Virus record (IMG/VR): IMGVR_UViG_3300015244_001400
Location: 1-64,000 of that record
Reading direction: 5' to 3' (one strand)
Source of the DNA: a virus
Lineage: Duplodnaviria; Caudoviricetes
DNA: 64,000 nucleotides
Positions within the stretch are counted from its first letter, which is position 1. Every line of letters starts with the position of its first letter. This document shows positions 1 through 64,000 of the stretch, one piece after another. The notes beneath the pieces are model-generated. The model searched no databases. It was not told where the DNA came from and was given only the letters and a program-made list of their open reading frames with translations. Both the position numbers and the translations under genes were made by a program.

Positions 1-738
1 TTCTACAACAGGAGTAGCTTCATTGTCAAATAAAAGAGCTTCATCTTCTACGGAAAGTTCTTCTCTATGAATCACTATAGGCTCAAATTCTTGCTCTACA
101 AAGGTGTCCTCTCCTTCATGGTGCAAAAAGTTTGGTAGTACTTGATTCATATAGGCTTCTAATTGTGTCAAAGACTTAGTCTTTTTGACTTCAAATAATC
201 TTGCAAAGGTATTCTTCTCAATTTCTGATGAGGGAATCACTCTTACCTCTATACCTTTTTCATAGCAAGATTGTAATATTTCTTTTTGAAGTCTCCTATT
301 CAAAGGAGTTAGACCAGGGTCAGTGAAAAAAGAAGTGGAATAAAATAAAACGTAATTATTGTAGGAGAAACTTTGACCTGCAAGAACTTCAGAGAAATGA
401 GCTCTTGTATGGTCTAAATAGGCTTCTTTTTTCATAGTAAAAACCATTAAAGGTAACTTACTTTCTGAAAAGAAAACGCCTTTTGCTATATAAAACTTTC
501 TATCATTAATGGGTATTTCCCTTGTAGTATAACCATACTGAAAACCATCTTTGATGTTCTTCAATGTGTTACCTTTTCTTAAAACATCTGTAAAACTAGG
601 TTTGCTATAAACATTAAAGCCTTCTAGATCTTCAGAATTTTGTAAAGCATACAAAGGAATATACTCATTAGCAATAAAAGCAGTCTTATCAAACTTAGAA
701 GGAATAAATCTTCCTAAGCCTTGTCTGCTAATTATCAT
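1..738 (-). CDS. Hypothetical protein, runs off the window edge (at least 246 aa), translationally coupled to the E1/ThiF gene
   Basis: Not in the ORF track. ATG at 738 overlaps the TGA of the ThiF gene (ATGA). I translated it without a stop to position 1: MIISRQGLGRFIPSKFDKTAF...EDEALLFDNEATPVVE. Confidence 0.85.
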   Translation of the reverse strand, partial: MIISRQGLGRFIPSKFDKTAFIANEYIPLYALQNSEDLEGFNVYSKPSFTDVLRKGNTLKNIKDGFQYGYTTREIPINDRKFYIAKGVFFSESKLPLMVFTMKKEAYLDHTRAHFSEVLAGQSFSYNNYVLFYSTSFFTDPGLTPLNRRLQKEILQSCYEKGIEVRVIPSSEIEKNTFARLFEVKKTKSLTQLEAYMNQVLPNFLHHEGEDTFVEQEFEPIVIHREELSVEDEALLFDNEATPVVE

Positions 739-1430
739 AACTCTGATTGAGTGAAGTTCATAGGAACTACAAATTCATAGTAGAAAGGGACTTCTCTGAT
801 AGTCTCTCCTGCATATACATTAGCTATGTGATTAGTAAAGAAAGCAGACATAAGAGAACCTATCATACCTGCAGTATGAGAAGTTTGTTTCATAGTACAA
901 GGAGCTTCATTTACAACACTGTCATGAAACAAATGCTCTCTTTCATACTTATCTGCATTTAGAGGAGTAACACAGAATATCTGTAATTGCTCCAATTCTA
1001 GTCTACCATCTATAAATATTGGTACATCCATATTAGGGGCAGAACCCCAAGATTGCTTCCAATTATGAAATAGAATGTGTCTGGCTTCCATATTATCAAA
1101 AGCAGAAAAACTATAATAATGATGAGGAGTACTACTAGTAATTCTCTCATTAAAAGTAGTAATTCTTCTTTCACAAAAGATATTCACCATTCTTTCTATA
1201 GCAGTTACTTTTGGAATACCTATATCTTCTTGTCTAAACAACTGCCCTCCTAAATTGTGGTCTTCAACAGTATCAAAATCATACAGATTAACTTTGAAAC
1301 CAATTTTAGTAAGGAAGAAAACTAACCAAGAACCAATACCACCAGCTCCACCTACTAAACAAATTTCATTGTTTCTAGGAAACCAAGGAGCATCTTTAAA
1401 TCTACTTTGTTGACTGTTTGTCTCTCTCAT
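735..1430 (-). CDS. ThiF/MoeB/E1-like ubiquitin-activating enzyme
   Basis: GGAGGIGSW nucleotide-binding loop, DFDTVEDHNLGGQ (ThiF DxDxVExxNL), FSAFDNMEAR, DGR motif, candidate catalytic Cys in PCTMKQ. Confidence 0.9.
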   Translation of the reverse strand: MRETNSQQSRFKDAPWFPRNNEICLVGGAGGIGSWLVFFLTKIGFKVNLYDFDTVEDHNLGGQLFRQEDIGIPKVTAIERMVNIFCERRITTFNERITSSTPHHYYSFSAFDNMEARHILFHNWKQSWGSAPNMDVPIFIDGRLELEQLQIFCVTPLNADKYEREHLFHDSVVNEAPCTMKQTSHTAGMIGSLMSAFFTNHIANVYAGETIREVPFYYEFVVPMNFTQSEL

Positions 1431-2598
1431 TTTCTATAAATTTATTAATCATGGAAGTAATAGTAGTAACAGTCAGTCTTACTTCAGGGTAAAGAACTAA
1501 CATATCATCTAATAAGTCAGTAAGCTCATGAGTATACTGAACAAAATCAACAGCAGATGCCTTTGGAAAGTGCTTAGCAAATTTAGGGGCATATTCATTA
1601 ATAACAGTTTTAGCTATCTCTTGAGGAGACAGATTAAACTCTGCTAATTCATCTAAGACATCTTCTAAATAGTCTTCATTTGGAGTAAACTCAATTGAGC
1701 TGCCAAACAAGTCTTTAGCAAACTCATAGATTTTAATAGCATGCATGTCTACTTCTTGAAGATCATCAAAATCTTCAAATAATTCAAGTGCAGGTTCTTT
1801 CCAATCATCAAACCATCTTTTAATTGGTTTTTCTGTTTGTTGAGTAGTAGTTCTGGACCAGTTATTTCCTCCTCCAGTACCTGTGTTATATTTAGCCCAA
1901 TCATTCTTAGGAAAGGTTTTCACAGGTTTAGGCTCCATGATTTTAGCCACTTGGGCAGTAAATGCTTCATCAACTATCTCTTGAATTAGAGGAGTTTGCA
2001 TCTCACAATCAAAGATAAAAAGCTTTTGAGTATTAACTTCAAAGTCTTGTGTTTCAATGACATAGTCATGGCCTTGTACATTTTTAGCTGTATAAGGAAC
2101 CTGTTTAATATCTTTTTTAGCTTCTCCAATGAAAGCAACTTTAGCTAGGAAATCCATAGCATTGTTTACAATCAAAGACAAGTAAAAATTGTGTGCTGGA
2201 GCATTATCATTTAGCTCAGCCATGTCTGTACCTGAAAAGAACACTGCCATACTATTATGACTGTGAATATGTCCTAGCTTCCAAGTACATCTTTCTTCAA
2301 AATCTTCTTCAATAAAATCCATAAATCTATCATCAAGATTATACTCGGTATAAGCTTGAGAACCCATATCTAAGGGAAGGATTGTTTTTAAAGTTATTTT
2401 GAAAGTTTCAGGATTTTCAATACTACCTTCTGTGGTATAAAATAGGGCTCCTGACCATTCTACTTTTGATATCTTTTTACAAAGATACTGTATCTGATGT
2501 AATACCTCTACTGGCATTATCACTGGTATGATAGAGCTTAGTTGCACTCTTGACAACTGCTTTCTCATAGATTCTTGACTCAAGTTCTCTAATGACAT
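1402..2598 (-). CDS. JAB/MPN+ (JAMM) metallopeptidase with an acidic C-terminal extension; true start may be the ATG near 2568
   Basis: KVEWSG (catalytic Glu) and GHIHSHNSMAVFFSGTD, an exact HxH-x7-SxxD JAMM motif. Confidence 0.9.
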   Translation of the reverse strand: MSLENLSQESMRKQLSRVQLSSIIPVIMPVEVLHQIQYLCKKISKVEWSGALFYTTEGSIENPETFKITLKTILPLDMGSQAYTEYNLDDRFMDFIEEDFEERCTWKLGHIHSHNSMAVFFSGTDMAELNDNAPAHNFYLSLIVNNAMDFLAKVAFIGEAKKDIKQVPYTAKNVQGHDYVIETQDFEVNTQKLFIFDCEMQTPLIQEIVDEAFTAQVAKIMEPKPVKTFPKNDWAKYNTGTGGGNNWSRTTTQQTEKPIKRWFDDWKEPALELFEDFDDLQEVDMHAIKIYEFAKDLFGSSIEFTPNEDYLEDVLDELAEFNLSPQEIAKTVINEYAPKFAKHFPKASAVDFVQYTHELTDLLDDMLVLYPEVRLTVTTITSMINKFIENERDKQSTK

Positions 2599-3670
2599 AA
2601 TCTAAAAAATTAGGATAAACAATATGATCTTCTAATGACACAGGTTTTGATAACCTAGTATCTTCTTTAATAATTTTAGGGTAAAGTTTTCTACCTCTAA
2701 AAAGTGTGTAATCTTCTGTGGAAGTGATTTTAACTGTGGCAGTAGCAATAGCATTTTCAGCTTTCATTTGTAGAAAGTGATTATAAGTATTTGGTACTCT
2801 ACTTACAAGAACAGTTTGATATTCACTAAAAGTCATGCAAGTTAAAGCTATTCTTTTAATGAATTCAGAAGCTCTGACATTAGGATGTATTCTATAAAGA
2901 CCTTCTGATATGTAGAAATCTACATCTAAAGGAATTTTTTGGTCCATAATTGTCTTTAAGACTTTACTAGCAGCTCTTGTATTAGTACTGTTAACTTTTA
3001 TAGAGTCAGCATTTTTAACTACTTCCATTCTAATAAAAGGTACTCCTTCTATAGATTCCCAAGTAATCATACTGTCTACACAAAATAGGAATAGTTCATA
3101 TCTATCCATATCCATATCTACACTAAACTCAGCCATCATTCTGCTTACATCAGTGTCTCCACCAACACAGAAATAACTACAATACAAAGGCTCTGATGTC
3201 CAATTTCTATGACTACTTAAATGACTTTGTTGATACCCTGAAAGAACTTCTAATTGTGTCTTAGAAAGTCTTCCACCTTCTAATTTAGAGGGATAAAGTG
3301 CATTTCCATTCCACTTAAATAGATGGATTACAAATAAGTCTTTTATCTCATGAGTTTTTCCTTGACTATTAGTAATAATGTACTTAGGATAAAAAACTTT
3401 AAAGTAAGGTAAAAAGAAATTTCCATCATAATAGAAATCTAAGTCAGCTTGATCTTTGTATTTAGCTTCAAACAAGTCCAATATTGCAAAGAAGTCAGCA
3501 GTCAGTTTAGTAACATTACTTAGACCCTCAGCTCCTTCAAAAACAATATAATCTTTCTCAATCAACTTCTTTAAGAATTTTTTATTCTTGTGTTGATTGG
3601 TTAAAACAGCATTGTGAAGAAGTCTAGCAATATTGCCACCTTCTCTATTAGCTTTTATATTTCTTGACAT
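2477..3670 (-). CDS. Putative prokaryotic E2-like (ubiquitin-conjugating fold) protein
   Basis: YQQSHL...YFCVGG resembles the His...Cys-Gly signature of prokaryotic E2 folds; lies between the Ubl and JAB/E1 genes. Confidence 0.6.
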   Translation of the reverse strand: MSRNIKANREGGNIARLLHNAVLTNQHKNKKFLKKLIEKDYIVFEGAEGLSNVTKLTADFFAILDLFEAKYKDQADLDFYYDGNFFLPYFKVFYPKYIITNSQGKTHEIKDLFVIHLFKWNGNALYPSKLEGGRLSKTQLEVLSGYQQSHLSSHRNWTSEPLYCSYFCVGGDTDVSRMMAEFSVDMDMDRYELFLFCVDSMITWESIEGVPFIRMEVVKNADSIKVNSTNTRAASKVLKTIMDQKIPLDVDFYISEGLYRIHPNVRASEFIKRIALTCMTFSEYQTVLVSRVPNTYNHFLQMKAENAIATATVKITSTEDYTLFRGRKLYPKIIKEDTRLSKPVSLEDHIVYPNFLDYVIRELESRIYEKAVVKSATKLYHTSDNASRGITSDTVSL

Positions 3671-3681
3671 AATAAAAAAAT

Positions 3682-3710
3682 TAAAGGGCTTATATTAAAC
3701 AAGCCCTTAA
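3682..3710 (-). terminator. Intrinsic terminator-like hairpin between the Ubl and E2-like genes
   Basis: Minus strand AAGGGCTT-GTTTAATAT-AAGCCCTT followed by TAATTTTTTTATT. Confidence 0.65.
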
Positions 3711-3716
3711 TTAATA

Positions 3717-4382
3717 CTAGTAACCTAGTTTTCTAGCTTCTTTAGCTAAACTACTTTCTTCAGAGTCAGAGTCAGAAAAACTAACTTCTTCTAAAAGTCT
3801 GTTCAAGTGCTTGTTAGCTTTGTAGTGAGAATCATAGCTATCCAAAGAAGAAATCAAGGCAATAGCCTCTTCTACTTTCTCAACATCAGTCAAGTCAGTA
3901 TCATCTACTTCTGGAAGAGTTCCAACAACTTCTCTAACTGATTCATTTACAGTTCTACTATTAGCAGTAGCAGTAGCTTTAACACAATGTATAGCAACTA
4001 ATTCTTGAACTGTTGCAGTTGGCAATTGAGTTACATTTCTGCCATTGATGCTAAACTTATTTTTATCTTCAGGATGGTTTAACAAATGTACTTTGATTGC
4101 AGCAAAACATTCTTTTCTGTCAAGAGCCCCTGACTTAGTTTGTCTTGGTCTTAAGAACAATCTAAAAGCAGTTGTTGGTAATACAGCTAAATCATTTACT
4201 AAGTCTGTCTTAGTAATGTTTTCAGCTGCTAATAATGATGACAAATCAAACCCTGCATTTCTTACAAGAGGTTGTAATTCTCCCCAAGTAGTTACATCAG
4301 TAGTTATTTTTTGCATTTGGCCACCTCTTGTGGCATAAATTGTTATCTCTCTAGAGATACCTGGAGCTTGTACTTCACTCAT
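3717..4382 (-). CDS. Ubiquitin-like (beta-grasp) N-terminal domain fused to a C-terminal helical domain
   Basis: The first ~85 aa show a beta-grasp-like pattern (REITIYAT...KITTDVTTWGELQPLV...AFRLFLRPRQTKSG); gene sits at the head of the E2/JAB/E1 cluster. Confidence 0.6.
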   Translation of the reverse strand: MSEVQAPGISREITIYATRGGQMQKITTDVTTWGELQPLVRNAGFDLSSLLAAENITKTDLVNDLAVLPTTAFRLFLRPRQTKSGALDRKECFAAIKVHLLNHPEDKNKFSINGRNVTQLPTATVQELVAIHCVKATATANSRTVNESVREVVGTLPEVDDTDLTDVEKVEEAIALISSLDSYDSHYKANKHLNRLLEEVSFSDSDSEESSLAKEARKLGY

Positions 4383-4393
4383 GATCTTAAATT

Positions 4394-4930
4394 TTAAAGA
4401 TTAATTAATTCTTTTTGTCCTTTCTTTTTCAAGAGGATATTTATGTGTTTAAGATTTATATATAACCCTTTGAACACATAATTATAATCTACATTCATAG
4501 GAACTTGATGAATTGTTTCATCATCATACTTGATCACATTATAAATAGTTTTAGCAGGTAGATTAGCTGTATAACTTTGTGATTTTGTTGTTGGCAATAG
4601 CCAAATACAAGGATTACTCCTCGCAATAAAATAGATAACTTTCTTAATGAATGAATCCCAATATTCACTATGGTCTGTGTTGGATGCCCCATAAGTTAGG
4701 GACATTTTAAGAAAAAATAGGCCTTCTTGTACTATAGGAGAAGCTTCTTCTCTAGCTATTAGCACAACCTTAATTTCTGATACAGGCATAGAAAAAACCC
4801 TGAAGACTTCATCAGCTTCAGGGTAATATTTTTCTTGAGGTAATATTTCATTCTTGAAATGAAGGAAAGCATCTGTGTTAAACTCACTCAGGAGTGGCCT
4901 CCAAGAGTAATGAATTAAACTAAAGTTCAT
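4394..4930 (-). CDS. Degenerate uracil-DNA glycosylase (family 1)-like protein, probably inactive
   Basis: IHYSWRPLL and YYPEADEVFRVFSMPVSEIKVVLI match the UNG N-terminus, but the catalytic GQDPY is replaced by AREEA and the protein is short. Confidence 0.65.
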   Translation of the reverse strand: MNFSLIHYSWRPLLSEFNTDAFLHFKNEILPQEKYYPEADEVFRVFSMPVSEIKVVLIAREEASPIVQEGLFFLKMSLTYGASNTDHSEYWDSFIKKVIYFIARSNPCIWLLPTTKSQSYTANLPAKTIYNVIKYDDETIHQVPMNVDYNYVFKGLYINLKHINILLKKKGQKELINL

Positions 4931-5955
4931 TCTGTAAAATCTTTTAAAAATTGATTAAATAAAAATTTGTCTTTAGCTATACAATCAGAAGGGTCTTTTA
5001 TCCCTTGTTCTAAGCTTCTTTCAGGAAGCCAAAGATTTCTTGCTTTACTTGGAATAAGGTTGTTGATGTGGTTCTTAACTTTCTCAGAAGCTATTATACC
5101 AGGTTGATCATTATCAAACCATACAAGTACACTAACAAAGGGTTTAATTAGCAGGTTTAAAGTTTCCTCACTAGGTATCATACCTTCATTTTGAAACCAA
5201 ACCACATTTTTACCATTATTCTTCAGTACTCTATAATCCTTATAAGACTTAGCAATGATTAATTCTTTACCAGAATGTAACAGGGAATTGATGCCACCTA
5301 CATCATTTTTAGTACAATTGGTTAAGAATCTTCTTTTGCCTTCTCTCATAGGAAAATAGATTTTCTTCCTAGATTCAGGAAAATCATTGTAACTGTATGC
5401 AATATCTTTGCAATCAATTATGTGACTCCCTGATTTGGTATTCAAAGCAAATAATTTTTGAACAGGAAAAACCCTGTCTTCAACTAAATGTTTCTTTTTA
5501 ATCTCATATTGAGACCAAAATTGAGCATCTACAGCATTAAACAGTCTTGCTTCAATTAGTAATTTGACTTTCTCTTTGACTATCTTTTTAGTCTCTTCTT
5601 TGTTTTCAATAGGCTTTAGACCTTCCTTACCTTGTATTAAGGTTTTATGGATATATTCTAAAGTCAAGTAAAAATTAGGGAATTTGAAAAAGTCTTGTAC
5701 CATATTGAAACAATCACTATGGGTTCTGCTATGAGCAAAATCAATAAAATAAAGAACTCCATTAGTATGGTAACTAAACCAACATCCTGCAGTTCTATCA
5801 TATCTTAAAGGAGATACTACATAGTCAAACTCTTGCGGAATATAATTGAACACTAATGCAAATATTTCTTCTTGAGTGACTAAACTAAGAATGCTTTCCT
5901 TGCAAATAAAACCTCTTCTATTTAAGTTATCTGAATTATAGTGATATGTGCTCAT
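4927..5955 (-). CDS. DNA primase (Toprim, crAss-like type)
   Basis: ELIIAKSYKDYRVL, WFQNEG and WFDNDQPG (Toprim DxD), IKDPSD; replication-module context. Confidence 0.8.
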   Translation of the reverse strand: MSTYHYNSDNLNRRGFICKESILSLVTQEEIFALVFNYIPQEFDYVVSPLRYDRTAGCWFSYHTNGVLYFIDFAHSRTHSDCFNMVQDFFKFPNFYLTLEYIHKTLIQGKEGLKPIENKEETKKIVKEKVKLLIEARLFNAVDAQFWSQYEIKKKHLVEDRVFPVQKLFALNTKSGSHIIDCKDIAYSYNDFPESRKKIYFPMREGKRRFLTNCTKNDVGGINSLLHSGKELIIAKSYKDYRVLKNNGKNVVWFQNEGMIPSEETLNLLIKPFVSVLVWFDNDQPGIIASEKVKNHINNLIPSKARNLWLPERSLEQGIKDPSDCIAKDKFLFNQFLKDFTE

Positions 5956-5983
5956 ATAAAAGAGGTTAGATTTTAATTAATTA

Positions 5984-6766
5984 TTACCAGGTTCCACCAG
6001 GATTACCAGCTATAGCACCAGCAGGTGCAGCAGCCATGGCTCCTCCTGTTGATGGAGCTCCACCAAGAACTTGTTGAGTACCTTTGTTACCTGTCATGAA
6101 ATTAGCATCTCTTTCAAAAGGATGTTTCTGTCCATTAGAGTTTTTGTAACAAAGAGAAGCATCTTCAGCTCTTTCTTCAGCCCATACTCCAGGTTGTGCA
6201 GGTACAATAAAGTAACCACCTTTCATATTCTTAGGTAAAGTTGGATAAGTCTTATCATTAAGACCACCATCTTGTTTTTTACCAAAATTCCATTGGAACT
6301 CTAAGAATAAATCAAGAGGTCTCTTGTCATACCCAATAGGTAATAAAGAACAAACTCTTGCAGCATAATCAGCAAAGCTCATTACTGGAGTTGCAAATGC
6401 AGCTCTTAAAGAATCTTCAGTTACACCTACTGCTTTCAAGTAGTGAGTTACTGTAGCATTTTGTTGAACCATCAAAGTGTTGAATCCAGCAATATACTCA
6501 GCAGAAGTCTTGTCTGTAATTTCAGTGTTGTTTTTGTCAACAACTCTGTCTACAGGGTTTAACCACTCTTTGTAAGATCTTTCTCCTACTTTAACTTCAA
6601 TCTCAATAGCTTCTCTAGCAGGTTGACCTTCTTTGGCAACATTTGGAGAGTAAGCAAATTTTGCTAATGTAGCAACACCAAAGTTTCCACCAAATTTAGC
6701 TCCACCTTTAGTTTTTAATGATTCATCTGAATCTGATACAAATCCGTATCCTAATACTTGTGACAT
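5984..6766 (-). CDS. Conserved replication-module protein, possibly ssDNA-binding
   Basis: Adjacent to the primase; beta-rich core with a flexible Gly/Ala C-terminal tail ending in Trp. Confidence 0.35.
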   Translation of the reverse strand: MSQVLGYGFVSDSDESLKTKGGAKFGGNFGVATLAKFAYSPNVAKEGQPAREAIEIEVKVGERSYKEWLNPVDRVVDKNNTEITDKTSAEYIAGFNTLMVQQNATVTHYLKAVGVTEDSLRAAFATPVMSFADYAARVCSLLPIGYDKRPLDLFLEFQWNFGKKQDGGLNDKTYPTLPKNMKGGYFIVPAQPGVWAEERAEDASLCYKNSNGQKHPFERDANFMTGNKGTQQVLGGAPSTGGAMAAAPAGAIAGNPGGTW

Positions 6767-6797
6767 AATAAGTCTTTTTTAATAATTAAACAATTTT

Positions 6798-7151
6798 TTA
6801 GTTCCAATCTGAAGAATCAGTACTTCCTACCATTTCTCCATTTACTAATGTAGCAGGAGTATCATTAGTGGCATCAGCTATTGGTCCAGGAACATGAGCT
6901 ACTTCTTCAGCAACATCATTAATGTCTTCAGTATCATCCTCAAGCTCAATACCTGTGTATTGTTTCTTAGCTTTTCTGTTTTTCAACTTAGGATGACCCC
7001 AAACCATTTTGTTCATATCTGACTGAGTTCTGCCATAGTGTTCAGCAATTTCTTTTCTGCTTTTACCTTGACCTAATAAACCTAAGACATCACTTATTGT
7101 GATTCTTAATACTTCAACTGGAGCTGTTTGAACAGCATTCTCTTGTGACAT
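6798..7151 (-). CDS. Small HTH-like DNA-binding protein with an acidic tail
   Basis: ISDVLGLLGQGKSRKEIAEHYGRTQSDMNK HTH-like pattern. Confidence 0.45.
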   Translation of the reverse strand: MSQENAVQTAPVEVLRITISDVLGLLGQGKSRKEIAEHYGRTQSDMNKMVWGHPKLKNRKAKKQYTGIELEDDTEDINDVAEEVAHVPGPIADATNDTPATLVNGEMVGSTDSSDWN

Positions 7152-7172
7152 AATGTATGAATTTAAAATTAT

Positions 7173-7403
7173 TTATAAATTTGCTTTGGGTTTTCTTGGC
7201 TTATAAACCCTCTTTTTCTTGATAGGTTTAGCCTCTTCTACAATTGTATCTTTTACAATTATAGGCTCTTTTTTGACTTCTTTTGTTTCTTCTTTTGAGT
7301 TACCTCTTACTAATGCCAAAGCAACAATAGCAACAATACAACCAGCAATAAAACAAAGGGTCAATAACAATAGATTATCCATAATATTCTGCAATTTTAG
7401 CAA
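7173..7403 (-). CDS. Small single-pass membrane protein with a basic C-terminus
   Basis: Hydrophobic LLLLTLCFIAGCIVAIVALALV followed by a Lys-rich tail. Confidence 0.6.
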   Translation of the reverse strand: MLKLQNIMDNLLLLTLCFIAGCIVAIVALALVRGNSKEETKEVKKEPIIVKDTIVEEAKPIKKKRVYKPRKPKANL

Positions 7404-8085
7404 CTACATATCCTAAATCATTAGGAATGAATTGTTTATCAAACATACCTACTGGAGATTTTGCAGATGAATACTGTTCATTCTCATTAGTCAAGAATTC
7501 CTTGACAGCTTTCTTCTCTGTAGCATCATATCTACTAATACCAATAAGAGTAACATCTACTTTACCCTCTACAGTCAAATACTCATCTACCATTTTACCT
7601 GTAGCTTTGTACTTCATATAGATTCTACCATCAGGTCCAGGAGTACTATCTCCATGAGCCAAAATGATAACATTTTTACCTGCAGCATCTAATTTCTCTA
7701 TGGCATCAAAGATTTTACCCATAAAGTAACCAATTTGCTTAGGTGCATCCCAACCTTTAGCCAAGGCATTAGCCATGTACCAATTCTGCATTACATAGTT
7801 TGAATCATCCCACACAATGTTTTTGTATGGACTATTCACTAAGTTTAAAAATATAGCTTCTATATCTTTTGCATTATCAGTAATAACTCTTCTTCCTGTT
7901 TTTAAGTCAGGCATGGTAGTTATTGGGTATGCTGCACCACTTCCTCTAAAAGGAAGAGGTTTTGAAGTAACTGATATTAAATAAGTTTCTTCAGGAACTA
8001 GGCCTACAATACCTAATTCAGGTATTTGTCCAATACTTGTGGACTTTCCAAACCCACTAGGGGCTAGCACTAAAATTTTAGGCAT
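7375..8085 (-). CDS. AAA-family P-loop ATPase (Sak4/AAA_24-like)
   Basis: APSGFGKST Walker A, IVWDDSNY Walker B, IILAHG, GKMVD. Confidence 0.8.
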   Translation of the reverse strand: MPKILVLAPSGFGKSTSIGQIPELGIVGLVPEETYLISVTSKPLPFRGSGAAYPITTMPDLKTGRRVITDNAKDIEAIFLNLVNSPYKNIVWDDSNYVMQNWYMANALAKGWDAPKQIGYFMGKIFDAIEKLDAAGKNVIILAHGDSTPGPDGRIYMKYKATGKMVDEYLTVEGKVDVTLIGISRYDATEKKAVKEFLTNENEQYSSAKSPVGMFDKQFIPNDLGYVVAKIAEYYG

Positions 8086-8094
8086 ACTTTTTCT

Positions 8095-9357
8095 TTAAAT
8101 AGTTAAAGGTTCAAATTTTTTTATGTCCCCATACATGTTTACTCTAAAGTGTTGAGGACAAACACTGTGTCTAGATTCAACTAAATGTATGGTTCTCATA
8201 TTTGGATATAAAAGAGATTTATCAGGTCTTCTAATTGCAGTACCAAAGTGTTTACTAAGATTAAACTTATCATCATTTGGGTTAAACATTGTAAAGATAT
8301 AATTACTATCCTCACTTAAATTACCTGTCTCTTTAATATCATCAGACTGTGGAAACAATCTGTCATCATCATACTGCCTTCTTCCAATGTCACTAACTGC
8401 TCTATTAAGGTGGATAATATGAACAAATGTAAAATTGCAAGTGTTTCTAAACTCTACAGCATATTCTGAGAATTTATCTACAGTTTCTTTCATCTTGAAA
8501 CCTCTTTCAGGTAGTAGCTTTCTTAAGTGGTCAGTTATAATAATGACATACTTAGCAGGGTTGTTAGGTTTATAACCTATCATCCTATTAAATGTTTGTC
8601 CATCTTTGACTGTAGTTCTATATAAGAACTCACCATTTTCTTTAGCATAACTTAAAAGATAGTTTCTGACTCCAGTAGGGTTGTCCTTGATCTCCAAGAA
8701 CTTAATTAACCCTTTAGAAACTTTTTCCCCTTTTTCACTATACTCTCCAAGTAAAGGAATTACTCTAGACCTATAAATGACTCTTATTTTAGAAACAAGG
8801 TCTTCAGGCACTTTAATAATTTCTTTGGGAGAGTCTGGGGTTGCAGTATCATATTCTAACTCGCCTTTTAAAAAGGCAGAAGATAAAGATACAACATTTT
8901 TCCCTTTATACAACTTTCCAGGGGGTAAATTTATCAAATATATACCATAATCTGCATTGAGAAAATGGGCTACAAAATCAAATTCTTTACTTACTCTGTC
9001 AATCTCAAAAGAGTTATAGATAAACTCAACATCAAGTATCTCACCATTTAACTTCTCGTACTCATTGTTAAGAGCAATCCTAGTTTCAGGGTCAGATGTT
9101 GTTTCAAGTCTAGTGGCAAGAGCCTCTAAAGAAGCTCTAATTTTGGCATTATGGTCCAATACATAAACAGCAGGTTCTATACAAAAACCTACATCTACAA
9201 AAGTTGACTTCCCTCCTTTTGGGGCAGCTCCAACAGTGTAAATTCTTCCTCTTTGGATACCATTAATTGCCTGTGAGATAGTCTTCAAACCTTCCCCCAT
9301 AGGAAGGCCTTTATTACTACCTTTTTGGCCTGCTTCAAATGCTGCTCTAAAATTCAT
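8095..9357 (-). CDS. dnaB: Replicative DnaB-like (SF4) helicase
   Basis: GAAPKGGKST Walker A, IIITDHLRKL, IIHLNR, DIKETGNLSEDSNYIF, IHLVESR. Confidence 0.85.
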   Translation of the reverse strand: MNFRAAFEAGQKGSNKGLPMGEGLKTISQAINGIQRGRIYTVGAAPKGGKSTFVDVGFCIEPAVYVLDHNAKIRASLEALATRLETTSDPETRIALNNEYEKLNGEILDVEFIYNSFEIDRVSKEFDFVAHFLNADYGIYLINLPPGKLYKGKNVVSLSSAFLKGELEYDTATPDSPKEIIKVPEDLVSKIRVIYRSRVIPLLGEYSEKGEKVSKGLIKFLEIKDNPTGVRNYLLSYAKENGEFLYRTTVKDGQTFNRMIGYKPNNPAKYVIIITDHLRKLLPERGFKMKETVDKFSEYAVEFRNTCNFTFVHIIHLNRAVSDIGRRQYDDDRLFPQSDDIKETGNLSEDSNYIFTMFNPNDDKFNLSKHFGTAIRRPDKSLLYPNMRTIHLVESRHSVCPQHFRVNMYGDIKKFEPLTI

Positions 9358-9929
9358 TATTGCATTCTTGAAGTTATGTCAACACTATCATTAGTTGAGG
9401 TATCAGCTATAGCTTCTCTATACTTTTCTACCCAACCTTCAAGTGCTGAAGTTCTGTCTCTACCTACACCTTTACTTATAAAGTAATGAGATGAGGTTAA
9501 ATATTCAGCACTGCTAAGAGTTCTGAAATACATTTTAGTTGCTCCAATAACATCTTCTTTTCTTACATCAGGGTTGTCAGCAAAAAATGCTTTCATTCTG
9601 GTAATACAATCTTTGTCTGGTGCTTTTCTTTTCTTGTTGACATTGCCAAACTCTGCATTCCATTCTTTAACCCAATCCCATTTGGTTTGACTTTCTCCTT
9701 CAAATAAAGGAATATGCCAAATAACCTCTCTATTAGCATCAATACCTAGAATGTTTGTAACATTCATTCTTTGAACTAGAAGAGTAGGAGTGTAAGAAGG
9801 TCTGCAATTAAAGAAGATAGATAAAAGATAAGCTACACCATCTTCTACAGGTATTGCATATTGTGCAAGTACTGTTCTAATCTGAGGATTTATTTTCATC
9901 TTTTTCAATTTTTTTAAATATGAATTCAA
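9357..9929 (-). CDS. Hypothetical protein (possible helicase loader/initiator)
   Basis: Clean ORF coupled to the DnaB gene; function inferred only from position. Confidence 0.5.
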   Translation of the reverse strand: MNSYLKKLKKMKINPQIRTVLAQYAIPVEDGVAYLLSIFFNCRPSYTPTLLVQRMNVTNILGIDANREVIWHIPLFEGESQTKWDWVKEWNAEFGNVNKKRKAPDKDCITRMKAFFADNPDVRKEDVIGATKMYFRTLSSAEYLTSSHYFISKGVGRDRTSALEGWVEKYREAIADTSTNDSVDITSRMQ

Positions 9930-10098
9930 TAATTTCTTTAACTTCTTCTAAAGCAAAAGTCTTATCAAAACTATTAATTACCATGTGTTTGTCTATTGTA
10001 CAGATAGCTCCAGGATTTTTCAATGCTTTGATTGTATCTATATCTACAGGTCTAATTTTACCTTTACCTAAGTATTGGTAATAAGCTAATAAACTCAT
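9877..10098 (-). CDS. Hypothetical protein
   Basis: Packed in-operon ORF overlapping both neighbours. Confidence 0.6.
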   Translation of the reverse strand: MSLLAYYQYLGKGKIRPVDIDTIKALKNPGAICTIDKHMVINSFDKTFALEEVKEIIEFIFKKIEKDENKSSD

Positions 10099-11366
10099 AT
10101 AAATCTTTCTTTAAAATTAGTAAATCTTACATGCTCTATCTTAGATTGATCTAAGTTTTCAATAGCAGTTTCTAACCACTTCTCATCTTGAGTTGATTCT
10201 GAAATTACTATGTATAAATGGGCTTCATGGCCAGGTCTAAACCTAATCAATCTCCCAATTCTTTGTACCAAGTCTTTCTCCTTAGAGTTTAACTGACCTA
10301 TAATACCTGAATCTACACCAGGAAAATTATGACCTTCATTGATTGCTTTTACACAAGATAATCTATTGATTGTCTCATTCTTAAAAGCATCATAAGATGC
10401 ACTGCCTGATTTAGAGTGATAAAATGTAGGGCAAACTTCTTCAGCTTGCTGTATATTACCACAAAATATTATAGTTCTGTCTTCTTTAGAGATTACTTTA
10501 TCCAACAGATACTTAATGACTTGAGTCTTAGAAGGTATCTTATAAATGAACTGCATTCTACCTAATATTGCAAATTTCAACTTACCTCTTCCTTGTGGAG
10601 TTTGGTCTCCCATACAAGATTGCACTCTTTTATTCCAATAGGAGTAAGCAGCAGATTCTGTAGTTGTAAAAGGATTGAGTTTATTCCCTCCAGGTATATT
10701 CTTTGTGGCATTATCCAAAGGCACTGTAATAACAGTAATCTTATATGGTGCTACAAATCCTAACCTAACAGCTTGATCTAAAGTTAGTTCATAAACAAGC
10801 TCAATACCTAACCTTCTAAGTATCTCTACTTTAACAAGGTCATTAGGTGGAGTTGCTGTAAGCAATACTGTTCTTTCAATATCATTGCTGATAAAGAATT
10901 CAGATGCTAACTCTGTAATATTATGCCCTTCATCAAGTATCACAATAGGATACTCATTACCTCCAATTTTAGAGGCAGAAGCATAACAAAGTCTTTCAGT
11001 ATGTTTCCATACATTTCTTGCATCCCACTTTTCAAACTCTTCTTTCCAATTCTCATCTCTAAGCTTTTCAGTTGGTACTAAAAGTGCTGCATGAAAATCA
11101 TTTTCAGGTTTAAAATAGTATTTAGCTAGTTCTACTGCTACTTTAGACTTACCTGAACCTGTAGCCATAGCTACCATTCCACCATTGTTTCTGATAACAG
11201 CTTGTATGGCTTCAGCCTGGACCTTCTCTCTAACTAAATTTACAAATTGAGTAGATTGATCAGGTTCTGTAATTTTCTCTCTTAAAACCTCTATTTTATC
11301 AATATAGGTTAAGATTGATTCAGGTTTTTTGAAGAGTACCTCTAACTCTCTAAAATACTTTTTCAT
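10095..11366 (-). CDS. Superfamily 2 (DExH) helicase
   Basis: MATGSGKS, ILDEGHN, LLTATPP, NEGHNFP, QRIGRLIR. Confidence 0.9.
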   Translation of the reverse strand: MKKYFRELEVLFKKPESILTYIDKIEVLREKITEPDQSTQFVNLVREKVQAEAIQAVIRNNGGMVAMATGSGKSKVAVELAKYYFKPENDFHAALLVPTEKLRDENWKEEFEKWDARNVWKHTERLCYASASKIGGNEYPIVILDEGHNITELASEFFISNDIERTVLLTATPPNDLVKVEILRRLGIELVYELTLDQAVRLGFVAPYKITVITVPLDNATKNIPGGNKLNPFTTTESAAYSYWNKRVQSCMGDQTPQGRGKLKFAILGRMQFIYKIPSKTQVIKYLLDKVISKEDRTIIFCGNIQQAEEVCPTFYHSKSGSASYDAFKNETINRLSCVKAINEGHNFPGVDSGIIGQLNSKEKDLVQRIGRLIRFRPGHEAHLYIVISESTQDEKWLETAIENLDQSKIEHVRFTNFKERFI

Positions 11367-11620
11367 GCAAAAAACTGTTTAATATACCCTATAGGTATGA
11401 TAATTAATTTTACTTTTTGTGTCACTCCTTGAGCTTTCAAGTTAGCAGCTGTTGAAATAAAGAAAGGATGCTTTTTATCTCTGATAAAAGTCAAAGGAAA
11501 TAAGCAATGAGCATGTAATTCTTCAACAATCTCTGATTCTGTAGCTCCTCCCTTTAGCACTGCTATAGGTTGAGACAAAAAGAAATTAAAAATGTCTGTG
11601 TAATTAATGACTTTCTGCAT
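11363..11620 (-). CDS. Hypothetical protein
   Basis: In-operon ORF overlapping both neighbours. Confidence 0.6.
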   Translation of the reverse strand: MQKVINYTDIFNFFLSQPIAVLKGGATESEIVEELHAHCLFPLTFIRDKKHPFFISTAANLKAQGVTQKVKLIIIPIGYIKQFFA

Positions 11621-13490
11621 AGTTTTTTCCTATATCTATACTTATTCCTAATGGTACATTGAGTTTCAATACCTCATTAGTAATTGCTATAGCTTTGTTA
11701 AGTTTATCCTTTACTTCTTGTTGCTCTGTCTTTAGAAATGTAAATCCAATTTCATCATGGTATTGAAGACTAATCTTAATACCTTGTTTCCTTACATTTC
11801 TAATGTGTGTGTCAAAACAGAATACTCCTGTACCTTGATTTAAGGTACTGAATCTATCTTTAGGTTGTCTTAAAGAATACCAAAAGCCACTAACAGGGTT
11901 ATATAACCACATTTGCTTTCCAACTTCCTTATAGACAGCATCATTAGTAATTTGCTTTACAGCTTTATTTCTTTCCCAATAGGTTTTATGTAGAGCTGTG
12001 GCTTCTGCCAATGACATACCTGTTGTTAAGGCTATCTTTGGTGGTCCTGCTCCATAAACACCTGAAAAGTTTACTACTTTTGCTTTTGTTCTGACTTTCT
12101 TATAAGAGGTTCCTTCTTTACCTTCTGTAGCTTCATACAATTTATGGTCAGCTACTTGTTCAGGTGTAAGCATACCTGATAATACTGCAATATCAAGATG
12201 AGGATCAAATCCTGGTATTCTCATTTGTATCACATAGTCAGGGTCATAGAAGTACATGTAATGTTGTTTGGTAGTATCTTCAAGAGAAGACATATCACTA
12301 CCACAGAACAAGTGGTCTTCATCTGGTGCTATAATAGCTCCTCTGATTTCCTTACCATAAGGCTTATCTACAGATGGTAGATTGGCAACAGGCTTCTTAT
12401 GTTTAAATCTAAGAGTATTAGTAAATCCTGCAACTTGAGATGCCATCTTACCTTGCTCATTAGAACACTCAAGAAATCCTTCTAGCACACCTACTCTATG
12501 CTGTAGCATAAATAGACCTTTAAGGTTTTCAAGAACAGGGTGAGTCTCTGCCAATAGAATAATGTTTGCACATAATCTTTTGTCATTGTCCTGTAGTTGA
12601 GGTATTGCTCTGATTTCTCCTGCCTTATTAGGAACATGTTTAAATACAGTTGGTTTCCAACCCAAATTGAATAGCCAATCTTTAAGCTGAGATATTGAAG
12701 TAGGATTAGGTTCTTCTATAGATTTAACTATAGAGATTTCTCCTTCATAATCAGCTTCCAAATTGTGTTCAGAAAGTAATTCTAACCAGGCTACACCAGC
12801 TTTAGTTAATTCTTCTTTTACTGTAAACATCTTACTTGGTTTAGTCTTGATAAGATACTTAACTTGCTTTGGCATTGCTGCTATCAAGGCTAGTTTTCTT
12901 TCTTCTACAAGTTCATTCAAAGTTTTAAGAGTTCTTTTACAGTATTCTCTGTCAATTGTCAATGGGTATTGCTCCTGTTCTGCAGCACAATCTAATTTCC
13001 AAGTGAGGTAATACATTATCCTTTCTATAGGTTCTTCAGCATAGATATCTTTAAGATAACTAATGAATTTACCAAATATAATAGAGTTGATTACCACATC
13101 TGAAGAGCATCTGTGCACATAATCTTCTGTTGCTAAATTTTCCCAATCAGCAATGTGTGGTTTAGCTACTCCTACAGTTTGTCCCCAAGACTCTAACCCA
13201 TGCTCTTTTCTTTCAGGGTATAAATACCAAGAAAGAGCTAAAGTATCAATTATAGCCCCTGTATGCACATATCCTGTGAGCTTTTTAATAGCAGGGAAAT
13301 CATACCTAACAACATTATGTCCTATAAGAACATCTTGATTAGATAAGAAGTTTACTAGCTCCCAAGTATTAGTGACAACAGTTTCTCCTAATAATTGATT
13401 ACCTTCATAAGTGTGGGCTACAAGACAGTGAAAAGTAGTAAGAGTTTCCAGTAAACCATCAGTCTCTATATCAAAGATAGTATATCTCAT
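11604..13490 (-). CDS. polA: Family A DNA polymerase with a 3'-5' exonuclease domain
   Basis: ExoI FDIETDG, ExoII GHNVVRYD, motif A GSDMSSLE, motif B RTKAKVVNFSGVYG (Phe at the E. coli 762-equivalent site), motif C QYHDE. Confidence 0.95.
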   Translation of the reverse strand: MRYTIFDIETDGLLETLTTFHCLVAHTYEGNQLLGETVVTNTWELVNFLSNQDVLIGHNVVRYDFPAIKKLTGYVHTGAIIDTLALSWYLYPERKEHGLESWGQTVGVAKPHIADWENLATEDYVHRCSSDVVINSIIFGKFISYLKDIYAEEPIERIMYYLTWKLDCAAEQEQYPLTIDREYCKRTLKTLNELVEERKLALIAAMPKQVKYLIKTKPSKMFTVKEELTKAGVAWLELLSEHNLEADYEGEISIVKSIEEPNPTSISQLKDWLFNLGWKPTVFKHVPNKAGEIRAIPQLQDNDKRLCANIILLAETHPVLENLKGLFMLQHRVGVLEGFLECSNEQGKMASQVAGFTNTLRFKHKKPVANLPSVDKPYGKEIRGAIIAPDEDHLFCGSDMSSLEDTTKQHYMYFYDPDYVIQMRIPGFDPHLDIAVLSGMLTPEQVADHKLYEATEGKEGTSYKKVRTKAKVVNFSGVYGAGPPKIALTTGMSLAEATALHKTYWERNKAVKQITNDAVYKEVGKQMWLYNPVSGFWYSLRQPKDRFSTLNQGTGVFCFDTHIRNVRKQGIKISLQYHDEIGFTFLKTEQQEVKDKLNKAIAITNEVLKLNVPLGISIDIGKNYAESH

Positions 13491-13493
13491 AAG

Positions 13494-13895
13494 TTAGTAG
13501 TCTAATATTCCTGAGTCTCTTATAGATTCATATAATTCATCCTTTTGTGAAGGGAACAATACTGTTTTTTGTACAATTTCTTTTAGTATCTCTTTTCTTG
13601 AAGAAATATCTAATACATTAGTTCCTTGAAGTGCATTTTCAATTCTTAAACACAATTCAGAAACTACTGTGGCTCCTTTTTTCATATGATCTTCCTCATC
13701 AATTTCTTTTGGAATGATAAGTTTAGATACATACTCCTCTAAGTGAGGTAATACAATATTTAAAGATTGTTTGGCTTTTTGTACCAATAGTCCATTTTCT
13801 TTCATTGTTTCAAACCTATCAAGGAGAGCTACTGAAAGAGAAAGACTTTCTATTACTACATCACTAAGCTGTTGAGAGTTTAGTTTATTTAACAT
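13494..13895 (-). CDS. Hypothetical protein
   Basis: In-operon ORF. Confidence 0.65.
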   Translation of the reverse strand: MLNKLNSQQLSDVVIESLSLSVALLDRFETMKENGLLVQKAKQSLNIVLPHLEEYVSKLIIPKEIDEEDHMKKGATVVSELCLRIENALQGTNVLDISSRKEILKEIVQKTVLFPSQKDELYESIRDSGILDY

Positions 13896-14175
13896 AGTCT
13901 ATCTCATTGATAAACAAATTGTTATAAGTTCTTCCATTCTTTTCAGAGCCTATAAACACAAAACCAATTTCAACTTGATCTCCAGGTCTAATACCTAGTT
14001 TATCAATTCTTGAAATCATCACATCTCTAATCTCAAAGAAAGCTTTTTGACCATCTTCTGTGGTAATAGTGACTACAGCTCTTTTCTTTGTTGGTCTACC
14101 TTCAACAACAATAGCTTCAGGAGTAGACACTTTTTCAAAATACCCCATAAAAGGAGTTAACAATTTCTTGTTCAT
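13885..14175 (-). CDS. DUF3127-like OB-fold protein (putative ssDNA-binding)
   Basis: FFEIR...IRPGDQVEIGFVFIGSEKNGRTYNNL matches the Bacteroidota DUF3127 pattern as I recall it. Confidence 0.6.
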   Translation of the reverse strand: MNKKLLTPFMGYFEKVSTPEAIVVEGRPTKKRAVVTITTEDGQKAFFEIRDVMISRIDKLGIRPGDQVEIGFVFIGSEKNGRTYNNLFINEIDYVK

Positions 14176-14177
14176 AA

Positions 14178-15449
14178 TTAAACATTGTATAAAATTAATA
14201 AATCACTAGCTCTGGTTATTCCTGTATAGAACAACCTTTGTTTTTCTTTTTCATTCTGATTAAAACTTATGTCTTTGACATTTAGAACAGTAGTTTCATA
14301 GGTACTACCTTGACTTTTGTGGATTGTAAGTGCATGATTGTATTTAAAGCTTGCAAAGATATTTAAAAAACTATTTCTTTGTTCAAATGTTAATAAGTTT
14401 TGCTTACAATTTTTATTCATTATTGCAGCATACCTTTTAAACAGAGCAAGAGAAGAGTCATCTAATACTAAGATATCTTTGTTAATAGAATAAACTACAA
14501 ATTTAGCTTCTTCAGTTATCTTTTCTTTGTGAGTACTACTCAATAAAACTTCCATAGTCTTTGTAAACTTATGTAGCTCTTCTACTTTTACAGTCTCATT
14601 GGTATTATACTTATTATAAGGGGCATCAAACACAATAGTTTCTCCAAGCTCTATTTTAGCTGGATAATCTCCATATATTCTCTGTCTTACTAAAGCATTA
14701 ATCTTATCAACTTCCTTATTAGTCCAAGCAAGATATTTAAACTCATCAGTTCCATTGACTTTGGCTAACTCTTCAATAATCTTTGCTAAGTTTTGAGTAT
14801 AAAGATATCCAATATCTTGACCTTCAGGCCCTGCTAACAAATTGGATTTTCTCTCCCAAATATTAGGTAGATTTCTACTAAGAGTAATGATAGGATTGCC
14901 ATTACCTTGTCTAATGATTTCAGTAAGCTCTACCTCTGCATAATCTTGATGAAATATAGGGCTATCATCTTCTCCTACAGGATTGATTTGCTTGCCATCA
15001 CCCACAAATATTACTGTGGTATTCTGAGCTGCAGCACATTCCTCTATGGTTTTAACCATTTCAGAATCTACCATTGAAGCTTCATCAATAACCCAATAAT
15101 CAATATTGTTTAGTGGTGGCCAATTAGGATTAGGACTTGACCTAAATATCCTCTCTCCTGTTCTTTTATCTGTAATACTCCTATAATGCAAAGCACTGTG
15201 TATTGTAGTGAATTTAACTTCATCAACTTGTACTTTGGTTCTGATTACAGATAATGCTTTATGTGTAGGAGCTGAACACATAATTCTTTTAGCTTTTGTT
15301 TTTGTAGTAAGGTGTTTGACTATTGTGTGTACTAGCCAAGTTTTCCCTACTCCTGCAGAACCTTTTAAGAGAATTCTGTCTTCTCTAGCATCAATGAGTT
15401 CTATAACTTCATTGAACTTTTCTCTCTGATGGGTTGTTAAACTACTCAT
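14178..15449 (-). CDS. SF1B Dda/RecD-like helicase
   Basis: KGSAGVGKT, APTHKA, VIDEASMV, VGDGKQINPV, TEIIRQ, ALTIHKSQGSTY, YTGITRA. Confidence 0.9.
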   Translation of the reverse strand: MSSLTTHQREKFNEVIELIDAREDRILLKGSAGVGKTWLVHTIVKHLTTKTKAKRIMCSAPTHKALSVIRTKVQVDEVKFTTIHSALHYRSITDKRTGERIFRSSPNPNWPPLNNIDYWVIDEASMVDSEMVKTIEECAAAQNTTVIFVGDGKQINPVGEDDSPIFHQDYAEVELTEIIRQGNGNPIITLSRNLPNIWERKSNLLAGPEGQDIGYLYTQNLAKIIEELAKVNGTDEFKYLAWTNKEVDKINALVRQRIYGDYPAKIELGETIVFDAPYNKYNTNETVKVEELHKFTKTMEVLLSSTHKEKITEEAKFVVYSINKDILVLDDSSLALFKRYAAIMNKNCKQNLLTFEQRNSFLNIFASFKYNHALTIHKSQGSTYETTVLNVKDISFNQNEKEKQRLFYTGITRASDLLILYNV

Positions 15450-15464
15450 TTATCTACTAATGGT

Positions 15465-15504
15465 AAAAAAAAGATAAAGTGAGGGGTAAGTCTCACTTTA
15501 TCTT
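15465..15504 (-). terminator. Intrinsic terminator
   Basis: AAGATAAAGTGAG-8nt-CTCACTTTATCTT hairpin with a T-tract on the minus strand. Confidence 0.8.
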
Positions 15505-15517
15505 TAAGTTAATAATA

Positions 15518-16156
15518 CTATAGAACTTCTTGTCCTACAGATACTGAATTCATAACTCCAGCTAATTCTGCATTCATAGAAGCAGAAGCATAGAAGTCTG
15601 CAGGATCTTCAGTTCTTAAATCTTGGTCAGCAGTAGCAGTAGATTTAAAGAAATCTGCTTTGTACTGTGGTTTACCATTTTTCAAGATCAATTTACCTGC
15701 TTGAGCATCTCCTTCTCCATAACGGATTGCTTGCTTATCAGCAATTGCATCCATTGTAGTCAAACCTGCATTGATTGCATAAGCTTGATTGTCAGAGATA
15801 ATTGGTTTGTTTGCATAGATTCTGTAAACAGTAGCTTCAGGTAATGCAGCCAATTTAGCAATTACAGATTCAACTGTAGATTCCATTGGTACATCAACCC
15901 ATACTACTCTTTTAGAGTCAGATACAAATTCTTTTTCAGAGAAACCAAACTCAGATGTACTGAATGGGTTATCTTGAAAGTTGTTACTTACAGACTTTGA
16001 TGGGTAAAATGACTTTGTAGTCACAGTCTGTTTAATTTCAGCAGTTAGAGTTCCCTCTTTTTGCCATTGAGTAGCATGTACTCTAGAAATTTCTAAACCT
16101 CCTTTAGAGATTTCAGTTCTTTTTCCTTGTTCTTGTGTGCTTGCAATTGTGTTCAT
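15518..16156 (-). CDS. Hypothetical protein with its own terminator
   Basis: Clean 212-aa ORF with an A-rich leader. Confidence 0.8.
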   Translation of the reverse strand: MNTIASTQEQGKRTEISKGGLEISRVHATQWQKEGTLTAEIKQTVTTKSFYPSKSVSNNFQDNPFSTSEFGFSEKEFVSDSKRVVWVDVPMESTVESVIAKLAALPEATVYRIYANKPIISDNQAYAINAGLTTMDAIADKQAIRYGEGDAQAGKLILKNGKPQYKADFFKSTATADQDLRTEDPADFYASASMNAELAGVMNSVSVGQEVL

Positions 16157-16434
16157 AATAATTTGATTTTGTTTTCTAATTGTTTCATAGTAAAGGTAAT
16201 AACCTATTCCACTCTCAGATTAATGATTTGATTTTTATCTATATTTTACCTTTGGTTAATTAAAAAGTCAGAAAAGTTTTCTTAAAGATCATGGCAATGC
16301 CAAACACTTTCTATTATTCTGACCCAAACCTCTGTGCTACACTTGTCTATGACCAGATCACTTACAATATTTGAGCTCAAGAGCTGTATTGTTTTAGGAT
16401 GCAATGGGATTGAGAACTCTGTTGACAATGTTTG

Positions 16435-16838
16435 TAGTGGACCCGCTGGGAATTGAACCCAGGTCTTAAATACTTCAGTAATTAGAAATGTATACAGCTT
16501 AGTTCTCCTATTTATCTTTTAATTCTGTTAGGTACAAGAATAGGGTCTACTGTTAAGAAGACCTCCACCATCTAGTTTTCTATCCTAGCAAACTGAGTAT
16601 TAATCTACCTATTTTTGGTTAGGCAACCATCGCCAATTCTTCTCTTGAAGAGAATAAGTTAATAACACCATTTAAGATGCTATCTACTACATTCATATTA
16701 GCTGCTATTTGTGCGTTGTCTTCTAAAGATACTACACTGTTGTTTGTGTTTCCAATTACTTGATTCACCTTAGTTTACAGTTATCTCTCTGGCTGATTTC
16801 TAATCCATAACATACCTAATCAAAGCCAAGTCGGGCCC
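16435..16838 (-). ncRNA. ssrA: tmRNA
   Basis: 5' GGGCCCGACTTGGCTTTGA pairs with 3' CGGGTCCA (acceptor stem with G3-U70 Ala identity pair, discriminator A at 16438). T-arm CTGGGTTCAATTCCCAG. Helix 2 ATTAGAAAT/ATTTCTAAT. About 400 nt with an internal tag ORF. CCA is not encoded (ACTA). Confidence 0.93.
16619..16753 (-). other. tmRNA tag reading frame, 44 codons: (A)GNTNNSVVSLEDNAQIAANMNVVDSILNGVINLFSSREELAMVA*
   Basis: Resume-like context AGTAATT|GGA, open frame to TAA at 16621-16619, hydrophobic Ala-ending C-terminus. Confidence 0.75.
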
Positions 16839-16936
16839 AATAATTTAACAGTTGGATAAATAAGAATGAAAGGGATACTTCCATAGAAGTTTTACTCCCT
16901 TTTCAATCTCATCGTTAAATTTAATCCAACCTAAAT

Positions 16937-17197
16937 TTAACTTAATGCTAGCCTATGCTTAAGAATAGTGTTATTCTTTTGCAAGGTTTCATATTCTTTT
17001 TCCATTTCTCTCATGTCTTGATCTCTCAAGGCTGATAGTTTAGTAGCAATTGCTAAAAGAATTTCATTTTGTGCTTGAGATTCAAAATCTCTTCTTAAAA
17101 GATAAACAACTTTGTTTACATATTCTCCTTGTACTTCAGGTACAGGATTTAGTAATAAAGATAATTGTGTTCTCCATTGATTTAAAAACTTCTTCAT
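16937..17197 (-). CDS. Hypothetical early protein with a coiled coil (ATG at 17197 preferred over TTG at 17221)
   Basis: MKKFLNQW...; A/T-rich leader ATAATATT before the ATG. Confidence 0.7.
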   Translation of the reverse strand: MKKFLNQWRTQLSLLLNPVPEVQGEYVNKVVYLLRRDFESQAQNEILLAIATKLSALRDQDMREMEKEYETLQKNNTILKHRLALS

Positions 17198-17324
17198 AAT
17201 ATTATGTATTTGATTGGACAATTGGTATTGAGGACTATCTCTAGCCCTCTAATACCTTAGTATTGGATTTAAATTAAACTCCGTAATGTTAATTTATAGT
17301 AGTACATACAAAATGAGTATTGTA

Positions 17325-17352
17325 TTACTGCTACAAATTAGTGAGGGTTTTG
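17325..17352 (-). promoter_or_regulatory. Repeated phage-type early promoter, copy 5
   Basis: CAAAACCCTCAC-TAATTTGT-AGCAGTAA, just after a terminator. Confidence 0.6.
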
Positions 17353-17369
17353 AGAGGAGGTTAAAAAAC

Positions 17370-17400
17370 AAAAAAAAGGAGATAAACTAGTCATCTCCTC
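17370..17400 (-). terminator. Intrinsic terminator
   Basis: GGAGAT-GACTAGTTT-ATCTCC followed by a T-tract on the minus strand. Confidence 0.7.
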
Positions 17401-17677
17401 TTAACATCTTCTCAAGTAATAATATTTTTACTAATATAGGATTCTCCTCTATTATTTGAGCTGTCTTATCTACAACATACAATGTAGTTAATAATAATAA
17501 CTCATTATAACTAAATGTTTCAGCTATCTTTTGACACAACTCGCTTTGCTCTGGTTGCTCTAATAACATAACCTTACTTATATCAGCAAGTTTACTATTC
17601 ATCTCTGCAATGTCTTTAGGGTCAAAGCCTAATGCATCTACAAAGGACTTCTTACTGTGGTCAAATACTGTTGCCAT
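17387..17677 (-). CDS. Hypothetical early protein
   Basis: 96-aa ORF followed by a terminator. Confidence 0.75.
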   Translation of the reverse strand: MATVFDHSKKSFVDALGFDPKDIAEMNSKLADISKVMLLEQPEQSELCQKIAETFSYNELLLLTTLYVVDKTAQIIEENPILVKILLLEKMLRGDD

Positions 17678-17875
17678 ATAATTGTGGATTAAGTTGTTAA
17701 TAACTTTATTACTTAGGAGTTAAAATAACTTGATTGTTAAATTTATTTCCTATAACTTTGCCTCTCTGAGTTTCTCAGTCCATAGCATGGACAGGAATAA
17801 ATTCAGAATCACCTTCAGGTGGCTTTGGATATAGTTCTGAGTTTCTTTCTTTGGTACTTTCTTTCTTTGTAGTAT

Positions 17876-17911
17876 AAAAAGTAATCCTCTAGTCTTATGG
17901 CTAGAGGATTC
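17876..17911 (-). terminator. Intrinsic terminator
   Basis: AATCCTCTAG-CCATAAGA-CTAGAGGATT followed by ACTTTTT. Confidence 0.75.
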
Positions 17912-17918
17912 TTTGTTA

Positions 17919-18008
17919 TTACTTACAGATTGTTAGCATTGATACTAATAGTACAATGTAGATGGTATATACAGAGTATATAGCAAAAGATCTTAATTGT
18001 TCTTTCAT
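17919..18008 (-). CDS. Small hydrophobic peptide, 29 aa (MKEQLRSFAIYSVYTIYIVLLVSMLTICK)
   Basis: Not in the ORF track; ATG 4 nt after the upstream stop, ends right before a terminator; one TM-like helix. Confidence 0.6.
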   Translation of the reverse strand: MKEQLRSFAIYSVYTIYIVLLVSMLTICK

Positions 18009-18012
18009 GATG

Positions 18013-18225
18013 TTATTGTTTAGGGGTTACACATCCTTTATAGATGCAAATGATTAGGTTTACACATGATAATAGCATAAATGGTAGCCAATTAGGTAAG
18101 AAGTCTCTACTTCCTTCTAATGTGCCTACAAAGAAATAAGCTAAAAAAATGATTGCTGAAGCTACAAACCATATCTCCCACATAGTTTGTCTTGATTCTT
18201 CTGATAATGTTTTTGATTTTTTCAT
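18013..18225 (-). CDS. Small two-TM membrane protein
   Basis: Two hydrophobic segments; AATCCAAC leader motif. Confidence 0.7.
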   Translation of the reverse strand: MKKSKTLSEESRQTMWEIWFVASAIIFLAYFFVGTLEGSRDFLPNWLPFMLLSCVNLIICIYKGCVTPKQ

Positions 18226-18375
18226 TGTGTTGGATTAAATGATTGGGATTAATAATTGGGTTAAATAAACTAATGGCTCCCTGTATATGTGACAGCTTGC
18301 TTTTGTGTACCTTGTTAACTTAGGTGCATTCTTCATCTCCATTAGTTTAAATTTAAAATAAGGCTATTTATAAGG

Positions 18376-18597
18376 CTATTCTATTGCACCTAGATAAATG
18401 GTATCTCCTTCAGTGTATTGTAACATAACTGGTGTGCCATCTACTGGCATAGACTCAAGGTCATCATTCCAGATAAATACTGGAGGATGTTCTTCAGATA
18501 TCTCTAATTGTTCTTTAGTATCTAAATACATGTATATGTTTAGGCTTATTAAAAATGCAATTAAGATAGCTAATAAAGGGTAATAATTTGTTTTCAT
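18376..18597 (-). CDS. Small membrane-anchored protein
   Basis: N-terminal hydrophobic helix LLAILIAFLISLNIYMYL; AATCCAAC leader motif. Confidence 0.7.
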   Translation of the reverse strand: MKTNYYPLLAILIAFLISLNIYMYLDTKEQLEISEEHPPVFIWNDDLESMPVDGTPVMLQYTEGDTIYLGAIE

Positions 18598-18712
18598 AAT
18601 GTTGGATTTAATTGATTAACTGATGTTGAGAGCTAATTACCATATAGAGCCATTGACAGGTTATATGGTAATGAATTACTCTCTTGTATATTTTAAATAG
18701 GTAGTTATATTG

Positions 18713-19045
18713 TTATAGACTACCTAGTTTTAACCTGCTTTCTTCTATAACTACATATCTGTCTTTATAGATTGACTGAAGAATAGCTTCTATAAAAGCT
18801 TTTTCTACATCTGATTTATGTGCTTTTATAATGCCTTTAGAGCATTTAAGAGCAATAGGTAATAGATTATAAATGTCTACACCATTTTCATTAGCATTGT
18901 TACAAACAAAAGCTTCCCAAGTAACAACTTCTAAGATGTTATTTATAGATATAGTTGTATTGTAAAGAACAGTACAAAAATGAGGAAATTTAGCTTGTTT
19001 GTTATCTAAAGCTAGTTCAGAGTTATTGTCAAATACTGTTATCAT
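18713..19045 (-). CDS. Hypothetical early protein
   Basis: 110-aa ORF; AATCTAAC leader motif. Confidence 0.7.
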   Translation of the reverse strand: MITVFDNNSELALDNKQAKFPHFCTVLYNTTISINNILEVVTWEAFVCNNANENGVDIYNLLPIALKCSKGIIKAHKSDVEKAFIEAILQSIYKDRYVVIEESRLKLGSL

Positions 19046-19116
19046 AGTACTGTTAGATTTAAGGGTTAAATTAAGATAAAGCTATTATAATATATAAATC
19101 TAAATGTTGGGTTATT

Positions 19117-19166
19117 AAAAAAGAGCAAATAAAGGTGTATATGTTTTCTCACACACCTTTATTTGC
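19117..19166 (-). terminator. Intrinsic terminator
   Basis: GCAAATAAAGGTGT...ACACCTTTATTTGC followed by TCTTTTTT. Confidence 0.8.
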
Positions 19167-19183
19167 AAATAAAACAGAGATAA

Positions 19184-19459
19184 TTATAAAGTTATCTCTG
19201 CTGGATTGTAGATTACAATGGTCTTGGCAACATAATCACCTTGAGCTCCTTGTTTAGTTTGAGTATTCAAACCTAATGTGCTAATTGACTTATCAGCTGT
19301 AATTAAAGCTAATGTATCTTTGTGAACAAGTATTGCCACTCTGTTGGCATTATCCCAATGTTTTAACCAAGGTGTTTTATCACCACTTTCTGTAACCACT
19401 GTATTCAAGTTAATAACTTCAACACCTAATTCTCTTTTAATTTCAGCTAAATTTGCCAT
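19184..19459 (-). CDS. Early protein, paralog B (91 aa)
   Basis: Shares AEIK-LG, LNT, HWDN-NR, HKDTLA and K-GAQGDY with 19823..20098. Confidence 0.85.
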   Translation of the reverse strand: MANLAEIKRELGVEVINLNTVVTESGDKTPWLKHWDNANRVAILVHKDTLALITADKSISTLGLNTQTKQGAQGDYVAKTIVIYNPAEITL

Positions 19460-19479
19460 GTCCTATCTATTTTAAAGGA

Positions 19480-19507
19480 TTAATACTCCAAATAAGTGAG
19501 GGTTTTG
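19480..19507 (-). promoter_or_regulatory. Repeated phage-type early promoter, copy 4
   Basis: CAAAACCCTCAC-TTATTTGG-AGTATTAA, 20 nt upstream of ATG 19459. Confidence 0.7.
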
Positions 19508-19625
19508 AGCTGGGGATTTATATTAAGAGAGACATGACCAACTTCTCAACCATTTCTTTCTCTACTTCACCTAGGGTTTTGAAAAATAAACAGAGGTCAA
19601 GATGCTCTACTTCACTGTAAGGGTT

Positions 19626-19657
19626 AAAAAAAAAGAAGAGCTAATAAAGCTCTTCTT
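19626..19657 (-). terminator. Intrinsic terminator
   Basis: AAGAAGAGC-TTTATTA-GCTCTTCTT followed by a T-tract. Confidence 0.8.
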
Positions 19658-19718
19658 GTGCTGTAGCTATAATATCTATTAGGATATCAGAGTAGCTATC
19701 ATTTATCATGTCTTGCAT
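19641..19718 (-). CDS. Small acidic peptide, 25 aa (MQDMINDSYSDILIDIIATAQEELY)
   Basis: Not in the ORF track; bracketed by promoter copy 3, an AATCTAAC leader and a terminator overlapping its stop codon. Confidence 0.6.
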   Translation of the reverse strand: MQDMINDSYSDILIDIIATAQEELY

Positions 19719-19736
19719 GTTGTTAGATTTAATAGG

Positions 19737-19764
19737 TTAATACTAGTAATATGTGAGGGTTTTA
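19737..19764 (-). promoter_or_regulatory. Repeated phage-type early promoter, copy 3
   Basis: TAAAACCCTCAC-ATATTACT-AGTATTAA. Confidence 0.7.
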
Positions 19765-19780
19765 AGATTAGGTAAAGGTA

Positions 19781-19815
19781 AAAAAATAACACCAATAGAT
19801 TTCTCTATTGGTGTT
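19781..19815 (-). terminator. Intrinsic terminator
   Basis: TAACACCAATAGA-GAAAA-TCTATTGGTGTTA followed by TTTTTT. Confidence 0.85.
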
Positions 19816-19822
19816 AAGATTG

Positions 19823-20098
19823 TTACAAGCTAACTTCAGCTTCAGCTACAGCAACTATTCTCACAGCTGTATAGTCTCCTTGAGCCCCAGTCTTTGTCTC
19901 TAGCTGTGTAGCAAGATTAGGCATTGAAGGATTAGATTGGATTTTAGCCAATGTGTCTTTGTGTAAAGATACAGCTATTCTATTGGTATTGTCCCAATGT
20001 CTCATCCACTCTGTAGGTTGATTGTCTTTGTCAAGAGCAGTATTTAAGTTTAATACTGCGTAACCTAATTGACCTTTGATTTCAGCAATTGTTGCCAT
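19823..20098 (-). CDS. Early protein, paralog A (91 aa; true start MATIAEIK at 20098)
   Basis: Starting at 20098 gives the same length and N-terminus as paralog B; the ORF-track ATG at 20158 lies inside promoter copy 2. Confidence 0.85.
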   Translation of the reverse strand: MATIAEIKGQLGYAVLNLNTALDKDNQPTEWMRHWDNTNRIAVSLHKDTLAKIQSNPSMPNLATQLETKTGAQGDYTAVRIVAVAEAEVSL

Positions 20099-20147
20099 GA
20101 TGTTTGTTGAGCAAGTGTTTAATGTCCTTGCAATTAGACGGTTAGAA

Positions 20148-20175
20148 TTAATACTCATAATCAGTGAGGGTTTTG
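20148..20175 (-). promoter_or_regulatory. Repeated phage-type early promoter, copy 2
   Basis: CAAAACCCTCAC-TGATTATG-AGTATTAA. Confidence 0.7.
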
Positions 20176-20239
20176 ATGCGTAAGCATCAAGTCATAAGCC
20201 TATTGTTTTGATACATATAACATTACATTATATATACTA

Positions 20240-20350
20240 ACACAAGACAGTAGACACCCAAGCCTGAGCCCAGCAGGACACAGACAAGAACAACAAGACA
20301 AAGAAACTTTCAGTAGCCTCCAAGTCAGAACAGACCTAGACCTGTAGACT
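20240..20350. repeat. Non-coding AGAC/GTCT-rich low-complexity tract
   Basis: Seven AGAC copies (20245, 20252, 20282, 20296, 20332, 20338, 20346) with strong strand skew. Confidence 0.6.
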
Positions 20351-20418
20351 TGCTTCCCTTTTCTATAATAATATAGGCCAGGAAAATAACTGCTTTAGAT
20401 TTCACCCAGGGGGGCCTT

Positions 20419-20446
20419 GTAATCCTAAATATCAGTGGGGGTTTTG
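20419..20446 (-). promoter_or_regulatory. Repeated phage-type early promoter, copy 1 (variant)
   Basis: CAAAACCCCCAC-TGATATTT-AGGATTAC. Confidence 0.6.
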
Positions 20447-20552
20447 AACTAGGGAAGATCACACATCCATAAATTTTAAAAATTTTTTGAACTCACAGAT
20501 TGATTTTTAAAAAAAATTTTAAACTTGTAGGTTGATAGTTAAATTTAATTCT

Positions 20553-20560
20553 TAACTTTG
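20553..20560 (+). promoter_or_regulatory. Bacteroidota sigma70-type -7 box upstream of the late arm
   Basis: TAACTTTG fits the TAnnTTTG consensus, 21 nt before ATG 20582. Confidence 0.55.
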
Positions 20561-20581
20561 CTAAATATTAATCTGAACAAT

Positions 20582-20920
20582 ATGTCAAATAATCCTTTTC
20601 CTATAGGAGCTATTAAGAAGAGAAAGGCAGAGCTTAAACTTGAAACCCCTGAAGGGTTAAAAAGTATTTATCCTTTGTATCCTACTGTTAGGAGAGAAGA
20701 AAGAGAGGGTAAGGTATTCTTCAATACTTTAGTAAGGAAGAGATATGATGGACAATATCATTTGATACCTATGGAGTACTCAGGAGAGAGTGAAGCTAAG
20801 ACCATTCATGGGATTCATGCTATGGTTCATAGATATCTGATGCTAGGAGTCTTGACTAAACAAGATGTAATTGACAATGATCAGATTAATGAAACAACTA
20901 GACTAAAGAACATTAAATAA
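20582..20920 (+). CDS. Hypothetical protein (ATG at 20582 preferred)
   Basis: First ORF of the plus-strand arm. Confidence 0.7.
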   Translation: MSNNPFPIGAIKKRKAELKLETPEGLKSIYPLYPTVRREEREGKVFFNTLVRKRYDGQYHLIPMEYSGESEAKTIHGIHAMVHRYLMLGVLTKQDVIDNDQINETTRLKNIK

Positions 20921-20926
20921 TAAGTT

Positions 20927-21712
20927 ATGGCTGAAATAAATACTACAGTTAGTTTTAGACCTGAGATAGATGGTCCTTCTGTTCCTACCTATATGGTGTT
21001 GACAGGAGACTATTTAAGAAAGTTGCATATTTCTAAGAAGTATGGGACACAGGTAGTAAACTGGGTAGCAGAAGGAACAGACCCTTTATGTGTACCCGAA
21101 CAAGATATGAAAGACTTACTAGATGTATGGACTAAAGAAGCTGAGGTTATGTATCCAGGAGAGGGAGATCATAGAGTAAAGCTGCTAGATGAAGAAGGGA
21201 ATAGAATTCCTATAGGCTCTGTAGTAGAATTTATCATTGAAGATCTTGAAGTAGGTATTGAAACATGTGAGACTATAGTACCTAGTTGCCCAGATAGAGT
21301 AGTTGTATTCCAGATTTGTAATGAGAACAGCGTTACAGATGATAACTTTGATATCTTCTTAAACAATACTTATATAGGGGCTGTAGATTTGAGTCAAGAT
21401 GCTAAAGTTGGGTCTGTATTTATTGCTAGTACTAACCCTGCATTAACCCTTACTTCATCTGATTTTGCGTGTCCATTGCCAGGGATGGTAAATTACTTCT
21501 TTAACCCTAGTTTATTGCAAACAAGCAATACTATAGAGATGAGAAACACTCAAGATAATGGAGCAGGAAATCAAGGAACCGTTGGAATTAGAAACTATTT
21601 ATTAACAGGGACAAATTTAAGTGCCCCTTGTGTAATAGCTGATTTGTCTTATGGCCCACCTCCAGGAGGAGATGCCGTATTGAACTTCGACTATACACAA
21701 TGTTGTCCATAA
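20927..21712 (+). CDS. Two-domain protein with a Cys-containing beta-sandwich C-terminus; possible virion accessory protein
   Basis: Beta-rich C-terminal half (VVVFQICNENSVTDDNFDIFLNNTYIGAVDL...). Confidence 0.45.
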   Translation: MAEINTTVSFRPEIDGPSVPTYMVLTGDYLRKLHISKKYGTQVVNWVAEGTDPLCVPEQDMKDLLDVWTKEAEVMYPGEGDHRVKLLDEEGNRIPIGSVVEFIIEDLEVGIETCETIVPSCPDRVVVFQICNENSVTDDNFDIFLNNTYIGAVDLSQDAKVGSVFIASTNPALTLTSSDFACPLPGMVNYFFNPSLLQTSNTIEMRNTQDNGAGNQGTVGIRNYLLTGTNLSAPCVIADLSYGPPPGGDAVLNFDYTQCCP

Positions 21713-21722
21713 AAACTAAAGT

Positions 21723-22079
21723 ATGAAGATAATACAAAAAGGTATTGTTGGGCTAAAGGATGCTCAATATTATATCTATCACTTAAGCATTATCAACCCT
21801 TTTTTACCTATTGAATTGACTCCAAAAGAAAGAGAAGTTCTTGGTACATTCATGTCATTTAAAGGAGACCTTGCTGAGAAAGATAGATTTGGAACTACGT
21901 TTAGAAAGGAAGTAAAGAAAATGCTATCAATATCAGATGGCGGCCTAAGTAATCACCTTTCTGCTCTTAAGAGTAAAGGTGCAATTAGAGAAGAATTAGG
22001 TGGACTTATACAAATCGCATCTATATTACTACCTGAAGAAAAACAACAGTTTTATCAATTCAAAATAGTTAAAGAGTAA
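21723..22079 (+). CDS. Winged-HTH DNA-binding protein
   Basis: LTPKEREVL...RKEVKKMLSISDGGLSNHLSALKSKGAI wHTH pattern. Confidence 0.65.
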   Translation: MKIIQKGIVGLKDAQYYIYHLSIINPFLPIELTPKEREVLGTFMSFKGDLAEKDRFGTTFRKEVKKMLSISDGGLSNHLSALKSKGAIREELGGLIQIASILLPEEKQQFYQFKIVKE

Positions 22080-22408
22080 TGAAGTTACTACATCCTGATT
22101 TAATTGAAGAGTATTACGAGTCTATCAAAGACAAATACCCTGGCCTTACAAAAGAACAATGTAATCAAATTTGTAGTGCTCCATTTGTAGAAGTTAGAAA
22201 AGGTATCGAATCAGGACAATTCTTAACAATTAGATTGCAATTTTTTGGTACTTTTGTAGTCTATCCTAAAAGACTTTCTTATTACTTGAAAGTTTATAGT
22301 AAGATGTTTAAAGAGCAAAGAATAAATCCAGCTAACTATTTCAGAAAGAAAGAACAACTAGAATCAGCACTTAAAAGAAAAGAAGATGAAAGCAAAAGTA
22401 AACTTTAG
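22079..22408 (+). CDS. HU/IHF-like protein
   Basis: FVEVRKGIESGQFLTIRLQFFGTFVV resembles the HU/IHF core motif (I/V-x-L-x-x-FGTF). Confidence 0.65.
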   Translation: MKLLHPDLIEEYYESIKDKYPGLTKEQCNQICSAPFVEVRKGIESGQFLTIRLQFFGTFVVYPKRLSYYLKVYSKMFKEQRINPANYFRKKEQLESALKRKEDESKSKL

Positions 22409-22748
22409 TAACATTGTAGCATACATTCAAGGTAATGTAAGACACAAACTTTTTTACAGTAAAAGATTTAATTGGTTATTACCCTTGCACATATTTGAGC
22501 AAATCAACTACAGGTTATTTGTAATGAACAAACAGTGCTATTCTAATGGAGAATGTGTAGAGTGTGGATGTTCTACTCCAGCATTACAAATGGCAAACAA
22601 GACTTGCGGAGGAATCTGCTATCCTATTATGTTAGATGCACTTGACTGGATTCTTTATAAAAGAGAGTATGATATTGAGTTTAGATACTTAAACTTTTAT
22701 AAATCTAGAGAATTTGAATTAAGAATAACACATAAAAAAACAAGATAA
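22386..22748 (+). CDS. Cys-rich putative Zn-binding protein
   Basis: CYSNGECVECGC...CGGICYP. Confidence 0.6.
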   Translation: MKAKVNFSNIVAYIQGNVRHKLFYSKRFNWLLPLHIFEQINYRLFVMNKQCYSNGECVECGCSTPALQMANKTCGGICYPIMLDALDWILYKREYDIEFRYLNFYKSREFELRITHKKTR

Positions 22749-23041
22749 TGAGTCACTGGATAAACCCAACTGTAAATTTAGGAATTATAAAAGCAGGTTC
22801 TGCTAAGAGAATTGTTTTTCAAGCAACTGACACAATACCTACAATTAAAAGTATAGAACCTTACTGTGGTTGTACTGCTACAGAGTATAAGGAAGAAACA
22901 AAAGAACTAGTAATTACTTATAGTAACGGAGTAATTCCTCCTCAAGTAGAAGGTCCTCAAGCAACTACAAAAAGAATTGATATCACTTATGAAGATGATA
23001 CAGCTGATGTCCTTATTATTAACGCAACAAGAATCAGATAA
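22748..23041 (+). CDS. DUF1573-like Ig-fold protein
   Basis: IKSIEPYCGCTATEY signature. Confidence 0.65.
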   Translation: MSHWINPTVNLGIIKAGSAKRIVFQATDTIPTIKSIEPYCGCTATEYKEETKELVITYSNGVIPPQVEGPQATTKRIDITYEDDTADVLIINATRIR

Positions 23042-23619
23042 TGGCAAATAAACTTACCATAGGAGACTACTTAAGATTAGCCAAAGCTAACCCAACAGTA
23101 GAAAAAGAATTTGAATATTTCAAAGAACACATCTTTAATAGAACACTAGTTTGGGAAGGGGTAAAGAATCCTAAAGCAGGAGGTAGCTTACATAATGTAG
23201 CTGGAGATTCAGGAGGTTGGACTCTTTGGGGTATTGCCTATAATCATAATAAAGAACTCTTTAAAAACTTTGATGATTTTAAAGACACTACTTATGAAGA
23301 AGCTGCAGCTATAGCTTACACTAAATACTATAGAGCAATCAATGCTTTTATCCTTCCTCTTGAGGCTAGGTTAATGTATTTTGATACAGCCTATAACATG
23401 GGTAATGCTAGAGCAATCAAATTAATGCAAAGATGTGCTAAGGTACCAGATGATGGAATTATTGGGCCTGCAACTAGGGAGAAAATGCAGTATGTAACAG
23501 AGGAATGTCTTTACAATGCAAGAAACACAGCTTACAATAATTTAGTAAGAGTAAACAGAGCTTTAGGTAAATTCTTAAAAGGTTGGTTAAACAGATCAAT
23601 TGCAATATTCAAAGCATGA
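23041..23619 (+). CDS. Endolysin, glycoside hydrolase family 108, with a peptidoglycan-binding C-terminus
   Basis: WEG...GDSGGWTLWGI, YFDTAYNMG, DDGIIGPAT, FLKGWLNR. Confidence 0.85.
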   Translation: MANKLTIGDYLRLAKANPTVEKEFEYFKEHIFNRTLVWEGVKNPKAGGSLHNVAGDSGGWTLWGIAYNHNKELFKNFDDFKDTTYEEAAAIAYTKYYRAINAFILPLEARLMYFDTAYNMGNARAIKLMQRCAKVPDDGIIGPATREKMQYVTEECLYNARNTAYNNLVRVNRALGKFLKGWLNRSIAIFKA

Positions 23620-24026
23620 TGCTAACTAAAGCTGTAGATGTCAATCCTTATGGAAGACTACTACATATTATTATTACAGGTAATTTTAGTGAAGATTATC
23701 CTGCAATCAATAAGAAATACAAGCAAAACCTAGATGAAGATGACAATGTGTTAGGTATGTCTCAAATGAGAGGTCAACATCACATGATTGTTATTAACTT
23801 AGGTAAGCACAGATCAATTTTTAAAGGGATAGAAATTGAGTGTGAATTAGCAGATACTATTGCTCATGAAGCAGATCACTTATGTAATCAGCTTTTTAAA
23901 AGTATGGGAGCCACAGTAGATGTGAATAATGATGAACCACATGCCTATCTTTTAGGCTGGGTAGTGCAGCAGATTACCAGAGTTTACTTAAAATTTAAAG
24001 AGAAAGAAAATGGCAAAATGGTTTAG
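23616..24026 (+). CDS. Zincin-like (HExxH) metallopeptidase-fold protein
   Basis: TIAHEADHL and DEPHAYLLGW; ATG at 23616 overlaps the lysin stop (ATGA). Confidence 0.65.
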   Translation: MMLTKAVDVNPYGRLLHIIITGNFSEDYPAINKKYKQNLDEDDNVLGMSQMRGQHHMIVINLGKHRSIFKGIEIECELADTIAHEADHLCNQLFKSMGATVDVNNDEPHAYLLGWVVQQITRVYLKFKEKENGKMV

Positions 24027-24156
24027 ATTATACATTACCACTGTTTTTATTGATTTTCAAGTGGGAGTTAATGTAATTGGATTACCTGAGTATCACACAC
24101 ATGGGCTAATCATTTCAAAAAGAATCAAAGAAACAGATATTCACAAATACCAATAA
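24010..24156 (+). CDS. Small hypothetical protein, 48 aa (MAKWFRLYITTVF...HKYQ)
   Basis: Not in the ORF track; fills the gap exactly, ending 1 nt before the next ATG. Confidence 0.6.
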   Translation: MAKWFRLYITTVFIDFQVGVNVIGLPEYHTHGLIISKRIKETDIHKYQ

Positions 24157-24157
24157 C

Positions 24158-24733
24158 ATGAGTTTATTATTTACAGTAGAGAGCAAAGTAGTCTCTCCTT
24201 CAACAGAAGCTCTACTTATGTTCCCATTTCGGGATATTTGGGAGAGGGATGAATCTAAAGACAAAAGATATGCTATAGAAGACCTTTCTTATATTGAGTT
24301 CATGGCCTCTATTCAAAAGAGTAACCCTTATTCAGGTTATTCTGAAGATCAAAGAGCAGATAAAATTATTAAAGACATAATTACAAGAGCTGAGTGGGAT
24401 TCCCAAGATAGACTTTTAATTGCAGGAATTGCAAAATTAAAAGAGTTTCAGGCTGAAGCTTCAGTGACTTATAATTATTATATGGCTGCTAAATCTGCAG
24501 CTGAAAAGATGCAACAATTCTTTATTGGGTTTAGCATGAATGATGTAAATCTTAGAACAGGAGCACCAATCTTTAAACCTAAAGACATTACCTCAGCTCT
24601 TAATGATACTTCTAGAGTACTAGAAAATCTAAATACTCTTAGAGAAAAAGTTGATAATGAGATCTTTGAGGAAGTTAAAAAGAAAGGACAAAAAATAGTA
24701 AGTCCATTTGCAGACCCAAATAGTTTAAAATAA
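24158..24733 (+). CDS. Conserved protein upstream of TerL, possible terminase small subunit
   Basis: Directly abuts TerL; helical. Confidence 0.45.
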   Translation: MSLLFTVESKVVSPSTEALLMFPFRDIWERDESKDKRYAIEDLSYIEFMASIQKSNPYSGYSEDQRADKIIKDIITRAEWDSQDRLLIAGIAKLKEFQAEASVTYNYYMAAKSAAEKMQQFFIGFSMNDVNLRTGAPIFKPKDITSALNDTSRVLENLNTLREKVDNEIFEEVKKKGQKIVSPFADPNSLK

Positions 24734-26932
24734 ATGAGTCAATTAAATTCAATAAGAAATCCTGATGGGATTTGGATAAACACAGAAGTGTTCAGAGAAG
24801 AGGCCAGGAAATTTCAGAAGTATAATGCTTACTGTTTAGATCCTTGGGGTTCTCCTGATTGGTTTTCTTATTGGCAAGAACAAAGAAGTAGAATTATTAA
24901 TGGGTATTCTTCAGGGGGTGTAAAAATTACTGGAGACCATTATTTTTATTTAAACTTCTGCCCTATCCTTAAAGTAGAGGATATGAATGCAAAGAAGTCA
25001 GCTAAAGTTACAGATTTTCCAGATTTCTGGGATGGAGATTATAACTATTTTTGGTCAAGAGAAATTGCCTTTAATGGAATAGTAGATGGCTTAGGAATTC
25101 AAACAGAGTTTGATGAAACTTGTAGAATACATGCTAAGACAATGCCTGAAGCTGAAGCACAAAAGAAAGCTTTAGAAGAACTATTTAAAGGACTTCAACT
25201 TGAGGTTAAGATTGAAATAGACTATTTAAATGGAGGTTATAATCTTATTGTAGGTAAGTCTAGAAGAAAGGGATACTCTTATAAGAATGCAGCTATTGCT
25301 GTTAAAAATTATTTATGTTATCCTAAAGCTCTTACTATCTTTGGTGCTTATGAAAAAAGGTTCCTTTATCCTAAAGGTATTTATACTATGGCTTCTAACT
25401 ACCTTAACTTTATTAATGCTAATACAGCTTGGGTATATCCTAAAGATGTTGTAGATAAAATGGACCACGTTAAGGCTTCTACTATTGAATATAGAAATGG
25501 AGTTAAGATTGAAACAGGTTTTCTATCTGAAATCATGGCAATTACTTTTAAAGATAATCCAGATGCTGCTAGGGGAAAAGATGCTAGAGATTTAATTTTT
25601 GAAGAATCTGGAGCTTTTGGTACTCCTGGATTACTTAAAGATTCTTATGCAGCTTCTCAAGACTGTGTAATGGCAGGGGCAATTAAAACAGGAATGATTA
25701 CTGTGTTTGGTACATCAGGAGATATGGAAGGAGGTACTGCAGATTATTCTGAAATGCATTCAAACCCTTTAAGATTTGGTTTACTACCTTTTCAAAATAT
25801 TTGGGATGAAGAGTCTGAGGATATGAAGTGTGGATTCTTCCACCCTATTACTTGGAATATGGAGGGTTACTATGATGAACAAGGTAACTCTGATACTGTA
25901 GGTGCTAAAGCATTAGAGTTAGCTCAAAGAAAACTCTTGCTTGATAATGGAGCTACATCTGCTGATATTCAAAGAAGGATGCAAGAAAAACCTTTAGGTC
26001 CTTTTGAAGCTTTTGGTATGATTAGTGTAAATAACTTTCCTGTCCTTGAATTAAAAAGACAGTTAGAAATAGTAAAAGCTAAGAATCTCCACATGATTAT
26101 GGGGACACCAGTTAAGTTATATTATGACTATGACTCTAAGAAAGTTAAAGCAGAACCTATATTAGATGGTACTGCTAATGTAATTTATAGACAAAAGCCT
26201 GACAATACTTCTTTAGAAGGATGTCCTGTTATATATGAATACCCACCTGAAGTACCTATGAGAGGGGCTTTTAAAATAGGGTATGACCCTTATAGACAAG
26301 ATAAAGGAACCTCTCTTGCAGCAGTCTATGTTTATAAAAGTGTTATTATAGGAGACAGAACTAAAAGAATTATTGTTGCAGAATATGTAGGTAGACCAGG
26401 AGAAGCAGATGATGTAAACTATATTTGTAGATTATTTGCTGAACTATACAACACTACTATAATGCATGAGAATGAGGTAACACATGTTAAGGATTACTTC
26501 AGAAGAAGAAAACAATTACATTACTTAGCTTATCAACCTGATGAGGTTATTAAGAAGAATGTAAAAAACTCTAAAGTAAATAGAGTATATGGTTGCCACA
26601 TGATTGACCAGCTTAAAGATGCAGGTGAAAAATATATCAAATCTTGGTTATTAGAACCACTAGATTTTGATGATGATGGTATGCCTATTAGAGCTTTAGA
26701 CCAAATTTATTCTATTGGATTGTTGGAAGAATTGATTGGGTATAACAGAAAAGGAAACTTTGATAGGGTCATGGCTCTTATGCAGGTTATGTTTCAAGAC
26801 CAAGAAGATTTACATGGTAAGGAATATCAACCTAAAAGCAAAGGAAATGCTAAAGCAAAACAACTTTTAGAAATGATGAATACTGCCTATATGAAAAATA
26901 ATGGTAGAAATGCATTACAATCATTAAAATAA
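24734..26932 (+). CDS. terL: Terminase large subunit
   Basis: VGKSRRKGYSY Walker A-type, LIFEESG Walker B, FGTSG, IGYDPY and NFDRVMA RNase H-like nuclease motifs. Confidence 0.92.
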   Translation: MSQLNSIRNPDGIWINTEVFREEARKFQKYNAYCLDPWGSPDWFSYWQEQRSRIINGYSSGGVKITGDHYFYLNFCPILKVEDMNAKKSAKVTDFPDFWDGDYNYFWSREIAFNGIVDGLGIQTEFDETCRIHAKTMPEAEAQKKALEELFKGLQLEVKIEIDYLNGGYNLIVGKSRRKGYSYKNAAIAVKNYLCYPKALTIFGAYEKRFLYPKGIYTMASNYLNFINANTAWVYPKDVVDKMDHVKASTIEYRNGVKIETGFLSEIMAITFKDNPDAARGKDARDLIFEESGAFGTPGLLKDSYAASQDCVMAGAIKTGMITVFGTSGDMEGGTADYSEMHSNPLRFGLLPFQNIWDEESEDMKCGFFHPITWNMEGYYDEQGNSDTVGAKALELAQRKLLLDNGATSADIQRRMQEKPLGPFEAFGMISVNNFPVLELKRQLEIVKAKNLHMIMGTPVKLYYDYDSKKVKAEPILDGTANVIYRQKPDNTSLEGCPVIYEYPPEVPMRGAFKIGYDPYRQDKGTSLAAVYVYKSVIIGDRTKRIIVAEYVGRPGEADDVNYICRLFAELYNTTIMHENEVTHVKDYFRRRKQLHYLAYQPDEVIKKNVKNSKVNRVYGCHMIDQLKDAGEKYIKSWLLEPLDFDDDGMPIRALDQIYSIGLLEELIGYNRKGNFDRVMALMQVMFQDQEDLHGKEYQPKSKGNAKAKQLLEMMNTAYMKNNGRNALQSLK

Positions 26933-26966
26933 TTATTACTTTTGTAGATACTTATCCTTTAAGCAA

Positions 26967-29381
26967 ATGAATCAACCAGTTACACAACCTAAGTCATATT
27001 CTACTGAAAGACTCAGTAGAAAAGAAAAGGAGTCTCAAGACTTCCTTTGGTACAGAGAAAAGATTGACATGTATGATACTAAAGCCAACTTCTTATCTAT
27101 TGGATATGGAGGGGTAAATGAGTATAAAAGAATGAGAGTTAACTATGACTTGTTTAACAACATCATAGATCTTTCAGACTTTGCTTATGTGGCTAGTCCT
27201 TATGGTGCTGACCAAGGAGAGATGCCAGCTCAAATGGCAAATAGAGATATTTGTTCTTATAGAGTAAAAGCTCTAATTGGTATGGAAATGAAAAGACCTT
27301 TTGGGTATAGAGTAATTGCAACTAACAAAGAAGCTTCAAATAGGAAAGTAGAAGAAGAGACTAAGAGAATTACAGACTTTGTAGTTAACTCTATTATGGC
27401 TCCTATTCAACAACAAAAAGAAGCTGAATACCAAGCTCAAATCAAAGGGAGAAAATTAACTGAACAAGAGAATCAACAACTACAAGAAAAGATGGCTGCT
27501 GATATTGAGGCAGCTACTCCAGATAAAGTAAGAGCTTACATGAGAAGGGACCATAGAGACCCTGCTGAAGTTCAAGGACAACAAATTCTAAACTACCTTA
27601 TTAAAAAATTAGATGCTAAAAAGAAATTTAACAATGGTTGGAAACATGGTTTAATCTCAGCTTATGAAGTTTATTGGTTAGGAATAATCAATGGAGAACC
27701 TGCAATGAAAGTTGTAAACCCTGTTAGATTTTCTTGTGATAAGTCATCAGACCTAGATTATATTGAACAAGGTGAATGGGCTGCAGCTGAATATAGAATG
27801 CACCCATCTCAGATAGTTCAGACTTTTGAACTTACTGACAAAGAAATTGACACTCTTTGGAAAAATTATGGTCACCAAGTTACTCAAAGAATACATGATG
27901 ATTTGTTTAATTTTGATGAGTATCTTACTCACGAAGACAAGAATGCGGTAAGAGTATTACACTGTGTATTTAAAGGACTAAGAAAAATAGGTTGGTTAGA
28001 TTATATTGACCAAGATGGTGTTCTTCAAACTAAGTTTATGGTAGATGAAAGCTACAAATTAAACAAAGATAATGGAGATGTAAAAATCAAGTGGGAGTGG
28101 ATTCCTGAAGTATATGAAGGATACAAAATTGGTATGGATATCTATAAAGAAATGAGACCTATCCCAGGACAATTTAAAGATATGGATAATATCTATAAGT
28201 GTAACTTACCTTATTATGGAGCTATCTATGATAATGTTAACTCTCAACCTACTTCTGTAATGGACAGAATGAAAGTATATCAGTACTACTATAATATAGT
28301 AATGTACAGATTAGAACTTCTTTTAGCTTCAGATAAAGGTAAGAAAATTTTAATGAACATTAATGCTATTCCAACTGACTCTGGAATTGACCTTAAAAAA
28401 TGGCAGTACTTCTTTGAATCTACTCCTTTCATGTGGTACAATCCTGATGAAGAAGGTATGAATCAATCTGATGTAAATACTATTGCTAAGACTTTAGACT
28501 TATCTTTGGCATCTGATATTCAGAAGTATGTTCAACTTGCTGATTACTTAGAACAAAAATGTGGTAAGTCTGTAGGTATTACTGACCCTGTATTAGGGCA
28601 GACTTCTGTGTCTGAGAGAGTTGGAAATAACCAACAGAATCTTGTACAAACTTCTCACATGCTAGAACCTTATTTTGACTTACATAACTGTATTAAAAGA
28701 AATGTACTTCAAGGTCTTATTGATTTAGCTAAGGTAGCATATGCTAGTTCTGATAAGAAGAGTATAGCTTACATATTAGATGATATGTCTGTAGAAATGT
28801 TACAGATGGATATCAACTTATTAGATGAAAGCACACTAGGTTTATTTATGGAAGACTCTTCTATGTCTGAAGAAATTAAACAGACTATTCAACAGTTGGC
28901 ACATGCTGCTATGCAGAACCAAAAAATTGAATTATCTGATGTTCTTAAAGTTATCAAACAAGACAGTATTCAAGAAGCTGAAGAAGCTTTACTTGTATCT
29001 GAAGAACTTAGAGGTAAAAGAGATCAAGCTAATGCTCAAGCTCAAGAAAAAGCTAAAGCTGATATGGCTGCTAAACAACAAGAACATGAAAAAGAAATGT
29101 GGAGCCATGAAGCTGATATGATTGTTCTTAAAGAAGAAGAAAGAAGAAAAACTGTTATTCAACAACAAGCTATGCTATCTATGGGATTTGATGTAAACAA
29201 AGATCAAGACAATGATGGTATTCCTGATGTTCTAGAAGTAGCTAAACATGGTGTTGATGCTGAAATAAAAAGAGCACAGGTAGCTAATGAATCTAGAATG
29301 ATTAGTCATACTATAGAGAATGACAAAGAAAAAAATAGACTAAAATCTAAAGAAATTGCTCAAAAGGGAGCAGGAAAATAA
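26967..29381 (+). CDS. Portal protein
   Basis: 804 aa directly after TerL, crAss-like layout; C-terminal DQDNDGIPD Ca-binding-like motif. Confidence 0.85.
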   Translation: MNQPVTQPKSYSTERLSRKEKESQDFLWYREKIDMYDTKANFLSIGYGGVNEYKRMRVNYDLFNNIIDLSDFAYVASPYGADQGEMPAQMANRDICSYRVKALIGMEMKRPFGYRVIATNKEASNRKVEEETKRITDFVVNSIMAPIQQQKEAEYQAQIKGRKLTEQENQQLQEKMAADIEAATPDKVRAYMRRDHRDPAEVQGQQILNYLIKKLDAKKKFNNGWKHGLISAYEVYWLGIINGEPAMKVVNPVRFSCDKSSDLDYIEQGEWAAAEYRMHPSQIVQTFELTDKEIDTLWKNYGHQVTQRIHDDLFNFDEYLTHEDKNAVRVLHCVFKGLRKIGWLDYIDQDGVLQTKFMVDESYKLNKDNGDVKIKWEWIPEVYEGYKIGMDIYKEMRPIPGQFKDMDNIYKCNLPYYGAIYDNVNSQPTSVMDRMKVYQYYYNIVMYRLELLLASDKGKKILMNINAIPTDSGIDLKKWQYFFESTPFMWYNPDEEGMNQSDVNTIAKTLDLSLASDIQKYVQLADYLEQKCGKSVGITDPVLGQTSVSERVGNNQQNLVQTSHMLEPYFDLHNCIKRNVLQGLIDLAKVAYASSDKKSIAYILDDMSVEMLQMDINLLDESTLGLFMEDSSMSEEIKQTIQQLAHAAMQNQKIELSDVLKVIKQDSIQEAEEALLVSEELRGKRDQANAQAQEKAKADMAAKQQEHEKEMWSHEADMIVLKEEERRKTVIQQQAMLSMGFDVNKDQDNDGIPDVLEVAKHGVDAEIKRAQVANESRMISHTIENDKEKNRLKSKEIAQKGAGK

Positions 29382-29465
29382 AATAAGGCTATTATAGTTT
29401 AAATATAATAACTTCATTTTGAATATGTAATTAATTAAATAATTAAACTTAAATTTGTCACAATT

Positions 29466-30632
29466 ATGAGTGGAATAGAGAAAACCATTGACCAATTTGC
29501 AGGCTGGGAAGATACATCACAGCAACATGACTTCTTCGGAGAAACAAATCTAGATGTAGATGTAATAGAAGCAGCTGTTAAAGATGATGTAACAATAGAG
29601 CAAGAAGCTGCAAAAGAAAAAGAAGAAAAAGAAAATCAAGAAGTAATTGATGATCAATTCAAGTCTTTTGAAAAAGATGCACCTAAAGTAGAAACTGATG
29701 AAAATGATTCAGAAGATAAAGGAGCACCAGCAGGTAAGAAAGAACCTGCAACTAATGTAAATAATAAACAGACTCTTGAGTTCTTAAAAGAGAAAGGTCT
29801 TGTTGATTATGAAGTAGAAGAAGGAAAAGAACTTACTGAAGAAGAAGCTGAGAATTTAATTGAAGACTCTTGGGAGAAAGCATTAGAAGCTGAAGTAGAA
29901 TCTACAATAAAAGATCTTCCTCAAGATATTAAAGACTTAATTAAGTTTGCTTCTAAAGGAGGAAATGTAGGAGAGTTATTAGGAAAGATGGTTCAACATG
30001 CAACTTCAGGTATTACTAAAAATAGTGATATATCAAATGAAGATGTTCAAGTTCTTGCAGTAACTATAGATTTAAAAAATCAAGGTTATGATCAAGAATA
30101 CATAGATGATCAAATTGAATTCTTAAAAGAAAAAGAAAAGTTAGAAGGTATAGCTAAAAAATCTTATAATAAGATTATAGCTGAACAAGAAGCTGAAACT
30201 GCAGGACAAGTTGAAAGACAAAAAGAAACTGCAGATTTAAGAAAAAAACAAGCAAGAGAATATAAGAGTAATATTACTACTCATATTAATGGCTTAGCAG
30301 AAACAAATGGATTACCTTTATCTAAGCAAGATAAAATTAGTCTTCCAACTTATATCTCTGAACCTAATGTAGAATTACAGGATGGTAGATTTGTAAGTGA
30401 AATGCAAGCAGATTTGTTTAAGGTTATGGCTGACAAAGACAAAATAGTTCTTTTAGCTAAACTATTAAAGACAGACTTTGACTTTAGTGCTATTGAGAGA
30501 AAGAAACAATCTCAAGCTGCAAGAGGGGTCAGAGAAGCTGTTGAAAGAGTAGACAGAAAAGAATTATCAAATTCAGAAAGTGGAGGTCACAAATCCAATA
30601 AAAAAGCCCTCTGGGATATGCTAGAGGATTAA
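29466..30632 (+). CDS. Putative scaffolding protein
   Basis: Very acidic, coiled-coil, between portal and capsid genes. Confidence 0.6.
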   Translation: MSGIEKTIDQFAGWEDTSQQHDFFGETNLDVDVIEAAVKDDVTIEQEAAKEKEEKENQEVIDDQFKSFEKDAPKVETDENDSEDKGAPAGKKEPATNVNNKQTLEFLKEKGLVDYEVEEGKELTEEEAENLIEDSWEKALEAEVESTIKDLPQDIKDLIKFASKGGNVGELLGKMVQHATSGITKNSDISNEDVQVLAVTIDLKNQGYDQEYIDDQIEFLKEKEKLEGIAKKSYNKIIAEQEAETAGQVERQKETADLRKKQAREYKSNITTHINGLAETNGLPLSKQDKISLPTYISEPNVELQDGRFVSEMQADLFKVMADKDKIVLLAKLLKTDFDFSAIERKKQSQAARGVREAVERVDRKELSNSESGGHKSNKKALWDMLED

Positions 30633-30663
30633 TCAATTATTACTAACTTTAAATTAAATCAAA

Positions 30664-32121
30664 ATGGCTACATTAGGAAGCAAGCTTCTCGTAAAAGAGA
30701 TGGAGTGGAATGCCAACATGACTGAGCAATCTCATTTAGGAGCAGCTCTGATTGCTAAACCACACCGTATTATGGGGGAGATGGACAAATTGTTCTCGGC
30801 TCAAAACTATTATTCTGACAATCCAATGTCTTCTTTGTTAATGGGTAACTCTAAAACAGAAGAAACTATTGGTAATACAGAATGGGAATGGGAATTAAAA
30901 GGTGCAAACACTAGACCTCTAGTTGTTGTAGAAAATGTTGAAGTTGCTAGCAACTTGACTCCTGGAAAATTCAAAAAAACTTTCAAGATTAAACTTGATG
31001 AAAACTGGTATTTACCAGGGGATGTTATTATGCCAGGTACTTCTAACAAGAAATACCAAGTGCGTATTCAAAACCAAGGTGTTAAGCATGGTGATGGTAC
31101 AGTTTATACTGTAAGAATGAACTCAGATGACCCACAAGCTTTTATGCCTGTGAAATATTTGAAACCAGGACAACAATGGGGTAAATTATTCTCTCAATAT
31201 GAGGAAGCTGCTGAGCAATCAGGTTCAACTGTATTCAGTTTGCCACTTGCTTTCAGAAACAGAATGTCTAAGTATCGTAAAGAATACAGAATCACTGACT
31301 ATGCTTCAACTGAAGTATTGGCTGTAGCTATTCCTGATTCTAAAGGTGCTTACCACAATTCATGGATGCGTTATGCTGAAGTTGAATATTGGCAACAATG
31401 GTACAGAGAAGTAGAACGTGGATATTGGTATTCAAGATCTGCAGATACTGTATTAGGAGCTAATGGAAGACCAGTAAGAATGGGTCCTGGAATTCAAGAG
31501 CAATTAGAAGATTCTCATCAACATAGATATTCTCACTTAACTGCTAAGTTAATTGAAGAGTACTTACAAGATATTTTCTATTCTAGAGTTAAGCCAGGTC
31601 AAGGTCGTCAAATTAAAGGTTTCACAGGAGAGTATGGTATGTTACAATTCCATAGAGCTATCCAAGATTGGCAAAACAAATCAGGTTTCATTAAGAATGT
31701 TGAAGTATATACTAATAAAGTAGCTAGTTCAGTACACACTAATGCACTTGAAGCAGGTTACCAATTTGTGAAATACAACATGGCAAATGGTGCTTCTCTT
31801 GAGTTGATTCACAATCCTCTTTATGATGATAGAGAAATCAACTTTGAAATTGATGAAGTTACAGGTTTCCCAATTGAGTCTCAAAGAATTACATTCTTAG
31901 ACTTCTCAGGAGAATCTAAAAACTCTAACATCAAAATCATGAACAAGAAAGATGGTTTTGCTTTCACTTATGTTGAAGGTATGTATGGTCCTTATGGTCC
32001 TAAAAATGGTGGTTCTTCTGCACACTCTGGTTCTTACTATGAAATGCACGTTGAAAAATCATGTGGTATCCATATCCATGACATCACTAAATGTGGAGAA
32101 TTGATCTTATCTCGTAACTAA
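30664..32121 (+). CDS. Major capsid protein
   Basis: 485 aa after portal and scaffold, biased (high-expression-like) codon use, followed by a strong terminator. Confidence 0.85.
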   Translation: MATLGSKLLVKEMEWNANMTEQSHLGAALIAKPHRIMGEMDKLFSAQNYYSDNPMSSLLMGNSKTEETIGNTEWEWELKGANTRPLVVVENVEVASNLTPGKFKKTFKIKLDENWYLPGDVIMPGTSNKKYQVRIQNQGVKHGDGTVYTVRMNSDDPQAFMPVKYLKPGQQWGKLFSQYEEAAEQSGSTVFSLPLAFRNRMSKYRKEYRITDYASTEVLAVAIPDSKGAYHNSWMRYAEVEYWQQWYREVERGYWYSRSADTVLGANGRPVRMGPGIQEQLEDSHQHRYSHLTAKLIEEYLQDIFYSRVKPGQGRQIKGFTGEYGMLQFHRAIQDWQNKSGFIKNVEVYTNKVASSVHTNALEAGYQFVKYNMANGASLELIHNPLYDDREINFEIDEVTGFPIESQRITFLDFSGESKNSNIKIMNKKDGFAFTYVEGMYGPYGPKNGGSSAHSGSYYEMHVEKSCGIHIHDITKCGELILSRN

Positions 32122-32140
32122 GATCCTTATATAACTACTA

Positions 32141-32166
32141 AAAAGCTCCTGTAACAAGGAGCTTTT
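32141..32166 (+). terminator. Intrinsic terminator after the major capsid gene
   Basis: AAAAGCTCCT-GTAACA-AGGAGCTTTT. Confidence 0.85.
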
Positions 32167-32224
32167 GGTGGTAAAGGGAAAAAGGTTTCCTAAAATAAGT
32201 TCAATAATTTAAAAAGAAAAAATT

Positions 32225-33028
32225 ATGGCATCAGTTAAAGTAGAAGTAAGACCTATTGAGTCAAAAAGATGGCACAACAAAGTAGGACAGGAGTCTTTCA
32301 CAAGACCCAAAAAAATCCAGGCTTTGGTAGATGGTAGCACAATGAAGTATGCTACAGGCCTATCAGACCAGGATATTAAAGATTTAGCTAAGAAAGGAAT
32401 TACTTATGATTTGTCAGCAAATTATAATTCTGAAGCACCACACCCATTTTGGGATTCAGGTATGGCAATTATTAAATTAGAGAACAATACTATGTTCTTT
32501 GACTCAGACAATGCTTTAGACTTTATTAAAGTAAAAGTAATGAAAGCAAGTAAGTATGTTGCCAATTCAATGGCAGAATATGATTTAGGTATGTGGCCAG
32601 AAGCTACTCATGTTATTTTTGATGAAGCAGAACAAGCATCAGTAATGGCTAGTAAAGTAGAGCAAAAAAACACAGCTATTATTGAAGCTTCTAAACTATC
32701 ATTAGATAGAAAAGTACAATTAATACTAGTATTAGGTGGTAAAAATATGAAGAATCAATCTGCAGACTTTGTTGCTGTAGAGTTAGATAAAATCATTACT
32801 AAAGATGCAAGTGAATTTTTAAGATATTTGAATATGGATAAGAAACAAACTGCAGCACATGCACTTGTTTTAGAAGCTCTTCAAAAATCAGTCTTAAGAA
32901 AAGAAGGTCAAAGAATTTTCCACATGGATTCTCCATTAGGTATTGATGAAATTGAAGTTGCTGAGTATCTTTCAAAAGAAGAGAATCAAGATATTAAAAT
33001 GTTAATATTGTCTAAGATTAATAACTAA
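32225..33028 (+). CDS. Conserved protein downstream of the major capsid gene
   Basis: Clean ORF in the usual crAss-like post-capsid position. Confidence 0.6.
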   Translation: MASVKVEVRPIESKRWHNKVGQESFTRPKKIQALVDGSTMKYATGLSDQDIKDLAKKGITYDLSANYNSEAPHPFWDSGMAIIKLENNTMFFDSDNALDFIKVKVMKASKYVANSMAEYDLGMWPEATHVIFDEAEQASVMASKVEQKNTAIIEASKLSLDRKVQLILVLGGKNMKNQSADFVAVELDKIITKDASEFLRYLNMDKKQTAAHALVLEALQKSVLRKEGQRIFHMDSPLGIDEIEVAEYLSKEENQDIKMLILSKINN

Positions 33029-33033
33029 GAGTT

Positions 33034-33735
33034 ATGACAACCAGGGAAATGCATTATGACTTCAAACAGAAGTTTAACAAGATAGATAGCCAAAAGAATA
33101 AAGGACTTTTAGTTCCTGAGATTGATTGGTTATTAAATGAGGCAGCTGAACTATTTGTAAAAAGAGTAGCACAGCCTAAAGTTAATAATGGCCTTGGTTT
33201 TGAAATGTCTCAAAGAATAATTGATGATATTAAAAGTATTGTTATTGGAGGCACTTGGACTCCTGTAGTAAATAATGTAATTGCTCTACCTGCAAACTAC
33301 TTATATTTTGTAAGATGCAGAGTAAAATTATCAAAAGGAAATTGTAAAGGAAAAGAAGGAGTTCTTGCCATTAATGAACACAATGAACTTTTTGAAGAGA
33401 GTGAATTTTATAGCAGCTCTTTTGAATGGAGAGAAGTTAATGGAGTTTATGAAACTCAAGGTATCCAATGTTTTACAGATGGAACCTTTACAATAGATGA
33501 AGCAAAATTGTCTTATATACGCAAAATGGCTTATATGCATAATGCCCAAGATTTTGGTGCAGGAACTTATAACCATCCTTCAGGTGTTACCTTAACAGGT
33601 ACTGTGAATTGTGATCTCCCAGACCACACCCATAGGGAAATTGTGGATATAGCAGTTATGCTTGCTGCAAGTGAAGTGCAAACTTCAGACTTACAAAGTA
33701 AAATTGGTAAGTTAGGTTTTAATCAGATTGTTTAA
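33034..33735 (+). CDS. Head-tail adaptor/tail ring protein
   Basis: EIDWLLNEA...LPANYLYF...YIRK...CDLPDHTHREIVDIAV adaptor-like pattern. Confidence 0.6.
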   Translation: MTTREMHYDFKQKFNKIDSQKNKGLLVPEIDWLLNEAAELFVKRVAQPKVNNGLGFEMSQRIIDDIKSIVIGGTWTPVVNNVIALPANYLYFVRCRVKLSKGNCKGKEGVLAINEHNELFEESEFYSSSFEWREVNGVYETQGIQCFTDGTFTIDEAKLSYIRKMAYMHNAQDFGAGTYNHPSGVTLTGTVNCDLPDHTHREIVDIAVMLAASEVQTSDLQSKIGKLGFNQIV

Positions 33736-33752
33736 TTAAAAAACTAGAAATT

Positions 33753-34973
33753 ATGAGTAATCGTAACAATGACGTTTTTCAAGTATTACCTACAAGAGGT
33801 AATCAAGCTTTGGCTACAACAGGATCTACTGTAGATGCTTTATTGCCAGGGCAATTAGGAGTTTTTGATGCTAGCACAGGTTTAGCTTATGCTACTGCAG
33901 TACCTGCAGGAACTAAAGCAATTACTTTAGCTGTTGGTGTTGGTAATGGTTCTGTATTAACAGATATCAGAACTTCTGCTGGTCAATTCATCCAAACTAA
34001 AGGTATTACAGATTTAACTTTTAAACCTCATACTGCAGGTAGACCTATGAAGGTTACTGTTGGTGGTTTTAAAGCTGAGTGTGATACTGAGTATGGAGTA
34101 AGAGTTGAATTCCGTAATGCAAAAATCAACAGAATCCAAGGATTTAACCAATTCAGCAAAGCTTATATGGTTACAACTCCTTGTTGTGATGATTGTGCTG
34201 GAGGATGTGGTTCATTAGATGCTAACGTATTAACACAGTTATTTATAGCTAGTATTAATGCTGATGAAGCTAATTTAGTTTTAGCTCAAGCTGTTGCAAG
34301 ACAAGCTTTAGTAGCTGCTACTCATGGAACTTCTGTAGACTACGCTGCTGGTGCTGTTATGACTGCTGCTGATGTTGCTGCTTTAATTGTGTTCAACAAA
34401 ACAGCTTTAGAAGCTAATCAAGTATTTGCTGATTTCCAATTAGTAAGTCAACCTTTAGCTATTGGTAACTATTGCTCAATCAACTTACATTACTACAAAT
34501 TGTTAGAAACAGTTTTAATTGTTTCTTTAATTGAAGGTTTTGGATGTTCAGGAGCAACTACTGTAAATCAATACCCAGTATTTGAAGAAGGTAGTGGAAT
34601 CAATATCCAACAAAAAGAGTACCATGCATCAGGATGGGCAGGTTCAGGACCTTACAAATTGTCTCAAGTAACAGGTATGGGGTATGAAAATATCAACTAT
34701 CTTTCTGTAAAAGGAACTACTTATGATCAATTTATTGTTCAGTATAACCAAACTTCTGAATCAGGGTGGCAAGAATACAGTAACGTATTGAGTACTGTAA
34801 TTGCAATCCCAGAAGCTGACACAGTAACTAGACAAGCTGTTGCAACAGTTTTCAATTCTTTCTTATCAGGCTTAGGTTTTGATAGTTTAGTTGATGATGC
34901 TGCTGCTGCTAGTACTAATGCTGCTGTAGTAGAGCCAGAAGTGACTTCTACTGCTACTGATGGTATAGCATAA
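33753..34973 (+). CDS. Abundant virion structural protein (auxiliary capsid/collar type)
   Basis: Ala/Thr/Gly-rich, 406 aa, followed by a terminator. Confidence 0.55.
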   Translation: MSNRNNDVFQVLPTRGNQALATTGSTVDALLPGQLGVFDASTGLAYATAVPAGTKAITLAVGVGNGSVLTDIRTSAGQFIQTKGITDLTFKPHTAGRPMKVTVGGFKAECDTEYGVRVEFRNAKINRIQGFNQFSKAYMVTTPCCDDCAGGCGSLDANVLTQLFIASINADEANLVLAQAVARQALVAATHGTSVDYAAGAVMTAADVAALIVFNKTALEANQVFADFQLVSQPLAIGNYCSINLHYYKLLETVLIVSLIEGFGCSGATTVNQYPVFEEGSGINIQQKEYHASGWAGSGPYKLSQVTGMGYENINYLSVKGTTYDQFIVQYNQTSESGWQEYSNVLSTVIAIPEADTVTRQAVATVFNSFLSGLGFDSLVDDAAAASTNAAVVEPEVTSTATDGIA

Positions 34974-35000
34974 GGAAACTTAAAATAAAGCTATTAGATA

Positions 35001-35033
35001 AAACATCTCTATTTTTATAGAGATGTTTTTTTT
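35001..35033 (+). terminator. Intrinsic terminator
   Basis: AAACATCTCTA-TTTTTA-TAGAGATGTTT followed by a T-tract. Confidence 0.85.
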
Positions 35034-35066
35034 ATTTTGTATATTTGACACTTAAAACACTTTCCC

Positions 35067-36269
35067 ATGGCCTTGAATTACACATACTTAAAATACAAAG
35101 ATACATATACACTTGAAAATACAGGTACTGTGAATCTGACTTACCATGTTAGCAAAGTAACTTGTGAAGCAACTACTGAGATAAAAACAGCTGTAATGGT
35201 TCCTGGACAGATAACTACTTTAAGTTTTCCTGTTGATGGAGATTACTCTGTTTATCTAGAGTCTAGTACTCAAGTAGGAATGCCTTTTATCATCAAACAC
35301 TATAATCACTTACTTATGTCCTTTATCAGTATGGTAGAAGGAATTGTATGTGGATGCAGTAAGTGTGATGAATGTGAGGAGTGTAATAAATGTGAGGATT
35401 ACCTTGGGACACTTTTAAAAGCACAAGCTTTTAATACTTTAAACTACCCTGTTTACCAAGACTATGTGAATCAAATAACTCAAGATTCTCTTTGTGTGTT
35501 TAGTGAAACAGTTCTATGTGGTTTATTACATGAAAAAGTGTATGGAAATCCTGAAGTAAAAGAGGCTATGTTGAGACTAATTAGTTTTTACTACCTAGCT
35601 TTTTACTATCAAGATAAATTTTTAGCTGTAGATGCAGAAGAGAAAGCTTATGTTACAGAGAAATATAAGTTTGATAAGATAGCAGCATGTATGAGAAAGT
35701 TAGGTATTATACCTACAGACCCTTTATTCATGACTACTACCACTACTACTCTTGCTCCTAGTACTACAAGTACTACGACTACTAGTAGTACAACTACTAC
35801 AACTACACCTCCTAGTAGCACAACTACAACTGTGCCTCCTAGCAGTACTACAACAACAAGTAGTACTACAACTCAACCTACTACAAGTACTACAACTACT
35901 TTAGCACCTTGTGCTTTAGATGGTACTGCAGTGGAAGTAACAGGTACAACAACTAGCACAAGCACTAGCACAACTACTGCTCCAAGTACTACTACCTCAA
36001 GTTCAACAACTTCAACTACTACCACTACTGCTCCAACCACAAGTACTAGTACTACAACAAGTACAAGTACAACTACGGAACCTCCTTTAGAGTGTATTAG
36101 TTATACTTTAAATGCTCCTGGTGTTTCAGGAGAATATAATCAAGCAGAGTACATAGATTGTGCAGGACAGCCTCAAGTTATAGAAGCTCATGGATATGTT
36201 AATGCAACTTTCTGTGCAACTGAAATACTATTTGGAATGCCTTTTGCAAATGGTACAGGAGGCTGTTAA
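35067..36269 (+). CDS. Virion-module protein with a Cys-rich N-terminal domain and a ~120-aa mucin-like Thr/Ser/Pro tract
   Basis: GCSKCDECEECNKC; TTTTTTLAPSTTSTTTTSS...TTTEPP at about 35730-36087; small Cys-containing C-terminal domain. Confidence 0.8.
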   Translation: MALNYTYLKYKDTYTLENTGTVNLTYHVSKVTCEATTEIKTAVMVPGQITTLSFPVDGDYSVYLESSTQVGMPFIIKHYNHLLMSFISMVEGIVCGCSKCDECEECNKCEDYLGTLLKAQAFNTLNYPVYQDYVNQITQDSLCVFSETVLCGLLHEKVYGNPEVKEAMLRLISFYYLAFYYQDKFLAVDAEEKAYVTEKYKFDKIAACMRKLGIIPTDPLFMTTTTTTLAPSTTSTTTTSSTTTTTTPPSSTTTTVPPSSTTTTSSTTTQPTTSTTTTLAPCALDGTAVEVTGTTTSTSTSTTTAPSTTTSSSTTSTTTTTAPTTSTSTTTSTSTTTEPPLECISYTLNAPGVSGEYNQAEYIDCAGQPQVIEAHGYVNATFCATEILFGMPFANGTGGC

Positions 36270-36271
36270 AA

Positions 36272-36670
36272 ATGGTTGAGTTAATTAAAAAGATTGCTGC
36301 TTCTAAAGAAGATGTTGTCTTTGTAGGAAGTTTATGTTTGTGGCATTTGGGTCTGGTAATAGACCCTAGAGACATAGATATAGTTGTTAATAGTTTAGAT
36401 GGTTTAGAAGAGTTTGGAGAAATAAAATTTTGGAATACTAAATCTCCTATGAGTGTGAGTAAAAAAAGAGCTCACATAAAAAGAGAAGACTATGATATAG
36501 ATATTTTTATTGAAGAGACTTTACCAGAGCACACTATGATAAGTGGCATTAAGTTTCAGACTTTAAAAGATTTAAACAACCATATTAACTTGGTTATTAA
36601 TACTTCTGAAGGACAGCTTAAAAACATAATGATTGAAAAGAAAATAAAATATTTTAAACCAAGAATCTAA
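36272..36670 (+). CDS. Small nucleotidyltransferase (Pol-beta superfamily)-like protein
   Basis: FVGS-x13-DIDIVV plus a distal DIDIF acidic motif. Confidence 0.6.
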   Translation: MVELIKKIAASKEDVVFVGSLCLWHLGLVIDPRDIDIVVNSLDGLEEFGEIKFWNTKSPMSVSKKRAHIKREDYDIDIFIEETLPEHTMISGIKFQTLKDLNNHINLVINTSEGQLKNIMIEKKIKYFKPRI

Positions 36671-36682
36671 AACTTACAAGAT

Positions 36683-37909
36683 ATGATAGTCTTAATAACA
36701 TTGCCAATAGCAGGACCTTCAACAGGACCTTTTAGCCTTTACTCTAATGTAGATGGTTATACAACTCCTTTTGAAATACAGGTTCCTAAACCACTTTTAG
36801 TAGCTGGCTACACTAGTGTTTCAGTACCTGCAGGAACTACTATAATTCAAGTAAGATCTTTAGGGACTTGTACTAATAGTATTAACTTACCTATTAACTT
36901 ATTAGGGACTAGTACAACTACTACATCAACAAGTACTACTACTGCCCCTACAACCACAACAACAACTGTACCTACTACTACTACAAGTAGCACCACAACT
37001 AGCACTAGTACAACTACAGTTCCTACAACAACTACTAGCACTACTACTGTAGCTCCTATGGTATTAGAATTATATGGACCTTGTAATGAGACAACTGAAT
37101 ATGTTGCATATAATGCAGCTTTAACATCTTTACCTGGAGTTTATACTGCTACAAATGGTTTTCCTTATGAAGTAGTTAGTGCAACTCCTGTGAGTGGTAC
37201 TGCCACAGTTGTTATTACTGATTTATCAAATTATGATAACTTAAACAATTGGCTAACAATTAACTTAGCTTGTCCTGGAGGAACCACTAGTACTAGTACT
37301 AGTACAACTAGTACTACTACTACAGTTGCACCAACAACTACCACAACAACCACTAGTACTACCACAACAACTGAGGCTCCTACCACAACAACTACTACAC
37401 AAGCCCCAGCTGCTTGTAGTGAATTAGAAATATACCCTCCACTTACACCAGGAACTACTCACACAGTAGTGTTCTTGACTTGTGAATGGGGTACTCAAGA
37501 AACAATTAATATTCCTTATGGAGGAACTATGGGTTCTATCTGTGTTCAACCTGGAGGAGTAATTTCAGATAATGGCTCTGCAGTTAATGCAATGACATAT
37601 CCTACTCAAATGGTTTGTATAGGTAACACTACTACAACTACTACAACAACTACTACTCCACCTCCTGCAAATAACTACAGCTTTTTCCGTTGTTCAGGAA
37701 CTGGTATAGCTAGTGTAGTTGTAAGTGAAGCTTCTTTAATTAATGCAGGTATGGCACCAGGAGCAATTCTTAGTTCAATGAACACTATAGAAATAACAGG
37801 TTCAGGTAATGTAAATAGTTGCTATAGTTTTGATGACATGACTTCTGCTTCTCTTACAGGTCCAAGTGTTGTAAGCTTTGATCAATGTGAGTGTTTAAGT
37901 CCAGCATAA
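36683..37909 (+). CDS. Mucin-like protein: small beta/Cys domains separated by poly-Thr tracts
   Basis: Three long Thr/Ser-rich tracts at about 36907-37043, 37282-37400 and 37628-37663. Confidence 0.8.
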   Translation: MIVLITLPIAGPSTGPFSLYSNVDGYTTPFEIQVPKPLLVAGYTSVSVPAGTTIIQVRSLGTCTNSINLPINLLGTSTTTTSTSTTTAPTTTTTTVPTTTTSSTTTSTSTTTVPTTTTSTTTVAPMVLELYGPCNETTEYVAYNAALTSLPGVYTATNGFPYEVVSATPVSGTATVVITDLSNYDNLNNWLTINLACPGGTTSTSTSTTSTTTTVAPTTTTTTTSTTTTTEAPTTTTTTQAPAACSELEIYPPLTPGTTHTVVFLTCEWGTQETINIPYGGTMGSICVQPGGVISDNGSAVNAMTYPTQMVCIGNTTTTTTTTTTPPPANNYSFFRCSGTGIASVVVSEASLINAGMAPGAILSSMNTIEITGSGNVNSCYSFDDMTSASLTGPSVVSFDQCECLSPA

Positions 37910-37910
37910 T

Positions 37911-38837
37911 ATGAGATATGTATGTGCACAACCTGCTTCAAGTTTTTACACTTGGCAAGTAGAAGTAGTTATAAATAACTTTAAAAAACAGGGTGTCAAT
38001 CCTAATAAAATTGACATCCTTTGTGCAATAAATGATAATGTAGTTCCTGAAGAATGGAGAAAATTACAAAATCATTATAATACAGTTAGGTTCTTTTTTT
38101 ACAATGATACTAGAGCAGATAAGAGTTATATACCTTCTATCTACTTTAATCTAATGAGTAACCACATGAAAGCTAATCCTGACTTAATAGGCCAAAGGTT
38201 ATTCTTACATGATAGTGATATAATCTTTACTAGAACTCCAGAAGTGGATTGGGCAATGCCAGGTAAAGTTTGGTACTTAAGTGATACTAACTCTTACATC
38301 AACTATGATTACATCCAACAAAAAGGTAATCATATTTATGAAGATATGTGTGAGATTGTAGGTATAGATAAGTTGATACCTAAATTAATGAATAGTCATT
38401 CAGGAGGAGCCCAGTATATTACTGTTGGAGAAACTTCTGAATTTTGGGATAAAATAGAGAGTGATAGTGTCAAACTTTATTCTTACTTTTGTAAAACAGA
38501 ACATCTCTACAATAAAAAGTTTGAAGGAGATTTTCCTATCCAAAAATGGACTGCAGGGATGTGGGCCTTTCTTTGGAATATTTGGTTAAAAGGTCATGAA
38601 ACAAAAGTGGATTCTAGACTTAATTTTGGTTGGAGTACTGATCATGTTTCTTCAGTAGAAAAGTATTGGATACTACACAATGCAGGTGTGTCTGCAACAG
38701 ATAAAAACATGTTCTTCAAAGGTAATTACATACAGGAGTTACCATATAATAAAGAACTAGTTGTAGATGAAAACAGAGCCAGTTCTTACTATTGGAAGGA
38801 AATTCAAGAGACAAGTAAACAAACAATATTAATATAG
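37911..38837 (+). CDS. GT-A-fold glycosyltransferase resembling HPAT/SGT1 (GT95/GT96) peptide O-glycosyltransferases
   Basis: FYTWQVEVVINNFKK, LFLHDSDIIF (DxD), SGGAQYI, KWTAGMWAF and WILHNAG appear in the same order as the HPAT motifs I recall (YNTWQ...FKK, EPDHII, GWVLEMYAY, IIHY). Confidence 0.65.
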   Translation: MRYVCAQPASSFYTWQVEVVINNFKKQGVNPNKIDILCAINDNVVPEEWRKLQNHYNTVRFFFYNDTRADKSYIPSIYFNLMSNHMKANPDLIGQRLFLHDSDIIFTRTPEVDWAMPGKVWYLSDTNSYINYDYIQQKGNHIYEDMCEIVGIDKLIPKLMNSHSGGAQYITVGETSEFWDKIESDSVKLYSYFCKTEHLYNKKFEGDFPIQKWTAGMWAFLWNIWLKGHETKVDSRLNFGWSTDHVSSVEKYWILHNAGVSATDKNMFFKGNYIQELPYNKELVVDENRASSYYWKEIQETSKQTILI

Positions 38838-38842
38838 TAATC

Positions 38843-39370
38843 ATGCAAGAATTACAAAAGATAAGGAGAGACATAGCCTGGCTTATAGAGCAAACTAAAT
38901 GTCTTACCCAAGAGAGTAACTTAGAGTCTCCTTTGGTGGCTACTGAGTGGTCTCCTAATCATTCTGTGGCAACAGGTAATCCTTACATCTTAGGTTGTTT
39001 TGTTTGGTTTCAAGGTCATGTATATCAAAGTCTGATGGATGACAATTCCTTTCCTCCTACTAATGATTGTTATTGGACAGACTTAGGAGAAGGACATTTA
39101 TTGTTAGAAGAGCAATCTGATTGGAATGCTACTACAGGTAGACCTTTTATTAGAAACAAGCCTATCATTATTAATGATAAGACTTACATACACAATCAAG
39201 TAGTAGCTTCTGCTTCTTGGTTAGTGCAACATGATTTAAACAAATATCCTTCAGTTTCCATAGTGGACTCTGGAGACAATGTAGTTATAGGGGACATTCA
39301 GTATATTGATTTAAACAATATTTTGATTACCTTTACATCTACATTTTCAGGAAAAGCATACTTTAACTAA
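38843..39370 (+). CDS. Tail/fibre-associated protein with a possible CBM5/12-like carbohydrate-binding module
   Basis: EWSPNH...YILGCFVWFQGHVYQSL, QSDWNATTGRPFIRNKP, WLVQHDLNKYPSV. Confidence 0.5.
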   Translation: MQELQKIRRDIAWLIEQTKCLTQESNLESPLVATEWSPNHSVATGNPYILGCFVWFQGHVYQSLMDDNSFPPTNDCYWTDLGEGHLLLEEQSDWNATTGRPFIRNKPIIINDKTYIHNQVVASASWLVQHDLNKYPSVSIVDSGDNVVIGDIQYIDLNNILITFTSTFSGKAYFN

Positions 39371-39384
39371 AAAACAATAAGATC

Positions 39385-40776
39385 ATGATTTACTTAAGTA
39401 ATCTCAATTTAAGCAAGAATCAATTACAGAATGCTGTAATTCATCCTTTGGGTACAGCCCCAGCTAGTCCAGTAGAAGGACAACTTTACTATAACTCTTC
39501 TGCAGGAGTTAAGATGCTATATGTTTATAATGGGACTGCTTGGGTACCTGTTGGAGATATAACAGCTATCTCTTCTACAGAGTCAAGACTTATTGTAACT
39601 AATGGTACAACAGGAGATGTATCTTTATCTCTAGATATTGCAACAGTTGTTGCTAATGGAGGTACAGGACTTGTTACTGCTGATTTACTATATGACTATG
39701 TAGCTGGATTAGATGCTGTCTATTCTATTACTGCAGGTACAGGTATATCTGTTACAGGTACAAGTACAGACCCTATCATTACAAATACTGACTTAGGTTC
39801 TTCTCAAGCTATCTTTAAAAACATAGCAGTAGCAGGACAAAGTACAGTTGTAGCTGATAGTAACAATGATACTCTTACAATAGCAGCAGGAGGTAATGTA
39901 ACAATTACAACTAATGCTACTACAGATACTGTTACAATCTCTTCAACAGATACTAACACTACTTATGATTTAACTAATAGTGCTACTGCAGGAGGTTCTG
40001 CAATCTTGTTAACTGGTTCTGATCTTTCTCAAGATTCTGTGACTATTGTAGGTACTACTAATGAAATTGAGGTGACTCATGCAGCAGGTTCTATCACAGT
40101 AGGTTTACCTAACAACGTAACCATAACAGGTAACTTAACAGTAATTGGTACTACCACTACAAACAATGTAGAAACTGTATCAACTTCTAATGGAGTTATC
40201 TTTGAAGGTAATGCTGCTGATGCTAATGAATTAACTTTAATAGCAGGTACATTAACTGCTGACCAAGTAATTACTTTACCAGATGCAACAGGTACAATAG
40301 CTTTATTAAGTAATATTGGTAATGGTACTCTTACAGTTACTGCAGGTACTGCAATGTCAGGAGGAGGTTCTTTTACAGCTAACCAATCAGGTAACAGTTC
40401 TGTAACAATTAACCATGCTGCTGTATCAAGAACAAATAACACTAGTTCTGCTTCTCCAGGAGTTGGAGGTAGTTTCACAGTTATTGACACTGTAACAACT
40501 TCAACTGAAGGACACATCACAGCAGTTAATACTAAAACAATTACTTTACCAGCTAATAGTGCTACTTCTTTTGCTACTACAATTTCTGTATCAGGGACTG
40601 TTACACATGGTTTAAGTACAAAAGATGTGATAGTACAATTATATGACACATCAACAAATGAAACAGTTTATGCTGATGTAGTGAGAGTAAATACAGCTCC
40701 TTACAACACAATAACAGTTACTTTTGGAAATGCACCAGCAAATCCAATTAGAGTTTTAGTTTCTAAAATAGGATAA
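39385..40776 (+). CDS. Tail fibre protein
   Basis: Thr/Gly/Ala-rich beta-repeat composition; C-terminal VTHGLSTKDVIVQLYD domain. Confidence 0.7.
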   Translation: MIYLSNLNLSKNQLQNAVIHPLGTAPASPVEGQLYYNSSAGVKMLYVYNGTAWVPVGDITAISSTESRLIVTNGTTGDVSLSLDIATVVANGGTGLVTADLLYDYVAGLDAVYSITAGTGISVTGTSTDPIITNTDLGSSQAIFKNIAVAGQSTVVADSNNDTLTIAAGGNVTITTNATTDTVTISSTDTNTTYDLTNSATAGGSAILLTGSDLSQDSVTIVGTTNEIEVTHAAGSITVGLPNNVTITGNLTVIGTTTTNNVETVSTSNGVIFEGNAADANELTLIAGTLTADQVITLPDATGTIALLSNIGNGTLTVTAGTAMSGGGSFTANQSGNSSVTINHAAVSRTNNTSSASPGVGGSFTVIDTVTTSTEGHITAVNTKTITLPANSATSFATTISVSGTVTHGLSTKDVIVQLYDTSTNETVYADVVRVNTAPYNTITVTFGNAPANPIRVLVSKIG

Positions 40777-40801
40777 TACATCCTTAAATTAATAGATTGA
40801 T

Positions 40802-43800
40802 ATGTCTCAAAAATTTAAAAGTGAAGTAGAACTTCAAGCTTTAAATGCTGCTACCACAGATACTGATAAATTCTTAGTATCTGATGGTGGCATCATTAAG
40901 TTTAGAACAGGGGCTGAGATGTTATCTGACTTAGGTGTGGCACCTGGAGTAGCCTCTAATATTCAACATCAAGTAAAAGCAGGAGTAGCAATAAATAAAG
41001 GACAAGCAGTGTATGTATCTTCAGCAGATGGTACTAATATGATTGTGTCTTTAGCTTCTAATGCTACAGAAGCAACCTCATCAAAAACAATGGGGTTATT
41101 GGCAGACACTGTTGCTATAAATGGTTTTTCTAATGTTATAGCTGAAGGTTTACTTGCAGGATTAGACACATCTACTGCAGTGGCAGGAGACCCTGTTTGG
41201 TTAGGCACAGGTGGAAACCTTATTTATGGTTTAGCTAATAAACCTTATGCACCAGCTCACTTAGTGTTTATTGGGATTGTAACTAGAGTCAATGTTAATA
41301 ATGGAGAAATCTTTGTAAAGGTCCAAAATGGATTTGAACTTGATGAACTTCATGATGTAGATGTAAAAAGCTTAACTCCTGTTAGTGGACACCTTTTAGG
41401 ATTTAATGGCAACTTATGGGTAAATAAAACTATTGCAGGTTGGTTAGGATATACCCCTGCAAATTCAGTACACAACCATGATGATAGGTATTATACAGAA
41501 ACAGAATCAGACTCAAGATTTGTAAATGTTACTGGAGATACAATGACAGGCACACTTCAAATTAATGGTAGTTGGGCAACAACTATATTAGATGGAGACA
41601 ATGTTGTTGTAAGAAAACCTAACTATCCTTCAGGAGGTTGGGCAAGAGCTTTACTTAATTTTCAAGAATATACTGGTACATCTTTGTATCAAATAGGTGC
41701 TTATGGTAGTGCCAATACCTATACTTATGGTTATTTAGGTGTAGGTTATAATGACACTGTTATAAAATGGTATCCTAATAAAGAAGTAATTTTTGACAAC
41801 GTTATAAAAGCCCCTACCTTTTCTGACTCAAACAATACTGCTTATTATTTAGATCCTGCTGCTATGTCTAACATACATAACATAACAGCAACTTCTTTTA
41901 TAAAATCAGGAGGCACTTCTGCTCAAATATTAGCAGCAGATGGGTCTGTAATTACAGCAGGTACAAATATCACTATAAGTGGAGGAGTAATATCCTCTAC
42001 AGGAGGAGCCTCTTATACCCTTCCTACAGCTACAAGTACTGTACTAGGAGGAATTGAACTATTTAGTGACACAGTACAGACAGTTGCAGCAAACACTGTT
42101 TCAACAACTGCTTCAAGAACTTATGGTTTACAATTAAACGCAGCAGGACAAGCTGTTGTAAATGTGCCTTGGGTTGACACAAACACAGTGTACACTCATC
42201 CTGCTTATACAACAAGAAGTATAGATACATCAGGAGCACAAGTTATTGATATCTTTACTTCAGATGCTATAGGTAGTGTAACAAACATTACTACTAGAAC
42301 AATGACATTAGGAGATCTTGGATATACAGGAGCTACTAATGCTAATTACTATGTACTACCTTTTACAGATAACTCTGCTAACTGGAATACAGCATACTCA
42401 TGGGGTAACCATGCTGGGTTATATGCTTCTTCTTCACATACACATACCTTTGACTCTTTAACTGCTAAGACATCAGGTACAGGTACTTATCAAACTACAG
42501 GAGAGTTTATACAAAATAATGGTAAATATGTTAGAGACAGTTACTACAGAACTATAAGTGGAAGAAGTGATCTTTATTCTGGAGGTTCTGAAGGATGGTA
42601 TACTGCTGCTCAAGTAACTTTAACAAGTAATTGTAGTGGAGCTGTATTATATGGTACACTTAATGACCATAGATATAATGGTGCTGACTCTTATCAAATA
42701 GCTGTAGTAGCTAGAGCTGAATGTGATTTTGATACTAATAACCAATCTCACTATGTGAATGTTGGTTGTACAATTCTTGGTAGTACAAACTACACTAACT
42801 ATAGAAGTAAGATAAGAGTAGTTTTAACTACTTCAACTACTAACAATAGAACTTACCAATTACAATTTTTTGAAACTGCTTGGAATAATGATACTTGGCA
42901 ATTAGAAACTAATGGTTGGACAATCTATAATTCTCCACAAACAGCTTCTGCTCAAGTAGGGACACCTTTAGTAAACTATGTGTCTAATCAAAATGCAGAT
43001 TATCAAAGAGCAAATACAGCTACATACTCACCTATATTTTATGACAATGATAATACAGCATACTACTTAAATCCAAATGGAACTAGTAATCTTTACATTG
43101 TAAATGCTACTTATTATTTAGTTACTCCTACAATATATAGTGGTGGAGGTAGTGTGTCTTTTGGAAATGATGTACAACTTAGTGGTAATTATTTAAGATT
43201 TGATGAGAATGGAGTTAGATCTTGGAATCAAAGAGCTACAGGAGGTAATTTAGTTTTAAACAGTGGAGATGGTAATGGAAATCTTGTTGTAAATGGTAAT
43301 GCAATAATTCATTCAGGTAATATTGGAAGTCAGTCTGTAAGTTATGCAACTTCAGCTGGAAATGCTGATACATTAGATGGGTTACACGCTTCATCATTTT
43401 TGACTAGCTATTCTGAAACTGACACGTTATTAACAGTAACTGGAAGAGGAAATACTACTACTACTCAAATAGGAGCTGTTAACTTTTTTGACACAAATGT
43501 AGGGACTTATAATGTTAACTTAGGTTCAGGAGGTTCAGAAGGAAGAGGTTTAGTGGCAGGGTATTCAGGAGGTTCCTATGGAGGTATTGGATATAATGTT
43601 AGACATACTACTACAGGAGGAAATTGGATTGCTCCTGGTACAGATACTTCAACTTATTTATTGTTTACAGCAGGAGGGTTTTCTTTCCTAGGAGCAGGAG
43701 CAGGAGCTGCTGGAAGAACTTTATCTTACACCACTTTAGGAAGCCTTAATAGTGGAGGCCTTTATGTACCAATAATGTATGATTCAAATAATACAGGATA

Positions 43801-44914
43801 CTTTTGTGACCCTACTAGTACCTCTAACTTAGTTGGATTAACAGTAACTAACACAATCAGTGGTAATATAACAGGAAATTCAGGTACTGTATCTAGTATT
43901 ACAAACATAACAGGATTAATGGTTAACAAGTTAGCTGCTCCTGCACTGATTGATACACTTACAACTGCTAACTTTAGAAGTACTTTATTTGGGACAACAG
44001 CTAATGGTTATCAAATATCAGCAGCTAGATGGAATACAACACCAGCACCTTTAGGAGGTTTAGGCTCTTATGGTACTATGCTTTCTTGGTCAGGTAGTGA
44101 TACGCATGGTTTTATAGCTATGGATTATTCTGCAGCTGCCCTTAGAGTTGGAGGAGGAAATGCAAACAATATTAACTGGACTAGACAAGTAATTATAGAA
44201 GACACTTGGGTAAATAGTAAGTATCTTGCATCAGATGGAAGATTCTATGGTACTATATACTATGATGCAAATGATTCTGCATACTGGGTAGATCCTGCCA
44301 GTTCAACAACTTCTGCAAATTTTCTTTCTAAGATAACTATACAAGGAGGTTCTAATAGCAATACTACTATAGCACAAGCTGTTAATAGTTATGGAAGTCC
44401 TTCTTTAAGTGCTTACTATGGGACTTTATATAGCTCTAATATATTTTATGCTGGAAATCCTACAGGTACAGCTTATAATGTATATGGAGCTGATGCTCAA
44501 TTTTATACTTACTATGATAGAAATAATACTGCTTATTACTTTGATGGTAGTAACACAGGAGATTCTATTAGAGTTGCAGGAGACATTGTAGCTTACTATT
44601 CTGATGACAGATTAAAAGATAGAAAAGGAAATATTGAAAATGCAATAGAAAAAGTTTTATCTTTGAATGGTTTTTACTATGAGGCAAATCAAAAAGCTCA
44701 AGAGTTAGGATACAAAAAGAAAATGGAAATAGGGGTATCTGCTCAAGAAGTAGAGGCTATTCTTCCTGAATTAATAAAGGATGCTCCTATAGGACAAGGT
44801 TATAAGACTTTAGACTATGGAAGATTAACACCTTTATTAATTGAAGCTATTAAAGAGCAACAAAAACAAATTGAAGAATTAAAAGAATTAGTAAATAAAT
44901 TAATCACTAAATAA
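40802..44914 (+). CDS. Long tail fibre/spike with a C-terminal intramolecular chaperone (peptidase S74)
   Basis: YSDDRLKD...IGVSAQEVEAILPEL...LDYGRLTPLLIEAIKEQ coiled-coil end; internal repeats. Confidence 0.88.
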   Translation: MSQKFKSEVELQALNAATTDTDKFLVSDGGIIKFRTGAEMLSDLGVAPGVASNIQHQVKAGVAINKGQAVYVSSADGTNMIVSLASNATEATSSKTMGLLADTVAINGFSNVIAEGLLAGLDTSTAVAGDPVWLGTGGNLIYGLANKPYAPAHLVFIGIVTRVNVNNGEIFVKVQNGFELDELHDVDVKSLTPVSGHLLGFNGNLWVNKTIAGWLGYTPANSVHNHDDRYYTETESDSRFVNVTGDTMTGTLQINGSWATTILDGDNVVVRKPNYPSGGWARALLNFQEYTGTSLYQIGAYGSANTYTYGYLGVGYNDTVIKWYPNKEVIFDNVIKAPTFSDSNNTAYYLDPAAMSNIHNITATSFIKSGGTSAQILAADGSVITAGTNITISGGVISSTGGASYTLPTATSTVLGGIELFSDTVQTVAANTVSTTASRTYGLQLNAAGQAVVNVPWVDTNTVYTHPAYTTRSIDTSGAQVIDIFTSDAIGSVTNITTRTMTLGDLGYTGATNANYYVLPFTDNSANWNTAYSWGNHAGLYASSSHTHTFDSLTAKTSGTGTYQTTGEFIQNNGKYVRDSYYRTISGRSDLYSGGSEGWYTAAQVTLTSNCSGAVLYGTLNDHRYNGADSYQIAVVARAECDFDTNNQSHYVNVGCTILGSTNYTNYRSKIRVVLTTSTTNNRTYQLQFFETAWNNDTWQLETNGWTIYNSPQTASAQVGTPLVNYVSNQNADYQRANTATYSPIFYDNDNTAYYLNPNGTSNLYIVNATYYLVTPTIYSGGGSVSFGNDVQLSGNYLRFDENGVRSWNQRATGGNLVLNSGDGNGNLVVNGNAIIHSGNIGSQSVSYATSAGNADTLDGLHASSFLTSYSETDTLLTVTGRGNTTTTQIGAVNFFDTNVGTYNVNLGSGGSEGRGLVAGYSGGSYGGIGYNVRHTTTGGNWIAPGTDTSTYLLFTAGGFSFLGAGAGAAGRTLSYTTLGSLNSGGLYVPIMYDSNNTGYFCDPTSTSNLVGLTVTNTISGNITGNSGTVSSITNITGLMVNKLAAPALIDTLTTANFRSTLFGTTANGYQISAARWNTTPAPLGGLGSYGTMLSWSGSDTHGFIAMDYSAAALRVGGGNANNINWTRQVIIEDTWVNSKYLASDGRFYGTIYYDANDSAYWVDPASSTTSANFLSKITIQGGSNSNTTIAQAVNSYGSPSLSAYYGTLYSSNIFYAGNPTGTAYNVYGADAQFYTYYDRNNTAYYFDGSNTGDSIRVAGDIVAYYSDDRLKDRKGNIENAIEKVLSLNGFYYEANQKAQELGYKKKMEIGVSAQEVEAILPELIKDAPIGQGYKTLDYGRLTPLLIEAIKEQQKQIEELKELVNKLITK

Positions 44915-44922
44915 CAAACAAA

Positions 44923-45294
44923 ATGGAATACACTTGGAAAATCACAGGAGTGAAAACAATGGATACTGATAGTGTTGAAAATGCTATTGTCCAAACTTAT
45001 TGGGAAAAAACTGGTACTGATGCTGAAGGTAATGAAGGCAAATTTACAGGGGCTACCCCATTTCCTAAATCTAGTATTGACCCTGATAAATTTGTCTCTT
45101 TTGACAAACTAACAGAAGAAGTAGTATTAGGATGGATTAAAGATGTTGTAATAGGTTCTTATGAAGAACATGTTAACAGTCAAATTCAAAAACAAATTGA
45201 TGCTAAAATAATCAAACAACCTTCTTTGCCTTGGGCACCTGAAGAAGTTGTAGAACCTATTATAGAACCAGTTGTACTAACTACAGAAGAGTAA
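44923..45294 (+). CDS. Tail fibre-associated protein
   Basis: YTWKI...FVSFDKLTEEVVLGWI...LPW pattern, directly after an S74-bearing fibre. Confidence 0.55.
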   Translation: MEYTWKITGVKTMDTDSVENAIVQTYWEKTGTDAEGNEGKFTGATPFPKSSIDPDKFVSFDKLTEEVVLGWIKDVVIGSYEEHVNSQIQKQIDAKIIKQPSLPWAPEEVVEPIIEPVVLTTEE

Positions 45295-45300
45295 TAAGTT

Positions 45301-45717
45301 ATGCCTTTACCTGGTAGTGGACAATTAAGCTTTTCAGCAATAGCAGGTGAGTTAGGTGTATCTCTTAGTAATGTATCTCTAAGAAATATGTCTAGCTCAG
45401 CTAGCTTTTCTACACCTGATAGGGTCAGTGATTTTTATGGTTACACTTCAGGAGGAAGTGTTACTTATACTTACTTTAATTCTTACTATGCAGGAGACCC
45501 TTGTAACTATGATTACTGGGATATTTACTTAGGGAGTGATGGAGTATACTACAGGTTTGATGGGACATATTATGACCCTATGTATAATTATACAGATTTT
45601 TGGTATGAGTTCTTATATTATGAACCAGGTTTTGGAGCTAATGTTTACAATGTTTGGGAAATAAACATCCCTTCAACAACATTAACAGATCAAGGATATG
45701 CTTTAAGCTACTGTTAA
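45301..45717 (+). CDS. Small fibre-tip/adhesin-like protein
   Basis: MPLPGSGQLSFSAIAGELG N-terminus of the type seen in distal fibre proteins; Tyr-rich C-terminus. Confidence 0.5.
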   Translation: MPLPGSGQLSFSAIAGELGVSLSNVSLRNMSSSASFSTPDRVSDFYGYTSGGSVTYTYFNSYYAGDPCNYDYWDIYLGSDGVYYRFDGTYYDPMYNYTDFWYEFLYYEPGFGANVYNVWEINIPSTTLTDQGYALSYC

Positions 45718-45727
45718 AAAATAAGAT

Positions 45728-46243
45728 ATGGTTTATAATATAGAATCTTACTACGTTAATGAAGACTTTGCTACAGAACTGTTGGTAGAATTTCAAGAGA
45801 ATTTTACAACAGGAGATAGAGCAATGGTCTATTATCATTTGAGAAATTTAAATAGTGTGACAGGAGCTTATTTTATGTCTCAAGATTACTATGTAGAATT
45901 ACCTTATAAAATCTTATTTGAAGATAAGATGATTATTACAGGGAACAAGTTTCAAGATTTAATGTCAGGAGCAGTATCTGCATTAGATATAGTTTTAGCA
46001 GAAAGACCTGACATAAGATTTAAAAAGAAAAAAGGAGTTATTCTTTTAGATGCTTGTTTTGGTAGTGAGTTAGGTGTGTTTTATCTAGATGCTCCTTCTT
46101 TTCTAGATTCTACTTTTATCTACACAGATGCTGCACTAACAAAGAAGTTTGAATATTTTGGAATAATCTCAGACAATGAATATTTTAGTGAATACAACTC
46201 TAAGAATGGATTGCAAGGATTAAAGCCTTGTGATTTTAGATAA
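45728..46243 (+). CDS. Hypothetical protein
   Basis: In-operon ORF. Confidence 0.7.
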   Translation: MVYNIESYYVNEDFATELLVEFQENFTTGDRAMVYYHLRNLNSVTGAYFMSQDYYVELPYKILFEDKMIITGNKFQDLMSGAVSALDIVLAERPDIRFKKKKGVILLDACFGSELGVFYLDAPSFLDSTFIYTDAALTKKFEYFGIISDNEYFSEYNSKNGLQGLKPCDFR

Positions 46244-46309
46244 TTATATTTGTTTTAAATAAAACAAAATTTGTACATTTGTAAATCATTTAACATAAAA
46301 AAAGAAAAT

Positions 46310-46576
46310 ATGGAAAGTCAAGTTCAAGAAGTAAACAAAATCTCAGAAGAAGAATTGGAAAATGCAAGAGCATTACAAAATGTAATTGCTTCTACTCATC
46401 AGAAAATTGGAGATTTAGAATTAGCTAAAATGGATTTATTGTATGAAGCTAACACTCACAGAGAGAGTTTAAAAAAACTAGGTGCAGACTTAGAAGCTAA
46501 GTATGGTAGAATCACTATTAATTTGGGTACAGGAGAGTACTCTTTAATTCAAGAAGGAGATGGCAGTAAAGTCTAA
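46310..46576 (+). CDS. Small coiled-coil protein (ATG at 46310 preferred)
   Basis: KISEEELE...LEAKYGRITINLGTGEY; TACATTTG -7-like box at 46274. Confidence 0.7.
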   Translation: MESQVQEVNKISEEELENARALQNVIASTHQKIGDLELAKMDLLYEANTHRESLKKLGADLEAKYGRITINLGTGEYSLIQEGDGSKV

Positions 46577-46697
46577 CTCAACAACTTTTGAGCCAAGGCC
46601 AAAAGTAAAAAGACCAGGTGTTCACTCTAAAAGTAAAACCTCTAAATTAAAAACGTCTAAAAGTTATAAAAAACTTTATAAAGGACAAGGAAGATAA
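46560..46697 (+). CDS. Small, highly basic peptide, 45 aa (MAVKSNS...KSYKKLYKGQGR)
   Basis: Not in the ORF track; Lys/Arg-rich, ends KKLYKGQGR. Confidence 0.7.
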   Translation: MAVKSNSTTFEPRPKVKRPGVHSKSKTSKLKTSKSYKKLYKGQGR

Positions 46698-46732
46698 GAA
46701 TTTTTTTACCTATTTTTGTAAAGACTTAAATC

Positions 46733-47317
46733 ATGGAAAAGTCATTGAAGATTTTATTAATATTAAAAATAAGTGTTATGGAGTGGATAACCCTATACAG
46801 TAAGTATTTTTTTAAACTAGGACTTAGTTTAAAGACAATGGGATCTAGTCCCGCAGGCATTATTACAGGAACTTCTGTAGTAGCCATTTCTGTTTTATCC
46901 TCAGTACAAAAAGCACTGTTGTTATTATTACTATTCTTCATCCTGGACTTTATCACAGGCATTTTAGCTTCTTGGAAAGAGAAGAGAGAAAATGAAAAGA
47001 CCAAACCTGAACTTAAAGAAGAGTCTCTTATCTCTTCAGACAAACTAAAACTTTCTGCTGTAAAAGCTTTTACCTATGCTAGTGCTATATTAGGAGTATG
47101 GGGAATAGAGAAAGTGTTTTTCATTAGAACTTTTAAGTTTGATAATGTAAGTACAGAAGGTCTAACTATCACTTTAATTTTTATTGGCTTTTGTTGTGCT
47201 ATAGAGTTCTATTCAATTGTGTTTGAGAACTTTAAAAGAATGGGCTTTGACATAGCTAAGAGGTTTATCCAAGTAGTTAAGAATACAAAAAAGATTATCT
47301 TTCAAGTAGAAAAATAA
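46733..47317 (+). CDS. Holin (phage_holin_4-like)
   Basis: Several TM segments; FILDFITGILAS...ISSDKLKLSAVK...IEFYSIVFENF. Confidence 0.75.
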   Translation: MEKSLKILLILKISVMEWITLYSKYFFKLGLSLKTMGSSPAGIITGTSVVAISVLSSVQKALLLLLLFFILDFITGILASWKEKRENEKTKPELKEESLISSDKLKLSAVKAFTYASAILGVWGIEKVFFIRTFKFDNVSTEGLTITLIFIGFCCAIEFYSIVFENFKRMGFDIAKRFIQVVKNTKKIIFQVEK

Positions 47318-47339
47318 AATAATTCCATATCTTTGTGAT

Positions 47340-48050
47340 ATGGAATTATTAAATAAATTGACACAGCCTTTTAGTAACTTGACTTTTGAAGAAAAAAAGC
47401 ACAAGTACTTTGTAGAGGGACAACCTATAAAGAGTTCAGTCTCAGGGTTAATATCAAAATTTTATGAGCACTTTGATGCTCAAGCAGTAGCTCCTTTCTC
47501 AGCTAGAAAGTTAGGAATCACTACTGAAGAAGTCTTAAAACAATGGGCTGACATAAATCAAGAATCTAGAGATAGAGGACACAGAGTGCATAACTTTGGA
47601 GAACTCTACCAATTTGACAGAAGCTTAAAACCTTCTTGTCCTCAAGAGGAAGCTATTGTTGCCTTCTGGAAAAGTTTGCCAGAACACATTATTCCAGTAG
47701 CTGCTGAACTTAGGATGTACCACTTTCAATATCTATTTGCAGGTACAGCAGACATCATTCTATTTGACACTAAAAATCAGACATATATAATTGCAGATTA
47801 CAAGACTAACAAAGACTTGTTTAAAAATTTTAAGGGAAAGACTATGTTGGCCCCTTTTACTGCTTTATTAGATTGTCCTTTAAATCACTATGTGGTACAA
47901 CTTTCTTATTATCAAATACTCTTAGAGCAAATAGGAGTAAGGGTAACTAAGAGAGTTATTATATGGTTAGCTTTAAATGGTGAGTTTACCTGTATCAATA
48001 CAGAAGATGTATCAGGTATTCTAAAAGAAACTTTAAAACAACAACAATGA
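47340..48050 (+). CDS. PD-(D/E)XK nuclease
   Basis: RGHRVH, AELRMY...AGTADII...IADYKTN...YVVQLSYY. Confidence 0.85.
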   Translation: MELLNKLTQPFSNLTFEEKKHKYFVEGQPIKSSVSGLISKFYEHFDAQAVAPFSARKLGITTEEVLKQWADINQESRDRGHRVHNFGELYQFDRSLKPSCPQEEAIVAFWKSLPEHIIPVAAELRMYHFQYLFAGTADIILFDTKNQTYIIADYKTNKDLFKNFKGKTMLAPFTALLDCPLNHYVVQLSYYQILLEQIGVRVTKRVIIWLALNGEFTCINTEDVSGILKETLKQQQ

Positions 48051-48733
48051 GAATATCTGAAGTAATAGAAAGAATCCAGTCTCTTTATTCTAGAGGGGTT
48101 TCTAGTGATGAGTCTAGGCTATCTGACAGACATGTTTATAATAAAGCATTAACTGTAAGAATGCAACTTCTTTCTCAGCAATTGAAAAAGAAACAAAGAC
48201 TAAGTGATTGGAACTATACAGTAATGCCTTGTGTAGAATTAATAAAAGTTCCTAATCATGAGTGTCCTTGTCTAGGAGATTTAGGTTGTGATGTATATAG
48301 AACTAAATTTAAAATACCAAGAGTATTGACAGATTCTAATAGACACTATATTGAATATGTAATGTCTATAGAGAATGGAATGAGAATAGAAGAAATTACA
48401 AGACAAGGTGTTCTATATTTAAAAGGAAACAAGTATACAGGTCTTAAGCCTAAGTATTTATTTGAAAATGGTTATTTGTATTTTCCTTTAAAGAAAAATC
48501 CAGGTATAGTAAAGATTAAACTTCTTGCTGAGGATCCTTTAGAGGCACACCATTATCCTTCTATTTGTGAAGAATGTCCTGAGTGTTTAGATTGTCTTCC
48601 AACTTTTGAACATACCTTTGATATTGATGGGGATTTAATTGACCCATTAATTGGTATTTGTGTTCAAGAAATTATTAGTATCTTTGGGCAAGAAACAGGA
48701 GGTGCTCAAAGACCTGAAGGAAATAATAAATAA
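48047..48733 (+). CDS. Tail ring/tubular-type structural protein
   Basis: Tail-module position; ENGYLYF...EDPLEA pattern; Cys clusters. Confidence 0.5.
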   Translation: MRISEVIERIQSLYSRGVSSDESRLSDRHVYNKALTVRMQLLSQQLKKKQRLSDWNYTVMPCVELIKVPNHECPCLGDLGCDVYRTKFKIPRVLTDSNRHYIEYVMSIENGMRIEEITRQGVLYLKGNKYTGLKPKYLFENGYLYFPLKKNPGIVKIKLLAEDPLEAHHYPSICEECPECLDCLPTFEHTFDIDGDLIDPLIGICVQEIISIFGQETGGAQRPEGNNK

Positions 48734-49206
48734 TGCAAAAGACAAACTTAAATATAAGAAGTTCTTACAAAAGGTACTCTAAAGAGATAGAGAATCCTGT
48801 AGAGTTGAAACCTTTTCTTGAGATAGCTAATGGCTATATGAAATTCTTAATGAATAAAGCAGTTGAAGGAGAAGAAGTAACTATGCCAGTAAAGCTAGGT
48901 ACTCTTTTCATACAAGGAGTAAAGAAAAGTTTGAAGTTTAATAAAGATGGTATTCCTTTGCTGCCTCCTAATTGGGGAAAAACAAAACAGCTTTGGGATA
49001 GGAATCCTGAAGCAAAGGCTACAAAGAAAATAGTCTATTGCCTTAATGAAGAAACTGATGGAGTAGTTTATAAGCTGCATTGGTCTAAGAATAGAGTCCC
49101 AATAGAGAATAAACTTTATTACAATTTTATCTTAACCAGAGATAATAAAAGGACTATCAACAAGCAAATAAAACAAGGTAAAGAATATTTAATTAAATCC
49201 CAATAA
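48733..49206 (+). CDS. Second HU/IHF-like protein
   Basis: VEGEEVTMPVKLGTLFIQGVK; basic. Confidence 0.55.
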   Translation: MQKTNLNIRSSYKRYSKEIENPVELKPFLEIANGYMKFLMNKAVEGEEVTMPVKLGTLFIQGVKKSLKFNKDGIPLLPPNWGKTKQLWDRNPEAKATKKIVYCLNEETDGVVYKLHWSKNRVPIENKLYYNFILTRDNKRTINKQIKQGKEYLIKSQ

Positions 49207-49207
49207 T

Positions 49208-49483
49208 ATGGCAACAGAATTATTAAAATCAGCAAGTCTTGAAAAGAAAAAAGACTTTGTTCTTCCTAAAGGAGGAACTATTATTAGTAAAGAAGTAAGA
49301 TTAAATGTAGAAGAAATTGAAAATGGTTTCTTACTTAGAAAGTCTTATGACATTAAATGGACTAATGCAGAATCTGAAAATAGCAATTATGAATACTTTA
49401 CAAGAACTTGGTTCTCTAAAGATAATCCAATTGAAATTAATATGCCTGAAGATTCAAAATCATTAGCAGACAAATTAGACTAA
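49208..49483 (+). CDS. Hypothetical protein
   Basis: In-operon ORF. Confidence 0.7.
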   Translation: MATELLKSASLEKKKDFVLPKGGTIISKEVRLNVEEIENGFLLRKSYDIKWTNAESENSNYEYFTRTWFSKDNPIEINMPEDSKSLADKLD

Positions 49484-49503
49484 CCAATTAAAAATAGAAT
49501 AAG

Positions 49504-50013
49504 ATGAACCCACAAATATTAGGGGCTATAGATAGCCTAGAAAAAAAAGTTGCAGACTTATATCATAAACTTAAGTCAAATACAGGGACAGTACCAACTC
49601 AAGCAGGGATTTTAAAAAGTGCTCAAATTACAATCACTTCTTCTGAAATCTTAAGTTCTTCAGGTTTTTCAAAACTATTAGTAAGTTCTGTACCTGGTAA
49701 AGTGTTAATACCTGTTTCTGTTAATGCTTATAGAAAAGCAGGAGGGACAGCTTATTCTATTTCAAATTCAGTAAGACTATTTAGTAGTAGTAGTGCTGGC
49801 TCTTCATCAATTGGAAATGGGACATTAGATTCTGTTTTTCAAAGTCCTTCACCACAAACAACTATTGCTCCAGTATCTACTTCTAATTTTTCTCTTATAG
49901 TAGGGAATAGTTTGTATGTAGCTTCTAATAGTCTAGTAATGCCAAGTGTAATAACTGGAGGAACTGGAGATTTAATTGTGTGTGTTACATACACAGAAGT
50001 TGATGCTGCTTAA
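49504..50013 (+). CDS. Putative structural protein (Ser-rich beta domain)
   Basis: N-terminal short coiled coil followed by a beta-rich domain. Confidence 0.5.
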   Translation: MNPQILGAIDSLEKKVADLYHKLKSNTGTVPTQAGILKSAQITITSSEILSSSGFSKLLVSSVPGKVLIPVSVNAYRKAGGTAYSISNSVRLFSSSSAGSSSIGNGTLDSVFQSPSPQTTIAPVSTSNFSLIVGNSLYVASNSLVMPSVITGGTGDLIVCVTYTEVDAA

Positions 50014-50054
50014 TTATTTAAGTGTCTTCTTTATAATATTTAAACTAAACTAAG

Positions 50055-51077
50055 ATGAACCAAAGATTTCAATATGTTACAGTAGATACTATCCTATCCA
50101 AGTATCTAAGAGACTTCAGGGGTGTAGAACTCAATGAAGATGAAGCTATTGAGTGGATAGGAGAAGCACTGGGATTCATGCAAATGGCATCTGCTTCTGA
50201 AGAGGCTATAGCTTTCCTTGAAGTTAAAAACTATCAAGCAGCTTTGCCTAATGGTTTACATTACATTATACAGGTTGCTAAAAGTAACTCATGGGCTCCA
50301 ACACAGCCTGAGACTTGCACACCAGAAGTAATTGTTCAGGACTTGGTTCCTGTAACAGACCCAGACCCCCTAGCTTGCTATGGGGGTTGGACTTCTAATT
50401 TAGTTGCTGTAGATGCTAAAGGAGATTTAATTGGAGATCAAGAAATAGCTTACTACAGACCTTACTTTGATTTACAATATGAATACTTAGGTTGGGCTCA
50501 ATCTAAATTATTTAGAACAAAGTTTACTCCTGTTAGATTAGCTAACCATACTTTCTTTAATACTTTAGTATGTCAAACAGAAGAAAATTCAGGTTTGTAT
50601 GGAAACAGTAATGCTACAGGAAAAGATGAGTACACTATTGTAGGTGACCAACTTAGATTTAGTTTCCAAGAAGGGTATGTAGCAGTAGCTTATTTAAGAC
50701 AAAGAGTAGATCATGAAACTGGATATCCTATGGTTCCAGATGATGAGTCTGCTAAAGCTGCTATTACTTATTACTTAGGTTGGAAAACTAAAGAAAGAGA
50801 AGCTTGGAATCACAGAGAAGGTGCTATGCAATTAGCTCAAGTAGCTGAAGCAAGATGGTTAAAATATATTAAGCAGTTCAAGAACAAAGCTAAGATGCCT
50901 TGGGGAACTGATGATTATGAAGACCTTATGGAGCAATCCAATTACTTAATACCAAGAACAAAAAGATACTATGGTTTCTTTGGTAAACTTGGTCAAGCTG
51001 AAGATAGGTCTTTTAATGACCCTGACTCTACAAACAAATATAGATATACATCAGGTAACTCAGCTTATATGAGATAA
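50055..51077 (+). CDS. Tail tubular protein (P22 gp4-like ring)
   Basis: EWIGEAL...LPNGL...EYTIVGDQL...GYPMVPDDES; directly before the stabilisation gene. Confidence 0.65.
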   Translation: MNQRFQYVTVDTILSKYLRDFRGVELNEDEAIEWIGEALGFMQMASASEEAIAFLEVKNYQAALPNGLHYIIQVAKSNSWAPTQPETCTPEVIVQDLVPVTDPDPLACYGGWTSNLVAVDAKGDLIGDQEIAYYRPYFDLQYEYLGWAQSKLFRTKFTPVRLANHTFFNTLVCQTEENSGLYGNSNATGKDEYTIVGDQLRFSFQEGYVAVAYLRQRVDHETGYPMVPDDESAKAAITYYLGWKTKEREAWNHREGAMQLAQVAEARWLKYIKQFKNKAKMPWGTDDYEDLMEQSNYLIPRTKRYYGFFGKLGQAEDRSFNDPDSTNKYRYTSGNSAYMR

Positions 51078-51079
51078 TT

Positions 51080-54000
51080 ATGGCTCAAGAAAAACAACAA
51101 GGAGGAATTAGTGTAAACATTCCTGGAGGATTAAATACAGACTCTTCTTTAGTAAATCAACCTGAAGGTACAACTAGATTTGTATTTACAGGAGTAAATG
51201 AAACTAAAGAAGGTGATTATGGTTTTATTGCAAATGAGGAGTCTAACCAAGAGTGTTATGATCTTACTGCTGCTAATATACTAGGCTCTGGGTATGTCCC
51301 TATTGGCAAAGTTTATATTGGGGATGAAAATAATGCAATCTTTTTAGCTAATCCTAATAAAAACTCTGCTATTATTATAGTAGATAAAAACTGTAAGGTA
51401 ATAGTTTCTTTTAGTGACAAGAATCAAACAGAAAAAATGGGGTTCAAAATAGGACAACAAATTGATGCAACTTTCAGATTAAGAAGAGGTTGTGAAAGAG
51501 TTGTTTATTGGGTTGACCCTAAACCTAGAATGTTCATCTTTGATAAAGAAGAGGAATTCAAGGACCCTGTAACAGGAGCTTGGGATATTTCTAAGTTTGG
51601 ATTGTTTAAAACTTACAAAAAGATTCCTGCTGTACAAGATATAGAAGTTGTAGATGGTGGAGGGGTTTTACCTCCAGGATCTTACAATTTTTCTGTTCAA
51701 TACCTTGATGAGGATTTTAATCCTACTGAGTTTGTTACAAGTACTGAAACTGTTGTAATATATAATACTCCTTCTACCTCTACTTATAGAGAAAAGAGAG
51801 GGGCAACTATGCAAAAGAATGATTCTTATTTAAACTTTGAGAATAGTAATAAAGCTATTAAGATAGTTTTTGACCCTACTTCTTTAGATACTACTTTTCC
51901 TTTTTATAGGTTAGCTATTACAGAAGCAAATACAGGGCAAGGTTTAGTTAGTGATACTAAATATACTTCTGAGATTTCTACAAGAAATACTACTTTCTAT
52001 TATACAGGTCTTAACTTTGAAAGCACAGGAACTCAAGCTGAGGTAACTATGTTCAATAGTATTATTGAAAAAGCTGAGAGTATAGAACAAATTGAAAATA
52101 GATTAATTCTTGGAAATGTAAAAGGTAAAGAAATAAACTTTTGTAGACTGCAAAAGTATGCAAGTAAAATCAATACGGATTTAATTACTAAAACAGTTGT
52201 AGTCTCTACTACTGATAAGAGTAATGCTAAAGATCCTGCTGCCCATTTTAATGGTATAGGGTATATGCCAGGAGAGATTTACTCTCTAGCTATTGTATAT
52301 ATTTTTGCAGATAACACAACTTCTCCTGCTTTTCATATACCAGGAAAAAGTCACAATGTTACTAACAACCACATGTTTACAGCAGGACCTACTGTGTACC
52401 CTATGAGTAATGTAAACAATGCTTGTACAGATACAAGATACATTGATAATAACACTTGTGGTACAGATCTTTTTTGGGGAATAGATTCTCAAGGAGATTC
52501 ATTAACTAATGAAGCTGTAAGACATCACAGATTTCCTTTAAGAACAGATTATAATATTCCTTTTGTTACTAAGGTTCCTGCAGCTGCTGCACTTACCTTT
52601 GTAAAGAATCTTGCTATAAATGTAAGTAAGACAGGAGCAATATGCCCTACAGAATGTCCTACTACAGAGCCTCCAGCAGGATGTACACCTACATTAGGTA
52701 ACTTTGGTTCTCCTGTAGAATTTGGTGCTTATACATATAGTGTAAACTATACTGAAGACTCTACCCCTGGAATTCTTTCTAGTGTTATTGACCCTCAACA
52801 ATATGTAGTAACTGTAGGAGATAATACAACTCAAAATGTTAGTTATAATGCTAACTCTGGAAACTTGTATGGTGCTTCCATTGTAATTACAGACATTGAA
52901 GAAACTTTTGATTATCCTACTGCTCCTAATACAGTATCTATGACAGGACCTACTTTAGATCCTATTACAGGCATGTATAAATATACAGGGACATCTACTG
53001 CAACAAGTATGACTTACTCTATTACAATAGGCATAGGAACTCAAGATGCTTCAGACCCTTTATATTCTGCAGAAATTTTTGGACTTAACTTTTCTAATAT
53101 CCACAGACCTTCTTTATTAGATACTAATGGAGAAGAAATTGTTGGATACTATATTGTAAGACAAGAAAGAAAAGAATCAGACAGAACTATTGTAGATAGT
53201 GCTGTACTTACTTCAACTACTAAAGAGAAAAACTTTGTAGCTCAAGGTTTATTGTTTCCACAATATGCTAATCCTGGAGAACAAGCTGCAAAAATTAAAA
53301 AAGATACTTTAGGTTTAATTTATCCTGAACATAAGTTTAATGATAGAAAATATTCTACTTTTAGTAAAATAGTTCAACAAGGTAAATTTACCAAAATAAA
53401 TGCTATTGCAAGTAGAACTAAGATTAGAGATGTAGCTGATGGTAGTGGATATGTAGATGGAAAACATAAAGATGGAGAAAGAGATGATGATGGTTTTACT
53501 ATTCAAATTAAGACTAGAGACAATATTACTAACTTTGCTAATCAAAATAAATTTACTTTAGATAGTACTAATATTAAAGAGTTGTATTACTTATCTGCAT
53601 TAGAAGATAAGTTAACTCAAGATAGTGCAAACACAGGAGTAGATGTATTTAATTTAGCATGTGATAACAAAGTAGGTATTATCCAATTAAAACAAAACTA
53701 CACTTTTAATACTGTATCAAGTTTACCTTATGTTTATTTGTACAGAGATATTTTAGAACCTTATTCTAATTTTAGATTGACACCTTACTATAAGGAAAGT
53801 AGAAACCCTGAAACTTTTGACCCTATTACAAATACAAGTACTGTTGCTATTTGGAATGGAGACAGTTACATCAGTTCTATTAGATATGTAAACAGTGTTT
53901 ACTTTGATACTAGAATGAAAAAGAGAGCAGGTAAAACTTCTGTTTGGAATTATATTATTGCTGCTATATTAGTAGTAGTAGCTGTAGTAGTAACTATTTT

Positions 54001-56929
54001 TTCATTTGGAGCAGCTACTGCTGTTGGAATAGCTTTAGTAAGTTTAGCTGTAGGTCTTGTGGGTGTTGCAACTGCTTTAACAATTTCAGGTATCCAACAA
54101 GATGCTTGGAATAAAGCTTACAACATATTATATAATCAAGGCTTGAGAGAAACTATTACAGACTCTTATATGCAAGATGATGTTGATCCTATAAGTGGAG
54201 AAGCAAGAGGGTTTAGAAAAAATCCTCAAGATGATGAGATTCAGTGGTTAGGAGATTGTGCAAATCTTTGGTTTGAATCTACAGTTAATATGGGACTAAG
54301 ACATGGTGCCACTGACAATACTCCAGACTTTTTAAATGCTCCTGGGTTAGTTGAATCAGGAACTACTGCTGGAGAATGGGATAGAGAATATTTTGGAATA
54401 CATTCAGTTGGTTCTAATGAAGTCCCTCCTACTACAGCTTTAGATTTTCACATGCTTAAGAAATTAACTTACTTAGATGCAAATAGAAAAGGTGGTAGAG
54501 CTTATATTGGCTTAGCTGCTGCTGAAATCTACTTATTTAATCCTGATTATACAAGAAGAAATAAACAAAAAGCTTATGAGCATTTAGGTTTAGAGTATGA
54601 CTGTTGTACAGATTGTGTTGAAACTTTTCCACACAGATTTCATTGGTCAGAACAAGCCTTCCAAGAAGAAGTTACAGACAACTTCAGAATGTTTTTACCT
54701 AATAACTACAAAGATCTTGAAGCTGAGACAGGTAAGTTAACAGATTTGTTTAGAATTCAAAACAATCTTTATGTTCACACTGCAGAAGGTCTTTGGCATT
54801 GTCCTCAAACTTTCCAAGAAAGGGTGACTAGTGATATTATCTCTTTCATAGGTACTGGAGAATATTTTTCTGTGCCTCCTAGAAAGATAGTAGATGATGC
54901 AAACTCTTCAGCAGGTAATGTACATAAGTGGGCAAGAACCAAAACTAAGCATGGTGTCTTATTTCCATCTTGGAAAGAAAAGAAATGGTACTTATTTGAT
55001 GGTCAACAATTAAAACCTATTAGTGATAATGGTAACAGTAACTACTTTAAAACTCACATGGACTTTTTAGTAGAACAACAATACTATGACACTAATTCTG
55101 TAGAGTATCCATATAGAAATAACCCTTCTAGTCCTTTAGGAGTGGGGTTCTTATCTACTTATGATAGTAACAAGGAGAGACTTATCATTACTAAGAAAGA
55201 TATGAAGATTACAAATCTTCCTACTACTCCTTATCAGATTTGTGCTGAAGGACCTCAACCTATTATATTCCCTAACATGGCTCAAGTTATTTCAACAAGA
55301 CTTGCAGCAGGTTGGAAGTATATAGGTATAGAAAATTGTAAGATGAAGTTTGAAAAAACAACTTATGAAAATATTACTACTACAGCTAATCAATATGTTT
55401 CTGTAGCTAATGATATGGATATCTGGGCTTTCTTTGATACTTCAGGTTCTTTCTCAGGGGCAGATTTAGCTCAGATAGAAAGTAGTTTAGATACTTGGAT
55501 TGCAAATGATTTAGTTCCAACAGGTTGGACAGGTAGTGTACATAAAGTAAATAGTCCAACAGAAAAATGGTTAAACTTTGCTAGTGAAATTCCTTTGGCA
55601 AGTAGAGGTAAAGTATTACTAATCTCTTTTGTAAATGAGGCAGAAGGAAGTCAAGGAGGAGGTCCTTATCATAATTCAAGTTTAAATTACTCTGGTCAAA
55701 TTAGTGGCTTATATAATGCTCACTATAATGCTTTTACAGCTGTAGGAGGAATACACTCTACTTTCACAAACTTTGTAGGAATTAATTATCCTATTGCTAC
55801 AATACCAACTTCTAAAGCTTTTATTCTTCATTCTTTAGCTGCTGTTAAAGGAAACAATTATACTTTAGAAGAAGTAAATGACTTACCTGTTAATACTTAT
55901 TTCTCATCAGGAGAATGGTCTTCAGTAAAATCTCAATTACTAAACAATCCTTATGCTGGACTTGTAGATCCTAATGGAGAACCAGGACTAGAACAATACA
56001 ATTGGTTTGTAAAACCTGATAGAAGTAATCAAGGAAGTCCTGCTACTGAAGAATGTGCAGCTAGTGGTCTTATTATTTCTCCTTGTCAATTTGCTTTAGA
56101 CATGAATGTTATTTTAGCTTCTTTGACTACTGTAGTTCCTGTAGAGATAACTAATGTGTATCCTGTGACTCAAGTAGCTTATGAAGAAGGACAAGTATTT
56201 GTACCTCAGACTTTGAACAATGGTTACACTATGTCTTACTCTTTAAAAAGAAATGAGTGGGTAGGATGGCATCCTTACATTCCTAGTTTCTATATGCATG
56301 TTCAAGAGAAGTTTTATTCTTGGCCACAAGGGTCTAGCTACTTGTACAAACATAATAGACCTGATCATTATCAAACTTTCTATGGTGTAAGATATCCTTT
56401 CATTGTAGAGTATGTTGATAATCCAAGTGCTATGACAAGTAAAGTATGGGATAGTATTTTATTCCAAACTGAAGCTAAGAAGTTTGATGCAGTGAATGAA
56501 GAGTACCTAGACCAAAGATATGTTACTTTTAACAAAGCTTTATTCTACAACACTCAACAAACAAGTGGTATTATTACTTTGGCACCTAAACAAGATAGTA
56601 ATGCTAATTACTTATTTCAACAAACTAGTAATACTTTAGGAGTAGCAACTATAGATAGAAATGAAAGAGATTGGACTATGAACTCTATGAGAGACATTAG
56701 AATAGATTACACTATCCCTATGTTCTTAAAAGATTTACCTTCTCTTCAAAACAGTTATTATATAGATAAAGTTGTTAACCCAGCTGCTATTGACTATAAT
56801 AAGGACTGGACACAGCTTGAAAGTTTTAGAGATAAGTTCTTGGTAGTAAGGTTAATATTTGATAACTTTGCTGATACAAGATTAATCTTTAACTTTTCAG
56901 CTTTACAGAGATATGAATCAGAGAGGTAA
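51080..56929 (+). CDS. Tail stabilisation/nozzle protein (P22 gp10-like, crAss type) with inserted domains
   Basis: 1949 aa; GLNTDSS N-terminus; IENRLILGN, HWSEQ, LFRIQNNLYVHT, YTMSYSLKRNEWVGWHPY beta-propeller-like segments. Confidence 0.75.
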   Translation: MAQEKQQGGISVNIPGGLNTDSSLVNQPEGTTRFVFTGVNETKEGDYGFIANEESNQECYDLTAANILGSGYVPIGKVYIGDENNAIFLANPNKNSAIIIVDKNCKVIVSFSDKNQTEKMGFKIGQQIDATFRLRRGCERVVYWVDPKPRMFIFDKEEEFKDPVTGAWDISKFGLFKTYKKIPAVQDIEVVDGGGVLPPGSYNFSVQYLDEDFNPTEFVTSTETVVIYNTPSTSTYREKRGATMQKNDSYLNFENSNKAIKIVFDPTSLDTTFPFYRLAITEANTGQGLVSDTKYTSEISTRNTTFYYTGLNFESTGTQAEVTMFNSIIEKAESIEQIENRLILGNVKGKEINFCRLQKYASKINTDLITKTVVVSTTDKSNAKDPAAHFNGIGYMPGEIYSLAIVYIFADNTTSPAFHIPGKSHNVTNNHMFTAGPTVYPMSNVNNACTDTRYIDNNTCGTDLFWGIDSQGDSLTNEAVRHHRFPLRTDYNIPFVTKVPAAAALTFVKNLAINVSKTGAICPTECPTTEPPAGCTPTLGNFGSPVEFGAYTYSVNYTEDSTPGILSSVIDPQQYVVTVGDNTTQNVSYNANSGNLYGASIVITDIEETFDYPTAPNTVSMTGPTLDPITGMYKYTGTSTATSMTYSITIGIGTQDASDPLYSAEIFGLNFSNIHRPSLLDTNGEEIVGYYIVRQERKESDRTIVDSAVLTSTTKEKNFVAQGLLFPQYANPGEQAAKIKKDTLGLIYPEHKFNDRKYSTFSKIVQQGKFTKINAIASRTKIRDVADGSGYVDGKHKDGERDDDGFTIQIKTRDNITNFANQNKFTLDSTNIKELYYLSALEDKLTQDSANTGVDVFNLACDNKVGIIQLKQNYTFNTVSSLPYVYLYRDILEPYSNFRLTPYYKESRNPETFDPITNTSTVAIWNGDSYISSIRYVNSVYFDTRMKKRAGKTSVWNYIIAAILVVVAVVVTIFSFGAATAVGIALVSLAVGLVGVATALTISGIQQDAWNKAYNILYNQGLRETITDSYMQDDVDPISGEARGFRKNPQDDEIQWLGDCANLWFESTVNMGLRHGATDNTPDFLNAPGLVESGTTAGEWDREYFGIHSVGSNEVPPTTALDFHMLKKLTYLDANRKGGRAYIGLAAAEIYLFNPDYTRRNKQKAYEHLGLEYDCCTDCVETFPHRFHWSEQAFQEEVTDNFRMFLPNNYKDLEAETGKLTDLFRIQNNLYVHTAEGLWHCPQTFQERVTSDIISFIGTGEYFSVPPRKIVDDANSSAGNVHKWARTKTKHGVLFPSWKEKKWYLFDGQQLKPISDNGNSNYFKTHMDFLVEQQYYDTNSVEYPYRNNPSSPLGVGFLSTYDSNKERLIITKKDMKITNLPTTPYQICAEGPQPIIFPNMAQVISTRLAAGWKYIGIENCKMKFEKTTYENITTTANQYVSVANDMDIWAFFDTSGSFSGADLAQIESSLDTWIANDLVPTGWTGSVHKVNSPTEKWLNFASEIPLASRGKVLLISFVNEAEGSQGGGPYHNSSLNYSGQISGLYNAHYNAFTAVGGIHSTFTNFVGINYPIATIPTSKAFILHSLAAVKGNNYTLEEVNDLPVNTYFSSGEWSSVKSQLLNNPYAGLVDPNGEPGLEQYNWFVKPDRSNQGSPATEECAASGLIISPCQFALDMNVILASLTTVVPVEITNVYPVTQVAYEEGQVFVPQTLNNGYTMSYSLKRNEWVGWHPYIPSFYMHVQEKFYSWPQGSSYLYKHNRPDHYQTFYGVRYPFIVEYVDNPSAMTSKVWDSILFQTEAKKFDAVNEEYLDQRYVTFNKALFYNTQQTSGIITLAPKQDSNANYLFQQTSNTLGVATIDRNERDWTMNSMRDIRIDYTIPMFLKDLPSLQNSYYIDKVVNPAAIDYNKDWTQLESFRDKFLVVRLIFDNFADTRLIFNFSALQRYESER

Positions 56930-56957
56930 AGTTTAATCTTTAATAAACTAAATAAAA

Positions 56958-59462
56958 ATGTTACAACCTAAAAAAAATAAAGTCAACAAAGCTTTAAATA
57001 CTGCTGTAAAAACAACAGAGGCAACTATGTTTGGATTAGCTTTAAATGAAGTACCTGGAGTAGAAACTCTGTATGACATAGGTAATATTTTTAAAAGTTT
57101 ATCAGAAGGAGATTATAAAAAACTTGCTTCTAATACTATAGGGGCTCTTTTACCTGGTGTATCAGGTAAAGCAATTGAAGCTGTTGCTGAAGATTGGTTA
57201 CCTCCTACTCCTGAAATAGAAAAAAAGAAAATGCAGTTTAATCTTCAAAGTTCACCTGCAGACAGACAAAAATATTTAAAAAAATATGGCCCAGGCTATT
57301 TAAACAATCCACAATTCATAAAGGACCAAAAATTGGCTTATGGAACTAGCTCTCAAGGAATTATGAAAAAATCAATGAACCCTAGAAAAAAATATGCCAA
57401 TGGTACTAATACTGCTGGTGTTGGACCTAATAATTATATTCAAACTCCTAATGAAGTATTGAATGATTATAATATTATGTTAGCTAAAGCAGACTTAGAG
57501 GTTGCTAATAACAAGTTAGTTCCTATTGTTTCTATGATAGGGGGATTAGCCCAAGAGACTTTAAAATTTGCAGGAGCAGGAGGGTTTAGTAAAGCTCCAG
57601 CAACAACTCCAACAGCTGCTAATGGAATGAATAATGTAGAAGAGGATGTAGAAGTAGAGGGAGGAGAAATGTATGAAACACCTCAAGGAGAAGTAGGAGA
57701 ATTTGAAGGGCCTAGCCATGAAGAAGGAGGAATTCCTTTAGAAGTTGGAGAAGATGTAGAAGAAGGTACTAAAGTTTACTCAGACAGACTTAAAGTAGGT
57801 AAAGAAACTTTAGCTGAAAGAAAAGAAAAAAGAGAAAAACAGATAGCTAATCTTGAAAAGATTGCTTCTGAACCCTTAGTTGATTCTGCTGTTAAGAATG
57901 CTACCAAAAGAAAAATGGAAGCTATTCAAAAAGAAGAAATGGCTGACTTACAATTTCAAGAGCAAATAAACAATATGCAAGCAATGGCTGACAATGTCAT
58001 TAAAGCTTTTGGTACAAGTGTTGAAGGAATTCAAAAAATGGTTGCAGGAGGCGTAGTAGGAGATCCTCCTACAGGTTTTGGGTTAAGAGCTAGAGGTTCA
58101 AAAGGAATAAAAGGAGTTGAAGATATAGCTGATCAATACTATGCTCCTGAAGATTTCAAAGCAAGTAACAATTATTGGCAAGCTAAACTTAGAGAATCAG
58201 AAGGAGATAAATATAGACAAAGAGATTTAAATACTCTTGAAGATAGAAAAGAATTTCAAAGTTTCCTTTATAAAGACAATCCTTTAGCAGGTAAAAAAGG
58301 TGTTGAAAAAAGTGCTATGGGAGACCGTAACTATGATTACACTATTGATGGAGTATTAGGAAATACTGCTCATTATACAAATAACACACTTAGTTTAGGG
58401 TCAGATATGAATAATTATGTAGACCCTATTACTGGAGACCCTATAGTTAAAACAGACACACCAGCTTCACCTCCTTTAGAAATGAGTTATGAAACCCCAG
58501 GTTTTGCAGAAGGTTTTGGAGTTAACTCAGAAGGTTATACTGGAGATGAGTACACAGGAGATCCTGTAACTATTGCTGCTCAAGAAGATATGAATTTTTA
58601 TACTCCAGGTGGAGTAGGTACTCCTATTGATAATCCTGAAGGTACTATGTTAAGTAGAGCACTTGGTAAGGCAGGTAAAGGTCTTGGTAATGCTGCCACT
58701 AAAGTAGGCACTGCTATAGATAAAGCAGGGGGACTTCCAGGAATGGGAGATCTTGTAGGTATGTTTGGAAACTACTTAGGGGCTAATGCAGGTCTTAAGA
58801 CTGCTGCTGAACAAAGAAGTTCTGACATTACTCATAGAAATGTTTATGCTAATGCAGGTAAAGAGTCTCAAAAGCTATTAGATAATGCTATGGGGGCTAT
58901 TGAAAATAATAAAGCTCAAGCAATTGTAAAAGCCACTACTACAACTCAAGGAGGTAAAAAATCTGGTAGAAATTCTGCTAGAGGTATAAATGCTAAGAGA
59001 GGTATGGATTGGTTATATGATACAGCTTTAGGAGAACAGATAACAGCTATCAGTACTAATGCTGCTACTCAAGCAGCAGAAATCTATAAAGCTAAATCTG
59101 GAGTTGCTTTGAATGCAGATCAAATGAAAGGACAAGGAGAATACCAAGCTAATATGGCTAATGAAGCTTCTAAAGATGCTTACTTTACTGCTAAAGCTTT
59201 GGGCCGCAAGGATCAAGCTCTAGCTGTACAACACATGGGTAAAGATTTAAACTCTATGAAACAGAATAAGATGATTGAAAATCTTATGAAAGGTTATGGT
59301 AAATATGTTGCTTTAGATAAGTCAGGTAACATGACTAATAAAACTAAAGCTGCAAAAACTAAAACTTCTAATGTAGAGATACCTGATGGTAAAGGAGGAA
59401 CAATTTCAATGACTCCTACAGAATTTCAAGAATTAATGAACAAAGTTACTAAAACAAAATAA
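56958..59462 (+). CDS. Putative ejection/cargo protein 1
   Basis: Large, Ala/Gly/Lys-rich, helical; EVEGGE...GPSHEEGG motif; follows the tail genes. Confidence 0.6.
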   Translation: MLQPKKNKVNKALNTAVKTTEATMFGLALNEVPGVETLYDIGNIFKSLSEGDYKKLASNTIGALLPGVSGKAIEAVAEDWLPPTPEIEKKKMQFNLQSSPADRQKYLKKYGPGYLNNPQFIKDQKLAYGTSSQGIMKKSMNPRKKYANGTNTAGVGPNNYIQTPNEVLNDYNIMLAKADLEVANNKLVPIVSMIGGLAQETLKFAGAGGFSKAPATTPTAANGMNNVEEDVEVEGGEMYETPQGEVGEFEGPSHEEGGIPLEVGEDVEEGTKVYSDRLKVGKETLAERKEKREKQIANLEKIASEPLVDSAVKNATKRKMEAIQKEEMADLQFQEQINNMQAMADNVIKAFGTSVEGIQKMVAGGVVGDPPTGFGLRARGSKGIKGVEDIADQYYAPEDFKASNNYWQAKLRESEGDKYRQRDLNTLEDRKEFQSFLYKDNPLAGKKGVEKSAMGDRNYDYTIDGVLGNTAHYTNNTLSLGSDMNNYVDPITGDPIVKTDTPASPPLEMSYETPGFAEGFGVNSEGYTGDEYTGDPVTIAAQEDMNFYTPGGVGTPIDNPEGTMLSRALGKAGKGLGNAATKVGTAIDKAGGLPGMGDLVGMFGNYLGANAGLKTAAEQRSSDITHRNVYANAGKESQKLLDNAMGAIENNKAQAIVKATTTTQGGKKSGRNSARGINAKRGMDWLYDTALGEQITAISTNAATQAAEIYKAKSGVALNADQMKGQGEYQANMANEASKDAYFTAKALGRKDQALAVQHMGKDLNSMKQNKMIENLMKGYGKYVALDKSGNMTNKTKAAKTKTSNVEIPDGKGGTISMTPTEFQELMNKVTKTK

Positions 59463-59464
59463 TC

Positions 59465-61612
59465 ATGGGACAATTTTATAGAGGTACACCAGCAGAGTTT
59501 CTTGATGACAAGATGTACAAAGCTCCTTATGAGTTAATGGCTAGTGTCATTGACAAAAAAGATAAAGCTATTGATGACACTATTGGTGAATATCAAGCAT
59601 ACTTAGATAAGCTAAAAGCTGATGTACTAGAACAGGATTCTCCTGAACTAAAAGCTACTATACAACAATATCAAACTAGAATTGATAATGCTGTACAAGG
59701 TATTGTTAGTGACCCTATGAATTATCAAAAATTTACTCCAGACTTAAATACTCTTGGAAGAGATATTACTAATACTTGGAGTACTTCAGGTAAGGTAGGT
59801 ACTATGGAAGCTAATAAGAAAAAAGTATTAGCTGAATATGATGCTTTAGATAAATTAGCTAAAGAGAAAGGATTTGAAGGAGAGTATCTTGCTGCAGAGA
59901 AAAAGAAAATTTTAAATAAATATAAAGGAGTAGAATGGGATGAAGAAAGAAGTAAAGCTATGGGAGCTCCTGAAATTGCAGATGCTTACCATAAGTTAGA
60001 CTTTGATGATAGCTTCTTAAATCATTTAAAAGCTCAGAAAATTTCAAGAACTAAAGACACACCTGGAGGCCCTTGGGTTTATAGACATGAAGGTAGCAGT
60101 GAAGTATTGAGCCCTAATGATATTATGAGTGCCTATATGTTACAAGCTAATGCTGACCCAGCTACTAAAGCTGCTTTGGAAAGAAGAAATGCTTTAGGTC
60201 AAGCTGGATTTGAAAGTGTAGGACTTAATGAAGTTTATGTTCAAGTACCTGAAACTGATGCTAATGGAAAACCTATTATGGAAAATGGTCAACCTAAGAT
60301 GAGAGAAGTTCTTAACCCTAATAACTATTGGGCTAAGAAAATGGGAGCAGCTTCAGAAACTTACAAAGTAAATAACCAAGAGACTAAAGATACTTTAAGT
60401 GAAAATTCAGGTTATTACAAAGAAATGGGTTGGGCAAGAGAAGATGATAAAGAAGCTAAAGAAAATGTTACTGCTGAAGTTATAGATGAAACTACTATTG
60501 AAACTAGGGATTCTACAGTAGATAATCTTGCAAATAACTACACTAATTCAAGCACTAAAGTTTTTAATAATGTTCAAAAAGCTTTAACTATAGCTAAAAC
60601 ACTAGGTATAAAACAAGGTACAGCTGCTTTTAATCAAATAAAAAGTGGTAACTTTACAGCATTAAGAACAGCAGGAAAAAACAAAGAAGGCTTTGCAGCA
60701 ACTGTAGATCAATTAGAAAAAGAATACAAAAGAGCTGCAGCAGAAAAAGGTATGGCTTCTGCAAGTATGGATGCTTTTACAAATAGTCTTCCAGCTGATC
60801 TTAAGAAAATTATGTATACTACTAAGTGGAGATCTAATCCTAAAATTAGAGAGGCTTACAAAACTTATACAGAAAAAGCTCATGCTGAGAAGAAATTTAA
60901 TGCTGTGAATGTGGAAAATCAAGTTACTAGTTTAAATGATATGGACTTATCTAAAGGGACTAAAGAATCTTTTAAAAAGGTTATAAATGATGACTTAGAT
61001 AAATTCCGTTTTAAATTAGGAGGTGCACAAGGTGATGAACAAATCATGGAAACTGCAAAAGGAACTAAGATTGCTTTCACAACCAAAAAATTATTAGATG
61101 GAAAAGTAGGGACTAGAAATGGTCAAACTGTAACTTATGTTTATAATCCTACTGGAGATCACTCTTTAGCTGAACTTCAAAAATTAGGAATAGTTAGTTC
61201 ATCAGTTGTTACTGATGGTAAAGGAACTAAGAAAAAATATACTTACTTTGAGAATGGTAAAGAAGTAGGGATGGATGTAGCAGAAGATACTTTTGGAGTT
61301 GTAAAAGCTTTTGACACTAAAGGACAATCTAATATGGGAGTTCATATTCAAATGGGTAAAAATGTTGTTAGAGCTACTCTAGGAAGTAATCAAGTAAGTA
61401 GTCCTGAAATAAGAAATTGGTTTAATGAAAATGATGAAAGACTTTATTTTGAAAATCAAAATTCCAAAACTAACTGGCAAATGATTAAAAAAGAGGTTAA
61501 AGATGGTGGTAACACTTATCTTATGGATCAGGGAAAAGCTTACATAAATGGGGTAGAAAGAACAGATGCTTTAGGTATAAAAGCTATCAAAAAAGTTGTA
61601 ATGGGTCTTTAA
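59465..61612 (+). CDS. Putative ejection/cargo protein 2
   Basis: MGQFYRGT...YKAPYELM N-terminus; 715 aa, helical. Confidence 0.55.
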   Translation: MGQFYRGTPAEFLDDKMYKAPYELMASVIDKKDKAIDDTIGEYQAYLDKLKADVLEQDSPELKATIQQYQTRIDNAVQGIVSDPMNYQKFTPDLNTLGRDITNTWSTSGKVGTMEANKKKVLAEYDALDKLAKEKGFEGEYLAAEKKKILNKYKGVEWDEERSKAMGAPEIADAYHKLDFDDSFLNHLKAQKISRTKDTPGGPWVYRHEGSSEVLSPNDIMSAYMLQANADPATKAALERRNALGQAGFESVGLNEVYVQVPETDANGKPIMENGQPKMREVLNPNNYWAKKMGAASETYKVNNQETKDTLSENSGYYKEMGWAREDDKEAKENVTAEVIDETTIETRDSTVDNLANNYTNSSTKVFNNVQKALTIAKTLGIKQGTAAFNQIKSGNFTALRTAGKNKEGFAATVDQLEKEYKRAAAEKGMASASMDAFTNSLPADLKKIMYTTKWRSNPKIREAYKTYTEKAHAEKKFNAVNVENQVTSLNDMDLSKGTKESFKKVINDDLDKFRFKLGGAQGDEQIMETAKGTKIAFTTKKLLDGKVGTRNGQTVTYVYNPTGDHSLAELQKLGIVSSSVVTDGKGTKKKYTYFENGKEVGMDVAEDTFGVVKAFDTKGQSNMGVHIQMGKNVVRATLGSNQVSSPEIRNWFNENDERLYFENQNSKTNWQMIKKEVKDGGNTYLMDQGKAYINGVERTDALGIKAIKKVVMGL

Positions 61613-61654
61613 TCTTCATATTAAAATTTAATAAACTTTAATCTTAATTAGAAT

Positions 61655-64000
61655 ATGTTTCCACCAAAAAAAAATCTAAGCAAATTTGCTCAAGCAAAAC
61701 AAGAGTTACAACAAGGAGATGAAGGTATTGCTGCTGGAGCAGGAACTGAAACAGGTGTAGGACTAAGTTTTGAAGAGTTAAGATCTCAAAGTACTTCTCA
61801 AAATAATGTTAGTACTCAGTTGCTTTCTACTTTTGTAGATAAAGGAGAAAGAGATAAGATTGAGTACGAAAATTCTCAGGCTAGAAAAGAAATGGAAAGA
61901 CTTGCTAAAGAGCAAGCTGTACAAAAAGACAGAGTCTATTCTAAAGTTGCTGAAAAAAATGGTATAGATAAAGCTATAGGCTTAATGGATACAGCTTCAA
62001 AACTTAGAGAGTTAGAAGAAAAAGATTTTTTTACTTCTTACTCTAAATATGCAGATGACTTTATCAGTTCAAAAGGTATAAATGTTGCAAAACCACTAAT
62101 AGCTGTTGGAGGTTTTATTGCTCATGCTTACAATGATATGTTCAATGATACTAGATTAGGTCTTACTAAAGCAGAACAAAAAGAGTATGATAATCTTTCT
62201 AGTCAACAAAGAAAAGAATTACAACCTGCTTTAACAGAACTTAAGACTCAATATGAACAAGAGTTAAAAAAAGCTGAAGCAAGAAGAAAACAAGCTGTGG
62301 TAGCTAATACTAAATCTGCTGACTATATAAAATGGCAAAATGATCAAGCAAAGGCTTTAAGAAAAGATTTAGTTTCTGGTCCTGGGCCTTCTAAAGATGA
62401 GCTTCTTGCTACTAGAACTGCTATAAAGTATGAAGATTTAATTGCTCAGATTGATGATTATGCTTCAGGTAATGCTGGTTTTTGGGATGGATTTGGTTCT
62501 CAGAAAAAAGATGTTCTCACACTGGGTTTATACAGTATGGGAGATGCTCTAACTGTTGCTGATATTAAAGATAAGGCAGACAGAATCTACAAGGAAAAAG
62601 CTCTTAATAGTAAAAACATAAACTACAGACCTAAAGAAAGTCTAACAGAAAATGAACAATCTTTATTAGAAGCTGAAGGTCATGTTCAAGAATTGTCTGC
62701 TAAAAATTTATTTGAAAACAAATTAGGTTATACTTGGGGAACAGGTGTAGCTCAATCTACTGTTTTTATGGAAGCTACTTTACTTACAGGAGGTTTTGGA
62801 GGAGCTGTAGAATCCACAGTAGCTAATGCTATTGTAAAAGAATCTGCTAAAGCTACTTTAAGACAAGCTTGGAAACAAGGGGGAACTAAATTATTATTAT
62901 CTAACTTAGGTGCTAAATCTGTTGGAGGTCTTGCTAATGTAGGAGTGACTTCTTTATTGGCACCAGGTACTTACACTATGGCTGCTAAAGCTAAAACAGG
63001 TAATATGGAATTTATTACTGATGAAAATGGTAAACAAAAACTTTTAGTAGGGCAAGAAAGATATGATCATTATAAGAAAGATTTTAGTAAAAAATCAGAC
63101 CTTATAAAATATGATATTGATGAATTAGAGAAAAAAGAAAAAAGATCTGACAAAGAAGAAGAAAGATTAGAAGGTCTTAAATCAAGTTTACAGAATATTA
63201 CTGATGAATTTGACACTTTGTATAAACCAAACAATTGGGGAGAGTCTTTATGGTATGGGTATAGTGAGACAGTAAAGGAAAACTTTTCTGAGAAATATGT
63301 AGGGGCTGCTTTACCAGGTCTTTCTAACAATATGCTAATGAGAAACTTAGCTAAAACACAAATAGGAGGCAAAATTGCTAAAGGAATTACAGCTACTACT
63401 AATGATTTTGCTCAGAGTAGTTTAGGTAAAACTTTAAGTGCTCCTATCAAAGGGTACAACTACACTAGAAATCTTGTAAACAACTTGTCTTTAGGAAAGC
63501 TTTCAGGTAATGCTGTTGCTCATACAGGTAAGGCTAGTTTAATTCATAGTCTTCCTGGGGAGATTGCTGAAGAGATTTGGAACCAATTCATGCCTACTTA
63601 TAAACAAGACTATGCAGAACAATTAGAAACTCTGAAAGATAGTTCTTTCTATAGAGATACTATTGCTCAAACTTTAATTCAAGGGGTTGCTTTTGGAGGA
63701 ATTGGTATGGTAGGTAGAGGAAGAAACTACATGAATGATAAAGCTAGATTAAGAGAAATGTACAAAGCTCTTGATGCTTCTATCACAGATGATGATGTTG
63801 CTAATAACATTCTTATGAATACTGGAGGAACTATCTATAGCCCTTTAGATTATGACCATAAGATTATGCAATTAAGAAAAGAAAACACTACAGATTCTCA
63901 TACTAAAGCTGATAGACTTGAACAAAACAAGTTTACTAATTTAGCTGCTATGGCAATTAGAACAGGTACTGTAGATTCTTTTAAAAAGAATCTAGAGTCT
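61655..64000 (+). CDS. Very large putative ejection/cargo protein 3, truncated by the window end (at least 782 aa)
   Basis: Not in the ORF track. ATG at 61655 (MFPPKKNLSKFAQAKQ...); start and end (...DSFKKNLES) are in the same frame and I saw no stop, though I did not check every codon. Confidence 0.8.
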   Translation, partial: MFPPKKNLSKFAQAKQELQQGDEGIAAGAGTETGVGLSFEELRSQSTSQNNVSTQLLSTFVDKGERDKIEYENSQARKEMERLAKEQAVQKDRVYSKVAEKNGIDKAIGLMDTASKLRELEEKDFFTSYSKYADDFISSKGINVAKPLIAVGGFIAHAYNDMFNDTRLGLTKAEQKEYDNLSSQQRKELQPALTELKTQYEQELKKAEARRKQAVVANTKSADYIKWQNDQAKALRKDLVSGPGPSKDELLATRTAIKYEDLIAQIDDYASGNAGFWDGFGSQKKDVLTLGLYSMGDALTVADIKDKADRIYKEKALNSKNINYRPKESLTENEQSLLEAEGHVQELSAKNLFENKLGYTWGTGVAQSTVFMEATLLTGGFGGAVESTVANAIVKESAKATLRQAWKQGGTKLLLSNLGAKSVGGLANVGVTSLLAPGTYTMAAKAKTGNMEFITDENGKQKLLVGQERYDHYKKDFSKKSDLIKYDIDELEKKEKRSDKEEERLEGLKSSLQNITDEFDTLYKPNNWGESLWYGYSETVKENFSEKYVGAALPGLSNNMLMRNLAKTQIGGKIAKGITATTNDFAQSSLGKTLSAPIKGYNYTRNLVNNLSLGKLSGNAVAHTGKASLIHSLPGEIAEEIWNQFMPTYKQDYAEQLETLKDSSFYRDTIAQTLIQGVAFGGIGMVGRGRNYMNDKARLREMYKALDASITDDDVANNILMNTGGTIYSPLDYDHKIMQLRKENTTDSHTKADRLEQNKFTNLAAMAIRTGTVDSFKKNLES

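Follow-up and report, generated by a model that had tools for sequence, protein, structure and literature searches.

The window analysed here is a 64,000-nucleotide stretch of viral DNA from a crAss-like phage, whose genome is represented by a 96%-complete contig of 90,032 bp. At 735-4382, on the minus strand, lie four tightly packed genes for an E1-like enzyme, a JAMM peptidase, a probable carrier protein and the precursor of a ubiquitin-like protein (Ubl). These genes, their sequence motifs and two adjoining features are as follows:

1..738, minus strand, running off the window: fifth gene (gene X), overlapping the last 4 nt of the E1 gene
735..1430, minus strand: single-domain E1-like (ThiF-family) adenylating enzyme, 231 aa, matching Pfam ThiF
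1329-1352, 1080-1097 and 894-902, minus strand: E1-like motifs GGAGGIGS, DNMEAR and PCT, respectively
1402..2517, minus strand: JAB/JAMM (MPN+) metallopeptidase, 371 aa, JAB domain at about residues 1-135
2458-2460, 2257-2265 and 2224-2235, minus strand: JAMM motif codons for Glu, HSH and SGTD, respectively
2477..3670, minus strand: E2-like protein B, 397 aa, predicted UBC/UEV-like fold at about residues 24-219
3218-3226, minus strand: S149-H150-L151 of protein B, invariant
3161-3172, minus strand: F167-C168-x-G170 of protein B, invariant
3674..3708, minus strand: terminator-like hairpin between the Ubl and E2-like genes, with a 10-bp stem (4 G-C pairs) and a T-run
3717..4382, minus strand: Ubl precursor, protein C, 221 aa, with a predicted beta-grasp at about residues 6-79, KSG and then a variable tail
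4128-4136, minus strand: codons of K83-S84-G85 of protein C, invariant

An initial annotation, made from the sequence alone, had described four adjacent, co-oriented open reading frames between 735 and 4382. All four are present on the minus strand, and their coordinates hold except for the start of the JAB gene, which had been placed at 2598 and is most likely the ATG at 2517, given that homologues are about 371 aa long and that the conserved sequence opens at this Met. From this start the gene overlaps its upstream neighbour by 41 nt. Every motif that had been named could be re-read from the DNA, including the GxGxxG and candidate Cys (PCT) of an E1/ThiF protein, an assignment that Pfam ThiF also supports, the intact JAMM motif (E, HSH and SGTD), which is conserved in the family, and SHL...FCVGG in protein B. 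The proposed placement in the replication module of a phage agrees with the gene neighbourhoods of crAss-like phages.

The neighbours of the cassette are nucleic-acid metabolism genes. When joined to the far end of the 90,032-bp contig, gene X encodes 357 aa with the C-terminus ..IELVDDTE, and an acidic C-terminus is common to its close relatives. Nearly all loci checked have an open reading frame right behind the E1 gene (after a gap of ~200 nt in a few), the position being occupied by gp49 in FpV4 and by Gp75 in crAss001. The gene X product falls in a PHROG family of unknown function and had no match in a Pfam search; the gene may belong to the module. The hairpin at 3674..3708 is the strongest terminator-like site of the minus strand within 1-9500. 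All of the 24 related loci checked, FpV4, crAss001 and cr128_1 among them, have a GC-rich hairpin with a T-run in this same position behind the Ubl gene, though of different sequence.

E1-like enzyme and JAB/JAMM peptidase

The E1-like enzyme matched Pfam ThiF (PF00899) at 58.4 bits against a cut-off of 28.1 (E 7.5e-16). When its family profile was compared with the PDB, matches included UBA5 (1.8e-8) as well as MccB, SAE2, TcdA, UBA3, MoeB and ThiF, and the best PADLOC match was CBASS Cap2 (E 1e-5). Conserved residues comprise R10, G28xGG31, D51xD53, K74, D112-N113..R117 and an invariant C178 within PCT. The ATP-site set (GxGxxG, DxD, Lys and DNxxxR) is invariant, but at the NLxRQ Arg every family member has Gly or Ser instead (here N59-L-G-G-Q63); because this conserved Arg is missing from the family, the chemistry of the enzyme may differ. 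No sequence alignment with solved E1s was obtained for the C-terminal half of the protein, where Cys178 lies. This and the missing Arg count against the conjugation reading set out below.

In a set of 35 family members, crAss001 Gp77 among them, the JAMM residues (E20, H85-x-H87, S95 and D98, in the form E..HxH-x7-S-x2-D) show at least 95% conservation, while the C-terminal ~235 aa of the protein are variable and of unknown function. Pfam Prok-JAB (PF14464) scored 14 bits on the window protein, below the gathering threshold of 25; its matches were weak in 34 of 37 family members (best 0.0054), with crAss001 Gp77 at 4.9e-4 and 20.4 bits. The PADLOC CBASS JAB model matched residues 4-109 at E 0.009, and the nearest named clusters in the ESM Atlas carry Prok-JAB (score 0.96). 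Because the Prok-JAB score is sub-threshold, the case for homology is built on the motif, on the neighbours in the ESM Atlas and on the genomic context.

Predicted folds of the Ubl precursor and protein B

The AlphaFold model of protein C (pLDDT 72) has the element order strand-strand-helix-strand-strand. All 50 of the top 50 rows in a VIA-align fold search were Ubl, UBX, PB1 or DIX domains (Z 5.0-6.2), and the Foldseek probabilities were 0.98 with a plant Ubl and 0.92 with MoaD. Structure prediction and fold search are consistent with the beta-grasp-like N-terminus ending in KSG that had been proposed for 3717..4382, and we assign residues ~6-79, as modelled, to a ubiquitin-like beta-grasp followed by a conserved Gly, the exposure of which would need cleavage, itself an inference. 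K(S/A)G is kept in 33 of 33 family members. Immediately past the Gly, the tails (64-252 aa) diverge in sequence and length and are the least conserved part of the precursor, and the pLDDT dips to 60 at residues 81-90, the proposed cleavage site. Past G85 the window protein is helical at 89-136, then has a disordered linker, and finishes in an acidic, helical C-terminus with ..GY as its last residues; acidic stretches with a terminal Y, F or W, resembling SSB-type tips, are found in the tails of the family. A distant version of the Ubl ends ..DGG, unlike K-S-G.

For 2477..3670, the initial annotation had made a UBC fold (helix 1, a four-stranded sheet and helices 2-3) the test of its proposal, as it had a beta-grasp for 3717..4382. 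The models pass both checks, a UBC/UEV fold being predicted for protein B (model pLDDT 83). The best match in VIA-align was the Tsg101 UEV (Z 5.9-6.5, over 128-137 of ~142 residues; at Z 6.5, rmsd 3.5 Å over 133 of 142). E2, UEV or RWD domains made up about 40 of the 50 highest rows, with many E2s at Z 4-5. UEV domains are catalytically dead E2 variants that bind ubiquitin without transferring it. The moderate strength of the match (Z no higher than 6.5), the UEV domains at its top and the lack of sequence similarity to any E2 family count against the conjugation reading set out below. H150 and C168 are invariant and lie between strand 125-138 (strand 4) and helix 174-184 (helix 2), the region in which E2s have their catalytic Cys, with a His or Asn upstream; Cys168 was placed relative to the E2 catalytic Cys by secondary-structure order only, without residue-level superposition. 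A W-E-S-x-E-G-x-P motif occupies residues 204-211, and the C-terminal domain (~225-385) has no known fold. Sequence searches of protein B against Pfam, NCBIfam, PADLOC and the PDB were all without match: neither UQ_con nor Prok-E2_A-E was matched in Pfam at E up to 10, nor in any of 27 family members, and the family profile matched no solved E2 in the PDB. Based on the predicted fold, protein B is probably a carrier enzyme (E2-like) of a new, sequence-orphan family, which comprises 3,203 clusters at 50% identity.

Conservation of the cassette across phages

In the human gut no phages are more abundant than the crAss-like phages, which are common in waters too. The gene order primase, UDG-like, Ubl, E2-like, JAB, E1 and fifth gene recurs in ~40 uncultured phage contigs, and the co-occurrence and order of Ubl-E2-JAB-E1 are strict across ~40 IMG/VR loci, 11 MAG contigs, FpV4, crAss001 and cr128_1. 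Given that the same order is found in ~40 independent contigs and three annotated phage genomes, the cassette is far beyond chance. Wherever a locus has enough flank, all four genes are kept together and their reading frames overlap or abut, and the residues named above are invariant or at least 95% conserved despite 20-40% overall identity. Hosts and sources are very diverse (Flavobacterium, Bacteroides, and freshwater and marine metagenomes), and the cultured phages FpV4 (gp53-50) and crAss001 (Gp79-76) both carry the cassette. In crAss001 the homologues sit in the middle (replication) transcription module (PMC8375218). Distant ThiF-only matches (L043-L046), in which the other three genes are absent, represent another subfamily.

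Comparison with known Ubl systems

PRTRC, Bil, Bub and CBASS had been named as analogues of the cassette; the same types of component are present, but membership of these systems by sequence is not supported. Bil (Chambers et al., PMC10557695), operon type 6d/6c of Iyer et al. 2006, is a bacterial defence system, whereas the cassette lies inside the replication operon of a virulent-type phage. The Bil E1 has tandem IAD-AAD domains with an inserted Cys domain, in contrast to the 231-aa single-domain enzyme of the cassette, and only one or few residues follow the Gly of its Ubl, against tails of 64-252 aa here. The two nonetheless have the same four components, the order Ubl-E2-JAB-E1 corresponding to BilA-BilB-BilC-BilD (PMC11601596). 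The residue after the Gly of BilA must be trimmed, and in BilB the catalytic Cys is preceded by an extended loop (PMC10557695); trimming of the Ubl after Gly (inferred for the cassette), a long E2 loop before the catalytic Cys (in protein B, the putative catalytic Cys168) and the absence of an encoded E3 are further likenesses. Membership of Bil was rejected on the single-domain E1-like enzyme and on the PADLOC models, where BilD gave E 0.031 and BilA, BilB and BilC had no match.

In type I Bub (6E.1; BubAB, BubCD and BubE; Ye et al., PMC11601596), a Ubl fusion is cut by the operon's own JAB, as inferred for the cassette, the BubCD JAB domain cleaving immediately after the conserved Gly (PMC11601596), and the small, homodimeric E1 has no separate Cys domain. 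Among the fold matches of protein B was the structure of the BubB E2 (9eav_D, Z 4.2). Bub differs in its Ubl-E2 and JAB-E1 fusions, its oxyester (Ser) intermediates without an E1 Cys and its BubE serine protease; membership was rejected given the four separate genes of the cassette, the invariant Cys found in the E1-like enzyme as well as in protein B, and the lack of a DUF6527 match. Type II CBASS also brings E1, E2 and JAB chemistry to phage-bacterium conflict, and Cap2 and Cap3 are the best PADLOC matches, but it is host-encoded, has no Ubl, conjugates the C-terminus of a CD-NTase instead and has Cap2 as an E2-E1 fusion.

PRTRC cassettes, which are found on plasmids and integrative elements and are untested in function, are similar in their mobile-element-borne ThiF-family E1, JAB (protein A), E2-like (protein B) and Ubl (protein C). 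With NCBIfam models TIGR03734-03742, membership was rejected: PRTRC_ThiF scored 36.4 bits against a cut-off of 144.75, and there was no PRTRC A-F match and no ParB-related gene. Among phage proteins, Lambda TAPI consists of a Ubl and a C-terminal domain and adjoins a JAB (PMC1779556), and TAPI/TAPK of Lambda and T1 resemble the cassette in that the conserved terminal Gly of a phage Ubl is followed by a linker and then by another domain, with a neighbouring JAB predicted to release the Ubl (Iyer et al. 2006, PMC1779556). They belong to the tail module and lack E1 and E2 (TAPK being JAB with NlpC/P60), whereas the cassette belongs to the replication module and has an E1 and an E2-like protein. 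Lastly, ThiS-ThiF or MoaD-MoeB membership was rejected on a best score of 50.3 bits against a cut-off of 159 and on missing sulfur-transfer partners; the lack of sulfur-carrier context remarked on in the initial annotation extends to the 96%-complete genome, which has no rhodanese or PP-loop (sulfur-transfer) ATPase gene. Since the sequence tests failed for Bil, Bub, PRTRC, CBASS Cap2/Cap3 and ThiS/ThiF, the cassette is a new phage variant of the Ubl-conjugation kind. We found no paper linking crAss-like phages with ubiquitin-like systems.

Proposed mechanism and alternative explanations

We consider it rather likely, though far from certain, that the cassette is a phage-borne ubiquitin-like protein-conjugation module that is transcribed with replication genes. 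Our observations cover the fold or family of each of the four proteins, their catalytic-type residues, the conserved Gly with its diverging tail and the fixed, widely conserved gene order; cleavage, adenylation, thioester formation, conjugation, targets, biological role and any action on host defences are inferred, without biochemical evidence. Protein C would be made as a precursor, and the hairpin behind its gene may give the Ubl more transcript than the enzymes. The JAMM peptidase would cut past the invariant Gly85, yielding an 85-residue Ubl with a C-terminal Gly and an acidic C-terminal fragment. The small, probably homodimeric E1-like enzyme would adenylate Gly85, and the Ubl could be handed as a thioester to Cys178 of that enzyme and/or Cys168 of protein B. 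Protein B, with its extra C-terminal domain and no E3 partner, would move the Ubl onto lysines of targets whose identity is unknown, possibly phage or host proteins met during genome replication, and the JAMM peptidase could also reverse the mark. The long, locally conserved tail is not required of a mere propeptide and counts against conjugation as the function of the cassette.

The cassette might instead work as a sulfur carrier in the manner of ThiS, MoaD, CysO or QbsE, the JAB trimming and the E1-like enzyme adenylating the Ubl so that its thiocarboxylate serves a nucleotide, tRNA or DNA modification needed in replication. Operons of a JAB, an E1 and a Ubl sulfur carrier are known (PMC1779556), the cassette is placed among nucleic-acid metabolism genes, and the best NCBIfam matches of the E1-like enzyme are ThiF/MoeB models. 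We nevertheless regard this as improbable: the equivalog scores for ThiF and MoeB are all far below cut-offs (3- to 10-fold), the genome is without a rhodanese or PP-loop ATPase, the Ubl terminates in K-S-G instead of G-G (though its distant version has ..DGG), and a strictly co-conserved UBC-fold protein with invariant His and Cys has no role in known sulfur-carrier systems. It is also conceivable, but very hard to credit, that the substrate of the E1-like enzyme is a peptide or no protein at all, as TcdA does in tRNA ct6A and MccB and PaaA do in peptide C-terminal chemistry, and that the adjacency of the Ubl, JAB and protein B genes is incidental. MccB, PaaA and TcdA do score level with true E1s in the profile search of the PDB, but the co-conservation of four overlapping or abutting frames is difficult to reconcile with incidental adjacency, and the ThiF-only loci belong to another subfamily.

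Hosts use systems with these same components against phages (PMC10557695, PMC11601596). The phage enzymes could be directed at such host immunity (Bil, Bub or type II CBASS) and not at the control of phage processes: they might, for instance, strip off the host's Ubl or cGAS conjugates or load a decoy Ubl. The JAB and E1-like proteins weakly match the CBASS Cap3 and Cap2 models, but matches to defence models are weak throughout (E 1e-5 to 0.03), a JAB alone would be enough for stripping, and yet four genes including a phage Ubl are co-conserved across very different hosts; its fixed replication-operon position and broad conservation suggest that the cassette has a core function and is not an accessory anti-defence set, leaving counter-defence with little support. 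We likewise see only a slim chance that the cassette serves processing alone, with the JAB freeing an acidic, aromatic-tipped C-terminal fragment that may bind the replisome, protein B acting as a non-catalytic UEV-like adaptor and the E1-like enzyme as a regulator or chaperone. Eukaryotic ubiquitin-ribosomal protein fusions offer an analogy, and the UEV matches of protein B, the SSB-like tips of the tails and the missing NLxRQ Arg would all fit. However, it is the tail that is least conserved, in contrast to the invariant Ubl, terminal Gly, His/Cys of protein B, E1 nucleotide-binding residues and Cys178, and an intact E1 active-site set is hard to explain without adenylation.

Implications for crAss-like phages

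Kits of this type are not known to have been studied other than in cells and as bacterial defences against phages. We know of no bacterial Ubl conjugation demonstrated outside host defence systems (Bil, Bub and type II CBASS), and a complete phage-owned version would reverse this picture, with the tagging machinery held by the virus. The cassette is fixed in the replication operon of a large phage lineage, in which the E2-like protein alone accounts for ~3,200 clusters at 50% identity, and because crAss001 and FpV4, which can be grown on laboratory strains, carry it, cleavage, thioester formation and targets are directly testable. Four crAss001 genes that are 'hypothetical' or misnamed (Gp76, Gp77, Gp78 and Gp79, of which Gp76 is currently annotated as a 'thiamine biosynthesis protein' and Gp77 as a 'metalloprotease') would gain a function, and a sequence-orphan E2-like family together with a minimal E1 lacking the canonical ATP-site Arg would bear on the evolution of ubiquitin machinery. 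A more far-reaching proposal, which we hold to be possible but doubtful, is that a ubiquitin-type cascade of their own is at the core of crAss-like replication, the other half of the precursor docking to the replisome via its SSB-like acidic, aromatic-tipped tail and the new E2 family tagging replication or host proteins. If true, this would amount to a viral 'ubiquitin code' inside bacteria, independent of the host defence versions.

Gene layout and genomic setting

The four open reading frames (ORFs) of the initial annotation are all present, and each of the motifs named there could be re-read from the DNA. The cassette is laid out as follows.

3717-4382, minus strand: ORF of protein C, the Ubl precursor
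2477-3670, minus strand: ORF of protein B, E2-like
1402-2598 as first called, probable start ATG 2517, minus strand: ORF of the JAB protein
735-1430, minus strand: ORF of the ThiF/E1-like protein

The JAB gene itself stands, but it probably starts at ATG 2517 rather than at 2598, because homologues are about 371 aa long and conservation begins there. A gap of 46 nt lies between C and B. The other neighbours overlap: B with JAB by 41 nt (window 2477-2517), JAB with the E1-like gene by 29 nt, and the E1-like gene with gene X, the fifth gene, by 4 nt. Close relatives have the same B-JAB overlap, which suggests translational coupling of the two genes. The conserved overlap also raised the possibility of a B-JAB fusion by programmed frameshifting, but JAB sits in the +1 frame with its own ATG and homologues of both are called as separate proteins, so this reading was set aside.

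The virus record of 90,032 bp has an estimated completeness of 96%, and the window covers its first 64 kb. Gene X runs off the start of the window (1-738, minus strand), and joining the contig end (G000, the full record, 89,700-90,032) to the contig start restores it as an intact 357-aa gene ending ..IELVDDTE, the C-terminus conserved among relatives. The "linear" record thus represents a crAss-like phage genome that is circularly permuted and essentially complete. Megablast of window 1-9000 against GenBank phages gave no match. As proposed in the initial annotation, the cassette lies in the replication module, here the minus-strand arm at window 1-17,000, in which a DnaB-type helicase, a Sak4-like ATPase, two small genes, a primase and a UDG-like gene are followed by the cassette, then by the fifth gene, a resolvase and an exonuclease. 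This gene order agrees with that of Flavobacterium phage FpV4 and Bacteroides phage crAss001. The cassette region of crAss001 falls in the middle transcription module, that of the replication stage, which the host RNA polymerase presumably transcribes (PMC8375218). The UDG-like gene (window 4394-4930, minus strand) matches uracil-DNA glycosylase models weakly (E 8e-7; 29 bits against model cut-offs of 143-186), and the GQDPY motif is absent from its product and kept in a distant relative (L038:2162-2854).

Distribution of the cassette

A scan based on the E1-like protein recovered 43 viral loci. JAB, B and C lie upstream of the E1-like gene, in the same order, in all 38 loci with a match at least 48% identical; one further locus (L041, 38% identical) is missing its upstream flank, and the remaining four have distant, partial ThiF matches only, without JAB, B or C. 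The gene order is also kept in FpV4 (gp53-50), crAss001 (Gp79-76) and cr128_1. Among genome contigs, the E1 profile found 11 MAG contigs, 10 of which have the same partners or are too short to show them; the eleventh (L057) has a weak, partial ThiF match, and the other cassette genes are absent. Searching genome contigs with the JAB alignment yielded no relatives. The cassette MAGs bear the names of unrelated taxa, Nitrososphaerota, Promethearchaeia and Clostridium among others; contigs L047, L050 and L052 are examples. In L052, from a Puia sp. MAG, the cassette-bearing crAss-like sequence is part of a Chitinophagaceae contig of 373 kb, and either a crAss-like element (integrated or episomal) or a mis-assembly could account for this.

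Homologues of JAB and the E1-like protein occur in 74-79 GenBank phage records, mostly of Flavobacterium and Bacteroides crAss-like phages. Of the crAss001 cassette genes, GenBank annotates one as "thiamine biosynthesis protein" and one as "metalloprotease domain containing protein", and leaves the other two hypothetical. We found no literature linking crAss-like phages or Crassvirales to ThiF, JAB or ubiquitin-like systems (subscription papers were outside the scope), and ThiF, JAB and ubiquitin go unmentioned in Yutin 2021 and the crAss001 paper.

E1-like and JAB proteins

The E1-like protein (231 aa) consists of a ThiF-family adenylation domain (Pfam, 7.5e-16), and its family profile retrieved UBA5 (1.8e-8), MccB, SAE2, TcdA, UBA3, MoeB and ThiF from the PDB; the NCBIfam equivalogs ThiF, MoeB, PRTRC_ThiF and SAMP E1 all scored far under their cut-offs. 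Across 34 family members, R10, G28xGG31, D51xD53, K74, D112-N113..R117, an I-D-G-R motif and C178 are invariant. The Arg of NLxRQ is an ATP-site residue of canonical E1s; every one of the 34 members has Gly or Ser in its place, the window protein reading N-L-G-G-Q at 1242-1256 (minus strand). This conserved set, lacking that Arg, marks the protein, as far as sequence can tell, as a minimal, single-domain E1-like enzyme with one unusual active-site substitution. No alignment to solved E1s was obtained for the C-terminal half, where C178 lies, so C178 is only inferred to be the counterpart of the crossover-loop Cys of ThiF and MoeB.

Profile support for the JAB protein is weak. Pfam Prok-JAB matches it at E 0.04, with sub-threshold matches in 34 of 37 relatives (4.9e-4 for crAss001 Gp77), and the PADLOC CBASS JAB model matches residues 4-109 at 0.009. 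From the window phage through crAss001, conservation of the full JAMM signature (E20, H85xH87, S95, D98) is 95% or higher, and among named ESM Atlas clusters the closest are viral Prok-JAB ones (score 0.96, 204 of 256 features shared). On the motif, the weak Pfam matches and these neighbours we accept the protein as an MPN+ peptidase; the call rests on them because the family profile found no JAB among PDB sequences, only spurious metallo-beta-lactamase and KorB rows. The C-terminal ~235 residues vary and are of unknown function. Their last ~80 (window 1402-1700, minus strand) show faint matches to KorB/ParB DNA-binding regions (E 0.7-1.3) and a DUF4435 match (E 0.02), all too weak to interpret.

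Predicted folds of proteins B and C

Searches of Pfam, NCBIfam, PADLOC and the PDB, with protein B alone or with its family, turned up no sequence relative. Being multi-domain, the whole models of B and C reached only weak Foldseek E-values (0.04-0.2), so we turned to VIA-align, a Foldseek-independent structural search of 48,161 chains. With the AlphaFold model of B (53 homologues in the alignment, mean pLDDT 83), about 40 of the top 50 rows were UBC superfamily members, including Tsg101 UEV (Z 5.9), GCN2 RWD (5.3) and Ubc13 (5.0), with UBE2O, UbcH5b, Ubc9, Atg3 and BubB as further matches. A second comparison with Tsg101 UEV gave Z 6.5 and an rmsd of 3.5 Å over 133 of 142 residues, so the predicted model agrees with the UBC fold expected for 2477-3670. 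The Z values are moderate, and the weight is carried by the consistent list and near-complete domain coverage. An alignment of 27 sequences down to 18-25% identity keeps only 14 invariant columns, among them S149-H150-L151 and F167-C168-x-G170, and both motifs follow the last sheet strand (125-138) and precede the long helix at 174-184. Judged by the order of secondary-structure elements alone, this is where E2s carry HPN...Cys. The loop from His to Cys varies in length within the B family, and a variable loop of like kind has been reported before the catalytic Cys of BilB (PMC10557695). Judging from the model, a UBC fold carrying a candidate catalytic Cys is probable for B, but not proven. 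The family comprises 3,203 clusters at 50% identity (E ≤1e-3), and its BFVD structural relatives are uncharacterised crAss-like phage proteins.

Protein C returned nothing in Pfam, NCBIfam or PADLOC scans. Its model (pLDDT 72) has a strand-strand-helix-strand-strand order at residues 11-79, and the top 50 VIA-align rows are all ubiquitin-like, UBX, PB1 or DIX beta-grasps (Z 5.0-6.2, 62-85 residues aligned), with Foldseek probabilities up to 0.98 (plant Ubl) and 0.92 (MoaD). The beta-grasp N-terminus ending in KSG that had been suspected for 3717-4382 is thus upheld, with K83-S84-G85 at the domain end. K-(S/A)-G is found in 33 of 33 family members, crAss001 Gp79 included. Past Gly85 sequence and length diverge at once (tails of 64-252 aa) and pLDDT dips, a pattern that marks a processing site, cleavage itself being inferred.

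The C tails have acidic stretches and an aromatic residue at the end or at most three residues from it (for example ..REAREMGY, ..LGEGF and ..KMFDFVD; window C-terminus at 3717-3800, minus strand). FpV4 gene X ends ..EDLPF (positions compared: window gene X with the contig end, and L001:8672-9760). In sequence, these acidic, aromatic-tipped ends of C and FpV4 gene X are reminiscent of the C-termini with which SSB or T7 gp2.5 dock replisome partners. A Tissierellales MAG contig (L055:2985-7729) carries a distant cassette with a Ubl ending ..NIDGG|L and a B-like protein of 637 aa.

Proposed function and relation to known systems

The cassette is probably, if by no means securely, best read as a conjugation pathway in which JAB would cut the precursor after Gly85, the E1-like enzyme would adenylate the freed glycine, a thioester would form on C178 and/or C168 of B, the Ubl would be moved to lysines of unidentified targets, and JAB would reverse the mark. 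For comparison, the JAB domain of BubCD cleaves BubAB directly after a conserved Gly (PMC11601596), and in BilA the residue past its Gly must be removed (PMC10557695).

Four other readings were weighed against this one. The Ubl could be a sulfur carrier, which seems unlikely; the reported absence of a sulfur-carrier context was borne out, with no rhodanese or PP-loop ATPase in the 96% complete genome. We give as little credence to processing alone, with the released tail being what matters and B a UEV-like adaptor, or to interference with host Ubl-type immunity, and still less to an E1-like enzyme acting on an unrelated substrate, which would be surprising. That the terminal Gly, the residues of the E1 active site and both Cys are jointly invariant is explained less well by any of the four than by the conjugation pathway.

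Directly 3' of the Ubl gene, a GC-rich hairpin of 10 bp precedes a T-run (window 3708-3674, minus strand); this is the strongest terminator-like site on its strand within 9.5 kb. A hairpin and T-run, unrelated in sequence, occur at the equivalent junction in all 24 loci checked (within L001-L042, and including FpV4, crAss001 and cr128_1), with RNAfold energies of -14 to -31 kcal/mol. We infer a partial terminator or 3' stabiliser, which would yield more modifier than enzymes; such an excess is expected of a stoichiometric tag.

The component set and gene order equal those of Bil, the inferred precursor processing and the small E1 resemble type I Bub, and the mobile-element setting resembles PRTRC. 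Lambda TAPI/TAPK likewise has a Ubl-plus-domain precursor adjoining JAB, TAPI sharing the Ubl-linker-domain build of protein C (PMC1779556). The cassette failed the membership test for each of these four systems. With its conjugation steps as yet only proposed, the cassette would work like Bil, Bub, PRTRC and TAPI/TAPK, yet it belongs to none of them.

Follow-up and report, generated by a model that had tools for sequence, protein, structure and literature searches.

The cassette lies within a 64,000-nt stretch of DNA (the window) from the 90-kb genome of a freshwater, crAss-like relative of Flavobacterium phage FpV4 (Table 1). As originally predicted, it is situated between capsid and tail-fibre genes: a crAss-type major capsid protein that matches PF23898 and is 82% identical to the major head protein of FpV4 is encoded upstream, and a fibre with a Peptidase_S74 domain is encoded downstream. 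The gene for the conserved 406-aa head-module protein (phrog_15060) forms the cassette's upstream border. After a strong, terminator-like hairpin, four plus-strand genes follow, and all of these ORFs exist as claimed: two Thr/Ser-rich proteins (TS1 and TS2), a nucleotidyltransferase-like ORF (NTase) and a glycosyltransferase (GT). They are tightly packed, with 2 nt between the TS1 stop and the NTase start, 12 nt between NTase and TS2 and a single nucleotide separating the TS2 stop from the GT's ATG. A box resembling a Bacteroidota promoter element is indeed present 5′ of TS1, but its motif TAnnTTTG occurs 111 times in the window, compared to 96 ± 10 times in shuffled sequences, and a sigma-70 scan is at chance level. 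Consequently, the promoter remains putative. RNA-library contigs extend over TS1 and TS2, though such libraries may contain DNA and their coverage does not by itself prove transcription.

Table 1. Features of the cassette and its flanking genes, in window coordinates.
Feature	Position	Strand	Description
crAss capsid gene	30664-32121		Upstream of cassette; PF23898, E 4e-162
Head-module protein	33753-34973	+	406 aa, conserved; FpV4 gp17 homolog, 56% identity; phrog_15060, E 2e-147
Intrinsic-terminator-like hairpin	35000-35029	+	13-bp stem, 4-nt loop, T-run
Putative promoter box TATATTTG	35040-35047	+	Matches Bacteroidota -7 box TAnnTTTG; 19 nt 5′ of TS1 ATG
TS1	35067-36269	+	400 aa
TS1 tract 1	35730-35912	+	aa 222-282; 35 T, 11 S, 7 P of 61
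TS1 tract 2	35934-36092	+	aa 290-342; 29 T, 12 S of 53
NTase-like ORF	36272-36670	+	132 aa
TS2	36683-37909	+	408 aa
TS2 tract 1	36899-37060	+	aa 73-126
TS2 tract 2	37271-37402	+	aa 197-240
TS2 tract 3	37619-37675	+	aa 313-331
GT	37911-38837	+	308 aa; GT-A fold, phrog_4417
175-aa protein	38843-39370	+	N-terminal ~110 aa also found as the N-terminus of long fibre proteins in relatives
Fibre-like protein	39385-40776	+	463 aa; phrog_8309
Tail fibre	40802-44914	+	1370 aa; Peptidase_S74 intramolecular chaperone at aa 1267-1325

TS1 begins with a Cys-rich N-domain (aa 1-221), continues through two Thr/Ser tracts and finishes with a 58-aa, Cys-containing end domain. Its N-domain is homologous to FpV4 gp18 (E 4e-12; phrog_15330, E 2e-11) and is kept in 11 related loci. 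TS2 has a conserved 72-aa N-domain, followed by three small domains connected by three Thr/Ser tracts; the N-domain recurs in tandem paralogs at 19 loci, and Fib_succ_major, Lcl_C and PKD domains are among the variable ends of these paralogs. The five tracts, between 19 and 61 aa long, have a mucin-like (PTS) composition, with T, S and P making up 68-87% of each (53 of 61 residues in TS1 tract 1). These low-complexity tracts are not a product of chance: TS1 and TS2 are the only ORFs in the window with a Thr/Ser tract, and all 11 hexa-Thr coding runs of the whole 90-kb genome fall inside them (35733-37656). As a matched control, the 88 kb of FpV4, which has no GT, contain not a single hexa-Thr run, and gp18, the FpV4 ortholog of TS1, carries no tract. 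In strains from other freshwater runs, tract insertions and deletions are all in-frame (+3, +24, +30 and -3 nt) and whole TS2 domains are lost in-frame, indicating that TS1 and TS2 are real coding sequences. PDB profile searches with both proteins returned nothing significant and matched no solved virion protein; therefore, their placement on the virion relies on gene position and architecture, which suggest that both are virion components. A conserved N-domain with swappable ends, as in TS2, resembles the usual build of particle-attached fibres.

The original prediction of a DxD glycosyltransferase holds up on the structure model (pLDDT 95), which adopts a GT-A fold with a single Rossmann-like domain, and on a conserved, presumptive metal-binding set. 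The nearest folds are GT8-type retaining enzymes: LgtC (Z 14.8, rmsd 3.4, 231 residues aligned), glycogenin (14.6), Skp1 galactosyltransferase (14.5), UGGT (14.2) and GlyE (13.7). Ninety chains have Z ≥ 8, the matches listed among them being glycosyltransferases and other nucleotide-sugar enzymes, and Foldseek returned 284 matches at E ≤ 1e-3. Several of the GT8-type matches act on proteins. The 'DxD' motif is HDSD at aa 100-103; across 43 diverse relatives (30-55% identity), D103 and H256 are invariant and D101 is at least 90% conserved. By sequence, hmmscan of the GT against Pfam found no family at E ≤ 0.1. Assignment to CAZy GT8 was rejected, as neither the GT nor any of the 43 relatives matches Glyco_transf_8, and the likeness is structural only. 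The family, phrog_4417, is annotated in PHROGs as 'unknown function', has no Pfam model and spans over 800 clusters at 50% identity. Family members occur as fusions with GT2, GT6, GT11, GT7C and methyltransferase domains, the kind of partner expected for glycan building. Our literature search found no glycan, virion proteome or enzyme assay for any family member.

We quantified the coupling between this family and Thr/Ser tracts at 80 viral GT loci and 80 loci from bacterial genomes. The loci within each survey are related to each other, and the following counts overstate their independence. In viruses, the gene immediately upstream of the GT (-1) carries a tract at 52 of 78 loci, whereas the gene immediately downstream (+1) never does (0/76). 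Summed over all neighbours, tracts occur in 98 of 335 upstream genes versus 6 of 418 downstream genes (Fisher p 1e-21, with interrelated loci). The bacterial-genome loci have the same polarity (-1, 42/77; +1, 0/78), with tracts absent at positions -2 to -4 (0/199) and present again at -5 (13/48) and -6 (21/33). There, gene -6 encodes a capsid protein (PF05065) and gene -1 a tail-tube protein (PF04630), both of which end in C-terminal poly-Thr tails. The same coupling is found in cultured phages of seven genera (phiFL1A, phiCTP1, Semele, iLp84, RQ1, TPWB06 and MA9V-3). Altogether, the tract-bearing upstream proteins form 22 sequence clusters, and the adjacency extends across phages of Bacillota, Actinomycetota and Bacteroidota. 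These counts link the GT family to Thr/Ser-rich genes much more closely than chance would, and do so across unrelated phages; the co-occurrence on which the original prediction had staked itself survived. At least 10 GT loci have no tract nearby. In Chitinophaga and Pedobacter genomes, most fused GT forms stand without Thr-rich neighbours, so the family may have other acceptors. One fragmentary contig (L089) encodes four tract proteins with no GT within reach.

We read the cassette, with a probability of about two in three, as a module through which the phage O-glycosylates proteins with an enzyme of its own. According to this mechanism, the 308-aa soluble GT-A enzyme probably draws on a host nucleotide sugar, since the phage lacks its own sugar-activating genes (the 90-kb genome contains no Pfam match for a GT2, an epimerase or a sugar-nucleotidyltransferase). 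Within the cytoplasm, it would move the sugar onto the Thr (and Ser) hydroxyls of the TS1 and TS2 tracts. TS1 and TS2 directly precede the GT in transcription order. TS1 would represent a gene conserved in the structural module of FpV4-like phages that has acquired a mucin-like extension. The TS2 family combines a conserved N-terminal domain of ~70 aa, a Thr-rich stalk and exchangeable distal domains, lectin-like or adhesin-like in relatives, and its architecture would hold these distal domains out from the particle on a long, glycosylated stalk. Coupling with the GT suggests that the tracts may be densely O-glycosylated. We infer that the tracts are the acceptor, and likewise the type of sugar and the purpose of the coat, which may be shielding, adhesion or stiffening. 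Phages that encode both a GT and Thr-tract proteins probably sugar-coat parts of their own particles. Of the original proposal of glycosylated virion fibres, the GT-A enzyme, its coupling to the tracts and the nucleotidyltransferase fold stood; a dedicated role for the NTase was not supported, and a kinship to HPAT/SGT1 enzymes is at most weakly indicated.

The NTase was originally called dedicated to this pathway. Its fold is real: the model (pLDDT 92.8) is a minimal pol-beta-type nucleotidyltransferase, closest to TM1012 (Z 12.2, rmsd 2.5, 120 of 132 residues aligned), followed by ANT(2'')-Ia (10.6), MenT1 (9.5) and LnuA (9.3). It shares with TM1012, ANT(2'')-Ia, LnuA and the MenT toxins the catalytic carboxylates as well as the fold, the hG[GS] and [DE]x[DE] motifs and the third carboxylate being present (G19-S20, D34-I-D36 and D77, invariant in 25 homologs). 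Unlike the known minimal pol-beta enzymes, this 132-aa protein has no sequence-level family match (Pfam, PHROGs, NCBIfam or PADLOC). ANT(2'') and LnuA adenylylate sugar hydroxyls, and LicD/FKRP-type enzymes decorate glycans; the NTase might analogously be a working member of the module that attaches a nucleotidyl or phospho-linked group to Thr hydroxyls or to the sugars. Its place inside the operon, its invariant catalytic residues, the amino-sugar-modifying enzymes among its nearest folds and the homologs that adjoin TS2-family genes at 3 of 8 viral loci all favour such a role. However, it accompanies the GT at only 4 of 80 GT loci; at 5 of its 8 viral loci it neighbours tape-measure or DUF285 genes, and neither a GT nor a Thr tract is close by; its homologs form 40 clusters against >1,800 for the GT; its fold is equally like the tRNA-targeting toxins MenT and TglT; and the FKRP match is weak (Z 5.7). 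Membership is accordingly improbable, and the predicted NTase, though active-looking and in the same operon, probably stands outside the module's core.

Instead of being acceptors, the tracts could be unmodified flexible linkers or tails, with the GT acting on a host envelope glycan (for phage exclusion or serotype change) or on phage DNA, and with adjacency reflecting shared ancestry of gene order. The relatedness of loci within each survey, the GT loci that lack tracts, the cellular fused forms without Thr-rich neighbours and the GT2-type fusion partners, which are also typical of polysaccharide synthesis, are what one would expect from such an arrangement. Shared gene order, however, does not sit well with an adjacency that recurs with 22 unrelated protein clusters in phages of three bacterial phyla, nor with a tract that was gained in TS1 and is absent from its ortholog in GT-less FpV4. 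The poly-Thr tails of the capsid and tail-tube proteins are not linkers because they are terminal and connect nothing. Known T-even phage DNA glucosyltransferases are GT-B enzymes, unlike the present GT-A enzyme, and inspection of the GT sequence by eye revealed no signal peptide or membrane segment. Overall, we find this combination unlikely. It is slightly less likely again that TS1 and TS2 are intracellular or released proteins, such as decoys or adhesins freed at lysis, that the GT modifies for that role. The uninformative PDB profile searches leave room for it, but the TS1 N-domain gene has a fixed place between the head and fibre genes in FpV4-like phages, the tract carriers beside GT relatives include capsid and tail-tube proteins, and the fibre-like build of TS2 points to the particle.

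A broader generalization of the O-glycosylation module is an even call: that one small, soluble GT-family enzyme suffices to O-glycosylate any poly-Thr tag in the bacterial cytoplasm, and that 'poly-Thr tag plus GT' is a portable coating of capsids, tails and fibres across crAss-like phages, Bacillota siphophages and myophages and Actinomycetota phages, one that would stand apart from the mycobacteriophage system and may have a distant relationship to the HPAT-type enzymes of plants. If the O-glycosylation reading holds, mycobacteriophage-type particle glycosylation would also be the work of another enzyme family, and a far more widespread one, with an acceptor that is readable from sequence as a threonine run. 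Hundreds of 'hypothetical' phage genes could become annotatable, and it could become possible to flag heavily modified surface proteins in phages infecting enterococci, staphylococci and lactobacilli, which are either employed or feared in therapy and dairy. The module could also explain long, hydrated stalks with exchangeable binding domains in freshwater crAss-like phages, and could provide a simple tag-and-enzyme pair for glycoengineering. In agreement with the original prediction, our literature search found no paper describing such a system in crAss-like phages.

Among known enzymes, the GT8 members LgtC and glycogenin share the GT's fold over about 230 residues, together with a conserved Asp-x-Asp and a late His, residue types that bind Mn2+ in GT8 enzymes; sequence identity is 8-10%, with no GT8 Pfam match at E 0.1. 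The plant and algal HPAT/SGT1 enzymes (GT95/GT96; Pfam PF23452) glycosylate peptide hydroxyl groups, and were brought up in the original prediction. PF23452 matches 2 of 43 GT relatives (best E 1.3e-4) and HPAT appears on 10% of the members of one Atlas neighbour cluster, but the GT itself has no match by hmmscan or by a six-frame search of the genome. The sequence likeness to HPAT/SGT1 is thus a weak hint. Giant viruses also coat their particles using virus-encoded GT-A enzymes, and PBCV-1 A064R and mimivirus R699 are among the GT's fold matches (Z 10.9 and 10.1, weaker than GT8). These enzymes and the GT family both have multi-domain methyltransferase fusions; the giant viruses infect eukaryotes and use other linkages and acceptor sites.

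Mycobacteriophages Che8, Corndog and Myrna encode glycosyltransferases that modify their own structural proteins (Freeman et al. 2023, as described in PMC12363180 and PMC12619734). Mycobacteriophages are the only phages for which particle glycosylation by phage enzymes has been demonstrated, and in them it alters antibody recognition (Freeman 2023, as cited in PMC12363180). That system was demonstrated by experiment, while the present cassette is known from sequence and models. In both, the C-termini of capsid and tail-tube proteins stand out as acceptors, here as candidates in Bacillota relatives of the GT. The enzymes differ: homology of the GT to Che8 gp108, gp109 and gp110 was rejected (hhalign probability 0.1-0.3%), and no mycobacteriophage appears among its 77 tblastn matches. 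In Che8, the GT genes are located at the far end of the genome, whereas the present GT directly follows its candidate acceptor gene, and the capsid and tail-tube proteins of Che8 do not end in poly-Thr, unlike those in the Bacillota relatives. The glycosylation of serine-rich repeat adhesins in Gram-positive bacteria follows a similar plan, in which a Ser/Thr-rich stalk is O-glycosylated in the cytoplasm by adjacently encoded, soluble enzymes, beginning with GtfA/GtfB and continuing with GT8-type enzymes such as GlyE, itself one of the GT's best structural matches. The adhesin pathway is bacterial, is primed by a GT-B pair and depends on an accessory Sec export system; in contrast, the phage cassette would employ a lone GT-A enzyme with no export step.

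The virus record behind the window comprises 90,032 bases and is 96% complete according to CheckV. It encodes a major capsid protein of crAss type (PF23898, E 4e-162), and among cultured phages its nearest relatives are the FpV4-group phages of Flavobacterium psychrophilum; its capsid protein shares 82% identity with that of FpV4, and the gene order from the scaffold to the 406-aa protein, a homolog of FpV4 gp17 at the cassette's upstream border, is the same in both. Near-identical DNA is present in public runs labelled mainly as freshwater, and also as aquatic, estuary and groundwater. The cassette's four genes encode two 'mucin-like' Thr/Ser-rich proteins (TS1 and TS2), a nucleotidyltransferase (NTase) and a glycosyltransferase (GT), separated by gaps of 2, 12 and 1 nt. 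These ORFs and gaps, together with a hairpin, confirm the predicted arrangement of a four-gene cassette that follows a terminator and precedes fibre genes, one of which encodes a protein of 1370 aa that carries a Peptidase_S74 chaperone. The promoter proposed alongside it is putative: it is a consensus match, and both a sigma-70 scan and the count of TAnnTTTG were at chance level. A megablast search of 50,697 phage records with the cassette returned no match. RNA-library contigs span TS1, TS2 and parts of the NTase and GT genes, which we do not count as expression because they may contain DNA; their depth cannot rank genes, and the absent cover over 38440-39150 carries no meaning. Downstream of the GT, the first ~110 residues of a 175-aa protein correspond to the start of 584-1566 aa fibre proteins in relatives, such that this anchor here stands as a short separate gene, followed by separate fibre genes.

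Features of the cassette and its borders (window positions)
Feature	Position	Strand	Description
Hairpin	35000-35029		13 bp, T-run after; 3' of the 406-aa gene
TS1	35067-36269	+	ORF
TS1 Cys cluster	35340-35400		aa 95-110 of TS1
NTase	36272-36670	+	132-aa ORF
TS2	36683-37909	+	ORF
TS2 segment	37044-37298		tied to loss of domain 2/3 in related strains
TS2 segment	37323-37637		tied to loss of domain 2/3 in related strains
GT	37911-38837	+	308-aa ORF
Fibre anchor gene	38843-39370		175-aa protein

We quantified the coupling between the GT and threonine tracts by surveying gene neighborhoods. Co-occurrence of the GT family with Thr/Ser-rich genes had been set beforehand as a test of the original prediction, and it was found. 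Across 80 IMG/VR loci with the GT, a Thr/Ser tract is present in 52/78 genes immediately upstream (position -1) and in 0/76 genes immediately downstream (+1), with tracts overall in 98/335 upstream genes versus 6/418 downstream genes. The pattern is sharper in an independent set of 80 bacterial-genome loci, whose GTs are 30-50% identical to the query and where a run of at least six Thr/Ser was scored: such runs occur in 42/77 genes at -1, 0/78 at +1, 0/199 at -2 to -4, 13/48 at -5 and 21/33 at -6. In these loci, PF05065 identifies the product of gene -6 as the major capsid protein and PF04630 that of gene -1 as the tail-tube protein; each has a C-terminal tail such as TTTTTTTTSA. The same GT-poly-Thr pattern is found in cultured phages of seven genera: Enterococcus phiFL1A, Clostridium phiCTP1, Lactobacillus Semele and iLp84, Staphylococcus RQ1, Arcanobacterium TPWB06 and Chryseobacterium MA9V-3. 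In phiFL1A, whose GT is gp51, the genes for the head protein (gp45) and the tail protein (gp50) each end in a poly-Thr coding run. Lacticaseibacillus phage PLE3 and Staphylococcus siphophages of 90 kb are further cultured carriers. The p-values for coupling (1e-21 and 7e-17) overstate independence, because the loci inside each survey are related; the recurrence of the pattern over unrelated carriers, which form 22 sequence clusters when tracts are masked, is the stronger argument. FpV4, which has no GT, behaves as a matched control would if the two were coupled: its 88 kb contain no hexa-Thr coding run, and gp18, the ortholog of TS1, lacks tracts, while the present genome contains 11 such runs, every one in TS1 or TS2.

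The overlapping ORFs of two cultured carriers are a separate observation. In RQ1 (2729-3172 and 3120-3431 of locus L083) and TPWB06 (2664-3257 and 3220-3426 of locus L087), the tail-tube gene stops after TTTTTTTP, and the overlapping ORF in another frame continues for 70-100 residues of poly-Thr. The overlap looks like a programmed frameshift within the Thr-coding run, which would make a long-tailed variant of the tail protein as a minor product.

The GT had no match among Pfam and NCBIfam models, and its sole family match is phrog_4417, labelled 'unknown function'. Its relatives number >1,800 when clustered at 90% and form 824 clusters at 50%. Sequence or profile searches of the PDB with the GT, the NTase and the 406-aa protein yielded nothing significant. 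An AlphaFold model of the GT built on 33 relatives (pLDDT 95) has a GT-A fold, and the nearest folds to this model are GT8-type retaining enzymes: LgtC (Z 14.8), glycogenin (Z 14.6), Skp1 galactosyltransferase (Z 14.5), UGGT (Z 14.2) and GlyE of the pneumococcal serine-rich-repeat pathway (Z 13.7). Among 43 relatives with 30-55% identity, D103 and H256 never vary and D101 hardly does; in GT8 enzymes, residues of these types bind metal. Pfam models for GT2, epimerases and sugar nucleotidyltransferases found no match in the phage genome, and the GT's donor is therefore likely a host nucleotide sugar. Members of the family are often fused to GT2, GT6, GT11, GT7C or methyltransferase domains; fusion to a radical SAM/SPASM module is very frequent. 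This module lies C-terminal to the GT domain in very many metagenome proteins of 658-665 aa (P0279, P0121 and about 50 others; loci L047-L061), and a single cluster represents 262 sequences. Chromosomes of Chitinophaga, Pedobacter and Mucilaginibacter encode 570-590-aa fusions of the GT with a GT7C-type domain (L109, L114, L115, L117, L146 and other loci), mostly without poly-Thr neighbors; two adjoin a very small ORF containing a short run of Thr, which may represent a different acceptor class.

Two Thr/Ser tracts, of 61 and 53 residues, lie in TS1 and three, of 54, 44 and 19 residues, in TS2; all five together contain ~135 Thr and ~36 Ser. TS1 and TS2 use Thr codons as other genes do, and the repeats in the tract DNA are imperfect; hence it is the protein sequence of the tracts that is maintained, rather than a simple repeat of the DNA. 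TS1 begins with a Cys-rich domain (aa 1-221) whose place is conserved across 11 related loci and FpV4 gp18. The homology to gp18 surfaced only in a direct blastp comparison; tblastn against phage records found no match to this domain, and the Protein Atlas had no usable match. From this conserved placement, TS1 is identified by its sequence as a core gene of the structural module that gained a mucin-like extension. Within the domain, metal binding by the conserved Cys cluster CGCSKCDECEECNKCEDY is conceivable; in loci L011 and L012, a Gly/Ser-rich insert divides the corresponding cluster. The N-terminal 72 residues of TS2 recur in 19 loci, where they open up to three tandem paralogs per locus, usually followed by a Thr-rich stretch and then by distal domains that are unrelated, among them Fib_succ_major (E 1e-25), Lcl_C and PKD. 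In strains from other freshwater runs, the indels within tracts are all in-frame. Related freshwater strains lack TS2 domain 2 or 3, also in frame and with break points in Thr-coding DNA, and the closest relative (L003) has only the first and last domains, which suggests that the tracts double as recombination joints for domain shuffling. Searches of the PDB by sequence or profile with both N-domains returned nothing significant. An anchor that stays constant, followed by a stalk and an exchangeable tip, is an architecture that fits particle-attached fibres; a virion location for TS1 and TS2 is putative.

Other activities for the two enzymes were weighed against glycosylation of the tracts. 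Modification of DNA by the GT was set aside on its GT-A fold, its placement in a structural operon and its coupling to Thr tracts. A likeness to plant HPAT/SGT1 enzymes had also been proposed; a weak hint remains, and models for HPAT (PF23452) and DUF7164 (PF23741) found no candidates in the phage genome, a weak test because the controls were silent too. The NTase is a minimal pol-beta-type protein whose G19-S20, D34, D36 and D77 are invariant across 25 homologs, and its model (pLDDT 92.8) is nearest to TM1012 (Z 12.2), ANT(2'')-Ia (10.6), MenT1 (9.5) and LnuA (9.3); searches of Pfam, PHROGs, NCBIfam and PADLOC assigned it no family. Sugar-nucleotide synthesis was set aside, as this fold class is wrong for sugar pyrophosphorylases. 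The NTase is rare (40 homolog clusters) and was predicted to be a dedicated module member, a role at odds with its presence in only 4/80 GT loci and with 5 of its 8 viral loci, in which tape-measure or DUF285 genes are its neighbors and neither GT nor tracts are present. Judging from these neighborhoods and its modeled fold, it probably has enzymatic activity and moves together with tail genes; a part in glycosylation is possible but unsupported. In one viral contig (L089, 195-5387), four consecutive Thr-tract genes are followed by an NTase homolog and then by an exonuclease in the GT's place. A GT was not found in this contig or in that of L093, which also has tract genes and an NTase (27% and 6% complete, respectively); as the former is only 27% complete, its GT may sit elsewhere.

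We estimate a probability of about two in three that the cassette encodes an O-glycosylation module of the phage's own, with poly-Thr tracts in structural proteins as its targets. The proposed mucin system stands in part, through the coupling of the GT to Thr tracts, and the role assigned to the NTase lacks support. O-glycosylation can be checked directly in the cultured phages.

A full-text literature search retrieved no paper on this family of GTs or on glycosylation of crAss-like virions. Mycobacteriophages Che8, Corndog and Myrna have been shown to encode the glycosylation of their own virions (Freeman 2023, as relayed in PMC12363180 and PMC12619734). The module would add a variant to this known process, with a GT family that is widespread and unannotated. 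Its GT is not homologous to Che8 gp108-110; the capsid and tail ends of Che8 are not poly-Thr, and the Che8 GT genes are distant from their acceptor genes. By analogy, the module's closest functional counterpart would be the system by which Gram-positive bacteria glycosylate serine-rich repeat adhesins in the cytoplasm.
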